From: Escherichia coli
GTDB lineage: Bacteria > Pseudomonadota > Gammaproteobacteria > Enterobacterales > Enterobacteriaceae
Assembly (NCBI RefSeq): GCF_013122565.1
Contig: NZ_CP053258.1
DNA length: 64,000 bases
Direction: 5' to 3' (one strand)
The notes below the pieces were generated by a model. That model was given only the letters and a program-made list of their open reading frames with translations. It ran no database searches and was not told where the DNA came from. Position numbers and translations under genes: made by a program. Shown here piece by piece: positions 1 through 64,000 of the stretch (positions within the stretch are counted from its first letter, which is position 1; every line of letters begins with the position of its first letter).

Positions 1-312
1 ATCCCTTGTACGGGGCATAGTCGGATTTATTTGCTGCAAATGAAAGATGTGGCATTTGTCAGCAGTCGGATGAGCGGTGTCTACGTTACCAGCCACGAAG
101 GGAAAGAGGGCTTTACCGAATTGACATTACGTACCCTGGAAAGTCGTACACCACTACTGCGCTGCCATCGTCAGTATCTGGTTAACCTCGCGCATTTACA
201 GGAGATTCGTCTGGAAGATAACGGCCAGGCCGAGTTGATTTTGCGTAATGGCTTAACCGTGCCGGTCAGCCGCCGTTATCTGAAAAGCTTAAAAGAGGCG
301 ATTGGCCTGTAA
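1..312 (+). CDS. btsR: LytTR-family response regulator, C-terminal part (5' end outside window)
   Basis: Open frame from window start to stop at 310-312; position immediately upstream of yehS as in K-12 (yehT/btsR). Confidence 0.7.
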
Positions 313-358
313 AAGACTGCTAAAATGGCTTTTTGCCTCATCAACACCTGAAGGCCTC

Positions 359-829
359 ATGCTAAGTAACGATATTCTGCGCAGCGTGCGCTACATTTTG
401 AAAGCCAATAATAATGACCTGGTGCGTATTCTGGCGCTGGGTAATGTCGAAGCCACCGCGGAACAGATCGCCGTCTGGCTACGTAAAGAAGACGAAGAGG
501 GTTTTCAGCGTTGTCCGGACATTGTTTTGTCGTCATTCCTCAATGGCCTGATTTATGAAAAACGCGGCAAGGATGAGTCTGCTCCGGCACTGGAGCCGGA
601 ACGTCGCATTAATAACAACATCGTGCTGAAAAAATTACGCATCGCGTTTTCGCTGAAAACCGATGACATTCTGGCGATCCTCACCGAACAGCAGTTCCGC
701 GTTTCGATGCCGGAAATTACAGCGATGATGCGCGCACCGGATCATAAAAACTTCCGCGAATGCGGCGATCAATTTTTACGTTATTTTCTGCGTGGACTGG
801 CAGCGCGCCAGCATGTGAAGAAAAGCTAA
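359..829 (+). CDS. yehS: DUF1456-family protein YehS (156 aa)
   Basis: ORF 302..829 trimmed to ATG at 359 with GAAGG SD upstream, giving 156 aa (MLSNDILRSV...); synteny. Confidence 0.8.
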   Translation: MLSNDILRSVRYILKANNNDLVRILALGNVEATAEQIAVWLRKEDEEGFQRCPDIVLSSFLNGLIYEKRGKDESAPALEPERRINNNIVLKKLRIAFSLKTDDILAILTEQQFRVSMPEITAMMRAPDHKNFRECGDQFLRYFLRGLAARQHVKKS

Positions 830-838
830 GACGGGTAT

Positions 839-863
839 GGCGGCCATGCGAAACATGGCCGCC
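839..863. terminator. Perfect 10-bp stem hairpin between convergent yehS and yehR
   Basis: ggcggccatg-cgaaa-catggccgcc inverted repeat; no strong T-run, so intrinsic-terminator function is uncertain. Confidence 0.4.
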
Positions 864-869
864 GACAGA

Positions 870-1331
870 TTATTTCACTTCTTTAAAACCAGCGGCTTTC
901 ATCACCAGTTCCATTTGCGCCATAGTGATACCTTTTTTGGCATCTTCAGCAGAAACGTTGATTCCTGAAATACCCTGCAGGGCTTTAAAATCCACTTTTT
1001 CCATATCGATAGTCACGTTTTCCTGCGCGTAGGTATCGGTATAGGTTAATTTTTCTTCAACACCCTCGATGTTTTTGTATTTGGCGCTTAACGGCTCAAG
1101 TGTCTTGGCAGCATCTTCTTTGGTGGTTGCACCAATGGAGGCAAATTGAATTTTGGTTTCAGAAGATTGCTTAAGCACCTTGTCACCTTTGTAGATATAG
1201 GTAATGGCAATTTCAGTGCCGTTCAGATTGGCGCTGAATTTCTTCGATTCTTCTTTGTCACCGCAGCCAGCAAGAGAGAAAACCAGAACAGATGCAACAA
1301 CAAGGGAAAACAGCTTATTGAAAGCCTTCAT
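870..1331 (-). CDS. yehR: Lipoprotein YehR (153 aa)
   Basis: ORF 870..1343 trimmed to MKAFNKLFSLVVASVLVFSLAGC signal peptide with lipobox Cys. Confidence 0.8.
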   Translation of the reverse strand: MKAFNKLFSLVVASVLVFSLAGCGDKEESKKFSANLNGTEIAITYIYKGDKVLKQSSETKIQFASIGATTKEDAAKTLEPLSAKYKNIEGVEEKLTYTDTYAQENVTIDMEKVDFKALQGISGINVSAEDAKKGITMAQMELVMKAAGFKEVK

Positions 1332-1455
1332 GTAAAACTCCATTTTATTTAATCAAGGAACTGGTGACTCTCACCAGGGGCTATATAGGATATGCCTAAT
1401 ACCGTGGCGTGAGCAGTCCGGAACTGGAGTAGAACTCTTAGTAAAAAGCACTATT

Positions 1456-3456
1456 TCATCCTTTTTGCTGAAGCATGGGGAATAATTGTTCGCACAGCAA
1501 AACACCGTTATTCATTGCTTCTACCCGTGCCTCGCTTTCTGTATTACGAAATTGTCCCAACACATGTGCCAGCCGATAAAAAACCACCGCGGTGAGGTCA
1601 TTCGCCAGCAACTCTGCCTGACCAATAGCACTCTGTTCCTGATAGCGCCAGCCGTTATGGAGCAGTTGAATAAGTAACGCCTGGCAGCGCATCAGCAACT
1701 GATGAGCAGTAGACGGCACAGGCAGAACGCTGGCAGAAGGTAGCGGTGCCACAGGCGCAGTTTCTGCGTCCAGCGCCCAGGCGCGGGTTTTTGTCATCAT
1801 TACCCGTGGTTCCAGTGTCAATTGCCCATCAACAAAACTGACAAAGCCAGAAACCAGACACACGGGGTCCTCTGTTTGTTGCAAAAGCGCCGCCATGCGT
1901 TCAACGGCATAAGGCGCGCTGGCTGAGGCTGGTAGGGATAACGTCAGCACATTATCTTCCCCTTCGCCGCTAATGACCTGCGCATCCAGTGTCTGGCGGC
2001 TGCTATCCCAACCAAGCGAAATACACTCCGCTACCGGCAGAATAAATAAGTTATCGACCTGGTTGAGTGGTCGTATGCAGGCGGGGGGACGCTGGCGTAA
2101 ATATTCCCGCAAAGCCACAATGCCCGGCTGGCGCAACGGCGCGCTCAACATTTGCCAGGCGTCTGGCGACAACGGCACAACGCTGCTTAAGCGGTTGCGG
2201 GTAGCTAACAGCAGCTCGCCATCGGCACTGCGTTTTGCTGCTTGTGAAACAATTTGCCCACCTGCCAGTGCGCCAGCCTGAAAACTAAACAGCCGACGTT
2301 TTGCCGCGGGAGCGTTTTCTTGTTCGCTTCTCGGCCAACTACGCGAAAGATGCAAAATACTGCCGGTGTCGGGATCGGTGAACCAGATGCGTAAACCATA
2401 CTGCTCAATATCCTGCCAGCAACGCATACCTAAAGACACCAGCCGCAGATGATCAAGCTTTGCTTCTCCGGCAATGCCAGCGCCAACGACCGTGCGCCAC
2501 GGCACAGGAGGAACTTCACCGATACTGTCGCGCCGGGCCATCTCTTGTGCGCAATTTAATCGACTGTTTAATGCCGCAAGCTGACGTAAGCATTCTCCGG
2601 CATGATAGTGGCTGGCGCGGGCGTGGAAGGCATCAACGCTGGCGCGCAGTTGCCGTAGCGATTCACTCACCCATCGCCAGTTGCAGCGTTCCGCCGCCTG
2701 CTGTGCGCGGCTGAAAGCGGCCTCGTAATGGATTGGCGGCTGGCTGATGCCGCCCAGCCATAATGCCTGACTTAATTGCTGAACATATTGACGACACGCG
2801 TTGCCCTCTTCGCTGGCAAACGGATCGTCAGATGATGTGACGTGTTCGCTGCGCATCTGCCAGATTAAATGAGTAAATTCCGCTTGCTGAGTTTTTGCCT
2901 CGACGAAGGCCTGCACAGCCAGTACGACATGTTCGCAAAGTGTGCCGTCAATACAATCACAACGGGCGAAACGAATACTGCTGCGGGAATAAAAACGCAC
3001 ATCGCTCATCGGTAAGCGGGCAGAGGGAATTTCGCCCGGCGTACAGAACAACTCAATGGTGATGCCTTTAGCGACCAACGCCTGTGCGCGTTTGCGGGTG
3101 GCATCGGGAAGGGTAGCCAGTTCTTCCAGCCAGATTGCCGGATCCCACTCTTCTTCTTTTTCCGTGGGCTGAACGGTGGCACAAAGTCGTTGATAACTTA
3201 ACACCAGCATAACGCGATGACGGCACATGCCGCTGGCCCCGCAGGTGCACTGAGCCTCTTTCAGTGCCTGACCGTTCGCCAGCTGGGTACGGACACCGTC
3301 ACTGAAGGTGGCGATTAAAGCGCCGTTCTCATGGCTGATTTCCGGGACGTTGCCATTTTCCAGTTCCTTAAGGCTGCGCTTAACAAAACCGGCATTGCTT
3401 AACGCCGTCAGTGCCTGCGGTGTCAGTTCTAATAATTCCGGGCGTAGTGAATTCAT
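1456..3456 (-). CDS. yehQ: SWIM zinc-finger protein YehQ
   Basis: Two CxC...CxH motifs (CTCGASGMCRH, CDCIDGTLCEH); start chosen at MNSLRPEL so that ATG overlaps the yehP stop (ATGA at 3453-3456); start uncertain (ORF extends to 3480). Confidence 0.75.
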   Translation of the reverse strand: MNSLRPELLELTPQALTALSNAGFVKRSLKELENGNVPEISHENGALIATFSDGVRTQLANGQALKEAQCTCGASGMCRHRVMLVLSYQRLCATVQPTEKEEEWDPAIWLEELATLPDATRKRAQALVAKGITIELFCTPGEIPSARLPMSDVRFYSRSSIRFARCDCIDGTLCEHVVLAVQAFVEAKTQQAEFTHLIWQMRSEHVTSSDDPFASEEGNACRQYVQQLSQALWLGGISQPPIHYEAAFSRAQQAAERCNWRWVSESLRQLRASVDAFHARASHYHAGECLRQLAALNSRLNCAQEMARRDSIGEVPPVPWRTVVGAGIAGEAKLDHLRLVSLGMRCWQDIEQYGLRIWFTDPDTGSILHLSRSWPRSEQENAPAAKRRLFSFQAGALAGGQIVSQAAKRSADGELLLATRNRLSSVVPLSPDAWQMLSAPLRQPGIVALREYLRQRPPACIRPLNQVDNLFILPVAECISLGWDSSRQTLDAQVISGEGEDNVLTLSLPASASAPYAVERMAALLQQTEDPVCLVSGFVSFVDGQLTLEPRVMMTKTRAWALDAETAPVAPLPSASVLPVPSTAHQLLMRCQALLIQLLHNGWRYQEQSAIGQAELLANDLTAVVFYRLAHVLGQFRNTESEARVEAMNNGVLLCEQLFPMLQQKG

Positions 3457-4589
3457 GACTGAAGATTCTCCGCAAGCCATGATGCCAGCTCGCCCGGTGT
3501 CATGGCGGCTATTTGTGCGCCGATATTAACCAGCGCCTGGGCCGTATCGTGGTCATAGCAGGGTGTTGCGTTGCTATCGAGCGCCGCCAGTCCCAGCACT
3601 TTGATGCCGCTCTGGACACACTTTTTCACCTGATGCGTCAGCAATGATGATGAACCCCCTTCGTAAAAATCGCTCACGAGGATAATGACGCTTTTTGCTG
3701 GTTGTTCAATAAGTTGCCGACCATACTCCACGGCACTGGCGATATTGGTCCCGCCACCCAACTGTACTTTCATTAATAACTCTACCGGATCGGCAACGTC
3801 TGCCGTGAGATCAACGACGCTTGTGTCAAACGCCACCAGATGGGTACGAATGCCGGGTAACTGCCACAAACAGGCCGCCATCACCGCAGAGTGGATCACC
3901 GAATCGACCATCGAGCCGCTTTGATCAACCAGTAAGACCAGTTGCCATTGTTCGCTTTGGCGTTTAATGCGGCTGTTAAAGCGGGGGGATTCGATATACA
4001 ACTTGCCGTGTTGCGGGTGCCAGTGTTGCAGGTTGGCGCGCAGAGTACTTTTGAAATCAAAGTTTCGCGCCAGTGGAATAAATGAGCGGCGACGGCGATC
4101 GCGGACACCAGAAAAAGCCTGACGAACCTCCTTTGCCAGTTGTGCCATAATTTCTTCCACAACCTGGCGCACTATCCGGCGGGCGGCAGCCAGTACTTCG
4201 GGATTCATCAGATGTTTGGTGTGCAAAACGGCGCGTAGCAGGCTTTCAGAAGGCTGCATACGTTCCAGCACGTCGAGATTTGTCACCACATCTTCAATGC
4301 CGTAGCGCAGTACGGCATCGCTTTCCAGCCGCTCAATCACCTGTTGCGGAAACAGCGTGTGAATACTGTTGATCCACTCAGGAGTGGTGAGATTTGAGCC
4401 ACCTAATCCACCGGAGCGTTCACCACGCTGGAGCCGTTCAGGATCGCGCCCATACAGCCACTCCAGCGCGTGGTCTATCTGCCGGGCGTTGTCATCCAGC
4501 CCACAAAGCGTCGTTTCTGCCGCTTCGCCAAGAATTAATCGCCAGCGTTGTAGTTCACGGGTGGTCAGAAGATCGTTCAGTTCAGACAT
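3453..4589 (-). CDS. yehP: von Willebrand factor A domain protein YehP (378 aa)
   Basis: MIDAS-type DxSxS motif (LLVDQSGSM); ORF 3453..4817 trimmed to MSELNDLL start 3 nt after the yehM stop. Confidence 0.85.
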   Translation of the reverse strand: MSELNDLLTTRELQRWRLILGEAAETTLCGLDDNARQIDHALEWLYGRDPERLQRGERSGGLGGSNLTTPEWINSIHTLFPQQVIERLESDAVLRYGIEDVVTNLDVLERMQPSESLLRAVLHTKHLMNPEVLAAARRIVRQVVEEIMAQLAKEVRQAFSGVRDRRRRSFIPLARNFDFKSTLRANLQHWHPQHGKLYIESPRFNSRIKRQSEQWQLVLLVDQSGSMVDSVIHSAVMAACLWQLPGIRTHLVAFDTSVVDLTADVADPVELLMKVQLGGGTNIASAVEYGRQLIEQPAKSVIILVSDFYEGGSSSLLTHQVKKCVQSGIKVLGLAALDSNATPCYDHDTAQALVNIGAQIAAMTPGELASWLAENLQS

Positions 4590-6861
4590 GGAAAACTCCC
4601 CAGTGTTGCAGCGATGCCAGTGCCTGCTGTTCGAGTTGTTGATGATGTGCAATGGCTTGTGGTGGACAATGCAACGGCATTTGCAGAGCCGAAACGGGAA
4701 GTTGCGCCAGTTGATAATGTTCAAGCACCTGATGCGCCAGCGTCCCGCGTTCTCGTGGCGGTAGCCAGGCCATCGCCGCGCGTAAATCGGGCAGGGCATT
4801 GATAAAATCGGCATCACTTAGTTGATTTAAATGACTGCTGAAACCGGCGATAAATGCCGGCTGACAAGCCAGTTGATGACGGGCTAATGCCAGCAAACCG
4901 TGCAGCGCCTCGCCGGATTGGGCCGGGGATAACTGCGTCAGCATTGTCAGCGCCGCTTCGGCACTAGCGTTGGGATGTTCCAGACGCATCAGTGCGCCAA
5001 GAGTCGCGCCGCGATCCAGCGCCGGGGCATGAATCGCCTGACTGCGGCGCTCCAGTAAGGCTACCGCCGCAGAAAGCGAAACGCCGGATAAGTTAACGCC
5101 GCTATGTAGATCGCGCAGGATATGGCAAAGCGCTTGCCAGCTATGCAGGTGAGCGTGAAACTCCTTTTCATCCGGTCTGCCGTTGGATTCACACAGCCAC
5201 AGCGTGCGATCGATAGCCGCGCATAACGTCGTTTGTAATATCTGCGCGCCTTGCATACCGCTAATTTCATCCAGCCGCCATAAGGCATATAGCACTTCCA
5301 GCGCCTGGCCCATTTCGGCAAATTGATTTTCCTGGGCGATTAATAATGTGAGTTGTTCCAGTAATTGCTCACTAAAGCTCGCCAGGCCCGCTAACGCCGC
5401 CTGGCTAAGACATGCGGTAATGCTGCCGATTCCACCCGCGTCCAGCATATCGGCTTCTAATTTATTGCGTGCGGCTTCCTGGAGTGTTGCACCAAAGCAG
5501 GCGGCCTCAATCAATGCCGCATGCTGGCTAAGCGGGCGGGTTAATTTCCAGCGTTCTTCACCGTTGCCTGCAAGTGTCAGTGTACTTCCCTGCTGGCGTA
5601 CAATCCCTGGGATCTCCAGTATTGCCAGCCGATGTAACACCTGACTTTGCGCTAGTCCATTGGGGTTAAAGCGATTTAAGGTAAGCTGCGCCGGAAGAGA
5701 GATTCCGGTACGTTCCAGTTCGCAGGTGACATCTTTTGGCAGAGGCGGTTGTGGCGTGGAGGGGGCAAGTTTACCGAATCCGTCACCCGCTAATGTGTCT
5801 ATCAACGTTAGCAGAATCGGATCGGTATCGGGATGAATAACTCCGCGATAGCTCCACGGCAACGGCGCGTTCAAGGCTTCTTTAATCAGCGAGCCTGCTA
5901 TGGCATCCAGCCAGTCAGTGCGTAACGGTAGTGTATGACCGCGCAACTGTGCCAGCGCCATCACATGCAGATGAGCGGCAGCCATATCAGCGGTAGAAGC
6001 GGGCAATTTGTGCTGGCGCAAACGGGCAAGGATAGTTTTTAGCAGTTGTTCACCGGCCTGCTGTAAGCCCCACTGCCAGCACCAGTTTTGCCAGACCGGG
6101 GCAGGCATACCGGAAAGGTATCCAGCCAGCACATCAAGGCGCTTTTCACTGTAGGGGGTGAGATAACAACCTGTAACGGCATCTGCCAGCGACGGCAATT
6201 CTGGCGTGTTAATTTCCTGCGGACATTCGCGCCACATTTTTGCCAGTGCCGGAGCGTGCCAGCCACCGCAGACAACTAACACGTCGCCATTATTTTGCTG
6301 CATCGCCCATCCAATCCAGCGGGCCATAAAGGCTTCGCGCTGACGATTGAGTGCATCGCCGAGGAAATCGCCCCGCAGTTGGGCAAAATAGTGCGCCAGT
6401 GCAGAGGGTAATGCAGTTCGCTGGCTTTCATCTTCGAACAAGTGATCCCACAGGGTATCGCTGTTATCCATGCGGGTGGCACGCAGCAGCAAGGTCTGGC
6501 TTTCCTCTTGCGTATCAGGCGAATCGTCCTCTTCTTCACTCTGTGCCCAGCAAGGCAAATCGATGAAGTAAGTTTGTGCCTGAATACGACGAGCGGCTTG
6601 TAGCGCCTGCCACTCCGGCGAAAATTCAGCAAATGGCGTCCAGGCACCACGCCCGGGGGCTGCACCGTCCTGATACTGGCAATAACTGTAAATAGCTACC
6701 GGAAGCTGGTGGGCTAAAAACAGTTCGTCTACCCGGTCATTAAAATCAGCCGGGCCTTCAATCAACACGTATCGTGGCCGCTGGCTTTCGATTAACGATT
6801 TCACCAGCCGGGCGCAGGCCGGACTATGATGCCGGATGCCGACAATTAACAGCTCGCTCAT
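4582..6861 (-). CDS. yehM: Large protein of unknown function YehM (759 aa)
   Basis: ORF 4582..7029 trimmed to MSELLIVGIRHH start giving 759 aa; tightly packed in the yehL-M-P-Q string. Confidence 0.8.
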   Translation of the reverse strand: MSELLIVGIRHHSPACARLVKSLIESQRPRYVLIEGPADFNDRVDELFLAHQLPVAIYSYCQYQDGAAPGRGAWTPFAEFSPEWQALQAARRIQAQTYFIDLPCWAQSEEEDDSPDTQEESQTLLLRATRMDNSDTLWDHLFEDESQRTALPSALAHYFAQLRGDFLGDALNRQREAFMARWIGWAMQQNNGDVLVVCGGWHAPALAKMWRECPQEINTPELPSLADAVTGCYLTPYSEKRLDVLAGYLSGMPAPVWQNWCWQWGLQQAGEQLLKTILARLRQHKLPASTADMAAAHLHVMALAQLRGHTLPLRTDWLDAIAGSLIKEALNAPLPWSYRGVIHPDTDPILLTLIDTLAGDGFGKLAPSTPQPPLPKDVTCELERTGISLPAQLTLNRFNPNGLAQSQVLHRLAILEIPGIVRQQGSTLTLAGNGEERWKLTRPLSQHAALIEAACFGATLQEAARNKLEADMLDAGGIGSITACLSQAALAGLASFSEQLLEQLTLLIAQENQFAEMGQALEVLYALWRLDEISGMQGAQILQTTLCAAIDRTLWLCESNGRPDEKEFHAHLHSWQALCHILRDLHSGVNLSGVSLSAAVALLERRSQAIHAPALDRGATLGALMRLEHPNASAEAALTMLTQLSPAQSGEALHGLLALARHQLACQPAFIAGFSSHLNQLSDADFINALPDLRAAMAWLPPRERGTLAHQVLEHYQLAQLPVSALQMPLHCPPQAIAHHQQLEQQALASLQHWGVFHV

Positions 6862-6871
6862 GCATCTTTCC

Positions 6872-7960
6872 TCACGGCAGGCGGTGGCGGGCTTGATAAT
6901 AAGCCTGCCAGTGAGCTTCTTTATGTGTGGCGACTCGCTGTTCGAAGTAACGGCGCAGACGAGCGCGATCTTCTTCGTTATCTTTGACGATGGTTCCGGC
7001 AATACAGTCCACCAGATCGGCTGGCTCACCTGCGCGATTCGCTAAAAACCAGGCGCGGACGCCCACAGCGTGGGCCACGTTCACGGCTTCAGCGGTGGAC
7101 ATAATCGCTGTTAGTGTATCCATTGACGTTTTCTTTTCGCCGTTGGCACGCAGATCGCGGAAGGTGCGGACCAGTAACTCCAGTACCGCGTCAGGCACTT
7201 TATGCGGAATACCGCTATGGGCCAGCAAACGCGCCGAAGCACTGGCGACCAGTTCCAGCTCCTGAGCGAAATCCATAATCGGAAAGACAGTTTCAAAATC
7301 GAAGCGACGCTTTAGCGCAGCACTCATCTCATTGACGCCGCGATCGCGCGTATTGGCAGTGGCAATAATATTAAAGCCTTCCCGCGCATAGAGTTGACTG
7401 GCTTCACCAGTGAGTTCCGGCACCGTCATCACCCTGTCAGAAAGCATACCTAACAGACAGTCTTGCACTTCCAGCGGTGTACGCGTTATCTCTTCAAAAC
7501 GGACGATTTTGCCGTCGCGCATTCCCTGGTAAAGCGGGGCAGGGACCAGCGCTTCCGTTGATGGACCATGATTGATAAGCAGAGCGTAGTTCCAGCCGTA
7601 CTTGATTTGATCTTCAGTGGTAGATGCGCCGCCCTGGATGGTTAACCCGGCATCGCCGCTAATAGCGGTTGCCAGTAATTCAGACAGGAGAGATTTTGCG
7701 GTGCCCGGTTCCCCCACCAACATCAAACCGCGCCCGGTGGCAAGAGTGACTAACATACGTTCGACAGCAGAGGGACTAATCACGACTTTACGGCTAATAT
7801 TTTGCGCGCTATCGCCAAGGATAAAAGCACGTGCCGCAGGCAAACTTAACTGCCAACCGGGCGGGCAAGGTGCGTTATCATTTTGTTTTAATTTTGCCAG
7901 TTCATCGGCGTATAACACAGCGGCAGGCGGACGCTGCAGATGATTATTCTGCGGTGACAT
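6872..7960 (-). CDS. yehL: MoxR-like AAA+ ATPase YehL (362 aa)
   Basis: Walker A GEPGTAKS; ORF 6872..8026 trimmed to MSPQNNHLQ start giving 362 aa. Confidence 0.85.
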   Translation of the reverse strand: MSPQNNHLQRPPAAVLYADELAKLKQNDNAPCPPGWQLSLPAARAFILGDSAQNISRKVVISPSAVERMLVTLATGRGLMLVGEPGTAKSLLSELLATAISGDAGLTIQGGASTTEDQIKYGWNYALLINHGPSTEALVPAPLYQGMRDGKIVRFEEITRTPLEVQDCLLGMLSDRVMTVPELTGEASQLYAREGFNIIATANTRDRGVNEMSAALKRRFDFETVFPIMDFAQELELVASASARLLAHSGIPHKVPDAVLELLVRTFRDLRANGEKKTSMDTLTAIMSTAEAVNVAHAVGVRAWFLANRAGEPADLVDCIAGTIVKDNEEDRARLRRYFEQRVATHKEAHWQAYYQARHRLP

Positions 7961-8066
7961 ATATTCATCCCTGAAATGTATTAATGAAATAAACGATATT
8001 TTACGCGCAATAAATGTTTGGTGCATTAGTTGTTTGAGCGAAAAATATCTGGAAAGCAGATCACAG

Positions 8067-8152
8067 TAAATAAAAAAACCTGCTGGTGAGGCAGGTTCTT
8101 TTATTTACTACAGTGACGCTAACTTGCTGATTGTGCAACATTTCGTACCAAC
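8067..8152 (-). ncRNA. Putative antitoxin sRNA (OrzO/OrzP-like), divergent from toxin gene
   Basis: Minus-strand -10 TATAAT (plus 8159-8164) and -35 TTGCAA (8182-8187); 5' region (complement of 8133-8152) matches a direct repeat in the toxin 5' UTR (8298-8322); ends at hairpin 8078-8096 with T-run on minus strand. Boundaries approximate. Confidence 0.5.
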
Positions 8153-8181
8153 GAATAAATTATAACCATATCCACACTCCA

Positions 8182-8209
8182 TTGCAATTCAGTGAGTGAG
8201 ATTTATAAT
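8182..8209 (+). promoter_or_regulatory. Sigma70-like promoter TTGCAA-16-TATAAT for toxin mRNA; palindromic -35 shared with divergent sRNA promoter
   Basis: TTGCAA 8182-8187, TATAAT 8204-8209; predicted TSS ~8216 gives ~174-nt 5' UTR before ATG 8391. Confidence 0.5.
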
Positions 8210-8390
8210 CCTGCCCGTTGGGAGGTTGTGCCGGATCGGACCAATTTTAAGTCCTGGCTGCCGGACGGGTGGTGCCGCAGGCGGTGCCCTGATCCGGAGA
8301 GCAACGTTTCGTACCAACATACGTAAACCAGTATCGACAGGCAGTGTAAGGGTAAGGTGCTGGTGTTGCGCTCCTTAATAAGGAGAGCGG

Positions 8391-8480
8391 ATGGACACGC
8401 TGACACAAAAGTTAACCGTGCTCATTGCCGTACTGGAGTTATTAGTGGCTCTGTTACGGTTGATTGATTTGTTGAAGTAA
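8391..8480 (+). CDS. zorO: 29-aa hydrophobic type I toxin peptide (ZorO/ZorP-like), MDTLTQKLTVLIAVLELLVALLRLIDLLK
   Basis: AGGAGA SD at 8381-8386; single-helix hydrophobic peptide; matches my recollection of EHEC ZorO (not verified by search). Confidence 0.65.
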   Translation: MDTLTQKLTVLIAVLELLVALLRLIDLLK

Positions 8481-8503
8481 CGGGCAAATTGAAACGCATC
8501 TAA

Positions 8504-8526
8504 GGGGGAATACCGTTTCCCCCTTT
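8504..8526 (+). terminator. Intrinsic terminator after toxin ORF
   Basis: gggggaa-taccgt-ttccccc hairpin followed by TTT. Confidence 0.5.
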
Positions 8527-8674
8527 AATAAAATGATTACATCTTCCATTAATTCACCCGATAACTTTTTTCATATTTATAAATTCATCGATTTTATAAT
8601 CAACGTACTATTTGGCCGGGATGTGAATAATCATGGTGGGCTATTGGCGAAAAATATCTGGAAAGTAGATCGCA

Positions 8675-8761
8675 GAAAATAAAAGAACCTGCTGGTGAGG
8701 CAGGTTCTTTTATTTACTACTTTGATGTTAAGTTACTGATAGTGCAACATGGCATCTCAAC
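8675..8761 (-). ncRNA. Putative antitoxin sRNA, copy 2 (OrzO/OrzP-like)
   Basis: Same architecture as copy 1; pairing region is the complement of 8743-8763, cognate UTR site at 8908-8932. Confidence 0.45.
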
Positions 8762-8790
8762 GAACGAATTATAACCACCTCGGGGCCGTG

Positions 8791-8818
8791 TTGCAATTAA
8801 GATAATGAGATTTATAAT
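8791..8818 (+). promoter_or_regulatory. Sigma70-like promoter TTGCAA-16-TATAAT for toxin mRNA copy 2
   Basis: TTGCAA 8791-8796, TATAAT 8813-8818; ~175-nt 5' UTR to ATG 9000. Confidence 0.45.
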
Positions 8819-8999
8819 CCTGACTGTTGGGAAGTTGCGCCGGATCGAACCCATTTCAAGTCCTGGCTACCGGACGGGTGGTGCCGCAGGTAGTGCTCTG
8901 ATCCGGAGTGCAACATGGCGACTCAACATACGTAAACCAGTATCGACAGGCAGTGTAAGGGTAAGGTGCTGGTGTTGCGCTCCTTAATAAGGAGAGCGG

Positions 9000-9089
9000 A
9001 TGGACACGCTGACAAAAAAGTTAACCGTGCTCATTGCCGTACTGGAGTTATTAGTGGCTCTGTTACGGTTGATTGATTTGTTGAAGTAA
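9000..9089 (+). CDS. zorP: 29-aa type I toxin peptide, copy 2 (Q6K variant), MDTLTKKLTVLIAVLELLVALLRLIDLLK
   Basis: AGGAGA SD; one substitution relative to copy 1; O versus P assignment between the two copies is arbitrary. Confidence 0.6.
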   Translation: MDTLTKKLTVLIAVLELLVALLRLIDLLK

Positions 9090-9112
9090 CGGGCAAATTG
9101 AAACGCATCTAA

Positions 9113-9135
9113 GGGGGAATACCGTTTCCCCCTTT
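9113..9135 (+). terminator. Intrinsic terminator after toxin ORF copy 2
   Basis: Same hairpin as 8504-8526. Confidence 0.5.
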
Positions 9136-9270
9136 AATAAAGCTATACTCGTCATACTTCAAGTTGCATGTGCTGCGACTGCGTTCGTTCACCCCGGTCA
9201 CTTACTTTAGTAAGCTCCTGGGAATTCACTCGCTTATCGCCTTCCTGCAACTTGAATTATTTAGAGTATA

Positions 9271-9573
9271 TTATTCTATTTCTTGGTTGAATATATTCTG
9301 TAGTTCGCGATTAAAAATTGCTATTACCGTTTCAGGTGATTCACCTCGTAATTTCCGCTCATCAATACACTCATCTCTTATATAAATCAACGCATCATTT
9401 ATTTGCGGGTCGGCATCATTAAATGTTGGATGTAGCCGGAATCGCTCCAGCCGGTAGACGGAACCTGTAAATAATTCAGAGCATTTATGGATCTCAAGTC
9501 TGAAGGAAAACGGATCTTCAGGTACAGGGACCTCATAATCGTAAATAGCAACCAGCTCTTTTTGCACGATCAT
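9271..9573 (-). CDS. yehK: Small protein YehK
   Basis: 100-aa ORF directly downstream of yehI on the same strand; true start may differ slightly. Confidence 0.6.
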   Translation of the reverse strand: MIVQKELVAIYDYEVPVPEDPFSFRLEIHKCSELFTGSVYRLERFRLHPTFNDADPQINDALIYIRDECIDERKLRGESPETVIAIFNRELQNIFNQEIE

Positions 9574-9632
9574 CGCTTTCCCGTTGGTAAGTCGTGTTGA
9601 AAACGGGCAGTCGCATCACTGCCCGTTGTGTT

Positions 9633-12600
9633 TTAATGGAAAATGACGTCGGGTGCGCTTAACGCCTCACTCAAATCAAACACATCAAGTTCGGCAAAAG
9701 TGACGGATTTATTGTCACGGTACACTCGAAGAGAACGGAAGCTCATTAACGCTTTGCTATCAACATTGTAGTGGTTAAAACCGGGTGAAAACTTAAGGAC
9801 CAGCCGGTACTCGCCCAGGTCATAGACAAATGCATCCTCATAGCCTGACTCCCAGCCTTTGTATCGCATTCCCATAAGCTGCCCAACGGTAGCGGATTTA
9901 CCTTCCCAGCGAGTCAGGCTGTTACTGGTTGACTCGTCAGGTGTGAGCAGCACCGTGCGGCGCGACAACTGGCGAAAAGGCGGCATAATTTCGTAATCGG
10001 CAAAAAGCTGTGCAAATTCACTGCGCATTTCTGCTGTCATTTCTAACGGGTGGGCAATGCCAATCAGAGCATCCGCAGGCAGGTCAATGGGCTCATCTTG
10101 CGCATTGCAGAACTCACCCTCTGCGGCCACACGAAAGGCGTTGAGTAAACGACGCGGTTCATTTGCTGGATACACGCCCCATATTAATCGCTGAGTAACC
10201 AGGCGGGTAAAGGGATGATTAACAAACAGAGAATGAAAATCTGCCAGCGACCAGCGTCGGGTGGTACGTAGGGCTGCTTCAAGACGCGGGAGCAGGTTTT
10301 TGCTCACCTGGGTGGCATCTTTTTTTAGCCCTTTTAGTCGGGCCAGTGCCTCGGGCGCTTTCAGTTGATCGTCATCGGCGCGCAACCGGGGAACACTTTT
10401 CTGGCGAACGTTTTGTTGATCAAAGATAACCGGGTTGAGGTTTTCATCGAAGCGAACGGTAAACTGCCGGGGACCAAAATCAAAAATCAACGCCTGCGGA
10501 TCATCAAGACCCAGTGTTGGGACTAATCTGTCCGCTAACTCTTCCTGGCTTAGCCCGCGATTTTCTGCGACCACCTGAAGAAATTCCGCTGCGTTTTCAC
10601 GTAATGAAGAGGATTTCGCCCGTTGTGATACATGATGCAGCTGTATCAGCGCCATATCATTATTCATCAGGGTAAGTATATTCAGACCACTGACAGCACG
10701 GGCAGATTTGCCTTCTTGTGGCCAGGCGAGGATCTGTGTCGTTAGATCCCGTGCCGTGCTTTCGTCACCAAAGAGACTTAACGCCAGAAATGCCCAGTTG
10801 TCTTTTGCGGGGGCACCAGCTTGTTGCCAGGCGGTGAAGAGATCCCAGGCAAAAGCTGCCAGCGTTTGCGGCTGGCAGAACGATTTCAGTTGTTCCAGTC
10901 CGCTATAAAAACGTCCCCCCTGGGTAAAGCGCAGCATTTCGCCGATAATTTCCAGAGCGTCATCGGTAACAGGTTGATTATTAGTGATAAGTCGAGGCCT
11001 GGACCACATTGCCGGATGCCAGAAATCAGGGGCTTTTGGAATGCGTGCCGGGTAAATCTCTATTTGACTCTGTTTAAGTAATTGTTCCAGGGCAGGCCAT
11101 ACATCAGCGCGATCCCAGCGGTTTGCCACGGTTTGTAGTAATACGCCATGTCCCTGTTCATACAGTAAACGCAGGGCAAGTAATGCAGCTTCGCTATTAT
11201 CGCTGGATTTGGTGAAGACAAGAGGGATAAGTGCAGTAGCCGTATGTTCCGGCCATTGTAAAATCCACTGGCGGGCCAGATCACGCTGCGCCGCGAAACG
11301 TCGCCAGACGCGGGCAACAGGCAGGGCCAGTTCTGTTGCGCCAAAATGAATCAGCAGAGGAAATATCTCTTTTGGATGTCGGGCAAAGGCGGTGTTTAAT
11401 CCAGGCAAAGCATCGGTACCCAGCACACTTAACAGATATTCCCCCCCGGTGTAATGAAAATCAGCCTCGACAATTTGTTGCCAGCACGATACCGCCATTT
11501 CGTGCGGCATCTGCGCGATAAGGTACAGATTCCAAATCCCCCAACGCTTTTTATTACCATAGTAAAATCCGTGCTGAAAAGTTCGCCACCCTCCCATCAG
11601 CGCAATGCTATCTTGTGCCAGTAATGCTTTGGTGGCTTCTTCCCGGTACTGTTTAGATTTGGCCTGATACGCGTGATAAGTACGCAATAGTCCTATTGAT
11701 GTGTATTCTTGCAGTTGCTGAGCATCAAAGGCATCCAACTGTCCATGAAGAAGACGCTTATTAAATTCCAGGCTATGAACGTCAAAACCTAATTCCCGCA
11801 AGAAGGTATCCGCCCCTCTCTTAGCAAGACGTTCGTCAAAAGACATGGCGCTAAAATGGTCAATTGCAGTTTGCTGTTCCGGCGTCCAGTGTTTATTCGG
11901 CGACCTGTACGTTTGCGGTGCAAGCGTAAGATCAGGCAGCGAAAAGTGAGGTATGGAAGTCTTTTTCTTCCTCCCACGCCATGGTGGTGAAACGAGGATT
12001 TCAGGCATTTGGCTGTTATCGGTACTATCAATAACCGGTTTGGGCGGTGCCAATAAATAACTATTCAGTACTGCCCGGGCTTGAGTACTTAACCACTGCA
12101 TCACCTCTTCTGCCAGTTGTGGCTGCGATGCCATCAGCGTTTGTAACAGCGTACGCCAGTATTCATCTCGAGCTTTTTGCTGGGCAGGCAGCTTTTTGTC
12201 TTCGATGATTGGATAACCAGGGCGGGCTGGTGGTTCTTTTAACGCCAGCAGTTCTGCCAGTGCCGCGAGCGTCGCGTGGGGGAAGTTTTTACTGTATTTA
12301 GCCACACGTTGCAGGCTGGGTTTGTTTTTATCAGCCACCAGTAGCAAGGTGCGGATGACCTGCGGATGGTTAATTTGTACCAACAGACTGCCGCAATCTT
12401 CTTTATGGGCATACATCGCGAGGCGCGGAATGGCTGCCAGTCCTTGTTCGCGCAAAAGGGCGGCGCAGGCCGCGTAGCCGAAGTGGTTTTCATGCGACAT
12501 GTAGCTGGCTTCGCGATCGCTAAATATATCCTGACTCCAGTAGTGATCGAGTTTCCTCACCGCTGTGGGGTCATTAGCAACAACTTTTAGCCACTCCTTA

Positions 12601-13280
12601 GAATGATAATGAGTCCGTGGGCATTCAAGGCCTATCAACTCATTGGCGATTTCTGGTTTTTCCGGGAGGATCAGCGCAATAAAAGGGCGGCGAACTTTGG
12701 TTATTCCTGGCAGTGCGGCAATGAGTTTGTCGGCGCAACGCTGCCAGCAGCTTTCCTCTGCCAGAGAGAGATGCTTACGCAGTCGGAGATCGAATTCGTT
12801 ATAGGTTTCTGATCGATAACCATAGCCATAGTCCTCGTTCTGATACTGCAATGTCACTACCAGAGGATCACTCTCATAACACCGCGCAATAAACTGGCGT
12901 GCAATCACCACCTCAGTCGCATATTCCAGCCCCTCTTGTTGGACGATTTCGTCGAGTAACTGTTGGCTGTCATTTTGCGCGATACAGGCTAGCGCCGCCA
13001 TTGTCCGGGCCGGGATTGAGGGTTTGTGTTCGCCGATCAAGTTGATGGCCTGCGTGATGGCGGACTGCCACTCCAGTGAAAAATTCTCATAACGCCAGAC
13101 AATGTTTTTTTTCTTCTCAGCTTTTTGTAGCAATTCATCACCCAGTGTCTGAATGATGCTTTCAGTGATAACAGGCACTGGTTCGCCCGGCCAATTGCGA
13201 TGGCTGAGTGGTGTTTTGCCTTTTTTATATTTCAGTTCCAGTTGGGCGTTATCCGCCAGCCACGGTAATTCCTTGTCCAT
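9633..13280 (-). CDS. yehI: YehI, 1215-aa paralog of the molR family lacking the N-terminal WGR-like domain
   Basis: C-terminal two-thirds align with the four upstream paralogs (shared AWP..K.A..GL.IL, DRL.P.LGLD, LLPPFRQL blocks); AAGGAA SD 9 nt after upstream stop. Confidence 0.85.
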   Translation of the reverse strand: MDKELPWLADNAQLELKYKKGKTPLSHRNWPGEPVPVITESIIQTLGDELLQKAEKKKNIVWRYENFSLEWQSAITQAINLIGEHKPSIPARTMAALACIAQNDSQQLLDEIVQQEGLEYATEVVIARQFIARCYESDPLVVTLQYQNEDYGYGYRSETYNEFDLRLRKHLSLAEESCWQRCADKLIAALPGITKVRRPFIALILPEKPEIANELIGLECPRTHYHSKEWLKVVANDPTAVRKLDHYWSQDIFSDREASYMSHENHFGYAACAALLREQGLAAIPRLAMYAHKEDCGSLLVQINHPQVIRTLLLVADKNKPSLQRVAKYSKNFPHATLAALAELLALKEPPARPGYPIIEDKKLPAQQKARDEYWRTLLQTLMASQPQLAEEVMQWLSTQARAVLNSYLLAPPKPVIDSTDNSQMPEILVSPPWRGRKKKTSIPHFSLPDLTLAPQTYRSPNKHWTPEQQTAIDHFSAMSFDERLAKRGADTFLRELGFDVHSLEFNKRLLHGQLDAFDAQQLQEYTSIGLLRTYHAYQAKSKQYREEATKALLAQDSIALMGGWRTFQHGFYYGNKKRWGIWNLYLIAQMPHEMAVSCWQQIVEADFHYTGGEYLLSVLGTDALPGLNTAFARHPKEIFPLLIHFGATELALPVARVWRRFAAQRDLARQWILQWPEHTATALIPLVFTKSSDNSEAALLALRLLYEQGHGVLLQTVANRWDRADVWPALEQLLKQSQIEIYPARIPKAPDFWHPAMWSRPRLITNNQPVTDDALEIIGEMLRFTQGGRFYSGLEQLKSFCQPQTLAAFAWDLFTAWQQAGAPAKDNWAFLALSLFGDESTARDLTTQILAWPQEGKSARAVSGLNILTLMNNDMALIQLHHVSQRAKSSSLRENAAEFLQVVAENRGLSQEELADRLVPTLGLDDPQALIFDFGPRQFTVRFDENLNPVIFDQQNVRQKSVPRLRADDDQLKAPEALARLKGLKKDATQVSKNLLPRLEAALRTTRRWSLADFHSLFVNHPFTRLVTQRLIWGVYPANEPRRLLNAFRVAAEGEFCNAQDEPIDLPADALIGIAHPLEMTAEMRSEFAQLFADYEIMPPFRQLSRRTVLLTPDESTSNSLTRWEGKSATVGQLMGMRYKGWESGYEDAFVYDLGEYRLVLKFSPGFNHYNVDSKALMSFRSLRVYRDNKSVTFAELDVFDLSEALSAPDVIFH

Positions 13281-13289
13281 GCTCTTTCC

Positions 13290-16200
13290 TTATTCAAACA
13301 GGGCTTCAATATCATTAATTAACTCGCTGGTGGTGATGGCATCGAGTACGGAGAACTGCGCTTCCTGAGTTGAATTATTCCTCCAGCCATAGCTTTCTGC
13401 TTTGCCTTCCCATAGCCACAGCTTGCTTAAGAGCTGCTCGGCGCTAAGTTCGGCTGGCGACATACCCACAGCAAAGCCTTCATCGATTTCCATGATTAAC
13501 GACCAGCGGCCCAGGGGTTTGATCATCCAGCAGATCCAGCCTCCATCCTGTGGTTCGCCCTTTATCCAGCCTTTATTCGCCAGCCCCATGACCCGACCAC
13601 TCGGGCATTTTCTGCCTGCCCAGCGGGTCAGTTCGCTGGCGTTGCGCTCGGCTTCTGTCAGGGCGTAACTGTTACGGTCAAGCTGACGGAACGGTGGTAG
13701 CAGTTCGTAGTCGGCAAAAAGCTGACCAAAGGCGGCAGCATCCGTCGGTGATATTTCCAGAACGTGAGGAATACCAATAGAGATATCGCCTTCCGGCAGG
13801 GTGAAAAGATCATCGTCAGCGGTGCTGTAACTGTTATCTTCCGCCACGCGAAAGCACGCCAGCAGCTGGTTTTCGGCGCTATAAACGCCCCAAATCAGAC
13901 GACGGGTTAAGTGGCGAACCAGCGGGTGCTCAACCAGGAAAAGCTGAAAGTTTTCCGGCGACCAGCGGCGGCGCAGGCACATGGCGGATTCCAGCCTTGC
14001 TACCTGCTGGGCGGCGACGGTACGCGCATCTTTTTTCAGCAATTTGTAGCGGTTTACCGCCTCATCAGCCCGCGATTCATCATCGCTTTTATTGGGTTTA
14101 GGTAAGTCTTTCAGGCGGCTGCCGGAAACATCACGCACAAACGGTTTTAAGGTTTCATCAAAGCTGACGGTGAACTGGCGTGAGCCGAAATCCAGCAGCA
14201 ACGAACCGTTATCATCCAGACCGAGATCCGGGGCCAGGCGATCTTCTAGCTCCGCCACCGTGAGTTCGCGGCTTTCGGCAATGTCGGCAATTTTTTCTTT
14301 TGCCCGCTCCTGTAATGCTTTGAATTTCAGTTTCTGGGCGATGCCGTTAAGTTGCATCAAGGCGATATCACTACCGATAGTGGCGAGAATATCCAACCCA
14401 ACGGTGGCGCGTTTATGCTGGGATTCACCAGGCCAGGCACGGATTAATGGCGTCAGTTTGCGGGCGGTGTCATCGTTACCGAGAACACCTAACGCGTTGA
14501 ACGCCCAGCTCTCTTTCGACGGCGCGCCAGCGGTCTGCCAGGCGGTAAACAGATCCCAGGCAAATCCCGCCAGTGAGTCGGGGGTACAGGCATCTTTCAC
14601 CTGCAATAATCCCGGATACAGTGCCTCTTCCTGAGGGAAGCGGAGCATTTCACCGAGGTAGAGTAGGGCGCTATCGGGCAGTGATTGGGCGTTTGCTTTT
14701 AATACCGGGCGCGTCCAGAGCGATGGCTGATAAAAGGCCGGAAGAGTGGGGATTTTTGTCGGGTGATTATCTAAGGGATCGAGCGCAAGCAGAGCGTTCA
14801 CCGCGTCTGTTACTTCCGGCTGGTTATAACGCCGGGCGATTTCTTGCAGTAATGGCTGATGACCGTTTTCGGTAAGCATACGCAAGGCAGCGCGGGCGTT
14901 ATCCTGTGCTTCACCGGCTTTGCCGAGCGCGGCAGGCAGCAGGCCGGTAATGGCGTGTTCCGGGTATTTCAACAGCCAGCTACGGGCGTCTTGTCGTAGG
15001 GTTTTGAGTTTGTTGAAGGCGCGGGCAATCAGTGGCGCTAATTCGATAGCCGCAAAATATTGTGCTATAGGCAGCGCTTCTTGCGGATAGCGAGATGCTG
15101 AGTGGATAAAACCTGTTAAACCAGCAAGTCGAAGATGCAACATTACTTGTTTTGCACCTGTATGTGGTTCTTTACTAAGGATGTTCCACATCTCGATAGC
15201 TTTATTAATGGGTAAAACATGGAGTGAAGAAAGATTCCATTCGCCCTGATAAGGGGAGTTATAGGACTTAAAAGCATCAATCAGCGCTGAATAATCTTCA
15301 CGCTGCCAGGCATCCAGTGCTATTTCTGGAACATCAATATAGCCTCTATGTTTGTTCCAATCCCAGCGGTTGAATCCCAGGGAGGTCAGAAAAGCTTTTT
15401 CTCCCTCAGCTTGCTGATGAGGTTGCCAGTTATGCTGCACTTGCAGTGTTTTGCTTTTTGTTTCATTTATTGTACAGAAGGATTCTAGGGATAATGGTGC
15501 TAAATCCAGCACCGAAATCGTCGATTTTTTCTTTTTAGCCAGCCAGGGCGGTGAGATTAGTACGGCAGGCAGCAAATCGGCGTTCGCATAAACTGAAGGT
15601 TGTGTCAGTTGTTGCAGGCATGACTTAAGTTCGGTAACCGCCGGAGCAGATAGCCAGGGAATTACCTGCTCTGCTAATGTTGGTTGTGAGATAAGCATTG
15701 TCATTAGCATCATGCGCCAGCGCTTTTCATCTTTTTGTGCCAGAAGTTCTGCTAATGCCGCCAGCGCTGCATGTGGAAAGCGAACGAAAGCCTTTGTCAT
15801 GCGATCGTGGCAACGCTTTCCCTGCTCGCTTGCATGGATAAGTAGTGTAAGTGCCTGGGGGTGGTTGATATGCATCAACACTTCCCCACATGTGTCACCA
15901 GCAGCGTAAGGAGCAAAACGGGCCAGCGCAGCGACACCTTGCTCCTTGAGTATCGTTGCACACCAGATTTTACCGCCGTAATAATCATCAAATACCTGCC
16001 CAGGCTGTCCTGGATAGTATTTTCCCAGTTCTGCCAATACCTGCTCGTCGGTGGTCGTCAGTTTCAGCCATTCCAGCGCATATAACCCTTTTTGTCCACA
16101 AAGATGTCTGGCAATCTCATGAGCTACTTCTGGTTTTTCCGGCAACAATAGTGCAACCAGTGGCTGGTGCCACGTGGGCATGGTTCCGAGAGCGGCAATC

Positions 16201-17048
16201 AGTTTGTCGGCGCAGCGCTGCCATACATCGTCATTTGCAAGTGAGAGATGCTTACGCAGGCGCATTTCAACCGAAGCGAAGCGTAACAGATAGCCAGGCT
16301 GCCTGTTATCCGGGGTAACCGTAATGAGATGGGCATCATAATCCCAGTCGAAGCGGATGAATTGCAATGCAATGACAACCTCAGTGGCATATTCCAGACC
16401 ACCTTCCTGGACAATTTGATCCATTAGCTCTTCATGATCGTTACGATTGAAGCCTTGTTCCAGCGCAACCAGTACCGCCAGAACCATCGGTGGTAGCGTG
16501 GTGCTAATTGGCGAGTCGATAAGGCCTACGGCTTGTGTAATTGCCTGCTGCCAGTCCAGTGAACAGGTGCTGTAATCGAAGGTGAGCACCTTTTTAAAAC
16601 GCCGGTGAGTATTCGCGGCGACGGAGCGTAGCAGGGTTAATTCATTCTCCTGTGGCACAGGAGCGCCAGGCCAGCGTCGATGACTTAGTGTGGTTGGCGC
16701 AACCTCTGTCGGTAAAATGATTTGGGTGTCGTCTGCCAGCCAGGGGAGGTGGTCTCCAGTAAATGCCGGTTTGTCTTGTGGCAAAGGGGTTATTTCCGGG
16801 CATTCGATAACCTTGCCGGGCGCAGATGTCGGTGTCATCACGGATACTTCTTCTACGTAGCCCTTTTTTGTTTTCTCCGTAATCAGCTTCAGTTCCGCTT
16901 TTTCCGCCGCTGCAGCATCTGCAAAGCTTTTTACCTGGCTTTGCCCGTTAGTACCGACTTTGCCCCAGGTAATATGCAGCTCGTTTCCCTGCTGCTCCAC
17001 CGCCCAGAATTTATGTGATTTTTCATCCTGATAAATATAGGTTTTCAT
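13290..17048 (-). CDS. MolR-family protein, paralog D (1252 aa), N-terminal WGR-like domain
   Basis: Intact ORF; N-terminus MKTYIYQDEKSHKFWAVEQQGNELHITWGKVG; start 12 nt downstream of paralog C stop with AAGGAA SD. Confidence 0.85.
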   Translation of the reverse strand: MKTYIYQDEKSHKFWAVEQQGNELHITWGKVGTNGQSQVKSFADAAAAEKAELKLITEKTKKGYVEEVSVMTPTSAPGKVIECPEITPLPQDKPAFTGDHLPWLADDTQIILPTEVAPTTLSHRRWPGAPVPQENELTLLRSVAANTHRRFKKVLTFDYSTCSLDWQQAITQAVGLIDSPISTTLPPMVLAVLVALEQGFNRNDHEELMDQIVQEGGLEYATEVVIALQFIRFDWDYDAHLITVTPDNRQPGYLLRFASVEMRLRKHLSLANDDVWQRCADKLIAALGTMPTWHQPLVALLLPEKPEVAHEIARHLCGQKGLYALEWLKLTTTDEQVLAELGKYYPGQPGQVFDDYYGGKIWCATILKEQGVAALARFAPYAAGDTCGEVLMHINHPQALTLLIHASEQGKRCHDRMTKAFVRFPHAALAALAELLAQKDEKRWRMMLMTMLISQPTLAEQVIPWLSAPAVTELKSCLQQLTQPSVYANADLLPAVLISPPWLAKKKKSTISVLDLAPLSLESFCTINETKSKTLQVQHNWQPHQQAEGEKAFLTSLGFNRWDWNKHRGYIDVPEIALDAWQREDYSALIDAFKSYNSPYQGEWNLSSLHVLPINKAIEMWNILSKEPHTGAKQVMLHLRLAGLTGFIHSASRYPQEALPIAQYFAAIELAPLIARAFNKLKTLRQDARSWLLKYPEHAITGLLPAALGKAGEAQDNARAALRMLTENGHQPLLQEIARRYNQPEVTDAVNALLALDPLDNHPTKIPTLPAFYQPSLWTRPVLKANAQSLPDSALLYLGEMLRFPQEEALYPGLLQVKDACTPDSLAGFAWDLFTAWQTAGAPSKESWAFNALGVLGNDDTARKLTPLIRAWPGESQHKRATVGLDILATIGSDIALMQLNGIAQKLKFKALQERAKEKIADIAESRELTVAELEDRLAPDLGLDDNGSLLLDFGSRQFTVSFDETLKPFVRDVSGSRLKDLPKPNKSDDESRADEAVNRYKLLKKDARTVAAQQVARLESAMCLRRRWSPENFQLFLVEHPLVRHLTRRLIWGVYSAENQLLACFRVAEDNSYSTADDDLFTLPEGDISIGIPHVLEISPTDAAAFGQLFADYELLPPFRQLDRNSYALTEAERNASELTRWAGRKCPSGRVMGLANKGWIKGEPQDGGWICWMIKPLGRWSLIMEIDEGFAVGMSPAELSAEQLLSKLWLWEGKAESYGWRNNSTQEAQFSVLDAITTSELINDIEALFE

Positions 17049-17060
17049 TGCAAATTCCTT

Positions 17061-18500
17061 TTAATCAAACAGTGATTCAATATCGTTAATCAGCTCGCTG
17101 GCAGTGATGTCGTCGAGCACGGAGAAGGGATAAACCGATTTGCGCGGCGTCAGTTTGTACAACTGAATGTGCTCAATTTTTTGGTTATCGCTGATTTCGG
17201 TGACGGGCAATCCAACACAGAAGCCGGGTGTCACACTCAGTTCGACGTAGCCATCATCCACAGCTTTATAAAATGAGTAATAGCCGCCACCATCCAGAAC
17301 ATCGCCCCGTTGCCAGCCTTTATTCATCAGCCCGGCGACGCGCCAACTCGCTGCCTGGCGACCAGCCCAGCGCTGCAAATCGTTGCTGTTTTTTTCTGAA
17401 TCAGAGAGCTGAGACCAGGGGCGATCAAGTTGACGGAACGGTGGCAGGAGTTCGTAGTCAGAGAACAGTTGGGCAAATTCAGCAGCCTGTGGGGCCGGGA
17501 TTTCCAGCACATGCGGGATACCGATACAGCCCTGCGCAAGGGTAAACGGGGTATCCTGACCGTCGCTAAAACTGCCATCCTCCGCCACGCGAAAACAGCA
17601 AATAAGGTGATTATCAGCGTCATAAATGCCCCACATCAGACGTTGGGTGATATGACGAACCAGGGGATGCTCAACCAGAAACAGGCGGAACTGTTCTGCA
17701 GTCCAGCGGCGACGCTGACACATGGCGGCTTCCAGACGCGAAATCTGTTGTGCAGCTACCGTGCGGACATCTTTTTTCAACAACTTGTAGCGATTTACCG
17801 CTTCCTCAGCCAGCGTTTCATCATCGCTTTTGTTCGGTTTGGGCAGGTCTTTCAGACGGTTGCCGGAAGTATCGCGCACAAACGGTTTTAAGGATTCATC
17901 AAAGCTGACGGTGAACTGGCGTGGGCCGAAATCCAGCAGCAGCGAACCGTTATCATCCAGACCGAGATCGGGCGCTAACCGGTCTTCCAGCTCTGCGACA
18001 GTGAGCTGGCGGCTTTCGGCAATCTGGGCGATTTTAGTTCTAGCCTGATCCTGCAAGGCTTTAAATTTTAGCTTTTGCGCAATGCCGTTAAGCTGCATCA
18101 GGGCGATATCGCTGCCGATAGCAGCAAGAATATCCAGCCCGACAGTGGCGCGTTTATGCTGGGATTCCCCCGGCCAGGCGCGGATGAGCGGGGTGAGTTT
18201 GCGGGCGGTGTCATCGTTACCCAGAATCCCCAGTGTGGTAAATGCCCAGTTATCTTTAGCTGAGCCACTGGCAGATTCCCAACTGAGGAAGAGATCCCAG
18301 GCAAAATCGGCAAGAGATTGCGGGGTACAGGCCTCGATTACCTGTGTAATTCCTGGGTAAAGGGTGGCTTCGCGGGGGAAAGAGAGCATGGTGCACAGGT
18401 GCAGGATGGCTGAATCTGAAAGTGCCTTGCCGTTACTGCGCAGAAGCGGGCGGTGCCATACTTCTGGCGAACACCACCCAGGGAGTTTAGCGATTTTCTG
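17061..18500. repeat. ~1.45-kb near-identical block shared by paralogs C and B (copy 1)
   Basis: C-terminal ~480 codons of paralog C are nearly identical to paralog B (20910..22350); antisense spurious ORFs are duplicated too. Confidence 0.8.
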
Positions 18501-20897
18501 CGGATAGTTTTCCAGCGGATCTGCTGCTAAAAAGTCGGTAAGTGCAGTCATTACCTCAGGTTGTTGGTAACGGCTGGCAATTTTTTTCAGCAACGCGAGA
18601 TGACCATTATTGGCCAGGTAGCGTAATGTCATCCGGGCATCTTGTTGTTCTTTAACTGGTTTACTCAGCGCAATGGGCAGCAGCCCGGTAATGGCATGTT
18701 CCGGGTAGGTGGTGAGCCAATATTCAGCGACATCTCGTACGGATTTTAACTGGCAAAATGCGCGGGCCATCAGCAGGGCAACTTCAGTGGAACCGAATTG
18801 AGCGGCGAGGGGAACCGCCTCCTTAGGGTTTACCAGGGCATAACGCAACAGACCTGGTACCGTAGATAGACCAAATCGCTCAACCACTTTTTCAGCACCC
18901 ACGAGGTGCATGTGTGAGAGTCCATTCCAGATTGAGAGCGCTTTCTCTGCTGGTAGACGAGTGAGTATGGATACAGAAAAGGTAATAAAACCTTCATAAT
19001 CATACTTTGGTCGGGTATTTAACAACGATTCATAATCTTCCGTTTCCAGCAGACGAATGGCCGTTTTTGTTACGCCCCATTTAATATCAAATCTTTCTGG
19101 ATCAGGATTATTCTCATCAAATGCTCCGCTTCTGAATCCCAGGCGGCGTAAGACTTCAGCAGTAGAAGGTATTTCTGCTTCGGGTTGTGGCTGAGGTTTG
19201 GGGCCAATGGACTCCAGAGGTAATACGGGTAATGTAAATATCGTCGTGGCTGATTTATTCTTTTTCTTCAGCCAAATTGGATTAGTTAATATACCGGGTA
19301 ACTCACAAGCATTGGCTATCTCTTCTTTAGCATGCAATTGAGGGAAATAACTGAATAAAAGTTGTTTCTGTTCCTCACTCAACCAGGGCATTGTATTACG
19401 CAAGGTTTGAGCATTACCTAATACAATTTGTTCCATCAGGCGAGAATACCTCAGATTTTTAGCACTAAGCAAAGCTGCAGTAAGGGCATAAAGCGCCGAT
19501 TCTGGGTACTTCGAAGCCGAAATTTCGACACCTATGGCACATTCCTCTTTGATAAACAACGTAACGACATCAGGATGGTTAATTTCCTGAAGTGCGTGTC
19601 TGACAGGATAACTATCGTTAACGCCCTCTTGCAGACGTGACAGCGCATTAAGACCTTGTTCACGCAGTAGGGTTTTAATACAACGCTTCGTCATATCGCC
19701 TCCCCATCCCGTTGTGAGTTCAAGTTGATGGAAATGCTTCAGCAGACACGTTGCTTGTGGGTCAGTTGTGACAAGGGAAAGCCACTCAATCTCTGGGTAA
19801 TCATGCATAGGGGCAATTTCCAGGGCTATCTGATTGGCAATATCTGGTTTTTCTGGTAGCAAAAAAGCAATTAATGGGCGTCTGCGGGCAGGCAGTGAAG
19901 GGAGAGCATCTATGAGTTTATTAGCACAGCGTTGCCAGGTTTCCTCATCTGTGTGCGAAAGGTGTTCTCGTAAACGTAACTCTATTTCGTCGCTGAATCC
20001 ATATTTGTAGCGCATGTCGGAAATATCGTGGCTAAGGCTTACTACAGGTAGATAATAATTGTCTGCCATTTCCCCTCTTCTCAGCGCACTAAAAAGACTA
20101 TTGTAATGAAGTTTTAAAGTGGCATTTTTTGTAGGATCGGTATTTGCGTCGTCAGTCATTTGTACATGCTGTATAGCGATAACTAACTCAGTGGCATACT
20201 CAAGGCCTCGCAGTTGCACTATGCTATCCAGCCATGTATGAGGGCGACCGGGGCAGCCGATAATTAATCTTGTTAGTGTCAATATGGCGTCGGAAAGCAA
20301 CGATCCGTCTTGCTGTAATTTATGGATGCGCGAAATAGTTTCCTGTAACGCCAATTGCCATTCTGACTGGCATTGGCTGACATCGAGCTTTTGCAGACAG
20401 GCAAGGTAAAATGCTGCCCAATATGGGTACTTTTTTAGTTGCATCCAGAAGAAACCATCTTTATCAACAATGTCCAGAGGATCATTAATCAAGTGACGAT
20501 GGCTAAACGGCGCGGGTTCATCATTGGCAAAAATAACAATTGACTCACCGTCCTTCAGCCAGGGCGGCGTTTCCAACGTGGGCATCGCTTGTGGCTGTGC
20601 CGTTTCAGGCGTTGTGAAGTTTCCGGTTGGTATTGCTAACTCTTGTACTGAAATTGTGCTTGATATCGGAGAATTTATGATGGTTTCTGGCGAACCATGC
20701 TTCACATATCCCTTCTTCATCTTCTCCGCAATCAGCTTCAGTTCCGCTTTTTCCGCCGCTGCAGCATCTGCAAAGCTTTTTACCTGGCTTTGCCCGTTAG
20801 TACCGACTTTGCCCCAGGTAATATGCAGCTCGTTTCCCTGCTGCTCCACCGCCCAGAATTTATGTGATTTTTCATCCTGATAAATATAGGTTTTCAT
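17061..20897 (-). CDS. MolR-family protein, paralog C (1278 aa), N-terminal WGR-like domain
   Basis: Intact ORF; C-terminal ~480 aa nearly identical to paralog B. Confidence 0.85.
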   Translation of the reverse strand: MKTYIYQDEKSHKFWAVEQQGNELHITWGKVGTNGQSQVKSFADAAAAEKAELKLIAEKMKKGYVKHGSPETIINSPISSTISVQELAIPTGNFTTPETAQPQAMPTLETPPWLKDGESIVIFANDEPAPFSHRHLINDPLDIVDKDGFFWMQLKKYPYWAAFYLACLQKLDVSQCQSEWQLALQETISRIHKLQQDGSLLSDAILTLTRLIIGCPGRPHTWLDSIVQLRGLEYATELVIAIQHVQMTDDANTDPTKNATLKLHYNSLFSALRRGEMADNYYLPVVSLSHDISDMRYKYGFSDEIELRLREHLSHTDEETWQRCANKLIDALPSLPARRRPLIAFLLPEKPDIANQIALEIAPMHDYPEIEWLSLVTTDPQATCLLKHFHQLELTTGWGGDMTKRCIKTLLREQGLNALSRLQEGVNDSYPVRHALQEINHPDVVTLFIKEECAIGVEISASKYPESALYALTAALLSAKNLRYSRLMEQIVLGNAQTLRNTMPWLSEEQKQLLFSYFPQLHAKEEIANACELPGILTNPIWLKKKNKSATTIFTLPVLPLESIGPKPQPQPEAEIPSTAEVLRRLGFRSGAFDENNPDPERFDIKWGVTKTAIRLLETEDYESLLNTRPKYDYEGFITFSVSILTRLPAEKALSIWNGLSHMHLVGAEKVVERFGLSTVPGLLRYALVNPKEAVPLAAQFGSTEVALLMARAFCQLKSVRDVAEYWLTTYPEHAITGLLPIALSKPVKEQQDARMTLRYLANNGHLALLKKIASRYQQPEVMTALTDFLAADPLENYPQKIAKLPGWCSPEVWHRPLLRSNGKALSDSAILHLCTMLSFPREATLYPGITQVIEACTPQSLADFAWDLFLSWESASGSAKDNWAFTTLGILGNDDTARKLTPLIRAWPGESQHKRATVGLDILAAIGSDIALMQLNGIAQKLKFKALQDQARTKIAQIAESRQLTVAELEDRLAPDLGLDDNGSLLLDFGPRQFTVSFDESLKPFVRDTSGNRLKDLPKPNKSDDETLAEEAVNRYKLLKKDVRTVAAQQISRLEAAMCQRRRWTAEQFRLFLVEHPLVRHITQRLMWGIYDADNHLICCFRVAEDGSFSDGQDTPFTLAQGCIGIPHVLEIPAPQAAEFAQLFSDYELLPPFRQLDRPWSQLSDSEKNSNDLQRWAGRQAASWRVAGLMNKGWQRGDVLDGGGYYSFYKAVDDGYVELSVTPGFCVGLPVTEISDNQKIEHIQLYKLTPRKSVYPFSVLDDITASELINDIESLFD

Positions 20898-20909
20898 TGC
20901 AAATTCCTT

Positions 20910-22350
20910 TTAATCAAACAGTGATTCAATATCGTTAATCAGCTCGCTGGCAGTGATGTCGTCGAGCACGGAGAAGGGATAAACCGATTTGCGCGGCGTC
21001 AGTTTGTACAACTGAATGTGCTCAATTTTTTGGTTATCGCTGATTTCGGTGACGGGCAATCCAACACAGAAGCCGGGTGTCACACTCAGTTCGACGTAGC
21101 CATCATCCACAGCTTTATAAAATGAGTAATAGCCGCCACCATCCAGAACATCGCCCCGTTGCCAGCCTTTATTCATCAGCCCGGCGACGCGCCCACTCGC
21201 TGCCTGGCGACCAGCCCAGCGCTGCAAATCGTTGCTGTTTTTTTCTGAATCAGAGAGCTGAGACCAGGGGCGATCAAGTTGACGGAACGGTGGCAGGAGT
21301 TCGTAGTCAGAGAACAGTTGGGCAAATTCAGCAGCCTGTGGGGCCGGGATTTCCAGCACATGCGGGATACCGATACAGCCCTGCGCAAGGGTTAACGGGT
21401 TATCGTGACCGTCGCTAAAACTGCCATCCTCCGCCACGCGAAAACAGCAAATAAGCTGATTATCAGCGTCATAAATGCCCCACATCAGACGTTGGGTGAT
21501 ATGACGAACCAGGGGATGCTCAACCAGAAACAGACGGAACTGTTCTGCAGTCCAGCGGCGACGCTGACACATGGCGGCTTCCAGACGCGAAATCTGTTGT
21601 GCAGCTACCGTGCGGACATCTTTTTTCAACAACTTGTAGCGACTTACCGCTTCCTCAGCCAGAGTTTCATCATCGCTTTTGTTCGGTTTGGGCAGGTCTT
21701 TCAGACGGTTGCCGGAAGCATCGCGCACAAACGGTTTTAAGGATTCATCAAAGCTGACGGTGAACTGGCGTGGGCCGAAATCCAGCAGCAGCGAACCGTT
21801 ATCATCCAGACCGAGATCGGGCGCTAACCGGTCTTCCAGCTCTGCGACAGTGAGCTGGCGGCTTTCGGCAATCTGGGCGATTTTAACTCTTGCCTGATCC
21901 TGCAAGGCTTTAAATTTTAGCTTTTGCGCAATGCCGTTAAGCTGCATAAGAGCGATATCGCTGCCGATAGCAGCAAGAATATCCAGCCCGACAGTGGCGC
22001 GTTTATGCTGGGATTCCCCTGGCCAGGCGCGGATGAGCGGGGTGAGTTTGCGGGCGGTGTCATCGTTACCCAGAATCCCCAGCGCGGTAAATGCCCAGTT
22101 ATCTTTAGCGGAGCCACTGGCAGATTCCCAACTGAGGAAGAGATCCCAGGCGAAATCAGCAAGAGACTGCGGAGTACAGGCCTCGATTACCTGTGTAATC
22201 CCGGGGTAAAGGGTGGCTTCACGGGGGAAAGAGAGCATGGTGCACAAGTTCAGGATAGCTGAGTCAGGAAGTGCCTTGCCGTTACTGTGCAGAAGCGGGC
22301 GATGCCATACTTCTGGCGAACACCAGGTGGGGAGTTTGGCGATTTTCTGC
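20910..22350. repeat. ~1.45-kb near-identical block shared by paralogs C and B (copy 2)
   Basis: See 17061..18500. Confidence 0.8.
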
Positions 22351-24650
22351 GGAAAATTATCGAGTGGGTCGCAGTTAAGGACATCTAACAAACCTGTAAG
22401 CACTTCTGGCTGATTATAGCGGTGGGCAATTTGTTCCATTAACGGCTGATGCCCATGATGAGCCAAATAGCGTATTGCCATCACAGCATCCTCACGTTCA
22501 CTGCCCGGTTTGCCGAGTACAGCAGGTAATAGACCTGTAATAGCATGTTCCGGATAGGTTAATAACCAACGCTGTGCGACGTCACGTACAGATTTTAGCT
22601 GACGAAAAGCGCGTGCCATTAATAGCGCCACGTCGGTTGTACCAAAACGTGCGGCTAAAGGAATGGCTTCCTGAGGTACGACTAAGGCGTGACGCAGCAA
22701 GCCGGGTAATGTGGGAAGACCGTAATAGTCCACTACTTCGCATGCGTTAATCAGATGTAGGTGAGTCAGTGCGTTCCATATTTTCAGTGCTTTATTTTCT
22801 GTTAGCTGAAGCAATACAGACACATTGACAAGGATATGACTTGCCCACCGAGGTTTATCCCAGATCTTTAATAAAGCTTCGTAATTGTCTTGCTCGAAAA
22901 AATCAATGGCAGCCTGAGGTATACCCCAACCAAGCTCTTCGCAATGGAAGTTCAACAAATCCAGGATATCTTTCGCTGATGGGGATGGCGCAGATGGCTC
23001 AGTCAGATTTTTTGTTGCGGGGATAGATTCCAGGGGGGAAAGAGGTAATACCCGGAGAGTGAGGTTGATACCAGCAACCTTTTTCTTTTTTTTCACCCAT
23101 GAAGGGGCGATCAATATACTAGGTAACTCATTCTGATGAGCAATTTTTTCGCTGGACATAAGCTGAGGAAAATAACTAAATAAAATTTGTTGCTGTTTTT
23201 CGTCAAGGCAGGGTAGCGTTTTATGTAAGGCTTGCGCATTACCCAAGATGATGCGCTCCAGTAAACGATAATAGCGCGGGTTATTTGTGTGATTTAAGGC
23301 TTTTGTTAATGCATAAAGTGCAGCTTCTGGATGTAAATTTGTTGCGCATTCCACTTCACTGATACATTCTTCTTTTATTAATATATTAATGGCGTCAGGA
23401 TGATTAACTTGTGTAATTAGATTTTTAACTGAATAACTATCCTTTATCCAACGCTGAAGAAGCGGAAGAGCTTTTACCCCTCGTTCGCGCAGTAATGTCG
23501 CAGTGCATTTTTCAGCCATCTGCCAGTCGTTATAGCGCTTAAGTTGGTTAAGATTCATTAATTCATTGAGTGCCTGCGCATCTGTGGCAACGATATCCAA
23601 CCATTCCATTTCTGGGTAATTAACACATTGCACTAAATCAAGGACAATTTGATTAGCAATTTCAGGTTGTTCAGGCAAAAGAAAACCAATTAAAGGACGT
23701 TTACGTGGAGACAGGAAAGGCAACGCTTGAGTAAGCTTTTTCATGCACCGTTGCCATGTTTTTTCATCAGTGCGCGAGAGATGATTTCGCAAGTGAAAAT
23801 CTACAGTGCTGAAGCCGAACTCAAAACGTTGTTCTGATATTGTGTTACTGAGAATAAGCGTTGGTACGGAATTATTTGTAAAAAAATTGTATTCCATGCG
23901 AACATACAAAAGGCATTTATTTAATGCATCACAATTTCCTGGATCTTGATTTTGATCATCAGATATCTGAATTTGCTGCAATAGCAAGACTAATTCGGTC
24001 GCGTATTCTACCCCATGTTGTTGCACCAGATAATCAAAAAGATCATTGACACTATCGCTATTTTGCATAAGTAACTTGACCAGCAAAAAGAATGCATCGG
24101 AGAAAATAGAACCGTCTATATTTTTCTGCTGAACGCGCATGATTGCTTCATCCCGGCCTCGTTGCCATTCCGGGCGGCAGTCACTCACATCAAAATGCTG
24201 TAATTGTGCAAGAAAATAGTATTCCTCATATTTGTTTTCCCATAAGAATGACCATAACGAGATATCTTTAGCAAACGTGCTGACACTGTCTGCTGGGAAT
24301 TTCCTACTGCTAAATACTCTCTTCGTTTCGAGAATAATTGGTTCAATGTCTGCAATCCACGGTGGTGTGTCGACATCAGTAATAATTGGATGTTGTTCGC
24401 TATCATCATCTGTGGTGGGAACAGCAATCAGCATGTTTATATCGTCAGTCGATTTTACATACCCCTTCTTCACCTTCTCCGCAATCAGCTTCAGTTCCGC
24501 TTTTTCCGCCGTTGCAGCATCTGCAAAGCTTTTTACCTGACTTTGCCCGTTAGTGCCGACTTTGCCCCAGTTGATATGCAGCTCGTTGTCTTGCTGCTCA
24601 ACCGCCCAGAATTTATGTGATTTTTCGTCCTGATAGATATAGGTTTTCAT
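20910..24650 (-). CDS. MolR-family protein, paralog B (1246 aa), N-terminal WGR-like domain
   Basis: Intact ORF; same N- and C-terminal blocks as paralog C, divergent middle. Confidence 0.85.
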   Translation of the reverse strand: MKTYIYQDEKSHKFWAVEQQDNELHINWGKVGTNGQSQVKSFADAATAEKAELKLIAEKVKKGYVKSTDDINMLIAVPTTDDDSEQHPIITDVDTPPWIADIEPIILETKRVFSSRKFPADSVSTFAKDISLWSFLWENKYEEYYFLAQLQHFDVSDCRPEWQRGRDEAIMRVQQKNIDGSIFSDAFFLLVKLLMQNSDSVNDLFDYLVQQHGVEYATELVLLLQQIQISDDQNQDPGNCDALNKCLLYVRMEYNFFTNNSVPTLILSNTISEQRFEFGFSTVDFHLRNHLSRTDEKTWQRCMKKLTQALPFLSPRKRPLIGFLLPEQPEIANQIVLDLVQCVNYPEMEWLDIVATDAQALNELMNLNQLKRYNDWQMAEKCTATLLRERGVKALPLLQRWIKDSYSVKNLITQVNHPDAINILIKEECISEVECATNLHPEAALYALTKALNHTNNPRYYRLLERIILGNAQALHKTLPCLDEKQQQILFSYFPQLMSSEKIAHQNELPSILIAPSWVKKKKKVAGINLTLRVLPLSPLESIPATKNLTEPSAPSPSAKDILDLLNFHCEELGWGIPQAAIDFFEQDNYEALLKIWDKPRWASHILVNVSVLLQLTENKALKIWNALTHLHLINACEVVDYYGLPTLPGLLRHALVVPQEAIPLAARFGTTDVALLMARAFRQLKSVRDVAQRWLLTYPEHAITGLLPAVLGKPGSEREDAVMAIRYLAHHGHQPLMEQIAHRYNQPEVLTGLLDVLNCDPLDNFPQKIAKLPTWCSPEVWHRPLLHSNGKALPDSAILNLCTMLSFPREATLYPGITQVIEACTPQSLADFAWDLFLSWESASGSAKDNWAFTALGILGNDDTARKLTPLIRAWPGESQHKRATVGLDILAAIGSDIALMQLNGIAQKLKFKALQDQARVKIAQIAESRQLTVAELEDRLAPDLGLDDNGSLLLDFGPRQFTVSFDESLKPFVRDASGNRLKDLPKPNKSDDETLAEEAVSRYKLLKKDVRTVAAQQISRLEAAMCQRRRWTAEQFRLFLVEHPLVRHITQRLMWGIYDADNQLICCFRVAEDGSFSDGHDNPLTLAQGCIGIPHVLEIPAPQAAEFAQLFSDYELLPPFRQLDRPWSQLSDSEKNSNDLQRWAGRQAASGRVAGLMNKGWQRGDVLDGGGYYSFYKAVDDGYVELSVTPGFCVGLPVTEISDNQKIEHIQLYKLTPRKSVYPFSVLDDITASELINDIESLFD

Positions 24651-24662
24651 TGCTAAATCCTT

Positions 24663-27600
24663 TTAATCAAACAGTGATTCGATGTCGTTAATCAGCTCGC
24701 TGGCGGTGATGTCGTTGAGCACGGAGAAAGTGGGTGAGGATTGTTTACCATAGCGATCATAAGGGGCGGTGATTTTTACGCTTTCGACAGGCAGCAGGTC
24801 GCTATACCCCGTTTCGCCATAAATTAATGAAAAAGGTTCTGTTTCAAGTTCGAGAGCGCCATAAGGGGTAGATTTGCGCATCGCATAGATGCTGCCGCTT
24901 TCTTCCAGACGTTGCCAGCCTCTGCGTTCCAGCCCGACAATGCGTCCGGCCTGGCAGAGACGTCCGTTCCAGCGTGACAATTCATGGGCATCACGCTCGT
25001 TATCCGCAAGGTGGTAACTACCACGATCGAGCTGTTGGAAAGGGGGAAGCAGTTCGTAATCAATGTATATTTGCCTGAATGCAGCGGCGGATTCAGGGGG
25101 GATTTCCAGCACATGCGGAATACCGATGTTTCCTGCTGGCAGCGTGAATAGCTCATCCTGCGCATCGCTGTAAGTGCTGTCTTCTGCCACACGAAAACAG
25201 GTGATAAGGGCGTTTTCATCGTTATAAACCCCCCATAACAGCCGTCGGGTTAAGTGACGTACCAGCGGATGCTCCACCAGAAACAGGCGGAACTGCTCTG
25301 CCGTCCAGCGTCTGCGCTGGCACATAGCCTGCTCCAGACGATCAATCTGCTGGCTGGCAATGGCGCGCACATCTTTCTTCAATTGTTTAAAGAGGTTAAC
25401 GGCGTCAGTTGCCAGTGTTTGATCATCGCTCTGGTTTGGTTTGGGTAAATCTTTCAGGACTTTGCCGTTTGCGTCGCGAACCACGGGTTTCAAGGTTTCG
25501 TTAAAACCAACGGTGAATTGACGTGGGCCGAAATCAAGTGTCAGCGAGCCATTGCTATCAAGCCCTAAATCTGGAGCCAGGCGGTCTTCCAGTTCAGCCA
25601 TAGTCAGCCCACGGTTTTCAGCAACTATGTTGATTTTCTCGCGGGCATGTTCCTGTAATGCTTTGAATTTAATTTTTCGCGCGATGCCATTAAGCAGCAT
25701 TAGCGCAACATCGCTGCCAATATCAGCTAATACATCCAGCCCGGACACCGCCCGTTTATGCTGGGATTCCCCAGGCCAGGCGCGGATGAGCGGAGTTAAT
25801 TTACGCGCGGTGTCGTCATTGCCTAAAATCCCAAGCGAAGTAAATGCCCAGTTTTCTTTTGCTGGGGCACCAGCTTCTGTCCAGGCGGTATACAGATCCC
25901 AGCCAAAGTCAGCCAGTGATTCGCGGGTGAAGGTTTCTCTAATGATATCCAGCCCAGCGTAGGCGGTAATGTCGCGTGGAAAGCTCAACATTGTGCCGAG
26001 GTGGCGCATAGCGTCATCTGGCAGAGGCAGGTTGTTACTTTTAAGCCGAGGTCTGTGCCATAAGGTGAACTGATAAAAGCCGGGCAGTGGGGCGATTTTT
26101 GCAGGATATTCTTCCAGTGGGTCGCTATCAAATAATGTTGCCAGCGCAGCTAAAACATCAGGTTGATTATATCCTTGGGCGATTTCCTCAATCGTTTCTC
26201 GCTGGTTTAAATTCACCAGCAGGCGGAGCGCCTGGCGGGCACAATCACGATCTTTTCCTTTTTTGCCCAGGGCCACAGGAAGTAGCCCGGCGGCGGCATG
26301 GCGCGGATAATCAGTTAGCCAGTTTCGCGCATCTTCATAAGACATTTTTTTCTGTAATTGTTGCGCCATCGGTAAGGCCAGTTCACTGACACCGAGGAAA
26401 AAGGGGAAGAAGCACAGGCGTCGTGGATCACGTTGCAGGCAGGTCATAAATGCAGGTATGGCGGCGCTACCAAAAAGTGCCAGAATATTTCCCTCACCAG
26501 AGTAGTTATCTTCTTTGACTATCTGGTTAAGAAAAGAAATGGCCTGTTGACCAGGCAGGTAACAGAGGGCAATAAGATTCCAGCTTTTGTATGCATTGTT
26601 ATGGTATTGCACAAATTCAGCATTCAATGCTGGAAAATCGAAGCGTAGCAGGGCATCAACGGCACTTTGTGGCGCCGGAATTTTTTCGTATATTTTTTCT
26701 CCGCTCTCCCGCCATTTTTCAAAACCAAGATGCCACAGTATTTGTTGCTCCGGTGTAAGCGGTATTAAGTGTTTCTCCCAGCTTGCTTTTTTCATCGGTG
26801 CCAGGTCGGTAAACAATGTTTGTTTTGTCGCCTGCTGTTGGGCTATTTGCTGGAAGCGGGTGATAAGGTAAGTACGGGTCAGTTTTTTGGCAATCTCTGG
26901 AGTGATATCCGAAACAGAAGGAACTGGGAGCACAGGAAGATCAAACACCGGCGTATTTTTCTTTTTCTCTTTGGTCATCCAGGGAGGCGAAACAAACAGC
27001 TCTGGCAACATATCCGCAGTGGCATATTCACATTCTTCAGCGACTGACTGCGGACGACATTCAGATAAGATGCCAGCGGCTTTGGCATTAACCCAGGGAA
27101 TGACGTCGCATACTAACTCTGGCGTGATGGTAATCAGTTTGATAAGTGCGTTACGCCACTGTGCATCTTCATGTATTGCCAGCAAAGTAGCATAAGCGGC
27201 AAGAGCCGCAGCGGGATGTTTTTGACAGGCTTTGCTTAAGTATTCCAGGTGCTTTTTCTTGCCAATCACACCGAGGATCAGAATTTGAATCGCATCCGGG
27301 TGATTCGTTTTCCATAGCCATTTGACAAGATTTTCAGTCTCGCTGTTGCGCTCGAAAAGATAAGTGGGATTGTCAGAATGCTCTTCCGTAAACTCAAGAA
27401 GGATCTGGCTTACACCCCGAATTCCATTATTCGCCAGCAACATTGCCAGATAAGCGCGAAAATTACGAAAATCACGATACAACGGTGGGAAGTCGTATTT
27501 TTCCACTGTACTAAGAGCAGTATCATCGGTTATCACCAGTCTTAACCAGGTCATCGCCGGAACGTTTTGGTCTGCATAGCGTAGAGCCATAGCATTGGCA

Positions 27601-28469
27601 ATATCCGGGCGTTCAGGGAGCAGTAACGCCGCAAAAGGTTGCCGTGCTGGAGATAGCGAGGGAATAGCCGCGAGTACTTTATCTACACAGCGTTGCCACT
27701 CATCTTCTGAAGCGAGTGAAAGATGATGACATAGACGTTGATGCCAACTAGGTAGCGATTCTGCTTCGTGATTAGGTGGAATGATGGTGGTTACTGCGCC
27801 TTTTACTGGTTTATATCTAAGTTGAATAGCGAGAAGGGCAATTTCAACGGCGCTTTCCAGACCACAGCGAATGACTAAGTCATCGACCAGTTCATCTGCA
27901 GAGTAAGAGTTCCAGAAACTCCAGAGCAATGCTGCATCAGATTGCGCACTCCCTGTCTGTTGATTACCCTGAACTCGCATTTGTAACTCAGCAAAAGCAT
28001 GCTGCCAGTTTTCTGGATAAGAACGGTAATTGTTGTCGGGATCATATGCCCTGGTGTTATCTGCAATACGCTTCCATATCTCACCGTCTTTGCGCAGATA
28101 ATTGATCTCTCTGGGGCGAGAGCGATGAGGGAAAGCAAATCGATTAATATCGTCAGTTACCGGAATGACTGCATCATCAGCCAGCCATGGGCGTTTGTTT
28201 TTACTCTCAAGGGAAGTTTCAACTTCAGGAGTGGCTTTGGTGCTGGAGATATGCACGTTTGCTGAAGCATCTTCCACATAGCCTTTTTTCGTTTTCTCTG
28301 CGATAAGCTTTAGTTCCGCTTTTGCCGCTGCCGCAGCATCCGCAAAACTTTTTACCTGGCTTTGCCCTTGGGTGCCAACTTTTCCCCAACTGATATGCAA
28401 CTCGTTTCCCTGTTGCTCCACCGCCCAGAATTTATGTGATTTTTCGTCCTGATAGATAAAGCGTCTCAT
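24663..28469 (-). CDS. molR: MolR-family protein, paralog A (1268 aa), first gene of the array next to metG
   Basis: Intact ORF; N-terminus MRRFIYQDEKSHKFWAVEQQGNELHISWGKVG; occupies the K-12 molR (pseudogene) position. Confidence 0.8.
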   Translation of the reverse strand: MRRFIYQDEKSHKFWAVEQQGNELHISWGKVGTQGQSQVKSFADAAAAAKAELKLIAEKTKKGYVEDASANVHISSTKATPEVETSLESKNKRPWLADDAVIPVTDDINRFAFPHRSRPREINYLRKDGEIWKRIADNTRAYDPDNNYRSYPENWQHAFAELQMRVQGNQQTGSAQSDAALLWSFWNSYSADELVDDLVIRCGLESAVEIALLAIQLRYKPVKGAVTTIIPPNHEAESLPSWHQRLCHHLSLASEDEWQRCVDKVLAAIPSLSPARQPFAALLLPERPDIANAMALRYADQNVPAMTWLRLVITDDTALSTVEKYDFPPLYRDFRNFRAYLAMLLANNGIRGVSQILLEFTEEHSDNPTYLFERNSETENLVKWLWKTNHPDAIQILILGVIGKKKHLEYLSKACQKHPAAALAAYATLLAIHEDAQWRNALIKLITITPELVCDVIPWVNAKAAGILSECRPQSVAEECEYATADMLPELFVSPPWMTKEKKKNTPVFDLPVLPVPSVSDITPEIAKKLTRTYLITRFQQIAQQQATKQTLFTDLAPMKKASWEKHLIPLTPEQQILWHLGFEKWRESGEKIYEKIPAPQSAVDALLRFDFPALNAEFVQYHNNAYKSWNLIALCYLPGQQAISFLNQIVKEDNYSGEGNILALFGSAAIPAFMTCLQRDPRRLCFFPFFLGVSELALPMAQQLQKKMSYEDARNWLTDYPRHAAAGLLPVALGKKGKDRDCARQALRLLVNLNQRETIEEIAQGYNQPDVLAALATLFDSDPLEEYPAKIAPLPGFYQFTLWHRPRLKSNNLPLPDDAMRHLGTMLSFPRDITAYAGLDIIRETFTRESLADFGWDLYTAWTEAGAPAKENWAFTSLGILGNDDTARKLTPLIRAWPGESQHKRAVSGLDVLADIGSDVALMLLNGIARKIKFKALQEHAREKINIVAENRGLTMAELEDRLAPDLGLDSNGSLTLDFGPRQFTVGFNETLKPVVRDANGKVLKDLPKPNQSDDQTLATDAVNLFKQLKKDVRAIASQQIDRLEQAMCQRRRWTAEQFRLFLVEHPLVRHLTRRLLWGVYNDENALITCFRVAEDSTYSDAQDELFTLPAGNIGIPHVLEIPPESAAAFRQIYIDYELLPPFQQLDRGSYHLADNERDAHELSRWNGRLCQAGRIVGLERRGWQRLEESGSIYAMRKSTPYGALELETEPFSLIYGETGYSDLLPVESVKITAPYDRYGKQSSPTFSVLNDITASELINDIESLFD

Positions 28470-28577
28470 TCTGCATCCCTGTAATTTTATCCAGTTGAAT
28501 GCAGATGCTACCAGTATTTATGCGGGTTAGAGAGAGACAAAATCGCAAGAAAACAACTTTAGGAATTTATAAAGAAA

Positions 28578-28600
28578 AGGCGCTGTCGATGCAGCGCCTT
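28578..28600 (-). terminator. Probable metG intrinsic terminator
   Basis: aaggcgctg-tcgatg-cagcgcctt hairpin followed on minus strand by T-rich run. Confidence 0.5.
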
Positions 28601-28609
28601 GAAGGGGGA

Positions 28610-30643
28610 TTATTTCACCTGATGACCCGGTTTAGCACCGGCATCCGGGCTTAGCAGGAAGATATCTTTCCCGCCAGGACCAGCAGCCATTACCATGCCT
28701 TCGGAGATACCAAAGCGCATTTTACGCGGCGCCAGGTTAGCCACCATAATGGTGTGACGACCAATCAGAGCCTGCGGATCCGGGTAAGCAGAACGAATGC
28801 CGGAGAAAACATTACGTTTTTCACCGCCGAGATCCAGTGTCAGTCGCAGCAGTTTGTCAGAACCTTCAACAAACTCTGCATTTTCAATCAGCGCCACGCG
28901 CAGGTCAACTTTAGCGAAGTCGTCAAAGGTGATGGTTTCCTGAATCGGATCGTCTGCCAGCGGGCCAGTAACTGGCGCGGCAGCTGCTTTCACTTCTTCT
29001 TTAGAGGCTTCCACCAGTGCTTCAACCTGCTTCATATCGATGCGGTTATACAGCGCCTTGAACGGATTCACTTTGTGGCCCAGCAGCGGTTGCTGGATAC
29101 CATCCCAGGTCAGTTCCGTATTGAGGAATGCTTCTGCACGCTCGGTCAGTTTCGGCAGTACCGGCTTCAGGTAAGTCATCAGCACGCGGAACAGGTTTAT
29201 GCCCATTGAGCAAATTGCCTGCAGGTCGGCATCGCGGCCTTCCTGTTTCGCCACAACCCACGGAGCCTGTTCATCGACATAGCGGTTAGCCAGATCAGCC
29301 AGCGCCATGATTTCGCGCACGGCTTTACCAAATTCGCGGCTTTCCCACGCTTCACCAATCACTTCAGCGGCATCAGTGAAGGTTTTGTACAACTGCGGGT
29401 CAGCCAGTTCGCTTGCCAGCACACCGTCAAAACGCTTGTTGATAAAGCCCGCATTACGAGAGGCCAGGTTAACCACTTTGTTAACGATATCGGCATTCAC
29501 GCGCTGAACGAAATCTTCCAGGTTGAGATCGATATCATCAATGCGCGAAGAGAGTTTCGCAGTGTAGTAGTAACGCAGGCTGTCAGCGTCAAAATGATTC
29601 AGCCAGGTGCTGGCTTTAATAAAGGTACCGCGAGACTTAGACATCTTCGCGCCGTTCACCGTCACATAGCCATGAACAAACAGGTTGGTCGGCTTGCGGA
29701 AGTTGCTGCCTTCCAGCATTGCTGGCCAGAACAGACTGTGGAAGTAAACAATATCTTTACCGATGAAGTGGTACAGCTCGGCGGTGGAGTCTTTCTTCCA
29801 GTATTCATCGAAGCTTACGCTGTCGCCGCGCTTGTCGCACAGATTCTTGAAAGAACCCATATAGCCAATCGGCGCATCTAGCCAGACGTAGAAATATTTA
29901 CCCGGCGCGTTCGGAATTTCAAAACCGAAGTACGGCGCGTCGCGGGAGATATCCCACTGTTGCAGGCCGGATTCAAACCACTCCTGCATTTTATTTGCCA
30001 CCTGCTCCTGCAACGCACCGCTGCGGGTCCATGCCTGCAACATTTCGCTGAAAGAGGGCAGATCAAAGAAGAAGTGTTCAGAATCACGCATTACCGGCGT
30101 AGCGCCAGAAACCACCGATTTCGGCTCGATCAATTCAGTCGGGCTGTAGGTCGCGCCGCAAACTTCGCAGTTATCGCCGTATTGATCCGGGGATTTACAT
30201 TTCGGGCAGGTGCCTTTCACAAAACGGTCCGGCAGGAACATGCCTTTTTCCGGATCGTACAGCTGAGAGATGGTGCGGTTTTTAATAAAACCGTTTTCTT
30301 TCAAGCGAGTATAGATAAGCTCAGACAACTGGCGGTTCTCTTCGCTGTGCGTCGAGTGATAGTTGTCATAGCTGATGTTAAAGCCTGCGAAATCAGTCTG
30401 ATGCTCCTGACTCATTTCGCCAATCATCTGCTCCGGGGTGATACCAAGCTGCTGAGCTTTCAGCATGATCGGTGTACCGTGGGCATCGTCGGCGCAGATG
30501 AAGTTGACCTCGTGGCCGCGCATTCGCTGGTAACGGACCCAGACATCAGCCTGGATGTGCTCCAGCATATGGCCGAGGTGGATTGAGCCGTTAGCGTACG
30601 GCAGTGCGCACGTCACCAGAATTTTCTTCGCGACTTGAGTCAT
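28610..30643 (-). CDS. metG: Methionyl-tRNA synthetase (677 aa)
   Basis: N-terminus [25 protein letters not shown] (HIGH motif), KMSKS present; ORF trimmed by 3 codons. Confidence 0.95.
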
Positions 30644-30774
30644 AGTAGGCATTACTTCTTAATAGTGAAAAGGGGTTAGATAGTACCAAATGGGAAAATG
30701 TTAAGTAAGTACTTCTCTATATTCTTCAGGTAAACTATCAGCTGATGGTTTATCTATACAAAAAAGGAGTCGGG

Positions 30775-31884
30775 ATGAACGAACAATCCCAGGCCAAATC
30801 ACCAGAAGCCTTGCGCGCAATGGTCGCCGGGACACTGGCCAATTTTCAGCACCCAACCCTGAAGCATAACCTCACCACGCTGAAAGCGTTGCACCATGTC
30901 GCCTGGATGGACGACACGTTGCATGTGGAACTGGTTATGCCATTCGTCTGGCATAGCGCGTTTGAAGAGTTAAAAGAGCAATGTAGCGCCGAACTGCTGC
31001 GTATCACCGGGGCGAAAGCTATCGACTGGAAACTGTCGCACAATATCGCCACCTTAAAACGCGTGAAGAATCAGCCGGGTATTAATGGCGTGAAGAACAT
31101 CATTGCGGTCAGTTCCGGTAAAGGCGGCGTGGGTAAATCCTCCACGGCGGTAAACCTGGCGCTGGCACTGGCGGCGGAAGGGGCGAAAGTCGGCATTCTG
31201 GACGCCGATATCTACGGCCCATCAATTCCCACCATGCTGGGCGCAGAAAATCAGCGTCCAACTTCGCCGGACGGTACCCATATGGCACCGATTATGTCTC
31301 ATGGCCTGGCAACCAATTCAATTGGTTATCTGGTTACTGACGACAATGCGATGGTGTGGCGTGGACCGATGGCGAGCAAGGCGTTAATGCAGATGTTGCA
31401 GGAAACCTTGTGGCCGGATCTCGACTATCTGGTGCTTGATATGCCGCCAGGCACCGGTGACATTCAGCTGACGCTGGCGCAGAACATTCCGGTGACTGGT
31501 GCGGTAGTGGTCACCACCCCGCAGGACATCGCGCTGATCGATGCGAAAAAAGGCATTGTGATGTTCGAGAAAGTCGAAGTTCCGGTGCTCGGTATTGTCG
31601 AGAACATGAGTGTGCATATTTGCAGTAACTGTGGTCACCATGAACCGATTTTCGGTACCGGTGGTGCAGAGAAACTGGCTGAAAAATACCATACACAGCT
31701 GCTGGGGCAGATGCCGTTACACATCTCCTTACGTGAGGATCTCGATAAAGGCACGCCAACGGTTATCAGCCGTCCGGAGAGCGAATTTACCGCTATCTAC
31801 CGCCAGCTGGCTGACCGCGTTGCAGCTCAGCTCTACTGGCAGGGTGAAGTCATTCCAGGCGAGATTTCCTTCCGCGCGGTCTAA
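30775..31884 (+). CDS. mrp: Fe-S cluster carrier ATPase Mrp/ApbC (369 aa)
   Basis: P-loop GKGGVGKS, CxxC motif; AAGGAG SD before ATG at 30775; divergent from metG as in K-12. Confidence 0.9.
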   Translation: MNEQSQAKSPEALRAMVAGTLANFQHPTLKHNLTTLKALHHVAWMDDTLHVELVMPFVWHSAFEELKEQCSAELLRITGAKAIDWKLSHNIATLKRVKNQPGINGVKNIIAVSSGKGGVGKSSTAVNLALALAAEGAKVGILDADIYGPSIPTMLGAENQRPTSPDGTHMAPIMSHGLATNSIGYLVTDDNAMVWRGPMASKALMQMLQETLWPDLDYLVLDMPPGTGDIQLTLAQNIPVTGAVVVTTPQDIALIDAKKGIVMFEKVEVPVLGIVENMSVHICSNCGHHEPIFGTGGAEKLAEKYHTQLLGQMPLHISLREDLDKGTPTVISRPESEFTAIYRQLADRVAAQLYWQGEVIPGEISFRAV

Positions 31885-31912
31885 CGCCTATTAACCATTC
31901 TGGTTATTCTTC

Positions 31913-31956
31913 ATACACCGCAGAGATGTTACATTGATGCGGTGTATTTGTTTTTG
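31913..31956 (+). terminator. Probable mrp terminator
   Basis: tacaccgc...gcggtgta stem followed by tttgtttttg. Confidence 0.4.
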
Positions 31957-32146
31957 CCGCATTAATGAACACTTATTTAATACTGCGAATATTCTGCGGA
32001 CCTTCGTCCGAAACTCTACAAAGTCGATTGATCATACAGGCAATGCGTCATTATCATCCTTCGTGGCTGTGTAGTGGATGTACAGCTATAGTTTGTTATG
32101 CACTCATTCTATCCAGGCATAACCTTTACTACAGGGATAACGTTCA

Positions 32147-32428
32147 ATGAATAAGTATTGGCTGTCAGGAATTATTTTTCTTGCCTATGGATTGGCTTCT
32201 CCCGCATTCTCTTCAGAGACTGCCACATTAGCGATTAATGGCAGGATCAGTCCCCCAACATGCAGTATGGCTATGGTTAATGGTCAACCTCAACAGCATT
32301 GTGGTCAGTTAACGTATAATGTTGACACCCGTCATCTGTTTTCTTCGCCCGTCAAAGGTGTAACGACAGAAGTGGTTGTTGCAGGTAGCGATAGCAAACG
32401 TCGAATCGTGTTAAATCGCTACGATTAA
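32147..32428 (+). CDS. yehE: Small secreted protein YehE (93 aa)
   Basis: Signal-peptide-like N-terminus; position upstream of yehD as in K-12. Confidence 0.7.
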   Translation: MNKYWLSGIIFLAYGLASPAFSSETATLAINGRISPPTCSMAMVNGQPQQHCGQLTYNVDTRHLFSSPVKGVTTEVVVAGSDSKRRIVLNRYD

Positions 32429-32460
32429 TTTGGCAACCTGATTTTAATTGCATTTAGAAA

Positions 32461-32496
32461 GCCGAAATCATTTATATAAATGATCTCGGCTTTTTT
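32461..32496 (+). terminator. Intrinsic terminator after yehE
   Basis: gccgaaatcattta/taaatgatctcggc hairpin followed by TTTTTT. Confidence 0.45.
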
Positions 32497-32720
32497 ATTG
32501 ATATCAACAATACCATTTACATAAATCTACATTAATTGATAGATGCGATAAATAGTTAATACTCTTAAATATTTGTTGTATTTATATTGCAATGGTTAAT
32601 TTGTTTTAAATCAATAAAACAATATGTTTACATTGCGGCAACTTTTTTGATGTGAGAAATTTGTTTCCAAGAGATACAGACTATTAACAACCAAAAATAA
32701 ATTTTATTAAGGAACATATT

Positions 32721-33263
32721 ATGAAACGTTCAATTATTGCTGCCGCTGTCTTTTCTTCTTTTTTTATGAGCGCTGGAGTATTTGCTGCAGACGTTGATAC
32801 CGGAACATTAACTATTAAGGGGAATATTGCAGAATCTCCGTGTAAATTCGAAGCGGGTGGTGATTCAGTAAGTATTAATATGCCAACTGTACCAACCACT
32901 GTCTTTGAAGGTAAAGCTAAATATTCTACCTATGATGATGCAGTCGGTGTAACCAGTAGCATGTTAAAAATTAGCTGCCCGAAAGAAGTTGCTGGTGTAA
33001 AACTCTCGTTGATTACCAACGATAAAATAACTGGTAACGATAAGGCGATAGCCAGTAGCAACGATACTGTGGGTTACTATCTCTATTTAGGTGATAACAG
33101 CGAAGTCCTGGATGTTTCTGCACCTTTTAACATTGAGAGTTATAAAACAGCGGAAGGTCAATATGCTATTCCGTTTAAAGCAAAATACCTGAAACTGACA
33201 GATAGCTCAGTGAATTCAGGTGATGTGTTATCTTCTCTGGTTATGCGTGTGGCGCAGGATTAA
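32721..33263 (+). CDS. yehD: Fimbrial major subunit YehD
   Basis: Signal peptide, fimbrial-subunit-like sequence; AAGGAA SD; AT-rich upstream region. Confidence 0.85.
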   Translation: MKRSIIAAAVFSSFFMSAGVFAADVDTGTLTIKGNIAESPCKFEAGGDSVSINMPTVPTTVFEGKAKYSTYDDAVGVTSSMLKISCPKEVAGVKLSLITNDKITGNDKAIASSNDTVGYYLYLGDNSEVLDVSAPFNIESYKTAEGQYAIPFKAKYLKLTDSSVNSGDVLSSLVMRVAQD

Positions 33264-33342
33264 TAAATAAAATTGTAAGTTTCTCCAGGTAATAAACATG
33301 GCCGCTATCCCATGGCGGCCTTTTAATTTAAGAGGCATTAAA

Positions 33343-34017
33343 ATGAAAGGATTATTATCTTTACTCATTTTTTCTATGGTCCTTCCTGCACATGCCGGAA
33401 TTGTTATCTACGGGACGCGCATTATTTACCCGGCAGAAAATAAAGAAGTGATGGTGCAGTTGATGAACCAGGGAAACCGTTCTTCGCTGCTGCAGGCGTG
33501 GATTGATGATGGCGATACGTCATTACCACCAGAAAAAATTCAGGTTCCTTTCATGTTAACGCCACCAGTGGCAAAAATAGGGGCAAATTCCGGGCAGCAA
33601 GTAAAAATCAAAATTATGCCGAATAAACTGCCCACTAATAAAGAAAGCATTTTTTATCTGAATGTTCTGGATATTCCACCAAATAGTCCAGAGCAAGAAG
33701 GTAAGAATGCACTGAAGTTTGCGATGCAAAACAGAATTAAGTTGTTTTACCGGCCAGCGGGTATTGCTCCGGTAAATAAAGCGACATTTAAAAAATTGCT
33801 GGTAAATCGCAGTGGCAATGGTTTGGTGATAAAAAATGACTCAGCTAATTGGGTGACGATTTCGGATGTCAAAGCTAATAATGTCAAAGTCAATTATGAA
33901 ACTATTATGATTGCCCCCTTAGAAAGTCAGAGTGTTAATGTCAAAAGTAATAATGCAAATAACTGGTATCTGACCATTATCGATGACCACGGCAACTATA
34001 TTAGTGACAAAATTTAA
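33343..34017 (+). CDS. yehC: Periplasmic fimbrial chaperone YehC
   Basis: Start chosen at MKGLLSLLIFSMVLPAHA with AGAGG SD; the ORF extends to an upstream ATG at 33298, which may be the annotated start. Confidence 0.75.
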   Translation: MKGLLSLLIFSMVLPAHAGIVIYGTRIIYPAENKEVMVQLMNQGNRSSLLQAWIDDGDTSLPPEKIQVPFMLTPPVAKIGANSGQQVKIKIMPNKLPTNKESIFYLNVLDIPPNSPEQEGKNALKFAMQNRIKLFYRPAGIAPVNKATFKKLLVNRSGNGLVIKNDSANWVTISDVKANNVKVNYETIMIAPLESQSVNVKSNNANNWYLTIIDDHGNYISDKI

Positions 34018-34032
34018 TTGCAGGAGCTGCCT

Positions 34033-36513
34033 ATGTTGAGAATGACCCCACTTGCATCAGCAATCGTAGCGTTATTGCTCGGCATTGAAGCTTATGCAGC
34101 TGAAGAAACCTTTGATACCCATTTTATGATAGGTGGAATGAAAGACCAGCAGGTTGCAAATATTCGTCTTGATGATAATCAACCCTTGCCGGGGCAGTAT
34201 GACATCGATATTTATGTCAATAAACAATGGCGCGGGAAATATGAGATCATTGTTAAAGACAACCCGCAAGAAACATGTTTATCAAGGGAAATTATCAAGC
34301 GGTTAGGCATTAACACCGATAACTTCGCCAGTGGAAAGCAATGTTTAACATTTGAGCAACTTGTTCAGGGCGGGAGTTATACCTGGGATATCGGAGTTTT
34401 TCGTCTCGATTTCAGTGTCCCGCAGGCCTGGGTGGAAGAACTGGAAAGTGGCTATGTTCCACCGGAAAACTGGGAGCGGGGTATTAATGCGTTTTATACC
34501 TCTTATTATGTGAGTCAGTATTACAGTGACTATAAAGCGTCGGGTAATAGTAAGAGTACATATGTACGTTTTAACAGCGGGTTAAATTTACTGGGGTGGC
34601 AACTGCATTCTGATGCCAGTTTCAGTAAAACAAATAACAATCCAGGGGTGTGGAAAAGCAATACCCTGTATCTGGAACGTGGATTTGCCCAACTTCTCGG
34701 CACGCTTCGCGTGGGTGATATGTACACATCAAGCGATATTTTTGATTCTGTTCGCTTCAGCGGTGTGCGGTTGTTTCGTGATATGCAGATGTTGCCTAAC
34801 TCGAAACAAAATTTTACGCCACGGGTGCAGGGGATTGCTCAGAGTAACGCGCTGGTAACTATTGAACAGAATGGTTTTGTGGTTTATCAGAAAGAGGTTC
34901 CTCCTGGCCCGTTTGCGATTACAGATTTGCAGTTGGCCGGTGGTGGAGCAGATCTTGATGTCAGCGTGAAAGAGGCGGACGGCTCGGTTACCACCTATCT
35001 GGTGCCTTATGCAGCGGTGCCAAATATGCTGCAACCTGGCGTATCGAAATATGATTTTGCGGCGGGTCGTAGCCATATTGAAGGGGCAAGCAAACAAAGT
35101 GATTTTATCCAGGTGGGTTATCAGTATGGTTTTAATAATTTATTGACGCTGTATGGTGGCTCGATGGTCGCGAATAATTACTACGCGTTCACTTTGGGGA
35201 CTGGCTGGAATACACGCATTGGTGCCATTTCCGTCGATGCCACGAAGTCGCATAGTAAACAAGACAACGGCGATGTGTTTGACGGGCAAAGTTATCAAAT
35301 TGCTTACAACAAATTTGTGAGCCAAACGTCGACACGTTTTGGTCTGGCGGCCTGGCGTTATTCGTCGCGTGATTACCGGACATTTAATGATCACGTTTGG
35401 GCAAACAATAAAGATAATTATCGCCGTGATGAAAACGATATCTATGACATTGCCGATTATTACCAGAACGATTTTGGCCGTAAAAATAGCTTTTCTGCCA
35501 ATATGAGCCAGTCATTGCCAGAAGGCTGGGGTTCTGTGTCGTTAAGTACGTTATGGCGAGATTACTGGGGACGTAGCGGCAGCAGTAAGGATTATCAGTT
35601 GAGTTATTCCAACAACCTGCGACGGATAAGCTATACCCTCTCGGCAAGCCAGGCTTATGACGAGAATCATCATGAAGAGAAACGATTTAATATTTTTATA
35701 TCGATTCCCTTTGATTGGGGTGATGACGTTACGACGCCTCGTCGGCAAATATATATGTCTAACTCAACGACGTTTGATGATCAAGGTTTTGCCTCAAATA
35801 ATACGGGATTATCAGGAACCGTTGGAAGCCGGGATCAGTTTAACTATGGGGTCAACCTGAGTTATCAGCATCAGGGAAATGAAACGACAGCTGGAGCTAA
35901 TTTGACCTGGAATGCGCCGGTTGCGACAGTGAATGGCAGTTATAGTCAGTCGAGTACTTATCGACAGGCTGGAGCCAGGGTTTCAGGGGGCATTGTCGCC
36001 TGGTCGGGTGGCGTTAATCTGGCGAACCGTCTTTCCGAAACGTTTGCTGTGATGAATGCACCTGGCATTAAAGATGCTTATGTCAATGGGCAAAAATATC
36101 GCACAACAAACCGTAATGGAGTGGTGGTATACGACGGAATGACACCTTATCGGGAAAATCACCTGATGCTGGATGTGTCGCAAAGCGATAGCGAAGCAGA
36201 ATTACGTGGCAACCGGAAAATTGCCGCCCCTTATCGCGGCGCGGTTGTACTGGTTAATTTTGATACCGATCAGCGCAAGCCATGGTTTATAAAAGCGTTA
36301 AGAGCAGATGGGCAACCATTAACGTTTGGTTATGAAGTCAATGATATCCATGGTCATAATATTGGCGTTGTCGGCCAGGGAAGTCAGTTATTTATTCGCA
36401 CCAATGAAGTACCGCCATCGGTTAATGTGGCAATTGATAAGCAACAAGGACTTTCATGCACAATCACCTTCGGTAAAGAGATTGATGAAAGTAGAAATTA
36501 TATCTGTCGGTGA
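34033..36513 (+). CDS. yehB: Outer-membrane fimbrial usher YehB (826 aa)
   Basis: CAGGAG SD; large beta-barrel usher-like protein; follows chaperone gene. Confidence 0.9.
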   Translation: MLRMTPLASAIVALLLGIEAYAAEETFDTHFMIGGMKDQQVANIRLDDNQPLPGQYDIDIYVNKQWRGKYEIIVKDNPQETCLSREIIKRLGINTDNFASGKQCLTFEQLVQGGSYTWDIGVFRLDFSVPQAWVEELESGYVPPENWERGINAFYTSYYVSQYYSDYKASGNSKSTYVRFNSGLNLLGWQLHSDASFSKTNNNPGVWKSNTLYLERGFAQLLGTLRVGDMYTSSDIFDSVRFSGVRLFRDMQMLPNSKQNFTPRVQGIAQSNALVTIEQNGFVVYQKEVPPGPFAITDLQLAGGGADLDVSVKEADGSVTTYLVPYAAVPNMLQPGVSKYDFAAGRSHIEGASKQSDFIQVGYQYGFNNLLTLYGGSMVANNYYAFTLGTGWNTRIGAISVDATKSHSKQDNGDVFDGQSYQIAYNKFVSQTSTRFGLAAWRYSSRDYRTFNDHVWANNKDNYRRDENDIYDIADYYQNDFGRKNSFSANMSQSLPEGWGSVSLSTLWRDYWGRSGSSKDYQLSYSNNLRRISYTLSASQAYDENHHEEKRFNIFISIPFDWGDDVTTPRRQIYMSNSTTFDDQGFASNNTGLSGTVGSRDQFNYGVNLSYQHQGNETTAGANLTWNAPVATVNGSYSQSSTYRQAGARVSGGIVAWSGGVNLANRLSETFAVMNAPGIKDAYVNGQKYRTTNRNGVVVYDGMTPYRENHLMLDVSQSDSEAELRGNRKIAAPYRGAVVLVNFDTDQRKPWFIKALRADGQPLTFGYEVNDIHGHNIGVVGQGSQLFIRTNEVPPSVNVAIDKQQGLSCTITFGKEIDESRNYICR

Positions 36514-36523
36514 GAGGTGGAAT

Positions 36524-37558
36524 ATGATGTTCAGAAATGGAATGTTACTAATATTTATTTTATGGGCTAATTTTACCTGGGCTGGATGTCGTACCACTGC
36601 ATCATTAAATATTACTGATAGTATTAATGTGGGGGAGATTTTAGCGAATGAGGTTTCCTTTAGTAAAAATGTCGTGTTTACTGGGATATCTTGTGATACG
36701 AGCACGGATAAAATAGTTTATAAAAATATCCAAAGTGATTGGGTTGAAGTTGGGCCTTTTGGTAATGGCGAAAAATTAAAGGTTAAAATAGATTCTTTAG
36801 GTAAAAACAGTGAGACGATTGGGAAATCCAGCAATGCGCAGGCAGAATTACCCTATGTGGTTAAAATTGCCAGAGGTACACTTGATTTTACTGGAGAAAG
36901 AAAACCAACCTGGTTTCTTTCAGATACTGTGATTGCAAATATTGGCGGTGAGTCATCTACATCTATCGACTTTTGGTTGGGAATTTGTAAGACATTGAAG
37001 ATTAACTGGTGTGTAAGTTATCTCACCAGTAAACTGGCGGGGGATACATTTACGCTTGGGTTAAGTATTTCCTATTATCCTAAAAATACGACCTGTAAGC
37101 CTGAAAACACAATAATAAAAGTAGATGATATTGCCTTGTCCCAGCTCAGAAGTCAGGGAAAGATTACGGCGAACAGTAAGGAAGGAATAATTTCGTTGAA
37201 ATGTGATAATCTTTTCGGCGACAAAAACCAAGCATCGAGGAATATGGTCGTATATCTTTCCAGCAGTGACTTAGTTACAGGAAGCAATACAATTTTGCGT
37301 GGCAACATAGATAATGGTGTAGGATTTGTGTTGGATCTAAAAGAACCACCAAAAGGAACTGAAGCTGCCATCAAAATTTCTGCTAGCGGCAATCAGGGCG
37401 CGGCGACATCATTATGGAAAACAGATAAACCAGGGGCTTCTTTAAATAGCAATATTATTAATATACCAGTTATGGCCAGTTACTACGTCTACGATACAAA
37501 CAAAGTTAAATCTGGCGCACTGGAGGCAACCGCATTAATCAACGTGAAATACGACTAA
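36524..37558 (+). CDS. yehA: Fimbrial adhesin-like protein YehA (344 aa)
   Basis: ORF 36326..37558 trimmed to MMFRNGMLLIFILWANFTWA start with GAGGTGG SD right after the yehB stop. Confidence 0.8.
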   Translation: MMFRNGMLLIFILWANFTWAGCRTTASLNITDSINVGEILANEVSFSKNVVFTGISCDTSTDKIVYKNIQSDWVEVGPFGNGEKLKVKIDSLGKNSETIGKSSNAQAELPYVVKIARGTLDFTGERKPTWFLSDTVIANIGGESSTSIDFWLGICKTLKINWCVSYLTSKLAGDTFTLGLSISYYPKNTTCKPENTIIKVDDIALSQLRSQGKITANSKEGIISLKCDNLFGDKNQASRNMVVYLSSSDLVTGSNTILRGNIDNGVGFVLDLKEPPKGTEAAIKISASGNQGAATSLWKTDKPGASLNSNIINIPVMASYYVYDTNKVKSGALEATALINVKYD

Positions 37559-37614
37559 TAACAAGCAAGACGAGCAAGTGGCTAATAATAAAAAATAACA
37601 AGGTGTCTGCATTT

Positions 37615-37641
37615 CCCCCTCATGATGAGGGGGCTTTTTTT
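37615..37641 (+). terminator. Intrinsic terminator after yehA
   Basis: ccccctcatgatgaggggg hairpin followed by cttttttt. Confidence 0.55.
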
Positions 37642-37978
37642 AGCGATGATAAAAAATCTCACCGTCGTAGGCTTTAATGATTTTACCGTCGGTGTCGCTG
37701 ATCAACACGTACGCGCCACCCATATAGGTCCAGTGCGTCCCGGCATCAGGCGCGGGCAGGTTACGTAACTGCCACTGCTTAATGTTGTACTCATCGGTGC
37801 GGTACATCTCTGGGACGGTATCGCCTGGTTTGAAATGCTTAAAGTCAGCAATGAAACTGCTTAACTCATACTTGGAAATTCCCGAGGTATTGGTCGAACC
37901 CGCGGTGGCTGGTGCGGCCCAGGCGGCACTGGTAACCAGCAAAAGCGCACCCAGCAACATCTTATTTTTAATGGTCAT
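37640..37978 (-). CDS. rcnB: Periplasmic Ni/Co homeostasis protein RcnB/YohN (112 aa)
   Basis: ORF 37640..38158 trimmed to MTIKNKMLLGALLLVTSAAWA signal peptide with GGAGAG SD. Confidence 0.8.
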   Translation of the reverse strand: MTIKNKMLLGALLLVTSAAWAAPATAGSTNTSGISKYELSSFIADFKHFKPGDTVPEMYRTDEYNIKQWQLRNLPAPDAGTHWTYMGGAYVLISDTDGKIIKAYDGEIFYHR

Positions 37979-38196
37979 AAACTCTCCACTTTGGGGATCT
38001 GTAATATCAGTCGCATATCTTTCCTGCCATACAATATAACTGACAAGCGATATTTTGTTAGTGATCCCATGATTTCGTAAAAAGTGTAAATGAAAGGATG
38101 CCCTAAAAGCATCCTTAGCGAGCAGAGAGTCAGCGGAAATAGCTGATTTAAGAATCATCCTGGGCTGAAGATAACATGCAAGCCTAAAGGATTGAG

Positions 38197-39021
38197 TTAT
38201 CGCATTATGCCCATGAAGCCATGTACGCCCATATACACACCAACTAAGCCAATCAACAGACTGGAAAAATAGGGGGCGCGTTTAGCGAGAGTGTTAAATC
38301 CGCTCCAGCGTTTTGCGACCTGCTGAACGCTGATTGCTGCGCCAACGCCTACGGTGACAAGCGTTAACGCCAGGCCAATGCTAAAACTTACGACCAGTGT
38401 TGCGCCCAGTGTCAGGGCTTTCAACTGAATGCAAATCAACAGCACGGTAATTGCTGCCGGGCAGGGGATAAGGCCACCGGTTAAGCCAAATAACAAAATT
38501 TGCCAGTTGGTGACCTCTCTACCATCAAAGCGTCGTTTAATGTCATTAGCATGGGCTCGTGCATGAGCATCCTGATACTCGCCATGTTCGTGATGGTGAT
38601 GATGCCCATGGTCGTGGTGATCTTCGTGATCGTGGTGATGATGTTCATGATCATGCTCGTGCATATTCTCCAGCCAGTTGCGTTCGCCGCGCCAGGTACG
38701 CCAGAACATCCAGAACGCGGTGCCAATAATGATCACTGCAGAAATCAACTGGAGCCACGGTTCTGCAGATTGAGCAGTAAAGCGTTTGCTGATCACCATC
38801 CCGCCAAAGGCAATCAACCAGACCACCGCGGTATGCGAAATGGTTGCTGCCAGTCCGAGCATCACCGCCTGTTTAATGGTGCCTTTGATGGCGATGATAA
38901 ACGCCGCCATCATCGTTTTTGAGTGCCCTGGTTCCAGGCCATGAAGCGCACCAAGTAAGATGGCGCTGGGGATGAAGAACCAGGCGTTTCCTTGCTGAAG
39001 AAGAGTTGTAAATTCGGTCAT
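38197..39021 (-). CDS. rcnA: Nickel/cobalt efflux protein RcnA
   Basis: Membrane protein with very His-rich loop (HEHDHEHHHHDHEDHHDHGHHHHHEH). Confidence 0.9.
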   Translation of the reverse strand: MTEFTTLLQQGNAWFFIPSAILLGALHGLEPGHSKTMMAAFIIAIKGTIKQAVMLGLAATISHTAVVWLIAFGGMVISKRFTAQSAEPWLQLISAVIIIGTAFWMFWRTWRGERNWLENMHEHDHEHHHHDHEDHHDHGHHHHHEHGEYQDAHARAHANDIKRRFDGREVTNWQILLFGLTGGLIPCPAAITVLLICIQLKALTLGATLVVSFSIGLALTLVTVGVGAAISVQQVAKRWSGFNTLAKRAPYFSSLLIGLVGVYMGVHGFMGIMR

Positions 39022-39058
39022 GATAATAATTCTTAGTATTAATTCGGCAATCTGATTC

Positions 39059-39093
39059 TACTCCCCCCCAGTACCTGATACTACCCCCCAGTA
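39059..39093. promoter_or_regulatory. Two RcnR operator sites in rcnA-rcnR divergent intergenic region
   Basis: TACT-C7-AGTA at 39059-39073 and TACT-A-C6-AGTA at 39079-39093, i.e. the TACT-G6-N-AGTA motif on the opposite strand. Confidence 0.7.
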
Positions 39094-39141
39094 GATTAAT
39101 AGTGCTATGATTTTTCATGTTCTTGTTAACCAGGTGTTGCC

Positions 39142-39414
39142 ATGTCTCATACAATCCGTGATAAACAGAAACTGAAAGCGCGTGCCAGTAAGATTCAGGG
39201 CCAGGTCGTGGCGCTCAAGAAAATGCTCGACGAACCGCATGAATGCGCTGCAGTTTTACAACAGATTGCTGCTATCCGTGGCGCGGTAAACGGTCTGATG
39301 CGGGAAGTGATTAAAGGTCATCTGACGGAACACATCGTTCACCAGGGGGATGAGCTAAAACGTGAAGAAGATCTGGATGTCGTTCTGAAGGTGCTGGATT
39401 CTTATATCAAATAA
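39142..39414 (+). CDS. rcnR: Ni/Co-responsive repressor RcnR (90 aa)
   Basis: CsoR/RcnR-family small helical protein, divergent from rcnA. Confidence 0.9.
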
Positions 39415-39494
39415 TTTATTAACGCGATTGTAAAACTGCCGTTTTTCCTCGTTTACAACGCGTGCGCTGGACATTACCATCCTCCTCTGCGATT

Positions 39495-39605
39495 TATCAT
39501 CGCAACCAAACGACTCGGGGTGCCCTTCTGCGTGAAGGCTGAGAAATACCCGTATCACCTGATCTGGATAATGCCAGCGTAGGGAAGTCACGGACCACCA
39601 GGTCA
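39495..39605 (+). promoter_or_regulatory. TPP (thiamine pyrophosphate) riboswitch in thiM leader
   Basis: ggggtgcccttctgcgtgaaggctgagaaatacccgtatcacctgatctggataatgccagcgtagggaa matches the classic thiM thi-box aptamer, immediately upstream of thiM SD. Confidence 0.8.
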
Positions 39606-39636
39606 TTGCTTCTTCACGTTATGGCAGGAGCAAACT

Positions 39637-40425
39637 ATGCAAGTCGACCTGCTGAGTTCCGCGCAATCTGCGCACACGTTACACCTTTTTCACCAACATT
39701 CCCCTCTTGTGCACTGCATGACCAACGATGTGGTGCAAACCTTTACTGCCAATACCTTGCTGGCGCTCGGTGCATCGCCAGCGATGGTTATCGAAACCGA
39801 AGAGGCCAGTCAGTTTGCGGCTATTGCTAGTGCCTTGCTGATTAACGTTGGCACGCTGACGCAGCCACGCGCACAGTCGATGTGTGCCGCCGTTGAGCAA
39901 GCAAAAAGCTCTCAAACACCCTGGACGCTTGATCCAGTAGCGGTGGGTGCACTCGATTATCGCCGCCGTTTTTGTCTGGAACTTCTGTCTCATAAGCCAA
40001 CCGCCATACGTGGTAATGCTTCGGAAATCATGGCATTAGCTGGCATTGCTAATGGCGGACGGGGAGTGGATACCACTGACGCCGCAGCTAACGCGATACC
40101 CGCTGCACAAACACTGGCACGGGAAACTGGCGCAATCGTCGTGGTCACTGGCGAGATGGATTATGTTACCGATGGACATCGTATCATTGGTATTCACGGT
40201 GGCGATCCGTTAATGACCAAAGTGGTAGGAACTGGCTGTGCATTATCGGCGGTTGTCGCTGCCTGCTGTGCGTTACCAGGCGATACGCTGGAAAATGTCG
40301 CATCTGCCTGTCACTGGATGAAACAAGCCGGAGAACGCGCAGTCGTCAGAAGCGAGGGGCCAGGCAGTTTTGTTCCACATTTCCTTGATGCGCTCTGGCA
40401 ATTGACGCAGGAGGTGCAGGCATGA
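39637..40425 (+). CDS. thiM: Hydroxyethylthiazole kinase
   Basis: 262-aa ORF after TPP riboswitch; GGCAGGAG SD. Confidence 0.95.
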
Positions 40426-41222
40426 AACGAATTAACGCTCTGACGATTGCCGGTACTGATCCGAGTGGTGGTGCGGGGATTCAGGCCGATCTTAAAACCT
40501 TCTCGGCACTTGGCGCTTATGGTTGCTCAGTTATTACTGCACTGGTGGCGCAAAATACCCGTGGCGTACAGTCGGTGTATCGCATTGAGCCTGATTTTGT
40601 CGCCGCCCAGCTCGATTCGGTGTTCAGCGATGTGCGAATCGACACCACTAAAATCGGTATGTTGGCGGAAACCGATATTGTTGAAGCGGTGGCAGAACGG
40701 TTGCAACGTTATCAGATCCAAAACGTGGTACTCGACACCGTTATGCTGGCAAAAAGCGGCGACCCGCTGCTTTCACCTTCGGCGGTTGCTACGCTGCGCA
40801 GTCGATTATTGCCACAGGTTTCATTAATAACGCCAAACTTGCCCGAAGCTGCTGCCTTGCTCGACGCGCCACACGCGCGCAACGAACAGGAAATGCTGGA
40901 ACAAGGGCGATCGCTGTTGGCGATGGGCTGTGGCGCAGTGCTAATGAAAGGTGGTCATCTGGATGATGAACAAAGCCCGGACTGGCTGTTTACTCGTGAG
41001 GGAGAACAACGATTTACTGCACCGCGCATTATGACCAAAAACACCCACGGCACTGGTTGTACGCTCTCTGCGGCGTTGGCTGCACTACGCCCGCGCCATA
41101 CAAACTGGGCTGACACCGTACAGGAGGCAAAAAGCTGGCTTTCATCGGCGTTAGCCCAGGCCGACACGCTGGAAGTTGGTCACGGTATTGGTCCGGTTCA
41201 CCACTTCCACGCCTGGTGGTGA
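40422..41222 (+). CDS. thiD: Hydroxymethylpyrimidine/phosphomethylpyrimidine kinase
   Basis: 266-aa ORF, ATGA-overlapped with thiM stop. Confidence 0.95.
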
Positions 41223-41277
41223 GCACCGTACTATAGCTGCTTTGGTTATTGTCAGTCTTTGGCGCTGACATTCAGGG

Positions 41278-42105
41278 ATGAAACCAATGCAGCTAAGAAT
41301 TACCAGTCGAAAAAAACTCACCGCTCTATTATGCGCTCTTGGGCTAATTTCCATCGTTGCAATTTATCCGCGTCAGACGGTGAATTTTTTCTATTCGACA
41401 GCAGTTCAGATTACAGACTACATCCACTTCTACGGTTATCGCCCGGTTAAATCTTTCGCTATTCGTATTCCTGCCAGTTACACCATTCACGGAATAGATG
41501 TTTCGCGCTGGCAGGAGCGGATCGACTGGCAGCGGGTGGCAAAAATGCGCGATAACGGTATCCGCTTACAATTTACCTTTATCAAGGCGACGGAAGGCGA
41601 AAAGCTGGTGGACCCCTATTTTTCGCGTAACTGGCAACTAAGCCGCGAAAATGGCCTGCTGCGCGGGGCGTATCATTATTTCTCCCCGTCGGTATCCGCT
41701 TCAGTTCAGGCGCGATTATTTCTGCAAACGGTGGATTTCTCACAAGGCGATTTACCTGCCGTGCTGGATGTAGAAGAACGGGGAAAATTATCGGCAAAAG
41801 AATTACGCAAGCGGGTAAGTCAGTGGCTAAAAATGGTCGAAAAAAGTACGGGAAAAAAGCCGATTATTTACTCAGGAGCCGTTTTTTATCACACCAATCT
41901 GGCGGGCTATTTCAATGAATATCCGTGGTGGGTGGCTCACTACTATCAACGTCGTCCGGACAATGACGGCATGGCCTGGCGCTTCTGGCAGCATTCCGAC
42001 CGTGGACAGGTAGATGGCATCAATGGTCCGGTGGATTTTAATGTATTTAATGGCACGGTGGAGGAGTTGCAGACATTCGTTGATGGGATTAAAGAAACGC
42101 CTTAA
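41278..42105 (+). CDS. yegX: Glycoside hydrolase family 25 (lysozyme-like) protein YegX
   Basis: Signal/TM N-terminus then GH25-like sequence; alternative start at 41287. Confidence 0.75.
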   Translation: MKPMQLRITSRKKLTALLCALGLISIVAIYPRQTVNFFYSTAVQITDYIHFYGYRPVKSFAIRIPASYTIHGIDVSRWQERIDWQRVAKMRDNGIRLQFTFIKATEGEKLVDPYFSRNWQLSRENGLLRGAYHYFSPSVSASVQARLFLQTVDFSQGDLPAVLDVEERGKLSAKELRKRVSQWLKMVEKSTGKKPIIYSGAVFYHTNLAGYFNEYPWWVAHYYQRRPDNDGMAWRFWQHSDRGQVDGINGPVDFNVFNGTVEELQTFVDGIKETP

Positions 42106-42156
42106 ATAAGAAGCAGTGATATACTCCCACCAGACTCCCTGGCAGGAAAAAGACAA

Positions 42157-42903
42157 ATGGAACAAGCGCATACCCAGCTGATTGCCCAACTGAACGAGCG
42201 TATTTTAGCGGCGGATAACACGCCGCTTTATATTAAGTTTGCCGAAACGGTAAAAAATGCCGTGCGCAGCGGGGTGCTGGAGCATGGCAATATTTTGCCC
42301 GGTGAGCGTGATTTAAGTCAGTTAACCGGCGTTTCGCGCATTACGGTGCGCAAGGCGATGCAGGCGCTGGAAGAAGAGGGCGTGGTGACGCGTTCGCGTG
42401 GTTACGGCACGCAGATCAACAACATCTTCGAATACTCGTTGAAAGAAGCGCGAGGTTTTTCTCAGCAGGTGGTATTGCGCGGGAAAAAGCCCGATACGCT
42501 ATGGGTTAACAAGCGTGTCGTGAAATGTCCCGAAGAAGTCGCGCAGCAGCTGGCGGTCGAAGCGGGAAGTGATGTCTTTTTGCTTAAGCGTATTCGCTAT
42601 GTCGATGAAGAAGCGGTATCGATTGAGGAATCGTGGGTTCCGGCGCATTTAATTCATGATGTTGATGCCATCGGAATTTCTCTTTATGACTATTTCCGCA
42701 GCCAGCACATTTACCCACAACGTACGCGTTCCCGCGTTAGCGCCCGGATGCCAGATGCCGAGTTTCAGTCACATATTCAGTTAGATAGCAAAATACCGGT
42801 GCTGGTGATCAAGCAAGTGGCGCTTGACCAGCAGCAACGGCCTATTGAGTACAGCATCAGCCACTGTCGCAGCGATCTATACGTTTTTGTGTGCGAGGAG
42901 TAG
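42157..42903 (+). CDS. yegW: GntR-family (HutC-like) transcriptional regulator YegW
   Basis: N-terminal winged-HTH, C-terminal UTRA-like domain. Confidence 0.85.
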   Translation: MEQAHTQLIAQLNERILAADNTPLYIKFAETVKNAVRSGVLEHGNILPGERDLSQLTGVSRITVRKAMQALEEEGVVTRSRGYGTQINNIFEYSLKEARGFSQQVVLRGKKPDTLWVNKRVVKCPEEVAQQLAVEAGSDVFLLKRIRYVDEEAVSIEESWVPAHLIHDVDAIGISLYDYFRSQHIYPQRTRSRVSARMPDAEFQSHIQLDSKIPVLVIKQVALDQQQRPIEYSISHCRSDLYVFVCEE

Positions 42904-43842
42904 TTCCTCGCGCGTTGGCGCACAATCACCGCCCCGATGCCCGACAACCCACGACGCCACTGCATTCCCCAGTAATACGGCATCCGCCAGTGGCAGACCA
43001 GAAGCCAGCCCGGCAAGTACGCCACCGGCATGACTGTCGCCCGCCCCAATGGTATCTACAACTTGCGTTGGATATGCTGGAACGCAGCCAGAAGCGTTGT
43101 CGCTGAAATACCATGCGCCCTCTTTATCGAGACGAACGATCAACGGCGCGGCAAATTTCTCCTGCCATTGCTTGCCAAGTGTTGTTATCTCTGCGGATAA
43201 AGCAAAACGTTCGGCGGCAATCTCAGCCTCTTGACGATTGAGTGACACTAAAGGTCGACAGGCCATGATCCGCGCCAGTAATGCGTCCGGGATATCGCCA
43301 ATACGTGGGCCAAAATCGATAAACGGCGTCACGTCTTGCAGCTTTTCCAGCCATTCCACTAACAATTCGCCGCAGGGCGAGGCCAGTTGATAACCGGAAA
43401 AATAGAGCAGGCTGCCAGGCGCAACGGTTAATCGTGCCAACCATTGGTGATTCCATTGATTTTCCACACCGCTGAATGACATAAAAGTGCGTTCGCCATC
43501 AGGCTCAACCAGCGCTAGACACCAGCCGTTATCACCTTCGGCGTTATCGATCAGGCTGATTAAGCCCTCTTTTGCCATCCGGTTGCGAATAATCTCCGCC
43601 CATACCCCCTGACCGAGCGGCAAGGCATTACCCGCTTCGATGCCGAGGCGCTTTAACGCCACGGCAATATTCAGTGCGCAGCCGCCAACGTTAACGCTCT
43701 GCTGTTTCAGTTCGATATCGCACCCACGCCAGGGGAGGGCATAAGCGTCGGCGATCACGTCAATGACCGCCGCGCCGACGACCATCACCGGCTGACGCGT
43801 GGTTAATTCAGGCAGCAGCGTGTGTAATCGAGCGCCGCTCAT
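42877..43842 (-). CDS. yegV: PfkB-family sugar/nucleoside kinase YegV
   Basis: PfkB motifs (GG, DTxGAGD); 3' end overlaps yegW 3' end by 27 nt (convergent). Confidence 0.85.
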   Translation of the reverse strand: MSGARLHTLLPELTTRQPVMVVGAAVIDVIADAYALPWRGCDIELKQQSVNVGGCALNIAVALKRLGIEAGNALPLGQGVWAEIIRNRMAKEGLISLIDNAEGDNGWCLALVEPDGERTFMSFSGVENQWNHQWLARLTVAPGSLLYFSGYQLASPCGELLVEWLEKLQDVTPFIDFGPRIGDIPDALLARIMACRPLVSLNRQEAEIAAERFALSAEITTLGKQWQEKFAAPLIVRLDKEGAWYFSDNASGCVPAYPTQVVDTIGAGDSHAGGVLAGLASGLPLADAVLLGNAVASWVVGHRGGDCAPTREELLLAHKNV

Positions 43843-44843
43843 ACCGCCTCCCGTTGTTGACGATATTTCGCCAGCGCCGTGGCATAGCGGTTGAAATCAA
43901 GCTGATTTACCGCATCCAGTTCCGCCTTTAACGCAGGATCGATAGCGTTAACGCCATGCAACGCGCCGCAAATCGCCGTCGCCATAGCACCGATGGTGTC
44001 TGTGTCGCCGCCAAGGTTAGCGCAGAGAACGGCGCAACGGTTCGGGTCGGTTTGTGCCAGTTCAACCAGCGCAATGGCGCACGGAACGGACTCAATAGTG
44101 CTGGTACCTGCGCCAACGACCTGGTAAAGCTGTTCGCTGGCGGATTCGGTGCCGTCGGCATTGCGCACAATTTTCAGCGCAATCTCCAGACGTGCTGCCA
44201 GTGAGGCGCTGAAGGTAGTGATGCGTTTTTGCTGTGCATGTCGCGCAATTGAAGGCAGTGAATCAACAATCGCTGACCAGCTTTCTCCGTCAATGGCACG
44301 AGAAATCGCCCATGCGATGACTACCGCACCTGCAACCGCCAGATCGGATTTATGGGTCGGGCTGGACGCCAGCGCCACATCATCAATAAAGGAATCAACA
44401 TCGCGCGCCGGAAGCAAACAACCTAATGGCGAGACGCGCATCGCTGCGCCGTTGGTCACGCCGTTGTTTTCCAGTTCAGCAACGGGTTTACCGTCGCGAA
44501 TGGCGTTAAGCGCAATCTTCGAGGTCGGACCTAGCACGTTTTTGTTGAAGGCGTCGAAACGCAGCGCCCAGTCGAGGATATTACGCCCAATCAGATCCGG
44601 ATCGATCTTGCCTTCACGTTCCAGCAACGCATCCGCCAGACACAGCGCCATCGAGGTATCGTCGGTGAATTCGGCGCGGTTAAAATAACAGGCCGCGTTA
44701 TTCTCCTTTGGTCCAGGCAGAAAACGGTCAATCCAGCCAAAGTGTGCTTTAACGCGGCTGCGTGGCCAAAGCTCGGAGGGCATCCCCATCGCATCCCCTA
44801 ACGCCTGCCCATAAAGAGCACCGAGAATACGTTCTGTTTTCAT
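43839..44843 (-). CDS. yegU: ADP-ribosylglycohydrolase-family protein YegU
   Basis: 334-aa ORF; ATGA overlap with yegV. Confidence 0.85.
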   Translation of the reverse strand: MKTERILGALYGQALGDAMGMPSELWPRSRVKAHFGWIDRFLPGPKENNAACYFNRAEFTDDTSMALCLADALLEREGKIDPDLIGRNILDWALRFDAFNKNVLGPTSKIALNAIRDGKPVAELENNGVTNGAAMRVSPLGCLLPARDVDSFIDDVALASSPTHKSDLAVAGAVVIAWAISRAIDGESWSAIVDSLPSIARHAQQKRITTFSASLAARLEIALKIVRNADGTESASEQLYQVVGAGTSTIESVPCAIALVELAQTDPNRCAVLCANLGGDTDTIGAMATAICGALHGVNAIDPALKAELDAVNQLDFNRYATALAKYRQQREAV

Positions 44844-46117
44844 TTAACTTCCCCTTGTGTCAACGCAATATCGCGATCATCGACCTTGATAGCCGTAATT
44901 TCGTTGTCGGATTCGCGGAAAAAAATCATGAACAGCACGGCGATAATGGCAATCATCACCGCGCCGAAAGTCCACATCCCGGACCAGTTGAAAGTCAGCC
45001 CGTTTACCGGTTCCGGATAAGCGAACATCTTTTCCATCATCACACCGCCAAGACGATAGCCGAGCAAACTGCCGAAGCCCTGGCAGCAGAGCGTGATCAG
45101 CCCCTGCGCGGCGGTACGCATATGCACGGGGGCTTTTTTATCGACATAGATGTAAGCGGTAACGTAGTAAAAATCGTAACTTACGCCATGCAGCAAAATA
45201 CCGAGGAACAGTAACGCGTAGGTGAAATATTCATCCGCACTACCGTAAATAAAGAAGCCATAGCGGATCGCAGCGGTGACCAGACCAAGCAATAATACCT
45301 TTTTGATACCAAAGCGTTTAGTGAAAAACGGCAATGCCAGCATAAAGAAGATTTCAGAGAACTGGCCGAGCGTCATCCAGCCAGTGGCGTTTTTCATGCC
45401 GACTTCGGTCAGATACCCGTTGGCAAAGATGTAATAGAACGCCAGTGGCATCGCAAACAGGAATGAACAGAAGAAAAAGACGAGGAAGTTTTTATCGCGC
45501 AGTAGGATCAGCGCATCCAGGCCGAGCATGACTTTAATGTCCATTTTGCCGGTGCTTTTTGGCGGCGTGTCGGGCAGGAAAAACGCAAACACACCGAGCA
45601 GAGCAGAACTTCCGGCGGTAATCAGCAGCGGGATGTTAGTCGGTGAGATATCGGCATACCCCAGCATTTGCGGCAAGAAACCACATGCCAGACCGGAGGC
45701 AATCCAGCCGATAGTGCCCATCACACGAATGCGCGGGAAATCACGCTCAACATCCGGCACGTTGGCAAAAGCGATGCTGTTAGTCAGCGCAATGGTCGGC
45801 ATATAGGTTAGCGAGTAGGCCAGCAGTAACGGGAAGAACCCGGCAAAAGTGGTCTGTTGCGCAGCGAAATACATCAGCACCGTACCAGCGAACATCAATA
45901 CCGCCAGCACTTTCTGCGCCGAGAAAAAGCGGTCAGTGATGGAGCCAACCAGAATCGGCGACAGGATCGCCGCAATGGCGGTACAGGCATACGACCAGCC
46001 AATTTCTCCGGCGCTAAAACCGCTTTTACTTAACCACAGCCACAATGGCACAAACCACGCGCCCCAGATAAACCATTCAACAAACATCATGAACGACAGC
46101 TTTGCTGTTGTTTTCAT
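44840..46117 (-). CDS. yegT: Nucleoside:H+ symporter-family transporter YegT
   Basis: 12-TM MFS-like protein; overlaps yegU start by 4 nt. Confidence 0.85.
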   Translation of the reverse strand: MKTTAKLSFMMFVEWFIWGAWFVPLWLWLSKSGFSAGEIGWSYACTAIAAILSPILVGSITDRFFSAQKVLAVLMFAGTVLMYFAAQQTTFAGFFPLLLAYSLTYMPTIALTNSIAFANVPDVERDFPRIRVMGTIGWIASGLACGFLPQMLGYADISPTNIPLLITAGSSALLGVFAFFLPDTPPKSTGKMDIKVMLGLDALILLRDKNFLVFFFCSFLFAMPLAFYYIFANGYLTEVGMKNATGWMTLGQFSEIFFMLALPFFTKRFGIKKVLLLGLVTAAIRYGFFIYGSADEYFTYALLFLGILLHGVSYDFYYVTAYIYVDKKAPVHMRTAAQGLITLCCQGFGSLLGYRLGGVMMEKMFAYPEPVNGLTFNWSGMWTFGAVMIAIIAVLFMIFFRESDNEITAIKVDDRDIALTQGEVK

Positions 46118-46372
46118 CTTTTAATTCCTTCATGACAGGTAATGTAAGGTACGCGATGACAATACCATTTAATAATACCTTTTAAATACCTTTGCGGTGA
46201 AAACTTGACCGCGGTAACATTTTTCTGATGAATCGAGCCAACAGAAAACGCTGAAAAAACATCCAAAAGATGGAAAAACTCGCCTGTAACGACCAGGATT
46301 ATGATTGCCCGCAAAAGGCGGGCCAGGACAATCCATAGCCGATATCCAATCGGAATTTACGGGAGCATAGTA

Positions 46373-47425
46373 ATGACAGATATTGCGCAGTTGCTTGGCA
46401 AAGACGCCGACAACCTTTTACAGCACCGTTGTATGACTATTCCTTCTGACCAGCTTTATCTCCCCGGACATGACTACGTAGACCGCGTGATGATTGACAA
46501 TAATCGCCCGCCAGCGGTGTTACGTAATATGCAGACGTTGTACAACACCGGGCGTCTGGCTGGCACAGGATATCTTTCTATTCTGCCGGTTGACCAGGGC
46601 GTGGAGCACTCTGCGGGCGCTTCATTTGCCGCGAACCCACTCTACTTTGACCCGAAAAACATTGTTGAACTGGCGATTGAAGCGGGCTGTAACTGTGTGG
46701 CATCAACCTACGGCGTGCTGGCTTCGGTATCACGACGTTATGCACACCGTATTCCTTTCCTCGTCAAACTCAACCATAACGAAACACTAAGCTACCCCAA
46801 CACCTACGACCAAACACTGTATGCCAGCGTAGAACAGGCTTTTAATATGGGCGCGGTGGCGGTTGGTGCGACTATCTATTTTGGCTCGGAAGAGTCACGT
46901 CGCCAGATTGAAGAAATTTCTGCGGTTTTTGAACGTGCGCACGAGCTGGGCATGGTGACAGTGCTGTGGGCCTATTTGCGTAACTCCGCCTTTAAGAAAG
47001 ATGGCGTTGATTACCATGTTTCCGCCGACCTGACTGGTCAGGCGAACCATCTGGCGGCAACCATAGGTGCAGATATCGTCAAACAAAAAATGGCGGAAAA
47101 TAACGGCGGCTATAAAGCGATTAATTACGGCTATACCGACGATCGCGTCTACAGCAAACTGACCAGTGAAAACCCCATCGACCTGGTGCGTTACCAGTTA
47201 GCCAACTGCTATATGGGGCGTGCCGGGCTTATCAACTCAGGTGGAGCTGCAGGCGGAGAAACTGACCTTAGTGATGCGGTGCGTACTGCGGTAATTAATA
47301 AACGCGCAGGCGGTATGGGGCTGATTCTGGGGCGGAAAGCATTTAAGAAATCGATGGCTGACGGCGTGAAACTGATTAACGCCGTGCAGGACGTTTATCT
47401 CGATAACAAAGTCACTATTGCCTGA
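46373..47425 (+). CDS. fbaB: Class I fructose-bisphosphate aldolase (350 aa)
   Basis: ORF trimmed to [16 protein letters not shown] with GGGAG SD. Confidence 0.9.
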
Positions 47426-47433
47426 TGTGAAAT

Positions 47434-47459
47434 CATCCTCTCCCATGAGGGAGAGGATG
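47434..47459. terminator. Hairpin between convergent fbaB and rbtT-like gene
   Basis: catcctctccc-atga-gggagaggatg inverted repeat. Confidence 0.4.
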
Positions 47460-47481
47460 AGTGCCTGATGCGTTTCGTTTT

Positions 47482-48756
47482 TCAGGAGATATTCAATGCT
47501 TTCTCAGTCACTGGCGCAGAACTGAATCCTGGCTGCTCAACGCGAATGAATGCGCAAAGGACAAAGGCCAATAGATACAATGCTGTATAGGCAATGACCA
47601 CACCGATAGTGCTAAACCACGGTAATAACACCACGGCAATTGCCGGAGCCAGGAAGTTAGACATACCCGCAGAGAGGTTGTAAACCGAGATTGCAGCACC
47701 TTTGTGTTTTGGTTCCAGTGCCGGGAAGACAGCGGCCATCGGCACAAATGCAGCAACAAAAGTTCCCAGAGCAATCGCCGGAATCATTGCCATCCAGTAG
47801 TTGTGACCAAAGTATTGCGGCATGTAGTAAAACGCTAAACTTGATGCTGCCATCCCGAGGCAACCAAACCAGCGAATAACACGCATCCAGCCCATTTTTT
47901 CTGCCACAATCCCCCAAAAAATATTAGAGAAAATAGTGGTAAAGAAAAATGCCGCCCAGACCTGCAACCATTCAGAGGTGGTGAATCCCAGTTCATCCAC
48001 AAACATCATTGGCATAATGACCGCAAAACCGAATAACGATAAGGTATTTATAATGCGCACAATACTGGAGAGAAAAATATTGCGGTTGGTATAAAGTAAA
48101 GTTACTGCCCGACTTAATTCTGCAAACTTCTCACGGGGAGTTAAATTATGCATATGTCCAGGCGTTTTAACATGACGCAAGGAGATCATGGCAATGACAC
48201 CGCCAGCAAAGCAGAACGCCAGTGCCAGCCATAAGGTTCCCATTTCACCCATAATCGGTATCGTAAAACTGGGAATATAACTGCCAGCAACACCGATCCC
48301 TACTGAATATACCGCCCAGTACCAACCCAGAGCAGCACTGGAATTTTCGCTACGCACGTTATGAATAATAACGACGATAAATGAGTAGAGAAATAGCGGA
48401 TACGCTAAACCACGAATCCCGTAAAACAGCAGGATTAACCCATAGTTTGCCTGTCCTAATCCAAAGACCAGAAACAGAACATGGAATACGCACCATAGGA
48501 CAAAACCAATCAGCATGGTTTTTTGCGGCGTGATGATTTCCGCTACCACCCCAGAAACCCAGGCGGAAAGGGCAGCCGCCAGGCCGTAGAGCGTAAAGGC
48601 AAAAGAGGCTTCCGCAGGTGTGAAGCCTAACGATTTAATATAGTGCGATAAGAATGCGAGTTCGAAACCATCACCAGTCATAAATACTGCGATGGCGATA
48701 TATCCCCATATCAGATGCAGTGGCAAACCCAACCACTGTTTATTATTTCTGGACAT
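47482..48756 (-). CDS. rbtT: MFS polyol transporter (ribitol transporter-like)
   Basis: ~80% identical paralog of the dalT-like gene at 56485..57762; last gene of rbtD-rbtK-rbtT string. Confidence 0.7.
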   Translation of the reverse strand: MSRNNKQWLGLPLHLIWGYIAIAVFMTGDGFELAFLSHYIKSLGFTPAEASFAFTLYGLAAALSAWVSGVVAEIITPQKTMLIGFVLWCVFHVLFLVFGLGQANYGLILLFYGIRGLAYPLFLYSFIVVIIHNVRSENSSAALGWYWAVYSVGIGVAGSYIPSFTIPIMGEMGTLWLALAFCFAGGVIAMISLRHVKTPGHMHNLTPREKFAELSRAVTLLYTNRNIFLSSIVRIINTLSLFGFAVIMPMMFVDELGFTTSEWLQVWAAFFFTTIFSNIFWGIVAEKMGWMRVIRWFGCLGMAASSLAFYYMPQYFGHNYWMAMIPAIALGTFVAAFVPMAAVFPALEPKHKGAAISVYNLSAGMSNFLAPAIAVVLLPWFSTIGVVIAYTALYLLAFVLCAFIRVEQPGFSSAPVTEKALNIS

Positions 48757-48857
48757 ATAAACCTCGTTTTTAGGGTGCAGATGAATGCACTCCGGGATAT
48801 TACCGGAGTGAGTCGTTATTATTGATTGCCTGAAAACAGCGTCAGGCGGCTGGTTAA

Positions 48858-50462
48858 TTAGTCTCTGAGTAATTTTGCAGTATGCTGCAACTGCTTATAG
48901 GCCTCATATCGACGATGATGAAGAGATTGATAGCGTTCTTGCGGATAATAATATTTATCCACATGGGTGAATTGTTGCATCGCTTCGCCAACAGAAGGTG
49001 CAATATTTCCGGCGACAGCACCAAGAATGGCCGAGCCTAATAAAACCGGTTCGCAGCATTGCGTCGTAATGACCGGAATACCGCAAGTATCTGCCAGAAC
49101 TTGTCGTACCAGTGGATGCTGCCCGGCACCGCCGCTAATAACGATATTTTTACTCACTACTCCCTGCGCTGTTTGAGCGTCGAGAATTTGGCGCAGACCA
49201 TAACCAATTCCGCATAATCCAGCGATATACAAGGCGAGTAAATTATCCAGATCTCGCTCCATACCCAGGCCACAAATTACCGCTCTGGCATGAGGATCTG
49301 CGAAGGGGGCGCGATTTCCGAGAAATTCCGGCACCACGTGTAGCCCTTTCGCCAGGGCGACAGCATCTGATGGTTGCGCCGTTTTTTCGAGGATTCGATC
49401 AGCAAGCCAGACGGGGAGGGGCTGATTCACACGTTGTGCCATTTCACGAGCTTCTTCAACAGCCGGATGGAAATCCAGTAGCTGGTCAATAGCTGCTCCC
49501 GCAGCACTTTGCCCGCCTTCAACTAACCACAGACCTGGAACCATCGCACTGTAATACGGCCCCCAGACACCTGGTACAAACGAGGGAGAAGTTGTAGATG
49601 CCATGGTGCATGAAGAAGTGCCGAAAACATACGCGAGATTGTTCAGCGCTCCACCTTCTACGCCAACCGTACCGATGCCACCAGCGTGAGCATCAATTAA
49701 CCCTACAGCGACAGGTGTGCCGGGGAGTAATCCCATCTCTGCCGCGGCTTGTGCTGTTAAACCATTTCCACAAGGTGTTCCGGGAGAAACAATATGATGA
49801 CCAATGCGAATAAAATCTTCATCCGCTAACTCTGCAAGGCCAATGGTGCGGAAATAATCTGGATCCCAGCGATTTTCATGCGCCAGCCACGTCCATTTAC
49901 AGGTAACAGTGCATACTGAACGCGCTAAATCACCGGTAGCCCGCCAGGTCAGAAAATCGGCCAGATCGAAAAATTGTCCGGCCCGTTCGTAGATCTCTGG
50001 CATATTTTCTTTCAGCCAGAGAATTTTCGGTGTTTCCATTTCAGGCGAAATTTTACCACCGACGTAGTTCAGCACCGGATGGTGAGTGGCATTGATTCGC
50101 TCTGCTTGTTCGGTGGCGCGGTGATCCATCCACACAATGATATTTTGCTTTGCATCTCCTTCCGGGCTGACAGGCAATGGATCACCGTTTTTATCCAGTA
50201 CCACCAGAGAACAGGTGGCATCAAAACCGATGCCTGCCACACTTTGTGCACAAACGTCTGCCAGAGTGAGCGCATTACGAATACATGAACAGACCGCCTG
50301 CCAGATCTCCTGGCTGGACTGTTCCACGCGGCTTCCGCTGCGCCGTGTAGTTGTGATTTTTTCTGTGGCATGGGATAGCAGAGATCCGTTGAGATCAAAA
50401 ATCCCGGCGCGGACACTGCCTGATCCCACATCAACACCAATAACGGTTTTGGTTATTGTCAT
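48858..50462 (-). CDS. rbtK: FGGY-family ribulokinase (D-ribulokinase-like)
   Basis: N-terminal VIGVDVGSGSVRAG sugar-kinase motif; start chosen at MTITKT (ORF extends to 50486). Confidence 0.75.
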   Translation of the reverse strand: MTITKTVIGVDVGSGSVRAGIFDLNGSLLSHATEKITTTRRSGSRVEQSSQEIWQAVCSCIRNALTLADVCAQSVAGIGFDATCSLVVLDKNGDPLPVSPEGDAKQNIIVWMDHRATEQAERINATHHPVLNYVGGKISPEMETPKILWLKENMPEIYERAGQFFDLADFLTWRATGDLARSVCTVTCKWTWLAHENRWDPDYFRTIGLAELADEDFIRIGHHIVSPGTPCGNGLTAQAAAEMGLLPGTPVAVGLIDAHAGGIGTVGVEGGALNNLAYVFGTSSCTMASTTSPSFVPGVWGPYYSAMVPGLWLVEGGQSAAGAAIDQLLDFHPAVEEAREMAQRVNQPLPVWLADRILEKTAQPSDAVALAKGLHVVPEFLGNRAPFADPHARAVICGLGMERDLDNLLALYIAGLCGIGYGLRQILDAQTAQGVVSKNIVISGGAGQHPLVRQVLADTCGIPVITTQCCEPVLLGSAILGAVAGNIAPSVGEAMQQFTHVDKYYYPQERYQSLHHRRYEAYKQLQHTAKLLRD

Positions 50463-50472
50463 GATTGCGCCC

Positions 50473-51225
50473 TTACAGATCGACACTGCCAGGCAGGATC
50501 ACTAAATCTCGCACGGTGACATTTTTCGAGCGGGTCACCATAAACAATACTGATTCCGCCACTTCAATCGGTTGCATCAGGCTACCATTTGCCAGGGCTT
50601 CTTCCATTTTGGCTTTTGGCCAGTCATCAAGCAGGGCAGTGACTACTGGTCCTGGCAGCACCGCACCCACACGCACGCCATATTGAGAAACCTGGCGGCG
50701 GGTAGTGTGTACGAATGCCTGAACGGCAAATTTGGACGCGGTGTAGATCGGTTCCCAGATAACCGGAACGACGCCCGCGATGGAACTGGTAAAAATTATA
50801 TCGCCCGACCTCTGCGCAATCATATGCGGCAGGACTGCACGGACACAGCGAAACGCCGCATTTATATTCAGATTTAACACACGATCCCAGACATCTGGAT
50901 CACCTTCAGCCACTGGGCCGCCAATATAAGCGCCTGCATTGGCATGAAAAATATCCAGCCCACCCGCCAGTTCGATAATGTCCGCCAGCATGTTATCGAC
51001 TTGCTGATTATTGAAGAGATCGAGTTGCAGCGCGTACGCGTTTTCGCCTAACTCAGCGACAATCTTGTGCAGTTTGTCGCCTTCCCGGTCAATCAATACT
51101 ACCTTTGCTCCTGCATCGAGCAGCGTTTTTGCACATTGCAGGCCAATACCTGACGCAGCGCCAGTGATAGCTGCAACTTTGCCATTAAGGGGAGTATTCA
51201 TAGAGGGCACAGAGTGATTCATCAT
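50473..51225 (-). CDS. rbtD: Ribitol 2-dehydrogenase (short-chain dehydrogenase/reductase)
   Basis: SDR Rossmann motif GAASGIG; sequence closely resembles Klebsiella RbtD as I recall it. Confidence 0.8.
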
Positions 51226-51383
51226 ATAATCCTTTTACCAGGGCGAATTTATAGTCTCTGTTTGCTTGCACGCACTGAACGGGAATTTAGCTGCCGTGTG
51301 AAGCAAACTGCTCAATCGATGAAGCAGATCTAGCACTTGCTTAAATTCTCAGCAAGAGACATTCAAAATGAAGAGGCAAATTT

Positions 51384-52415
51384 GTGACAAGCGTTGAGAA
51401 AACGAAGAAAACGACCATTTACGACCTGGCAGAATTAACCGGCGTTTCTGCCAGTGCGGTAAGCGCTATTTTGAATGGCAACTGGAAAAAGCGACGCATC
51501 AGCGCAAAGCTGGCTGAGAAGGTCACCCGTATTGCGGAAGAGCAGGGATATGCCATTAATCGGCAGGCAAGTTTACTGCGCAGTAAAAAATCCAACGTTA
51601 TTGGCATGATTGTGCCGAAATATGACAACCGATACTTTGGATCGATTGCCGAAAAATTTGAAGAGATGGCGCGTGCCAGAGGATTACTGCCAATCATCAC
51701 CTGTACGCGGCGACAGCCAGAACTGGAAATTGAGGCTGCTCGCGCCATGCTCTCCTGGCAGGTGGATTGGGTCATTGCTACCGGAGCGACTCAACCGGAT
51801 AAAATAGCCCAAATGTGCCAGCAAGCGGGCGTACCGACACTGAATCTGGATCTGCCGGGAACACTGGCGCCGTCGATCATTTCTGATAACTATATGGGGG
51901 CGAAATTATTGACGGAAAGAATTTTAGCCAACAGCCAGAAACGCTATGGCAAGCTGGCACCTTTGACTTTTGTCGGTGGACGTATAAGCGATAACAATAC
52001 TGCTGAACGTTTACGTGGTTTTGTCGATGCCCATCAGGCTTTGGGGATAACCGTACCGGATGAACATAAACTGGTTACCGGCTACTCTTCTGCTCGCGTA
52101 GAGGGATTACTGAAAGAGGTCTTCCAAAGCTCTGCAGTATCGCTTCACGGGTTATTCGTCAACTCGACAATCTCTCTTGAAGGGGTGGTTCGCTGGCTGG
52201 CGCAAACCGGGCAGACGGGAGCCAATCAACCGCCAATGGGGTGTTTTGACTGGGATCCTTTTGTTTCTCTGCTCGGGCACGATATCGATATGGTTCGTCA
52301 GGATGTACCCGCCATGCTCGAAAAAGTGTTTGAAATTGTGGATTCTGGCGATACCACCCTGCGTCGCATTGAGATACCGCCACAACTCATTCCGAGCCTG
52401 AATGTTGTCAGCTGA
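51384..52415 (+). CDS. LacI-family transcriptional regulator, divergent from rbtD (putative ribitol operon regulator)
   Basis: N-terminal HTH (TIYDLAELTGVSASAVSAILNG), periplasmic-binding-fold C-terminus; GTG start at 51384. Confidence 0.7.
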   Translation: MTSVEKTKKTTIYDLAELTGVSASAVSAILNGNWKKRRISAKLAEKVTRIAEEQGYAINRQASLLRSKKSNVIGMIVPKYDNRYFGSIAEKFEEMARARGLLPIITCTRRQPELEIEAARAMLSWQVDWVIATGATQPDKIAQMCQQAGVPTLNLDLPGTLAPSIISDNYMGAKLLTERILANSQKRYGKLAPLTFVGGRISDNNTAERLRGFVDAHQALGITVPDEHKLVTGYSSARVEGLLKEVFQSSAVSLHGLFVNSTISLEGVVRWLAQTGQTGANQPPMGCFDWDPFVSLLGHDIDMVRQDVPAMLEKVFEIVDSGDTTLRRIEIPPQLIPSLNVVS

Positions 52416-52417
52416 GA

Positions 52418-53359
52418 TTAACGTGTCAGCAACCAGCGTGCGGTGTGTTCATCGGTGACCAGACCGTTGATCCACCCACCTTTTAATGCTGCGAGGATCG
52501 CCGGACGTTTATCCTCACCACAGGCAGCTGCGATACGTGGGCAGTTGCTTTCGCGGATATCATGGCTAGTGATCATCTGGTTGATCTGGCTTTCCACAAC
52601 ATTGCCTTCAGCATCAATAAAGCGTCCGAGGATTTCACCAACGCCTCCGCGTGCTGTTAACTCTTCCAGTTGCTGCTCATCAATAAAGCCATCTTTGAAG
52701 ATAGGGCTTTGACGACCTAAAGCACCAATACCCACGAAAATAACATCAGAGTCACGCGCTACGGTAGAGACGTTGCGGAACAATCGATTGGTTGACCACA
52801 TTTGGTACTCTTCGCGGGACTGAGCATAGCGTGGAGCTGGCCACTGGTAATATTTTCCCTGAATTTTTCTCGCCAAAAGCAGCGGTACGTCGTCGTAATA
52901 GTTACATTGCCCGTGTTCATTCATGGCGCTAATCAGCGCCACACAGCGGGTATTCTGACTATCAAAATCGATACGTTTAATGGTTTTCTTCAACGTTAAG
53001 CCAGAACCAATACCAACGATGGTCGGTTTGTCACCCTGTAAGTAACGCGCCATCAGTTGATAACAGCCAAATGTCACGCTGTCGAGCGTACTTTCAATAC
53101 TGTAAACCGGCATAATATTGCAGTCGGTTAATTGGTACTTTTCCTTTAACAGTTGGGCATAATCGAGACAGTTGGCAACCGGATGATGCAATCCAATCGA
53201 CACAATCCCTTCGTCTTTCGCTGCTGCTATCAGGCGTTGAACCACTGGCCGTGAAGTACCTAACTGACTTGCGATTTCACTCTGATTAAGCCCGGCAATG
53301 TAGTACATCCATGCCGCCCGTACTTTTTGATCGAGCCTGATGTCATCTTCTTTGTTCAC
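52418..53359 (-). CDS. SorC/DeoR-type sugar-binding transcriptional regulator, divergent from dalD (putative arabinitol operon repressor)
   Basis: N-terminal HTH (LNQSEIASQLGTSRPVVQRLI) plus sugar-binding domain. Confidence 0.7.
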   Translation of the reverse strand: MNKEDDIRLDQKVRAAWMYYIAGLNQSEIASQLGTSRPVVQRLIAAAKDEGIVSIGLHHPVANCLDYAQLLKEKYQLTDCNIMPVYSIESTLDSVTFGCYQLMARYLQGDKPTIVGIGSGLTLKKTIKRIDFDSQNTRCVALISAMNEHGQCNYYDDVPLLLARKIQGKYYQWPAPRYAQSREEYQMWSTNRLFRNVSTVARDSDVIFVGIGALGRQSPIFKDGFIDEQQLEELTARGGVGEILGRFIDAEGNVVESQINQMITSHDIRESNCPRIAAACGEDKRPAILAALKGGWINGLVTDEHTARWLLTR

Positions 53360-53571
53360 GTTTCCCTACCTCAAAAGTGGCGTGCGGAATCGTGAAAATC
53401 CCGCAACTGATTAGCGTCATTTTGGCCATAGCTTTACCGCGAGGCAAGTTTATTGCTTTGATTTGGTCATTTGTAATTTTTTTGGTCAATTGTTCTTTTG
53501 TGATCTAACGCTCTTAATTAACTCAAATGTTCGATTACAGTTCAGCCATAACGTCAATGGAGAACGAAACA

Positions 53572-54939
53572 ATGAACGAACAATTTACATGGCTGCACAT
53601 CGGGTTAGGTTCTTTTCATCGCGCACATCAGGCGTGGTATCTACACCGTTTGCAGGTGATGGGCGATAAACGCTGGAGCATTGCTGCGGGCAATATTCGT
53701 AATGATGCTGAACATGTCGTACAGGCACTCAGTGCACAGAAAGGTCGCTATGTGCTGGAAACCGTCAGCCCGGAAGGGGTAAGCGAATATGAAGAGATCA
53801 CCTCAATTCAGAAGTTGATACCGTGGCAGGCAGATTTACAACCGCTGATTGCTGAAGGGGCAGATCCGAAGACAAAAGTGATTGCTTTCACCGTCACCGA
53901 AGGCGGGTACTACCTGAATACCAGTCACAAACTGGAAGTTAACAATCCTGATTTAGCGGCAGATCTTAAAGGGGGATGCAAAACAATTTACGGTGTTATT
54001 ACCCGTATCCTCGAAGCGCGTATGGCAAATAACGCCGGACCACTAACCCTGCTGAATTGCGATAACGTGCGCCATAATGGTGAACGTTTCCATGATGGCC
54101 TGGTTGAGTTTCTCCAGCTAACTGGCAAACAGGATGTCATCGACTGGCTGAGTACAAATACCACTTGCCCGAATACCATGGTTGACCGCATTACGCCTCG
54201 TCCGGCAGCAGAACTTCCGGCACGGATCAAGGCTCAAACGGGTATTGCCGATAAAGCGCCGGTAATGGGCGAAACCTTTATCCAGTGGGTCGTGGAAGAT
54301 AATTTCCGTGATGTCCGTCCGGCACTGGAGAAGGTCGGTGTCGAACTGGTGGCGTCGGTAATCCCCTATGAAGAGGCGAAGATTCGCATTCTTAACTCTT
54401 CACACAGTTGCATCGCCTGGGCAGGTACGTTAATCGGTCAAAAATATATCCACGAAAGCACAATGACCGATTTTATCTATCAGATTGCCGACCGCTACGT
54501 GACGGAAGATGTCATTCCTTGCCTGGGCGATAACGGTATCGATTTGCCAACCTACCGTGATGTTGTACTCAAGCGTTTTACCAATCCACATATTCAGGAC
54601 ACCAACCAACGCGTCGCTGCGGATGGTTTCTCGAAAATTCCGGCGATGATTGCCCCCACACTGCGAGAGTGCTACCAGCGAGGCGTTCGCCCGAATGCCA
54701 CCGCCATGTTACCTGCACTGTTTTACGTATTCATGGAGCAGTGGCATCACGGCAAACTGCCCTATGAATATCAGGATGGCATCCTTGATGCACCAGCTGT
54801 CCATGCAATGTTCCAGTCTGCCGATCCCGTCGCTGTTTATGCCAGTGATAAAGCGCTGTTTGGCGATTTAACCGAACGTGAAGATTTTGCCGCGTTGTTG
54901 CGCGAAAAAATCGCTGACGTCTACGCGTTAATTAACTAA
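53572..54939 (+). CDS. dalD: D-arabinitol 4-dehydrogenase (mannitol dehydrogenase family)
   Basis: N-terminus [23 protein letters not shown] typical of the mannitol/arabinitol dehydrogenase family; TGGAGAA SD. Confidence 0.8.
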
Positions 54940-54952
54940 CCAGGAGGCGGTT

Positions 54953-56416
54953 ATGTATCTGGGTATCGATCTGGGCACATCGGAAGTTAAGGCGCTGGTC
55001 ATTGATGAAAACAATGAAATTGTTGCCACCCATAGTGCGCCGCTGACCATTCAGCGGCCCCATCCACACTGGTCAGAACAATCGCCGCAAGCCTGGTGGG
55101 AAGCGACGGAATATTTAATGTCGACCCTGCGGGAAAAATGCGGTCACCACTGGCAGGCGATCAAAGCCATTGGCCTTTCTGGTCAAATGCATGGTGCCGT
55201 CCTGTTGGATGAAAAAGGAGAGGCGATTCGTCCGGCGATTTTATGGAACGACACCCGCAGTGCGCAGGAGTGTGCGGAGCTGGAAGAGATCGCACCAGAG
55301 TTGCATCAGGTAGCGGGAAACCTGGCGATGCCTGGATTTACCGCCCCCAAATTGCTATGGGTACGGCGCCATGAGCCGCAGCATTTTGCGCGCATTTCCA
55401 CCGTTTTACTGCCGAAAGACTATTTGCGTTTCAAAATGACCGGCCAAAAGATTTCCGATATGTCGGATTCTGCTGGCACGTTGTGGCTCGACGTGGAAAA
55501 ACGCGACTGGTCAGATTCGTTGCTGGAAAAATGTGGCCTGACACGGGCGAATATGCCGGAACTGGTGGAAGGTTGTGACGTTTCTGCCACTCTTTCCCCT
55601 GAAGTTGCCAGCCGTTGGGGGCTGACATCTTCGGTTGTAGTTGCTGGTGGCGGTGGCGATAACGCCGTGAGCGCAATTGGTGTGGGGGCCGTTTCTCCCG
55701 GAGATGCGTTTATTTCTTTGGGAACTTCCGGGGTGTTGTTTGTGGTGACAGATGCCTATCGTCCTGCGCCGCAATCAGCAGTCCATGCTTTCTGTCACGT
55801 ACTACCGAATTTATGGCACCAGATGAGTGTAATGCTCAGTGCCGCCAGTTGTCTGCAATGGTTCTGCCGTCTGGTGGGGGTAACGGAAACAGAGTTACTG
55901 GAAGAGATTACCCAACTTTCTGATGCAGACAAAGCCAGTGCACCGATGTTCCTCCCGTATCTTTCTGGTGAACGTACGCCACATAACGATCCTCATGCCC
56001 GGGGATTGTTCTGGGGGCTGACACACTCCAGTCAGCGTGCGCTAATGGGATATGCAGTGCTGGAAGGCGTCAGCTTTGGTATTGCCGATGGGCTGCGAGT
56101 CCTGCAAGAAAGCGGTACGGCAATTGAGCAATGCTCGCTGGTAGGTGGGGGGGCGAGAAGTCCATTCTGGGCGCAGTTACTGGCCGATATTCTCGATATG
56201 CCAGTGGTGACGCATAAAGGCGGTGAAACGGGTGGGGCGCTGGGAGCCGCGCGTCTGGCCTGTCTTGCTGCGGGAAAACCACTGGCGGCAGTGTGTGAAA
56301 AACCTGAAATCTTCAAAACCTGGCGCAGCGATCCTGAACGTCATAAGGCGCTGATGCAACGATATCAGCAGTTTACTGCGCTGTATCACAACGACCTGAA
56401 CTATCGCAATCAATAA
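54953..56416 (+). CDS. dalK: Xylulokinase (FGGY family)
   Basis: MYLGIDLGTSEVKALV N-terminus; CAGGAGG SD. Confidence 0.8.
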   Translation: MYLGIDLGTSEVKALVIDENNEIVATHSAPLTIQRPHPHWSEQSPQAWWEATEYLMSTLREKCGHHWQAIKAIGLSGQMHGAVLLDEKGEAIRPAILWNDTRSAQECAELEEIAPELHQVAGNLAMPGFTAPKLLWVRRHEPQHFARISTVLLPKDYLRFKMTGQKISDMSDSAGTLWLDVEKRDWSDSLLEKCGLTRANMPELVEGCDVSATLSPEVASRWGLTSSVVVAGGGGDNAVSAIGVGAVSPGDAFISLGTSGVLFVVTDAYRPAPQSAVHAFCHVLPNLWHQMSVMLSAASCLQWFCRLVGVTETELLEEITQLSDADKASAPMFLPYLSGERTPHNDPHARGLFWGLTHSSQRALMGYAVLEGVSFGIADGLRVLQESGTAIEQCSLVGGGARSPFWAQLLADILDMPVVTHKGGETGGALGAARLACLAAGKPLAAVCEKPEIFKTWRSDPERHKALMQRYQQFTALYHNDLNYRNQ

Positions 56417-56484
56417 CATCTGTCACAAATGCCCTCCGGTGTTTGCACCGGAGCGGCGTTTTGTATCCTACAAACGAGGTCACT

Positions 56485-57762
56485 ATGTCGTTAACAAATA
56501 AACAATGGCTGGGATTACCCTTAAATCTGGTGTGGGGATATATTGCCATTGCCATCTTTATGACCGGAGACGGTTTTGAACTGGCATTCCTGTCGCATTA
56601 CATTAAAGCACTGGGTTTCACGCCTGCAGAAGCCTCCTTTGCCTTTACGCTCTATGGCCTGGCGGCAGCGCTTTCCGCCTGGGTTTCCGGCGTAGTTGCC
56701 GAAATCATTACGCCACAAAAAACCATGTTTATCGGCTTCGTGCTGTGGTGCGTATTTCACGTGCTGTTTCTTGTCTTTGGTCTGGGGCAGGCGAACTATG
56801 GGTTAATCCTGCTGTTTTATGGTATTCGTGGCCTGGCCTATCCGCTGTTCCTCTACGCCTTTATTGTGGCGATTGTCCATAACGTACGCAGTGACAGCAC
56901 CAGTGCTGCGCTGGGCTGGTTCTGGGCAGTTTACTCTATTGGTATCGGCGTATTCGGCAGCTACATCCCCAGTTTTACCATTCCACTTATTGGCGAAATG
57001 GGAACATTATGGCTGGCGCTGGCCTTCTGTGGGGTTGGTGGCGCTGTTGCGTTAATTTCTATGCGCAAAGTAGAAACACCACGCCATATGCAAAACCTCA
57101 CCACAAAAGAGAAGTTTAGCGAACTGGGCCGTGCGGTGACTTTGCTTTATACCAACCGCAATATTTTGCTTTCCAGTATTGTTCGCATTATCAACACCTT
57201 ATCTTTATTCGGATTCGCCGTAATTATGCCGATGATGTTTGTTGATGAGCTGGGCTTTACCACCTCTGAGTGGTTGCAGGTCTGGGCAGTCTTCTTCTTT
57301 ACCACCATCTTCTCTAACGTATTCTGGGGCGTGCTGGCAGAGAAAATGGGCTGGATGAAAGTTGTTCGCTGGTTTGGTTGCGTGGGAATGGCGCTTTCAA
57401 GCCTGGCGTTCTACTACATGCCGCAACATTTCGGTCATAACTTTGCTATGGCGCTGATACCTGCGGTGGCACTGGGGATCTTTGTTGCTGCATTCGTACC
57501 GATGGCAGCCGTTTTCCCGGCACTGGAACCGAAACATAAAGGAGCAGCTATTTCGGTTTATAACCTTTCCGCCGGGTTGTCCAACTTCCTTGCTCCGGCA
57601 ATCGCCGTGGTACTTCTGCCTTATTTCAGTACTATTGGTGTGGTTATCGCTTACACCACCCTGTATGTGATAGCGTTTATTATTTGCCCGTTTATTCGCG
57701 TCGAACAACCGGGATTCTCAAATCAGCAAGTGTGTGAAGGGAAGACCGCCACCATTTCCTGA
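56485..57762 (+). CDS. dalT: MFS polyol transporter (arabinitol transporter-like)
   Basis: Start at MSLTNKQWLGLPL; paralog of 47482..48756. Confidence 0.75.
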   Translation: MSLTNKQWLGLPLNLVWGYIAIAIFMTGDGFELAFLSHYIKALGFTPAEASFAFTLYGLAAALSAWVSGVVAEIITPQKTMFIGFVLWCVFHVLFLVFGLGQANYGLILLFYGIRGLAYPLFLYAFIVAIVHNVRSDSTSAALGWFWAVYSIGIGVFGSYIPSFTIPLIGEMGTLWLALAFCGVGGAVALISMRKVETPRHMQNLTTKEKFSELGRAVTLLYTNRNILLSSIVRIINTLSLFGFAVIMPMMFVDELGFTTSEWLQVWAVFFFTTIFSNVFWGVLAEKMGWMKVVRWFGCVGMALSSLAFYYMPQHFGHNFAMALIPAVALGIFVAAFVPMAAVFPALEPKHKGAAISVYNLSAGLSNFLAPAIAVVLLPYFSTIGVVIAYTTLYVIAFIICPFIRVEQPGFSNQQVCEGKTATIS

Positions 57763-57806
57763 TGACGACAAGCCTGGTGTGGTGCCAGGCTTTATTGCGA
57801 GGAACA

Positions 57807-58460
57807 ATGTTTAATTGTAAAGCAGTCATTTTTGATATGGACGGCGTCATCATTGATTCGGAAGGGTTATGGCGTGAGGCACAAAAGGGAGCACTGGCAA
57901 GGTGGGGCGCATGTGTCAGTGAAGAAGAGTGTATAAGACTGACTAAAGGTAAAAGGCTGGATGAGATTGCCCAAACCTGGTGTGAATATTGTCATTTACA
58001 CATTGAACCCGCACTGTTGGAAAGTGAGATTCGCCGCCTGATCACTACGTTGATTGCCGGGACGGGCGAAGCGATGCCAGGCGTTCAGGACGTGTTATCT
58101 TTTTTGCGCCGGAGTGGCTATCAACTGGCGCTGGCAACCTCTTCATCTTACCAGGTGATCGATGCTGTACTGACAAAACTCAATATTCAGCACTATTTTT
58201 CGGTGATTTGTAGTGCTGATGACGAAAAGCATGGGAAACCACATCCGGCAGTTTATCTTTCTGCACTGCGAGAATTGCAACTGTCTGCTGCAGATTGTTT
58301 GGTTATAGAGGACAGCGTGAGTGGTTTTCAGGCAGCACAGGCGGCAGGAATAAACACCATTGTGGTATCAGAAGATGCCCAACAAACCTGCTTTAATGCG
58401 GCGAGTGCAAGATATTTATCGATGAATGAATTACTGGCAGCGTTAGCCGTAGCTGCGTAA
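57807..58460 (+). CDS. HAD-superfamily hydrolase (phosphatase/beta-phosphoglucomutase-like)
   Basis: AVIFDMDGVIIDS motif at N-terminus; start chosen at MFNCK (ORF begins 57762). Confidence 0.6.
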   Translation: MFNCKAVIFDMDGVIIDSEGLWREAQKGALARWGACVSEEECIRLTKGKRLDEIAQTWCEYCHLHIEPALLESEIRRLITTLIAGTGEAMPGVQDVLSFLRRSGYQLALATSSSYQVIDAVLTKLNIQHYFSVICSADDEKHGKPHPAVYLSALRELQLSAADCLVIEDSVSGFQAAQAAGINTIVVSEDAQQTCFNAASARYLSMNELLAALAVAA

Positions 58461-58533
58461 CAAAAAAGGGTGAGCGCAGAAGATCCCAGGGATGATGCCG
58501 GTCTGCTAATCCTGCTTCTGCGCTTGCTTTTAT

Positions 58534-59433
58534 TTAACGTAAAAGCGGGCAATCTGGTGGCAGACGGCAACGCAACGCTGCCGGAAGTATTTCAATATGA
58601 AAATTTTGCCCACTCAACGGTTCGCCATCAAGATTAAAGGTGATGTCGTGTGGTGCCTGAATATCAAACCACGACGAAGCGCCTTCGATAATATTCGGGT
58701 TATCTTCGTCAGATTTTAAGGTTGATACGAGAGCTGGAAGAATTTCATCGCCGGTAAAAATGCGCAGTTGCAGCAAGCCATCGTTAATTAACGCGTTCGG
58801 ACACAATTGCTGACCGCCACCGGCCTGACGCCCGTTACCAATACCAATGACCAGGGCGTCACCTTGCCAGTGAAAGTTTTCACCGTGGATTTCACAACGG
58901 TCCGGTTGCAGAGTATCCATGCGCATTAAGCCATGAATGATGTAAGAGACGCCACCCAGCGCGGCTTTTAATTTTTCCGGCGTTTCTGTGGTAATACGCG
59001 TCCCAAATCCGCCTGTCGCCATATTAATAAAACAGGTTTGTTTGTTGACCTGCGCCATATCTATCGCAATGGCGTTACCGGCAATTGCCAGTTTCAGCGC
59101 CTTATCCAGTGCCTCAGGAATCCCTACACTGGTGGCAAAATCATTGGCGGTTCCTAATGGCAAAATTCCCAGCGCGGGTATGTCATCCCCCTCACACTGA
59201 ATCAACGCCGTAGAAACTTCATTAATGGTGCCATCGCCACCACCGGCAATCACCGTTGCGACGCCCAACTTCCGGGCCTCCTCTACATATCGTGCGGCAT
59301 CGCCTTTCTCCCAGGTAACCCGCACATGGATCGTCATTCCTTCCTCACGCAACAGCATAATTGCTTCGCGCAAGGGTAGATTGTCAGTACTTTTGCCATT
59401 AAGAATCAGTAAGCTGGCGGGAAATTCTGCCAT
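58534..59433 (-). CDS. yegS: Lipid kinase YegS (299 aa)
   Basis: DAG-kinase-like GGDGT motif; synteny. Confidence 0.9.
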
Positions 59434-59846
59434 GATCGTATGTGCCTTTATGATTGGTCTGTAGATAGTGTAGAGCAGAAAAGAAAAGGTGGAGTCAGAA
59501 CAGGATGAAAGTCGGAGGATAAAAAGTCAGTTCAAGTATGGAGGATTCAGTGGTTACCACCAGGAGCTTGCAATGGGAACAGCGAATATTAACGGTAGCC
59601 ACCGATAAATTTCAAAAAAGAGCATATGCCTAATATTCAACCAAACAGTGGCATCTTAAATATACTATTCCAAATATATTAAAGCCCCATGGAGTTACCT
59701 GGAAAGGGCCTTCATGTCTGTAATTCCTACTTATGTAGGAAATGTTGTACAGAACATTTATTATAATCCTATTCAAATATAATAATCAGCCATTATTATA
59801 TTTAAACACTAGAGAGTGTCGTTGGTATTTAATGGGGAAAGGTGAG

Positions 59847-60164
59847 ATGAAAAAGATAGCTGCTATATCATTAATTAGTATTTTTATTATGTCTGGTTGT
59901 GCTGTGCATAATGATGAGACAAGTATCGGTAAATTTGGCCTTGCATATAAAAGTAATATTCAGCGTAAACTCGATAACCAATACTACACCGAAGCCGAAG
60001 CTTCTTTAGCCAGGGGTAGAATATCTGGTGCAGAAAATATAGTAAAAAATGATGCAGCTCATTTCTGTGTTACTCAGGGCAAAAAAATGCAGATAGTTAA
60101 ATTGAAGACAGAAGGTGCAGGATTACATGGCGTCGCTCGTCTGACATTCAAATGTGGAGAGTGA
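59847..60164 (+). CDS. yegR: Small lipoprotein YegR (105 aa)
   Basis: MKKIAAISLISIFIMSGC signal peptide with lipobox; ORF 59742..60164 trimmed. Confidence 0.7.
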   Translation: MKKIAAISLISIFIMSGCAVHNDETSIGKFGLAYKSNIQRKLDNQYYTEAEASLARGRISGAENIVKNDAAHFCVTQGKKMQIVKLKTEGAGLHGVARLTFKCGE

Positions 60165-60322
60165 GAATATTTTTTGGTTAGCGTCAAACATGCGCGTTCT
60201 GGCTGTGCGTAGCCGGAACCTGTGCGAGCACGATGCCGTTACGTGAAAGGCATCGTGCTATGAAGGGAGATTCTATCGATGTGGTCAATGGAAGACGGTG
60301 ACCAGGGATAGGGCTTATGTAC

Positions 60323-60349
60323 AAAAAATAAGCCCGTGTAAGGGAGATT
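60323..60349. mobile_element. P2-type 27-bp attachment core (attL of prophage)
   Basis: AAAAAATAAGCCCGTGTAAGGGAGATT, which I recall as the phage P2 att core, located about 80 bp beyond the 3' end of int. Confidence 0.7.
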
Positions 60350-60428
60350 TAGGGTGTCACCAGTAGGGGCTTTCAACGGTACAATGCGGGTTTGAGCGGC
60401 ATAAATTACCACTGAAAGCCCTTAAACG

Positions 60429-61442
60429 TTACTCTACTGTGGACACTGTGTGGACACTCTCGGCCTCAGTACCACCTCTTAGCGGATTAAGAGAAATGGC
60501 GTCCTGAAGGTACTCTGGCGCAAAATGAGCGTAAACCATAGTTTGCTCAATCCGCGTGTGACCTAGTATCCGTTGTAGCGTGATAATACTTCCTCCATTA
60601 ATCATGAAATGAGTGGCAAAGCTGTGCCTTAGTGCATGTGTGGCTTGCCCCATTGGCAAATCCGGTTTTATTGCTTTCATTGTTCGTCTGAAGCGAGGGT
60701 AATCAGCATCAGGGAATAAAAAACCTCGTTTGTTATCCGCGATCATTTTGGCAACAGCCTCTGAGATCGGGACGGTGCGTGGTTTGTTTGTTTTCGTTTT
60801 AACAAACGTGACGCGGTTATGGATGATATTTTCTGCTTTCAAACGAGCTGCTTCTCCCCAACGTGCTCCAGTACTCAGGCAAAGAATCGCAATCTTTTTG
60901 TTGTCGCCGTCAAGAGCAGCAAGCAGTAAGGCAATTTCTTCCTGCGTGAGATAGCCTGTGTCTGGTTTTTCCTCCTTAAGCCTTTTTGTCCCTCTGATAG
61001 GGTGCTCACCAAAGAATAACTCCGCTTCAATCAGGGCTGTAAACATGCCGCTAATACATGTTAAATCACGATTGATACTCGAAGGTTTAATACCCTGACT
61101 TCTTCGGGTGGCGCAGTACTGGCTGATAAGCGATTTCGTAATTTGAAATGCGCATGGGTCATTCGTTATTTTTGTGAAGATTTCAATTTTTCCAAGATTA
61201 GATTTCCCATGCTCTTCGTGTTTACCCTTTAAATCCCACCAGATCTGTGTCAGCTCCGACAGACGTCGCTTGTCTGTTGGTTTTGATAGCCATTCTTTAT
61301 TGTGGTGGTTGTACAACGTGTATTTCTCGAAAGCGACAGCTTCGCTTTTCTTATCAAACTTCCTACGGATGCGTTTTCCATTACGTCCAGTAGGGCGGAT
61401 GTCCACTTCATATCGACCATCATCGAGTTTTTTGATTGCCAT
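60429..61442 (-). CDS. int: P2-type tyrosine integrase (337 aa)
   Basis: Tyrosine recombinase catalytic residues (R...HxLRHSFATH...Y near C-terminus). Confidence 0.9.
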   Translation of the reverse strand: MAIKKLDDGRYEVDIRPTGRNGKRIRRKFDKKSEAVAFEKYTLYNHHNKEWLSKPTDKRRLSELTQIWWDLKGKHEEHGKSNLGKIEIFTKITNDPCAFQITKSLISQYCATRRSQGIKPSSINRDLTCISGMFTALIEAELFFGEHPIRGTKRLKEEKPDTGYLTQEEIALLLAALDGDNKKIAILCLSTGARWGEAARLKAENIIHNRVTFVKTKTNKPRTVPISEAVAKMIADNKRGFLFPDADYPRFRRTMKAIKPDLPMGQATHALRHSFATHFMINGGSIITLQRILGHTRIEQTMVYAHFAPEYLQDAISLNPLRGGTEAESVHTVSTVE

Positions 61443-61557
61443 CAGAAAACCCTCCGAGTGGTGTGTTTTTTTGCGACTACTAATCGCTTTTTTCGTGGTG
61501 GCTGAAATTTAGCCACCAATAGTAGGCACTTGTGATGAATATATTCACGATGAATTG

Positions 61558-61857
61558 TTAACCAGTCTTTTGACCGGAGTGGGGCGACGTTGTTTCGTTT
61601 TGCCCAAAGTGTGCGAGAGCGGGCGCAATTTGCCCGGACTCAGGAGCGATCTGATTGGTCATGAACCATAAAGTGTATTTGGTGAATTGTGGGGTCTGCA
61701 GGATGTTCATCATGACATCTGTTGGAGGTGTTGAACGACCACTTTCATAGTAACTCAGCGTGCCATACGGAACCCCTGTTAAATCAGCAAGTTGTTGTCT
61801 GCTCAAATACTCTGATTTTCGCATTAAGACTATCTTCTCGCTTATCGTGTTTGACAT
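61558..61857 (-). CDS. P2-type immunity repressor C (99 aa)
   Basis: HTH (LSRQQLADLTGVPYGTLSYYE); divergent from cox. Confidence 0.85.
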   Translation of the reverse strand: MSNTISEKIVLMRKSEYLSRQQLADLTGVPYGTLSYYESGRSTPPTDVMMNILQTPQFTKYTLWFMTNQIAPESGQIAPALAHFGQNETTSPHSGQKTG

Positions 61858-61971
61858 GGTGTTTAGATCTCAATAGTATTTGGTTTAGATGTAGATTGTT
61901 TAGTGCTTGGATGTGGGCACTAAAAGGCATTATAAGACATTAAACGCAATTCATGAGGGCTAGAGGACGAC

Positions 61972-62247
61972 ATGAGCAAGCAAGTAACACTCATGACTGA
62001 TGCGATTCCTTATCAGGAGTTCGCAAAACTAATAGGAAAATCGACAGGAGCGGTTCGTCGGATGATCGATAAAGGAAAGCTGCCTGTAATTGATATGACC
62101 GATCCACAATCAGCTTCAGGTCGTGCAGGTGAATATTGGGTATACCTTCCGGCATGGAATAACGGACTAAAACTGGCTTATGAAAGCCGCCCTAAAGAGA
62201 TTCGTGACGGCTGGTTGATGTGGTTAGGTCTCGGTGAACCACGTTAA
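61972..62247 (+). CDS. cox: P2-type Cox (excisionase/transcriptional switch, 91 aa)
   Basis: Size, position and divergent orientation to C. Confidence 0.8.
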   Translation: MSKQVTLMTDAIPYQEFAKLIGKSTGAVRRMIDKGKLPVIDMTDPQSASGRAGEYWVYLPAWNNGLKLAYESRPKEIRDGWLMWLGLGEPR

Positions 62248-62428
62248 GGAGAACCGTATGAATGAGCCTCGTTGTATTGCTCAGTTACTGCGTAACGAAA
62301 GCCCCAGGGCGATTGACTTCACCATCACCCACGGTAAGGGGCGTAAGGGAATCATTATCCGCACCAAAAAACAGAGTCCGTTAAAAAAGGCTCTGACCTT
62401 TCTGAAAAGCCGGAGGGTATGGAAATGA
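62234..62428 (+). CDS. Small early-region hypothetical protein (P2 orf78 position)
   Basis: ORF overlapping cox stop; position only. Confidence 0.45.
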   Translation: MNHVKENRMNEPRCIAQLLRNESPRAIDFTITHGKGRKGIIIRTKKQSPLKKALTFLKSRRVWK

Positions 62429-62925
62429 CAGTGATGACGCTCAATCTCGTTGAAAAACAGCCAGCAGCTATGCGCCGGATAATTGGTAAGCATCTTGCCG
62501 TTCCTCGCTGGCAGGATACATGTGATTATTATAATCAGATGATGGAGCGCGAACGGCTAACAGTTTGCTTTCATGCGCAGTTAAAACAGCGTCACGCAAC
62601 GATGCGTTTTGAAGAAATGAACGACGTCGAACGTGAACGACTGGTATGTGCAATTGATGAATTGCGTGGGGCATTCTCAAAACGTCGTCAGGTCGGTGCA
62701 AGTGAGTATGCATATATTAGTTTTTTAACAGTCAGTCAGCGTCGTACTTTATTTATGCATGCCGGATTGACTGAAAAAGAATTTAACCAGCCATACTGGC
62801 GAATTAATGAAGAGTCATGTTACTGGCGTGATGCTTTATTCCGTGCATTACGTGAATTATTCAGCCTGTTTGAGTATGCACCGACAATTCTGACGTCGGT
62901 AAAACCAGAGCAATATCTGCATTAA
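62419..62925 (+). CDS. P2 B-like replication (helicase-loader) protein
   Basis: 168-aa ORF in B position after cox. Confidence 0.65.
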   Translation: MEMTVMTLNLVEKQPAAMRRIIGKHLAVPRWQDTCDYYNQMMERERLTVCFHAQLKQRHATMRFEEMNDVERERLVCAIDELRGAFSKRRQVGASEYAYISFLTVSQRRTLFMHAGLTEKEFNQPYWRINEESCYWRDALFRALRELFSLFEYAPTILTSVKPEQYLH

Positions 62926-62988
62926 GTAATTAACCAGAGTTTTTAACGCACTTAATCGTGCGGGGCTTCTTTTTGCCTGGAGAAAGTT

Positions 62989-63213
62989 ATGCATACAGTT
63001 TCTGAAAATCAGTGCGGTAAATACGCATTACTGCTGCAACAGGCCAGAACCGAAGCACAGGCCGACGCTGCGACGCGCTTTTCTTCTCATCTTGATGCCA
63101 TGATTCGCCACATCACAAAGGCGGAGTTATCCCGCGTGGAGATAGTCGAGCTGCTCAGTCAGGAGTCGGAAAAATTTCACAATATCGGATTGTCTCGCGG
63201 GGAGGTGCTTTGA
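62989..63213 (+). CDS. Early-region hypothetical protein (P2 orf80 position)
   Basis: Position and size. Confidence 0.5.
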
Positions 63214-63515
63214 TGTCCTGTTCTCGTTCAGTTGTATTACTGAATAACGCCTTAAAAATCGCCGTTATGAAAAATGGCGATTTGTCTCTTATTCAACTTG
63301 GTCTTGATAAAGAAAAACGCGAAATAACTGAGTCTGTTATCGCGATTTATCAGAACGAATTAAACCTCCTGTCTGATGTGGTCAATTTGCTTGTTAAACG
63401 CGCTGTGTTTCACAAGCAAATCTCCTCCGTGGATGAACTGACGAAATTAACGACAGAAATCGCCAGCTATTGCGCTGATGAATTTAAAAACCTTAACAAC
63501 AAAAGGAACTGGTAA
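63210..63515 (+). CDS. Early-region hypothetical protein (P2 orf81 position)
   Basis: Position and size; ATGA overlap with previous ORF. Confidence 0.5.
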
Positions 63516-63739
63516 TGCCGGACAACGTAGATTTTATTCAGGAACAACAGGCTGAATTACTGGAGCGCCAGATTAACGCGGCAAGGGTAAAACATTGCGG
63601 TGCTTCTGCGATGGTTTGCGAAGAGTGTGACGCGCCAATACCTGCTGCCCGTCGTGCGGCTTATCCGTCAGCCACGCGTTGTGTTTCCTGTCAGTCAGTT
63701 TTTGAAGCAAAAAACAAACATTACCGGAGAACGGCATGA
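63515..63739 (+). CDS. DksA/TraR-type C4 zinc-finger protein (P2 orf82 position)
   Basis: CEECDAPIP...RCVSCQ four-cysteine motif. Confidence 0.6.
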   Translation: MPDNVDFIQEQQAELLERQINAARVKHCGASAMVCEECDAPIPAARRAAYPSATRCVSCQSVFEAKNKHYRRTA

Positions 63740-64000
63740 GTATTCGTATTGAAATTGGCGAACGTTATGTCGTTACCAGTGACAGCTTTCAGTTTATTCT
63801 CCACGAGAAAAAGAGAGCTGAAAGCGGTAAAAACGCCGGTCAGGAATGGCTGGCGGTGGTTGGTTATTACCCGAAATTAAGCCAGCTCGTTTCCGGCCTG
63901 ATGCATCACGATATTCTGACCGGAAGCGCAAAGTCTTTTGCTGATTTAAACGCGCAGGTTGAGCAACTCAGCAAGCGTTGTTCAGAGGCTTTTGGCTCAT
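63736..64000 (+). CDS. Early-region hypothetical protein (P2 orf83 position), 3' end outside window
   Basis: ATG at 63736 overlapping previous stop; open to window end. Confidence 0.45.
   Translation, partial: MSIRIEIGERYVVTSDSFQFILHEKKRAESGKNAGQEWLAVVGYYPKLSQLVSGLMHHDILTGSAKSFADLNAQVEQLSKRCSEAFGS

Follow-up and report, generated by a model that had tools for sequence, protein, structure and literature searches.

The last part of the window, by which we mean the whole stretch of 64,000 nt that was analysed, starts at 60323-60349 (+ strand) with a 27-bp core, AAAAAATAAGCCCGTGTAAGGGAGATT, that exactly matches both the attP core of phage P2 and the 3' end of the host gene cyaR. Behind the core come int, C, the Pe/Pc switch, cox, orf78, B and orf80-83, arranged as in P2, with int and C on one strand, cox and the genes behind it on the other, and the Pc and Pe promoters diverging between them; gene A, the next in the series, was seen only in L008, a public short-read assembly that extends the locus. 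The window holds 3.7 kb of an element of ~31 kb, the late genes, the cos site and the second copy of the core lying outside it. The original prediction of a P2-like prophage beside yegR, at the locus where K-12 carries a remnant, was borne out by the identity to P2, by the junction and by the annotation of MG1655, and the coordinates, lengths and order that it gave for the core, int, C, cox and B were all correct.

The integrase gene int (60429-61442, - strand) encodes a 337-aa tyrosine integrase that matches the PHROG integrase family (phrog_1, E = 2e-85). It has the catalytic Phage_integrase and N-terminal arm-binding domains of tyrosine recombinases, PF24624 and PF00589 being recorded for the L008 product of the same DNA sequence. 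The 99-aa immunity repressor C (61558-61857, - strand; phrog_147, E = 3e-41) and the 91-aa Cox (61972-62247, + strand), an excisionase, Pc repressor and P4 activator in P2 terms, come next, and cox was matched independently by the PHROG family for Cox-like excisionases and repressors (phrog_272, E = 1e-45). Comparison of Int, C and Cox with P2, a check proposed beforehand, gave 336 of 337 residues, 100% and 100% identity, respectively. All remaining genes lie on the + strand: orf78 (62258-62428, 56 aa, 100% identical to P2 Orf78), the replication gene B (62425-62925, 166 aa, 165 of them as in P2 gpB), orf80 (62989-63213, 73 of 74 residues), orf81 (63213-63515, 95 of 100), orf82 (63515-63739, 73 of 74), which encodes a DksA/TraR-type zinc finger, and orf83 (63736-64000), with 88 of its 91 codons inside the window. 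The products of orf80, orf81 and orf82 also matched PHROG families. In the mechanical list of open reading frames, B appears with 168 aa, starting at an upstream ATG. All nine genes are intact.

At the DNA level, the region is 98.9% identical to P2 (AF063097 / NC_001895) over 3,686 nt, a value measured on 3.7 kb out of the ~31-33 kb to which the genome-wide threshold for the species, at least 95% nucleotide identity to P2, refers. The 39 nt that differ are SNPs, densest in B and orf81, and all but one fall within genes. Even closer relatives are Peduovirus P24C9 (LR595883 / NC_049388) and Escherichia phage 10W (OM475433), both 99.9% identical over 60323-64000.

The sites on which the phage proteins would act are conserved as well. 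The early promoter Pe (TTGACA-17-TAGTAT) and its operators occupy 61851-61890 on the + strand, with hexamers and operators identical to those of P2: two 8-bp direct repeats, O1 (61861-61868) and O2 (61883-61890), both GTTTAGAT, flank the Pe -10 hexamer, which together with the 99-aa C constitutes a switch of the P2 type. The sole change from P2 in the Pe region is an A-to-G substitution one base before O2, and Pe was the top promoter-like site of the scan. On the - strand, the Pc promoter of the C-int transcript (61929-61954) is identical to the P2 annotation. A putative terminator 3' of B (62947-62974, + strand) was placed by offset from the P2 annotation, from which it differs by one SNP, and a hairpin was found there by the scan. 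Between the core and int, the Cox-binding region of attL (60366-60439) shows no difference from the annotated Cox protein_bind feature of P2, and the two TGTGGACA repeats of the Int P' arm (60437-60463) are likewise identical to the annotation; the published Int arm consensus is tgTGGaCa (PMC3448106). In all, the core, the Cox region, the P' arm, Pe, O1, O2 and Pc are unchanged with respect to P2.

The core itself occurs only once in the 64-kb window. As simple arithmetic gives about 1e-11 expected occurrences of an exact 27-mer in 128 kb of two-strand sequence, a chance origin is excluded. Its letters are those of the terminal 27 nt of cyaR, an sRNA gene, and the site, between yegR and trhP (yegQ), is the canonical, preferred chromosomal site of P2, named locI. 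Its left flank is the yegR side of the E. coli chromosome and its right flank the P2 P' arm. The reciprocal attR (P arm-core-cyaR) lies 30.3 kb away in strain EC26, where Rfam identified an intact CyaR, and 30.8 kb away in OZ197100.1. A search with the 27-mer across contigs of species-representative genomes returned 11 loci. Insertion of P2-like prophages at cyaR has been tabulated for E. coli W (Wphi2), K-12 (ogr-D') and B (P2*B) (PMC3032704), and our likening of Wphi2 and P2*B to the present case concerns the tabulated site only.

Taken together, the 27-bp core, the arm repeats and the gene order make it very nearly certain, as judged from sequence, that 60323-64000 represents the attL junction and the whole immunity and early region of a prophage at locI that belongs to phage P2 (genus Peduovirus) and to the P2 immunity type. 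A P2 prophage at cyaR/locI is in itself already known and well described in the literature; it is textbook phage biology. We infer the functions of genes and sites from classical P2 work; what the present analysis shows is the sequence identity to P2, where the junction lies and how often it occurs among E. coli genomes. On that footing, Int together with IHF would recombine the attP core with its exact 27-bp counterpart in cyaR, which forms the 3' half of the terminator and the U-tail of that gene. Because the phage core is identical to these 27 bp, cyaR would be restored intact at attR, and the leftover 27-nt duplicate would remain at attL, adjoining yegR. In the lysogen, Pc would drive C together with int, and C bound to the two operators flanking the Pe -10 would keep the early operon cox-orf78-B-orf80-83-A off. 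Firing of Pe would open the lytic route, in which Cox would repress Pc and act as excisionase at the Cox sites located between core and P' arm, rolling-circle replication then being started by B and A.

The window ends one base before the ATG of gene A, which would begin at base 64001, at a point where several RefSeq records were rotated; the right edge is an artefact of assembly rotation at P2 gene A and no biological boundary. L008, a Logan contig retrieved by matching the exact YegR protein, agrees with the last 14,153 nt of the window at 100% identity, and its likeness to our strain past base 64000 is assumed. Beyond that base it carries gene A, intact at 755 aa, then a cargo gene and, from the portal gene, 303 codons. 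The contig stops ~17.7 kb past the window end, short of attR; in OZ197100.1, the tail-fibre gene H is reached after the same distance. Gene H is a typical break point for short-read assemblies. Complete P2-type late genes, cos and attR are exemplified by EC26 and OZ197100.1.

This continuation bears on whether the prophage is still functional. The left end, from int to A, could be all that is intact in a defective or cryptic element whose late region has been deleted or has decayed, with loss of phage production. Exactly such a state exists in PSJ-12, which has the same int-to-A block at the same locus and whose prophage reaches only ~13 kb beyond the start of gene A, largely as pseudogene fragments; gene A of EC26 is truncated to a pseudogene, and K-12 represents the end point of such decay. 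Against this stand the nine intact genes, the regulatory sites, every one of them unchanged from P2, and the intact gene A, cargo gene and portal codons along the ~17.7 kb of the identical assembly, so that we regard a defective prophage as possible but unlikely. That the junction is an assembly chimera, or belongs to an element that is not P2-like, such as a satellite with a P2-type integrase, is next to inconceivable: hundreds of complete, independent genomes share this junction, the P2 early operon is there in full while P4-type satellites have another gene set, and we found no support for either version.

Returning to the P2 prophage, the region beyond gene A had been suspected to carry defence cargo, and in L008 the A-Q hotspot does hold one defence-candidate gene. 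The P2 A-Q cargo hotspot is already well described, and P2 itself carries tin and old there (PMC9122126), whereas L008 has a single RloC/PrrC-like gene in their place, at 16670-18889 of the contig. Its 739-aa product was called by PADLOC as candidate PDC-S06 over its full length (E = 4e-253), matched Pfam AAA_13 (E = 2e-102) and, over residues 456-734, PrrC (E = 2.5e-14); CCPFC and R-x6-H motifs were spotted by eye. An anticodon nuclease of the RloC/PrrC type would combine an N-terminal ABC/AAA_13 ATPase bearing a CxxC insert with a C-terminal PrrC-like nuclease domain. Searches of NCBIfam and the PDB returned no family and no homologue, respectively. The cargo segment was in no phage record of the collection, the best match having 32% coverage and 77.5% identity; P24C9 and 10W, so close to the window up to base 64000, differ in hotspot content, and neither contains it. 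On these grounds, the strain very probably carries P2 hotspot cargo in the form of this RloC/PrrC-like defence candidate. The PDC-S06 family is widespread, and our searches found no functional test of it.

The switch also allows an expectation about induction. Coliphage 186 and the 'P2' prophage of E. coli HS have a P2-like architecture in common with the present element and are SOS-inducible; their switch is CI/Apl and their antirepressor, tum, is under LexA control (for HS, bioRxiv 10.1101/2024.06.12.598711), whereas the switch here is C/Cox. No LexA-box-like CTG-N10-CAG motif was present in the phage part of the window (60323-64000), and gene calling in the L008 cargo region gave just the 739-aa gene and a 31-aa ORF, neither of them tum-like. 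Classical P2 is non-inducible. Given a repressor that matches P2 C at every residue and no sign of a LexA/tum module, DNA damage is not expected to induce the prophage, and mitomycin C, which had been proposed as a check, suits such a prophage poorly.

How the prophage came to lie at this site was addressed by comparison across the species. The yegS-yegR-att-int-C-cox-B junction was found in 737 of 5,426 complete E. coli genomes (~14%, about 1 in 7). A synthetic-attB query matched 4,565 genomes, at 96.7-98.9% among the matches listed; in these, the site is either unoccupied or interrupted by no more than ~1 kb, the K-12 remnant being an example. By megablast, the top complete RefSeq E. coli genomes matched the window at 99.1%, with 5.5 kb, and at 98.7%, with 25 kb. 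The earlier remark that K-12 has a P2 remnant here proved right: MG1655 is annotated with the 'cryptic prophage PR-X' (ogrK and the pseudogene yegZ) between cyaR and yegR. PR-X shares with the window the att site and the host flank, and everything that the window holds from int to orf83 is deleted from it; what is left begins with 18 nt from the attL core, continues with 611 bp that comprise D', ogr and the P arm, and ends in the attR core.

Because these 18 nt of attL core are fused to gene D, K-12 must once have held a full prophage at this position, and to that extent the suggestion that the window may show the ancestral state stood. A vertically inherited prophage that gave rise to PR-X would account for the shared site, for the retained core joined to gene D and for the 97.2% identity of the remnant to P2, although, as the D-ogr end lies outside the window, a direct comparison with the remnant is impossible. 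Occupancy is nevertheless patchy, the 737 genomes with the junction standing against the 4,565 whose site is unoccupied or nearly so. Moreover, one host backbone 99.86% identical to that of the window (L005) has an empty site, and another, 99.58% identical (L007), has a P2 variant of 97.9% identity with a different cargo, a SIR2 gene. The ancestral state was not borne out, and we hold vertical inheritance to be very unlikely. As such near-identical backbones differ in this way, the comparison favours recent and repeated lysogenisation over inheritance.

In the host flank, an alignment to the annotated Int P-arm site of P2 revealed a putative fossil P2-type P-arm integrase site at 60276-60305. 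Its local score of 38 compares with 14.8 +/- 2.2 for shuffled sequences, 0 of 2000 shuffles reaching 38. This fossil arm is part of attL as it stands and is absent from the incoming phage. K-12, EC26 and both unoccupied-site sequences examined have it too, and it is covered by the synthetic-attB query. We found no description of it in literature searches, the primary P2 att-site paper being outside their reach. P2 Ogr and D have no homology to the left of it. The 10-nt AAGGGAGATT at 60262-60271 was considered as a second degenerate core and rejected, K-12 and EC26 having AAGGAGGATT; in the alignment it falls on the ogr-terminator side of the P arm, and it is treated as part of the fossil arm, or as chance. 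Old phage cargo was likewise rejected as an origin for yegR, YegR occurring in no phage record except two that include host flank.

A surviving arm-type site, TGTGGTCA, lies inside a 28-nt stretch that is invariant in all E. coli flanks examined. It is conceivable, if improbable, that the locI attB arose by decay from the attR of an ancient P2-like prophage and that TGTGGTCA still binds Int, contributing to site preference or modulating excision; the attL of the window would then be a pseudo-attP made up of a P-arm-like site, the core and the P' arm. A fuller copy of the P arm was found in Escherichia sp. MOD1-EC7003, and the fossil arm is a small clue that P2-like phages have used and recycled this site since before Escherichia diversified.

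The window has a single copy of the 27-bp att core (AAAAAATAAGCCCGTGTAAGGGAGATT), which lies at 60323-60349 (+ strand) and is the same as that of P2. It is followed by int (60429-61442, -, 337 aa), C (61558-61857, -, 99 aa), cox (61972-62247, +, 91 aa), orf78 (62258-62428, +, 56 aa), B (62425-62925, +, 166 aa), orf80 (62989-63213, +, 74 aa), orf81 (63213-63515, +, 100 aa), orf82 (63515-63739, +, 74 aa) and orf83 (63736-64000, +), with codons 1-88 of 91 of the latter inside the window. A sequence and ORF check found the coordinates, protein lengths and gene order (core, int, C, cox, B) of the original prediction to be all right, and PHROG profiles independently called an integrase, a repressor, a Cox-like excisionase/repressor and a DksA-like zinc-finger protein.

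In a megablast search against 50,697 phage records, 60323-64000 matched Peduovirus P24C9 and Escherichia phage 10W at 99.9% identity and P2 (AF063097) at 98.9%, in each case over the whole stretch; base-by-base alignment with P2 revealed 39 differences in 3,678 nt. At the protein level, the suggested comparison of int, C and cox with P2 gave 336/337 matching residues for Int and 100% identity for C and Cox. Orf78 was also 100% identical, with B (165/166), Orf80 (73/74), Orf81 (95/100) and Orf82 (73/74) close behind. Only one difference is intergenic, an A-to-G change 1 base before operator O2, and all annotated P2 regulatory elements are unchanged: the Cox-binding region (60366-60439), the Int P' arm repeats (60437-60463), Pe (TTGACA-17-TAGTAT, 61851-61879), operators O1 and O2 (each GTTTAGAT, at 61861 and 61883) and Pc (61929-61954). 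Pe was also the top sigma-70-like site in an unbiased scan. As judged by sequence, the element in 60323-64000 is phage P2 apart from a few SNPs. The predicted P2-like prophage is supported, with qualifications, by this near-identity and by a junction at the canonical site of P2; that the window holds the left end of a P2 prophage at this site is confirmed, and the arrangement is already known, common and unremarkable.

The functions of these genes and sites are taken from classical P2 work, our own evidence being sequence identity. Int and IHF would recombine attP with attB within the core. C, expressed from Pc along with int, would bind O1 and O2 and block Pe, while Cox, expressed from Pe, would repress Pc and direct excision at boxes lying between core and P' arm; B and A would start replication. 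Given a repressor identical to P2 C, no CTG-N10-CAG motif in 60323-64000 and no tum-like gene seen in the cargo region of the Logan contig described below, DNA damage would not be expected to induce the prophage, in contrast to its inducible 186-type relatives, the E. coli HS prophage among them (bioRxiv 10.1101/2024.06.12.598711). Mitomycin C induction, proposed originally as a check, is thus not the right test for this prophage.

To the left of the core lies E. coli chromosome (yegS, then yegR), and to its right the P2 P' arm. A second core was found 30,270 bp from an attL matching that of the window in strain EC26, and 30,805 bp from one in OZ197100.1, an isolate with a complete prophage. 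In both, the P2 P arm precedes the second core and cyaR, then trhP (yegQ), directly follow it. Rfam detected a full-length CyaR RNA that ends in the core, at attR of EC26 and in K-12. This arrangement makes the 27-bp core the 3' end of cyaR, comprising terminator loop, descending stem and U-tract. Integration rebuilds cyaR at attR, with a 27-nt duplicate left behind at attL. In classical P2 work this site is called locI. The paper on the E. coli W genome (PMC3032704) tabulates "cyaR RNA" as a P2 insertion site, with Wphi2 there in strain W, ogr-D' in K-12 and P2*B in strain B.

Among 5,426 complete RefSeq E. coli genomes, 737 share the yegS-yegR-core-int-C-cox-B...orf83 junction, counted where a single place covered at least 80% of the yegS-to-orf83 query. 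A query built as an empty site from yegR flank, core, cyaR and trhP matched 4,565 genomes (at least 80% in one place, with small K-12-type remnants counted in), and the site is therefore interrupted by more than 1 kb in about 860. P2-like loci between genes A and Q in E. coli genomes numbered 18,150 in the count of Rousset et al. (PMC9122126). P2 at the cyaR/yegR site is an ordinary arrangement in this species. Outside it, Kluyvera intermedia (NZ_JAKCNS010000008.1, 860-999) has the same core and cyaR attached to a diverged P2-like P arm, and the site is therefore used by P2-like phages in Kluyvera too; the exact core directly abuts cyaR-like sequence in other Kluyvera genomes, at 6 of 11 loci from a species-representative scan. 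Two contigs from metagenome-assembled genomes, one labelled 'Collinsella sp.' (JAIJJM010000051.1) with an E. coli-type P2 attR beside cyaR, the other 'Citrobacter sp.' (DXKH01000116.1) with an E. coli-type attL that shares 97.7% identity with the window, probably come from E. coli and were placed in the wrong bin.

An exact-protein look-up of the YegR variant of the window led to Logan contig SRR11451224_30 (locus L008), which is 100% identical to window 49848-64000 (14,153 nt, zero mismatches). Past the window end, gene A is intact there (755 aa) and is followed by a 31-aa ORF, one opposite-strand 739-aa gene (L008 16670-18889, -, about 2.5-4.7 kb past the window end) and the portal gene Q. 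The 739-aa gene is the sole defence-candidate gene in the A-Q hotspot of this contig. Its product matches Pfam AAA_13 (E = 2e-102) and, from end to end, PADLOC candidate PDC-S06 (E = 4e-253); its C-terminal 280 residues match PrrC (E = 2.5e-14), and inspection by eye revealed a mid-protein CCPFC motif and an R-x6-H motif near the C-terminus. CCPFC-type and R-x6-H motifs are features of RloC-type anticodon nucleases. The protein is thus RloC/PrrC-like by sequence and a candidate defence gene. It is indexed exactly in 698 blocks of a public collection, and in all 10 of the places listed a P2-like prophage carries it in its A-Q interval; it was absent from the isolated phage genomes of the collection searched, and a search for a solved homologue found none. 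In an assembly with a near-identical host (L007), an 864-aa SIR2 protein occupies the A-Q position instead. The A-Q region is a known cargo hotspot (PMC9122126). The prediction of defence cargo downstream of A was therefore reasonable, and a candidate for such cargo is seen in this window-identical contig, although the sequence concerned lies outside the window.

The contig extends about 17.7 kb past the window end, a distance that in OZ197100.1 reaches the tail-fibre gene H, and its end there would fit breakage of the assembly at a repeat, the structural region being otherwise of full length. That the prophage is defective somewhere past the visible part seems rather unlikely to us; it draws on EC26, where gene A is truncated, and on strain PSJ-12 (NZ_AP027622.1), which has the same intact int-to-A block, yet just ~13 kb of prophage past the gene A start, mostly pseudogene fragments. 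An intact left end is no proof of a live phage.

PSJ-12 is an intermediate between the full prophage and the K-12 remnant. The MG1655 annotation places cryptic prophage PR-X (ogrK, yegZ pseudogene) between cyaR and yegR, in agreement with the P2 remnant that the original prediction placed at this locus. In window orientation, K-12 has the yegR flank and 18 nt from the start of the core, then 611 bp at 97.2% identity to P2 (the D 3' end, ogr and P arm), and last the full core and cyaR. K-12 thus derives from a genome that held a whole P2-type prophage here, and the stretch from within the attL core to within gene D has been lost. Of the proposal that the window shows the "ancestral intact or longer state", the longer state is supported; ancestry of this particular prophage is not demonstrated, as one host backbone 99.86% identical to the window (L005) has an empty site and another, 99.58% identical (L007), carries a P2 variant only 97.9% identical, with the other cargo gene.

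In the host flank, window 60276-60305 (TCGATGTGGTCAATGGAAGACGGTGACCAG) aligns with the annotated Int P-arm site of P2 (local score 38; shuffles 14.8 +/- 2.2, 0/2000 reaching 38). This fossil arm is present in K-12, in EC26 and in both unoccupied-site sequences examined, and the synthetic empty-site query (4,565 genomes) spans it. Across 14 distinct flank variants with varying adjoining bases, a 28-nt stretch is invariant, and the fossil is conserved in every E. coli flank viewed. Escherichia sp. MOD1-EC7003 has a longer copy with an IHF-site-like segment at P2 spacing, where E. coli has a 16-nt deletion; in the divergent "E. coli" E69, yegS is directly joined to the core, without yegR or fossil. 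No ogr or D homology remains left of the arm. The most economical interpretation makes the Escherichia attB a decayed attR, left by a much older P2-like prophage; the arm, a putative Int site, may have retained Int binding. Searches of the searchable literature found no mention of it, and primary att-site papers may already describe it. YegR itself was considered as a phage protein and is not one in the phage collection.

The window stops exactly 1 base before the gene A ATG. Eight RefSeq E. coli chromosome records among the matches listed end at the same base, and position 1 of NZ_AP027622.1 is the start of a "replication endonuclease", with orf83 annotated across the origin. This pattern points to rotation of assemblies to the replication gene of the prophage and not to dnaA; an assembler start-gene routine probably took P2 gpA for a replication initiator and rotated the source record, and the phage would continue at the opposite end of the circular record.

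Elsewhere in the window, five tandem ORFs of about 1,215-1,278 aa each (9633-28469, -) were taken as yehH/yehI-type DUF4132 paralogues from their position and a partial similarity to EC26, which has just two there, one a pseudogene. Rfam detected two OrzO-P antitoxin RNAs of the zor-orz type I toxin-antitoxin (8072-8145 and 8681-8754, -), one at the edge of and the other inside a ~1-kb segment (~8248-9247) missing in EC26. Between fbaB and yegS (~48100-58460), the window has a ribitol/D-arabitol (rbt/dal) cluster and a HAD hydrolase gene, at the position where K-12, like many other strains, carries the gat (galactitol) operon. A TPP riboswitch (39506-39602, +) lies, as expected, upstream of thiM-thiD.
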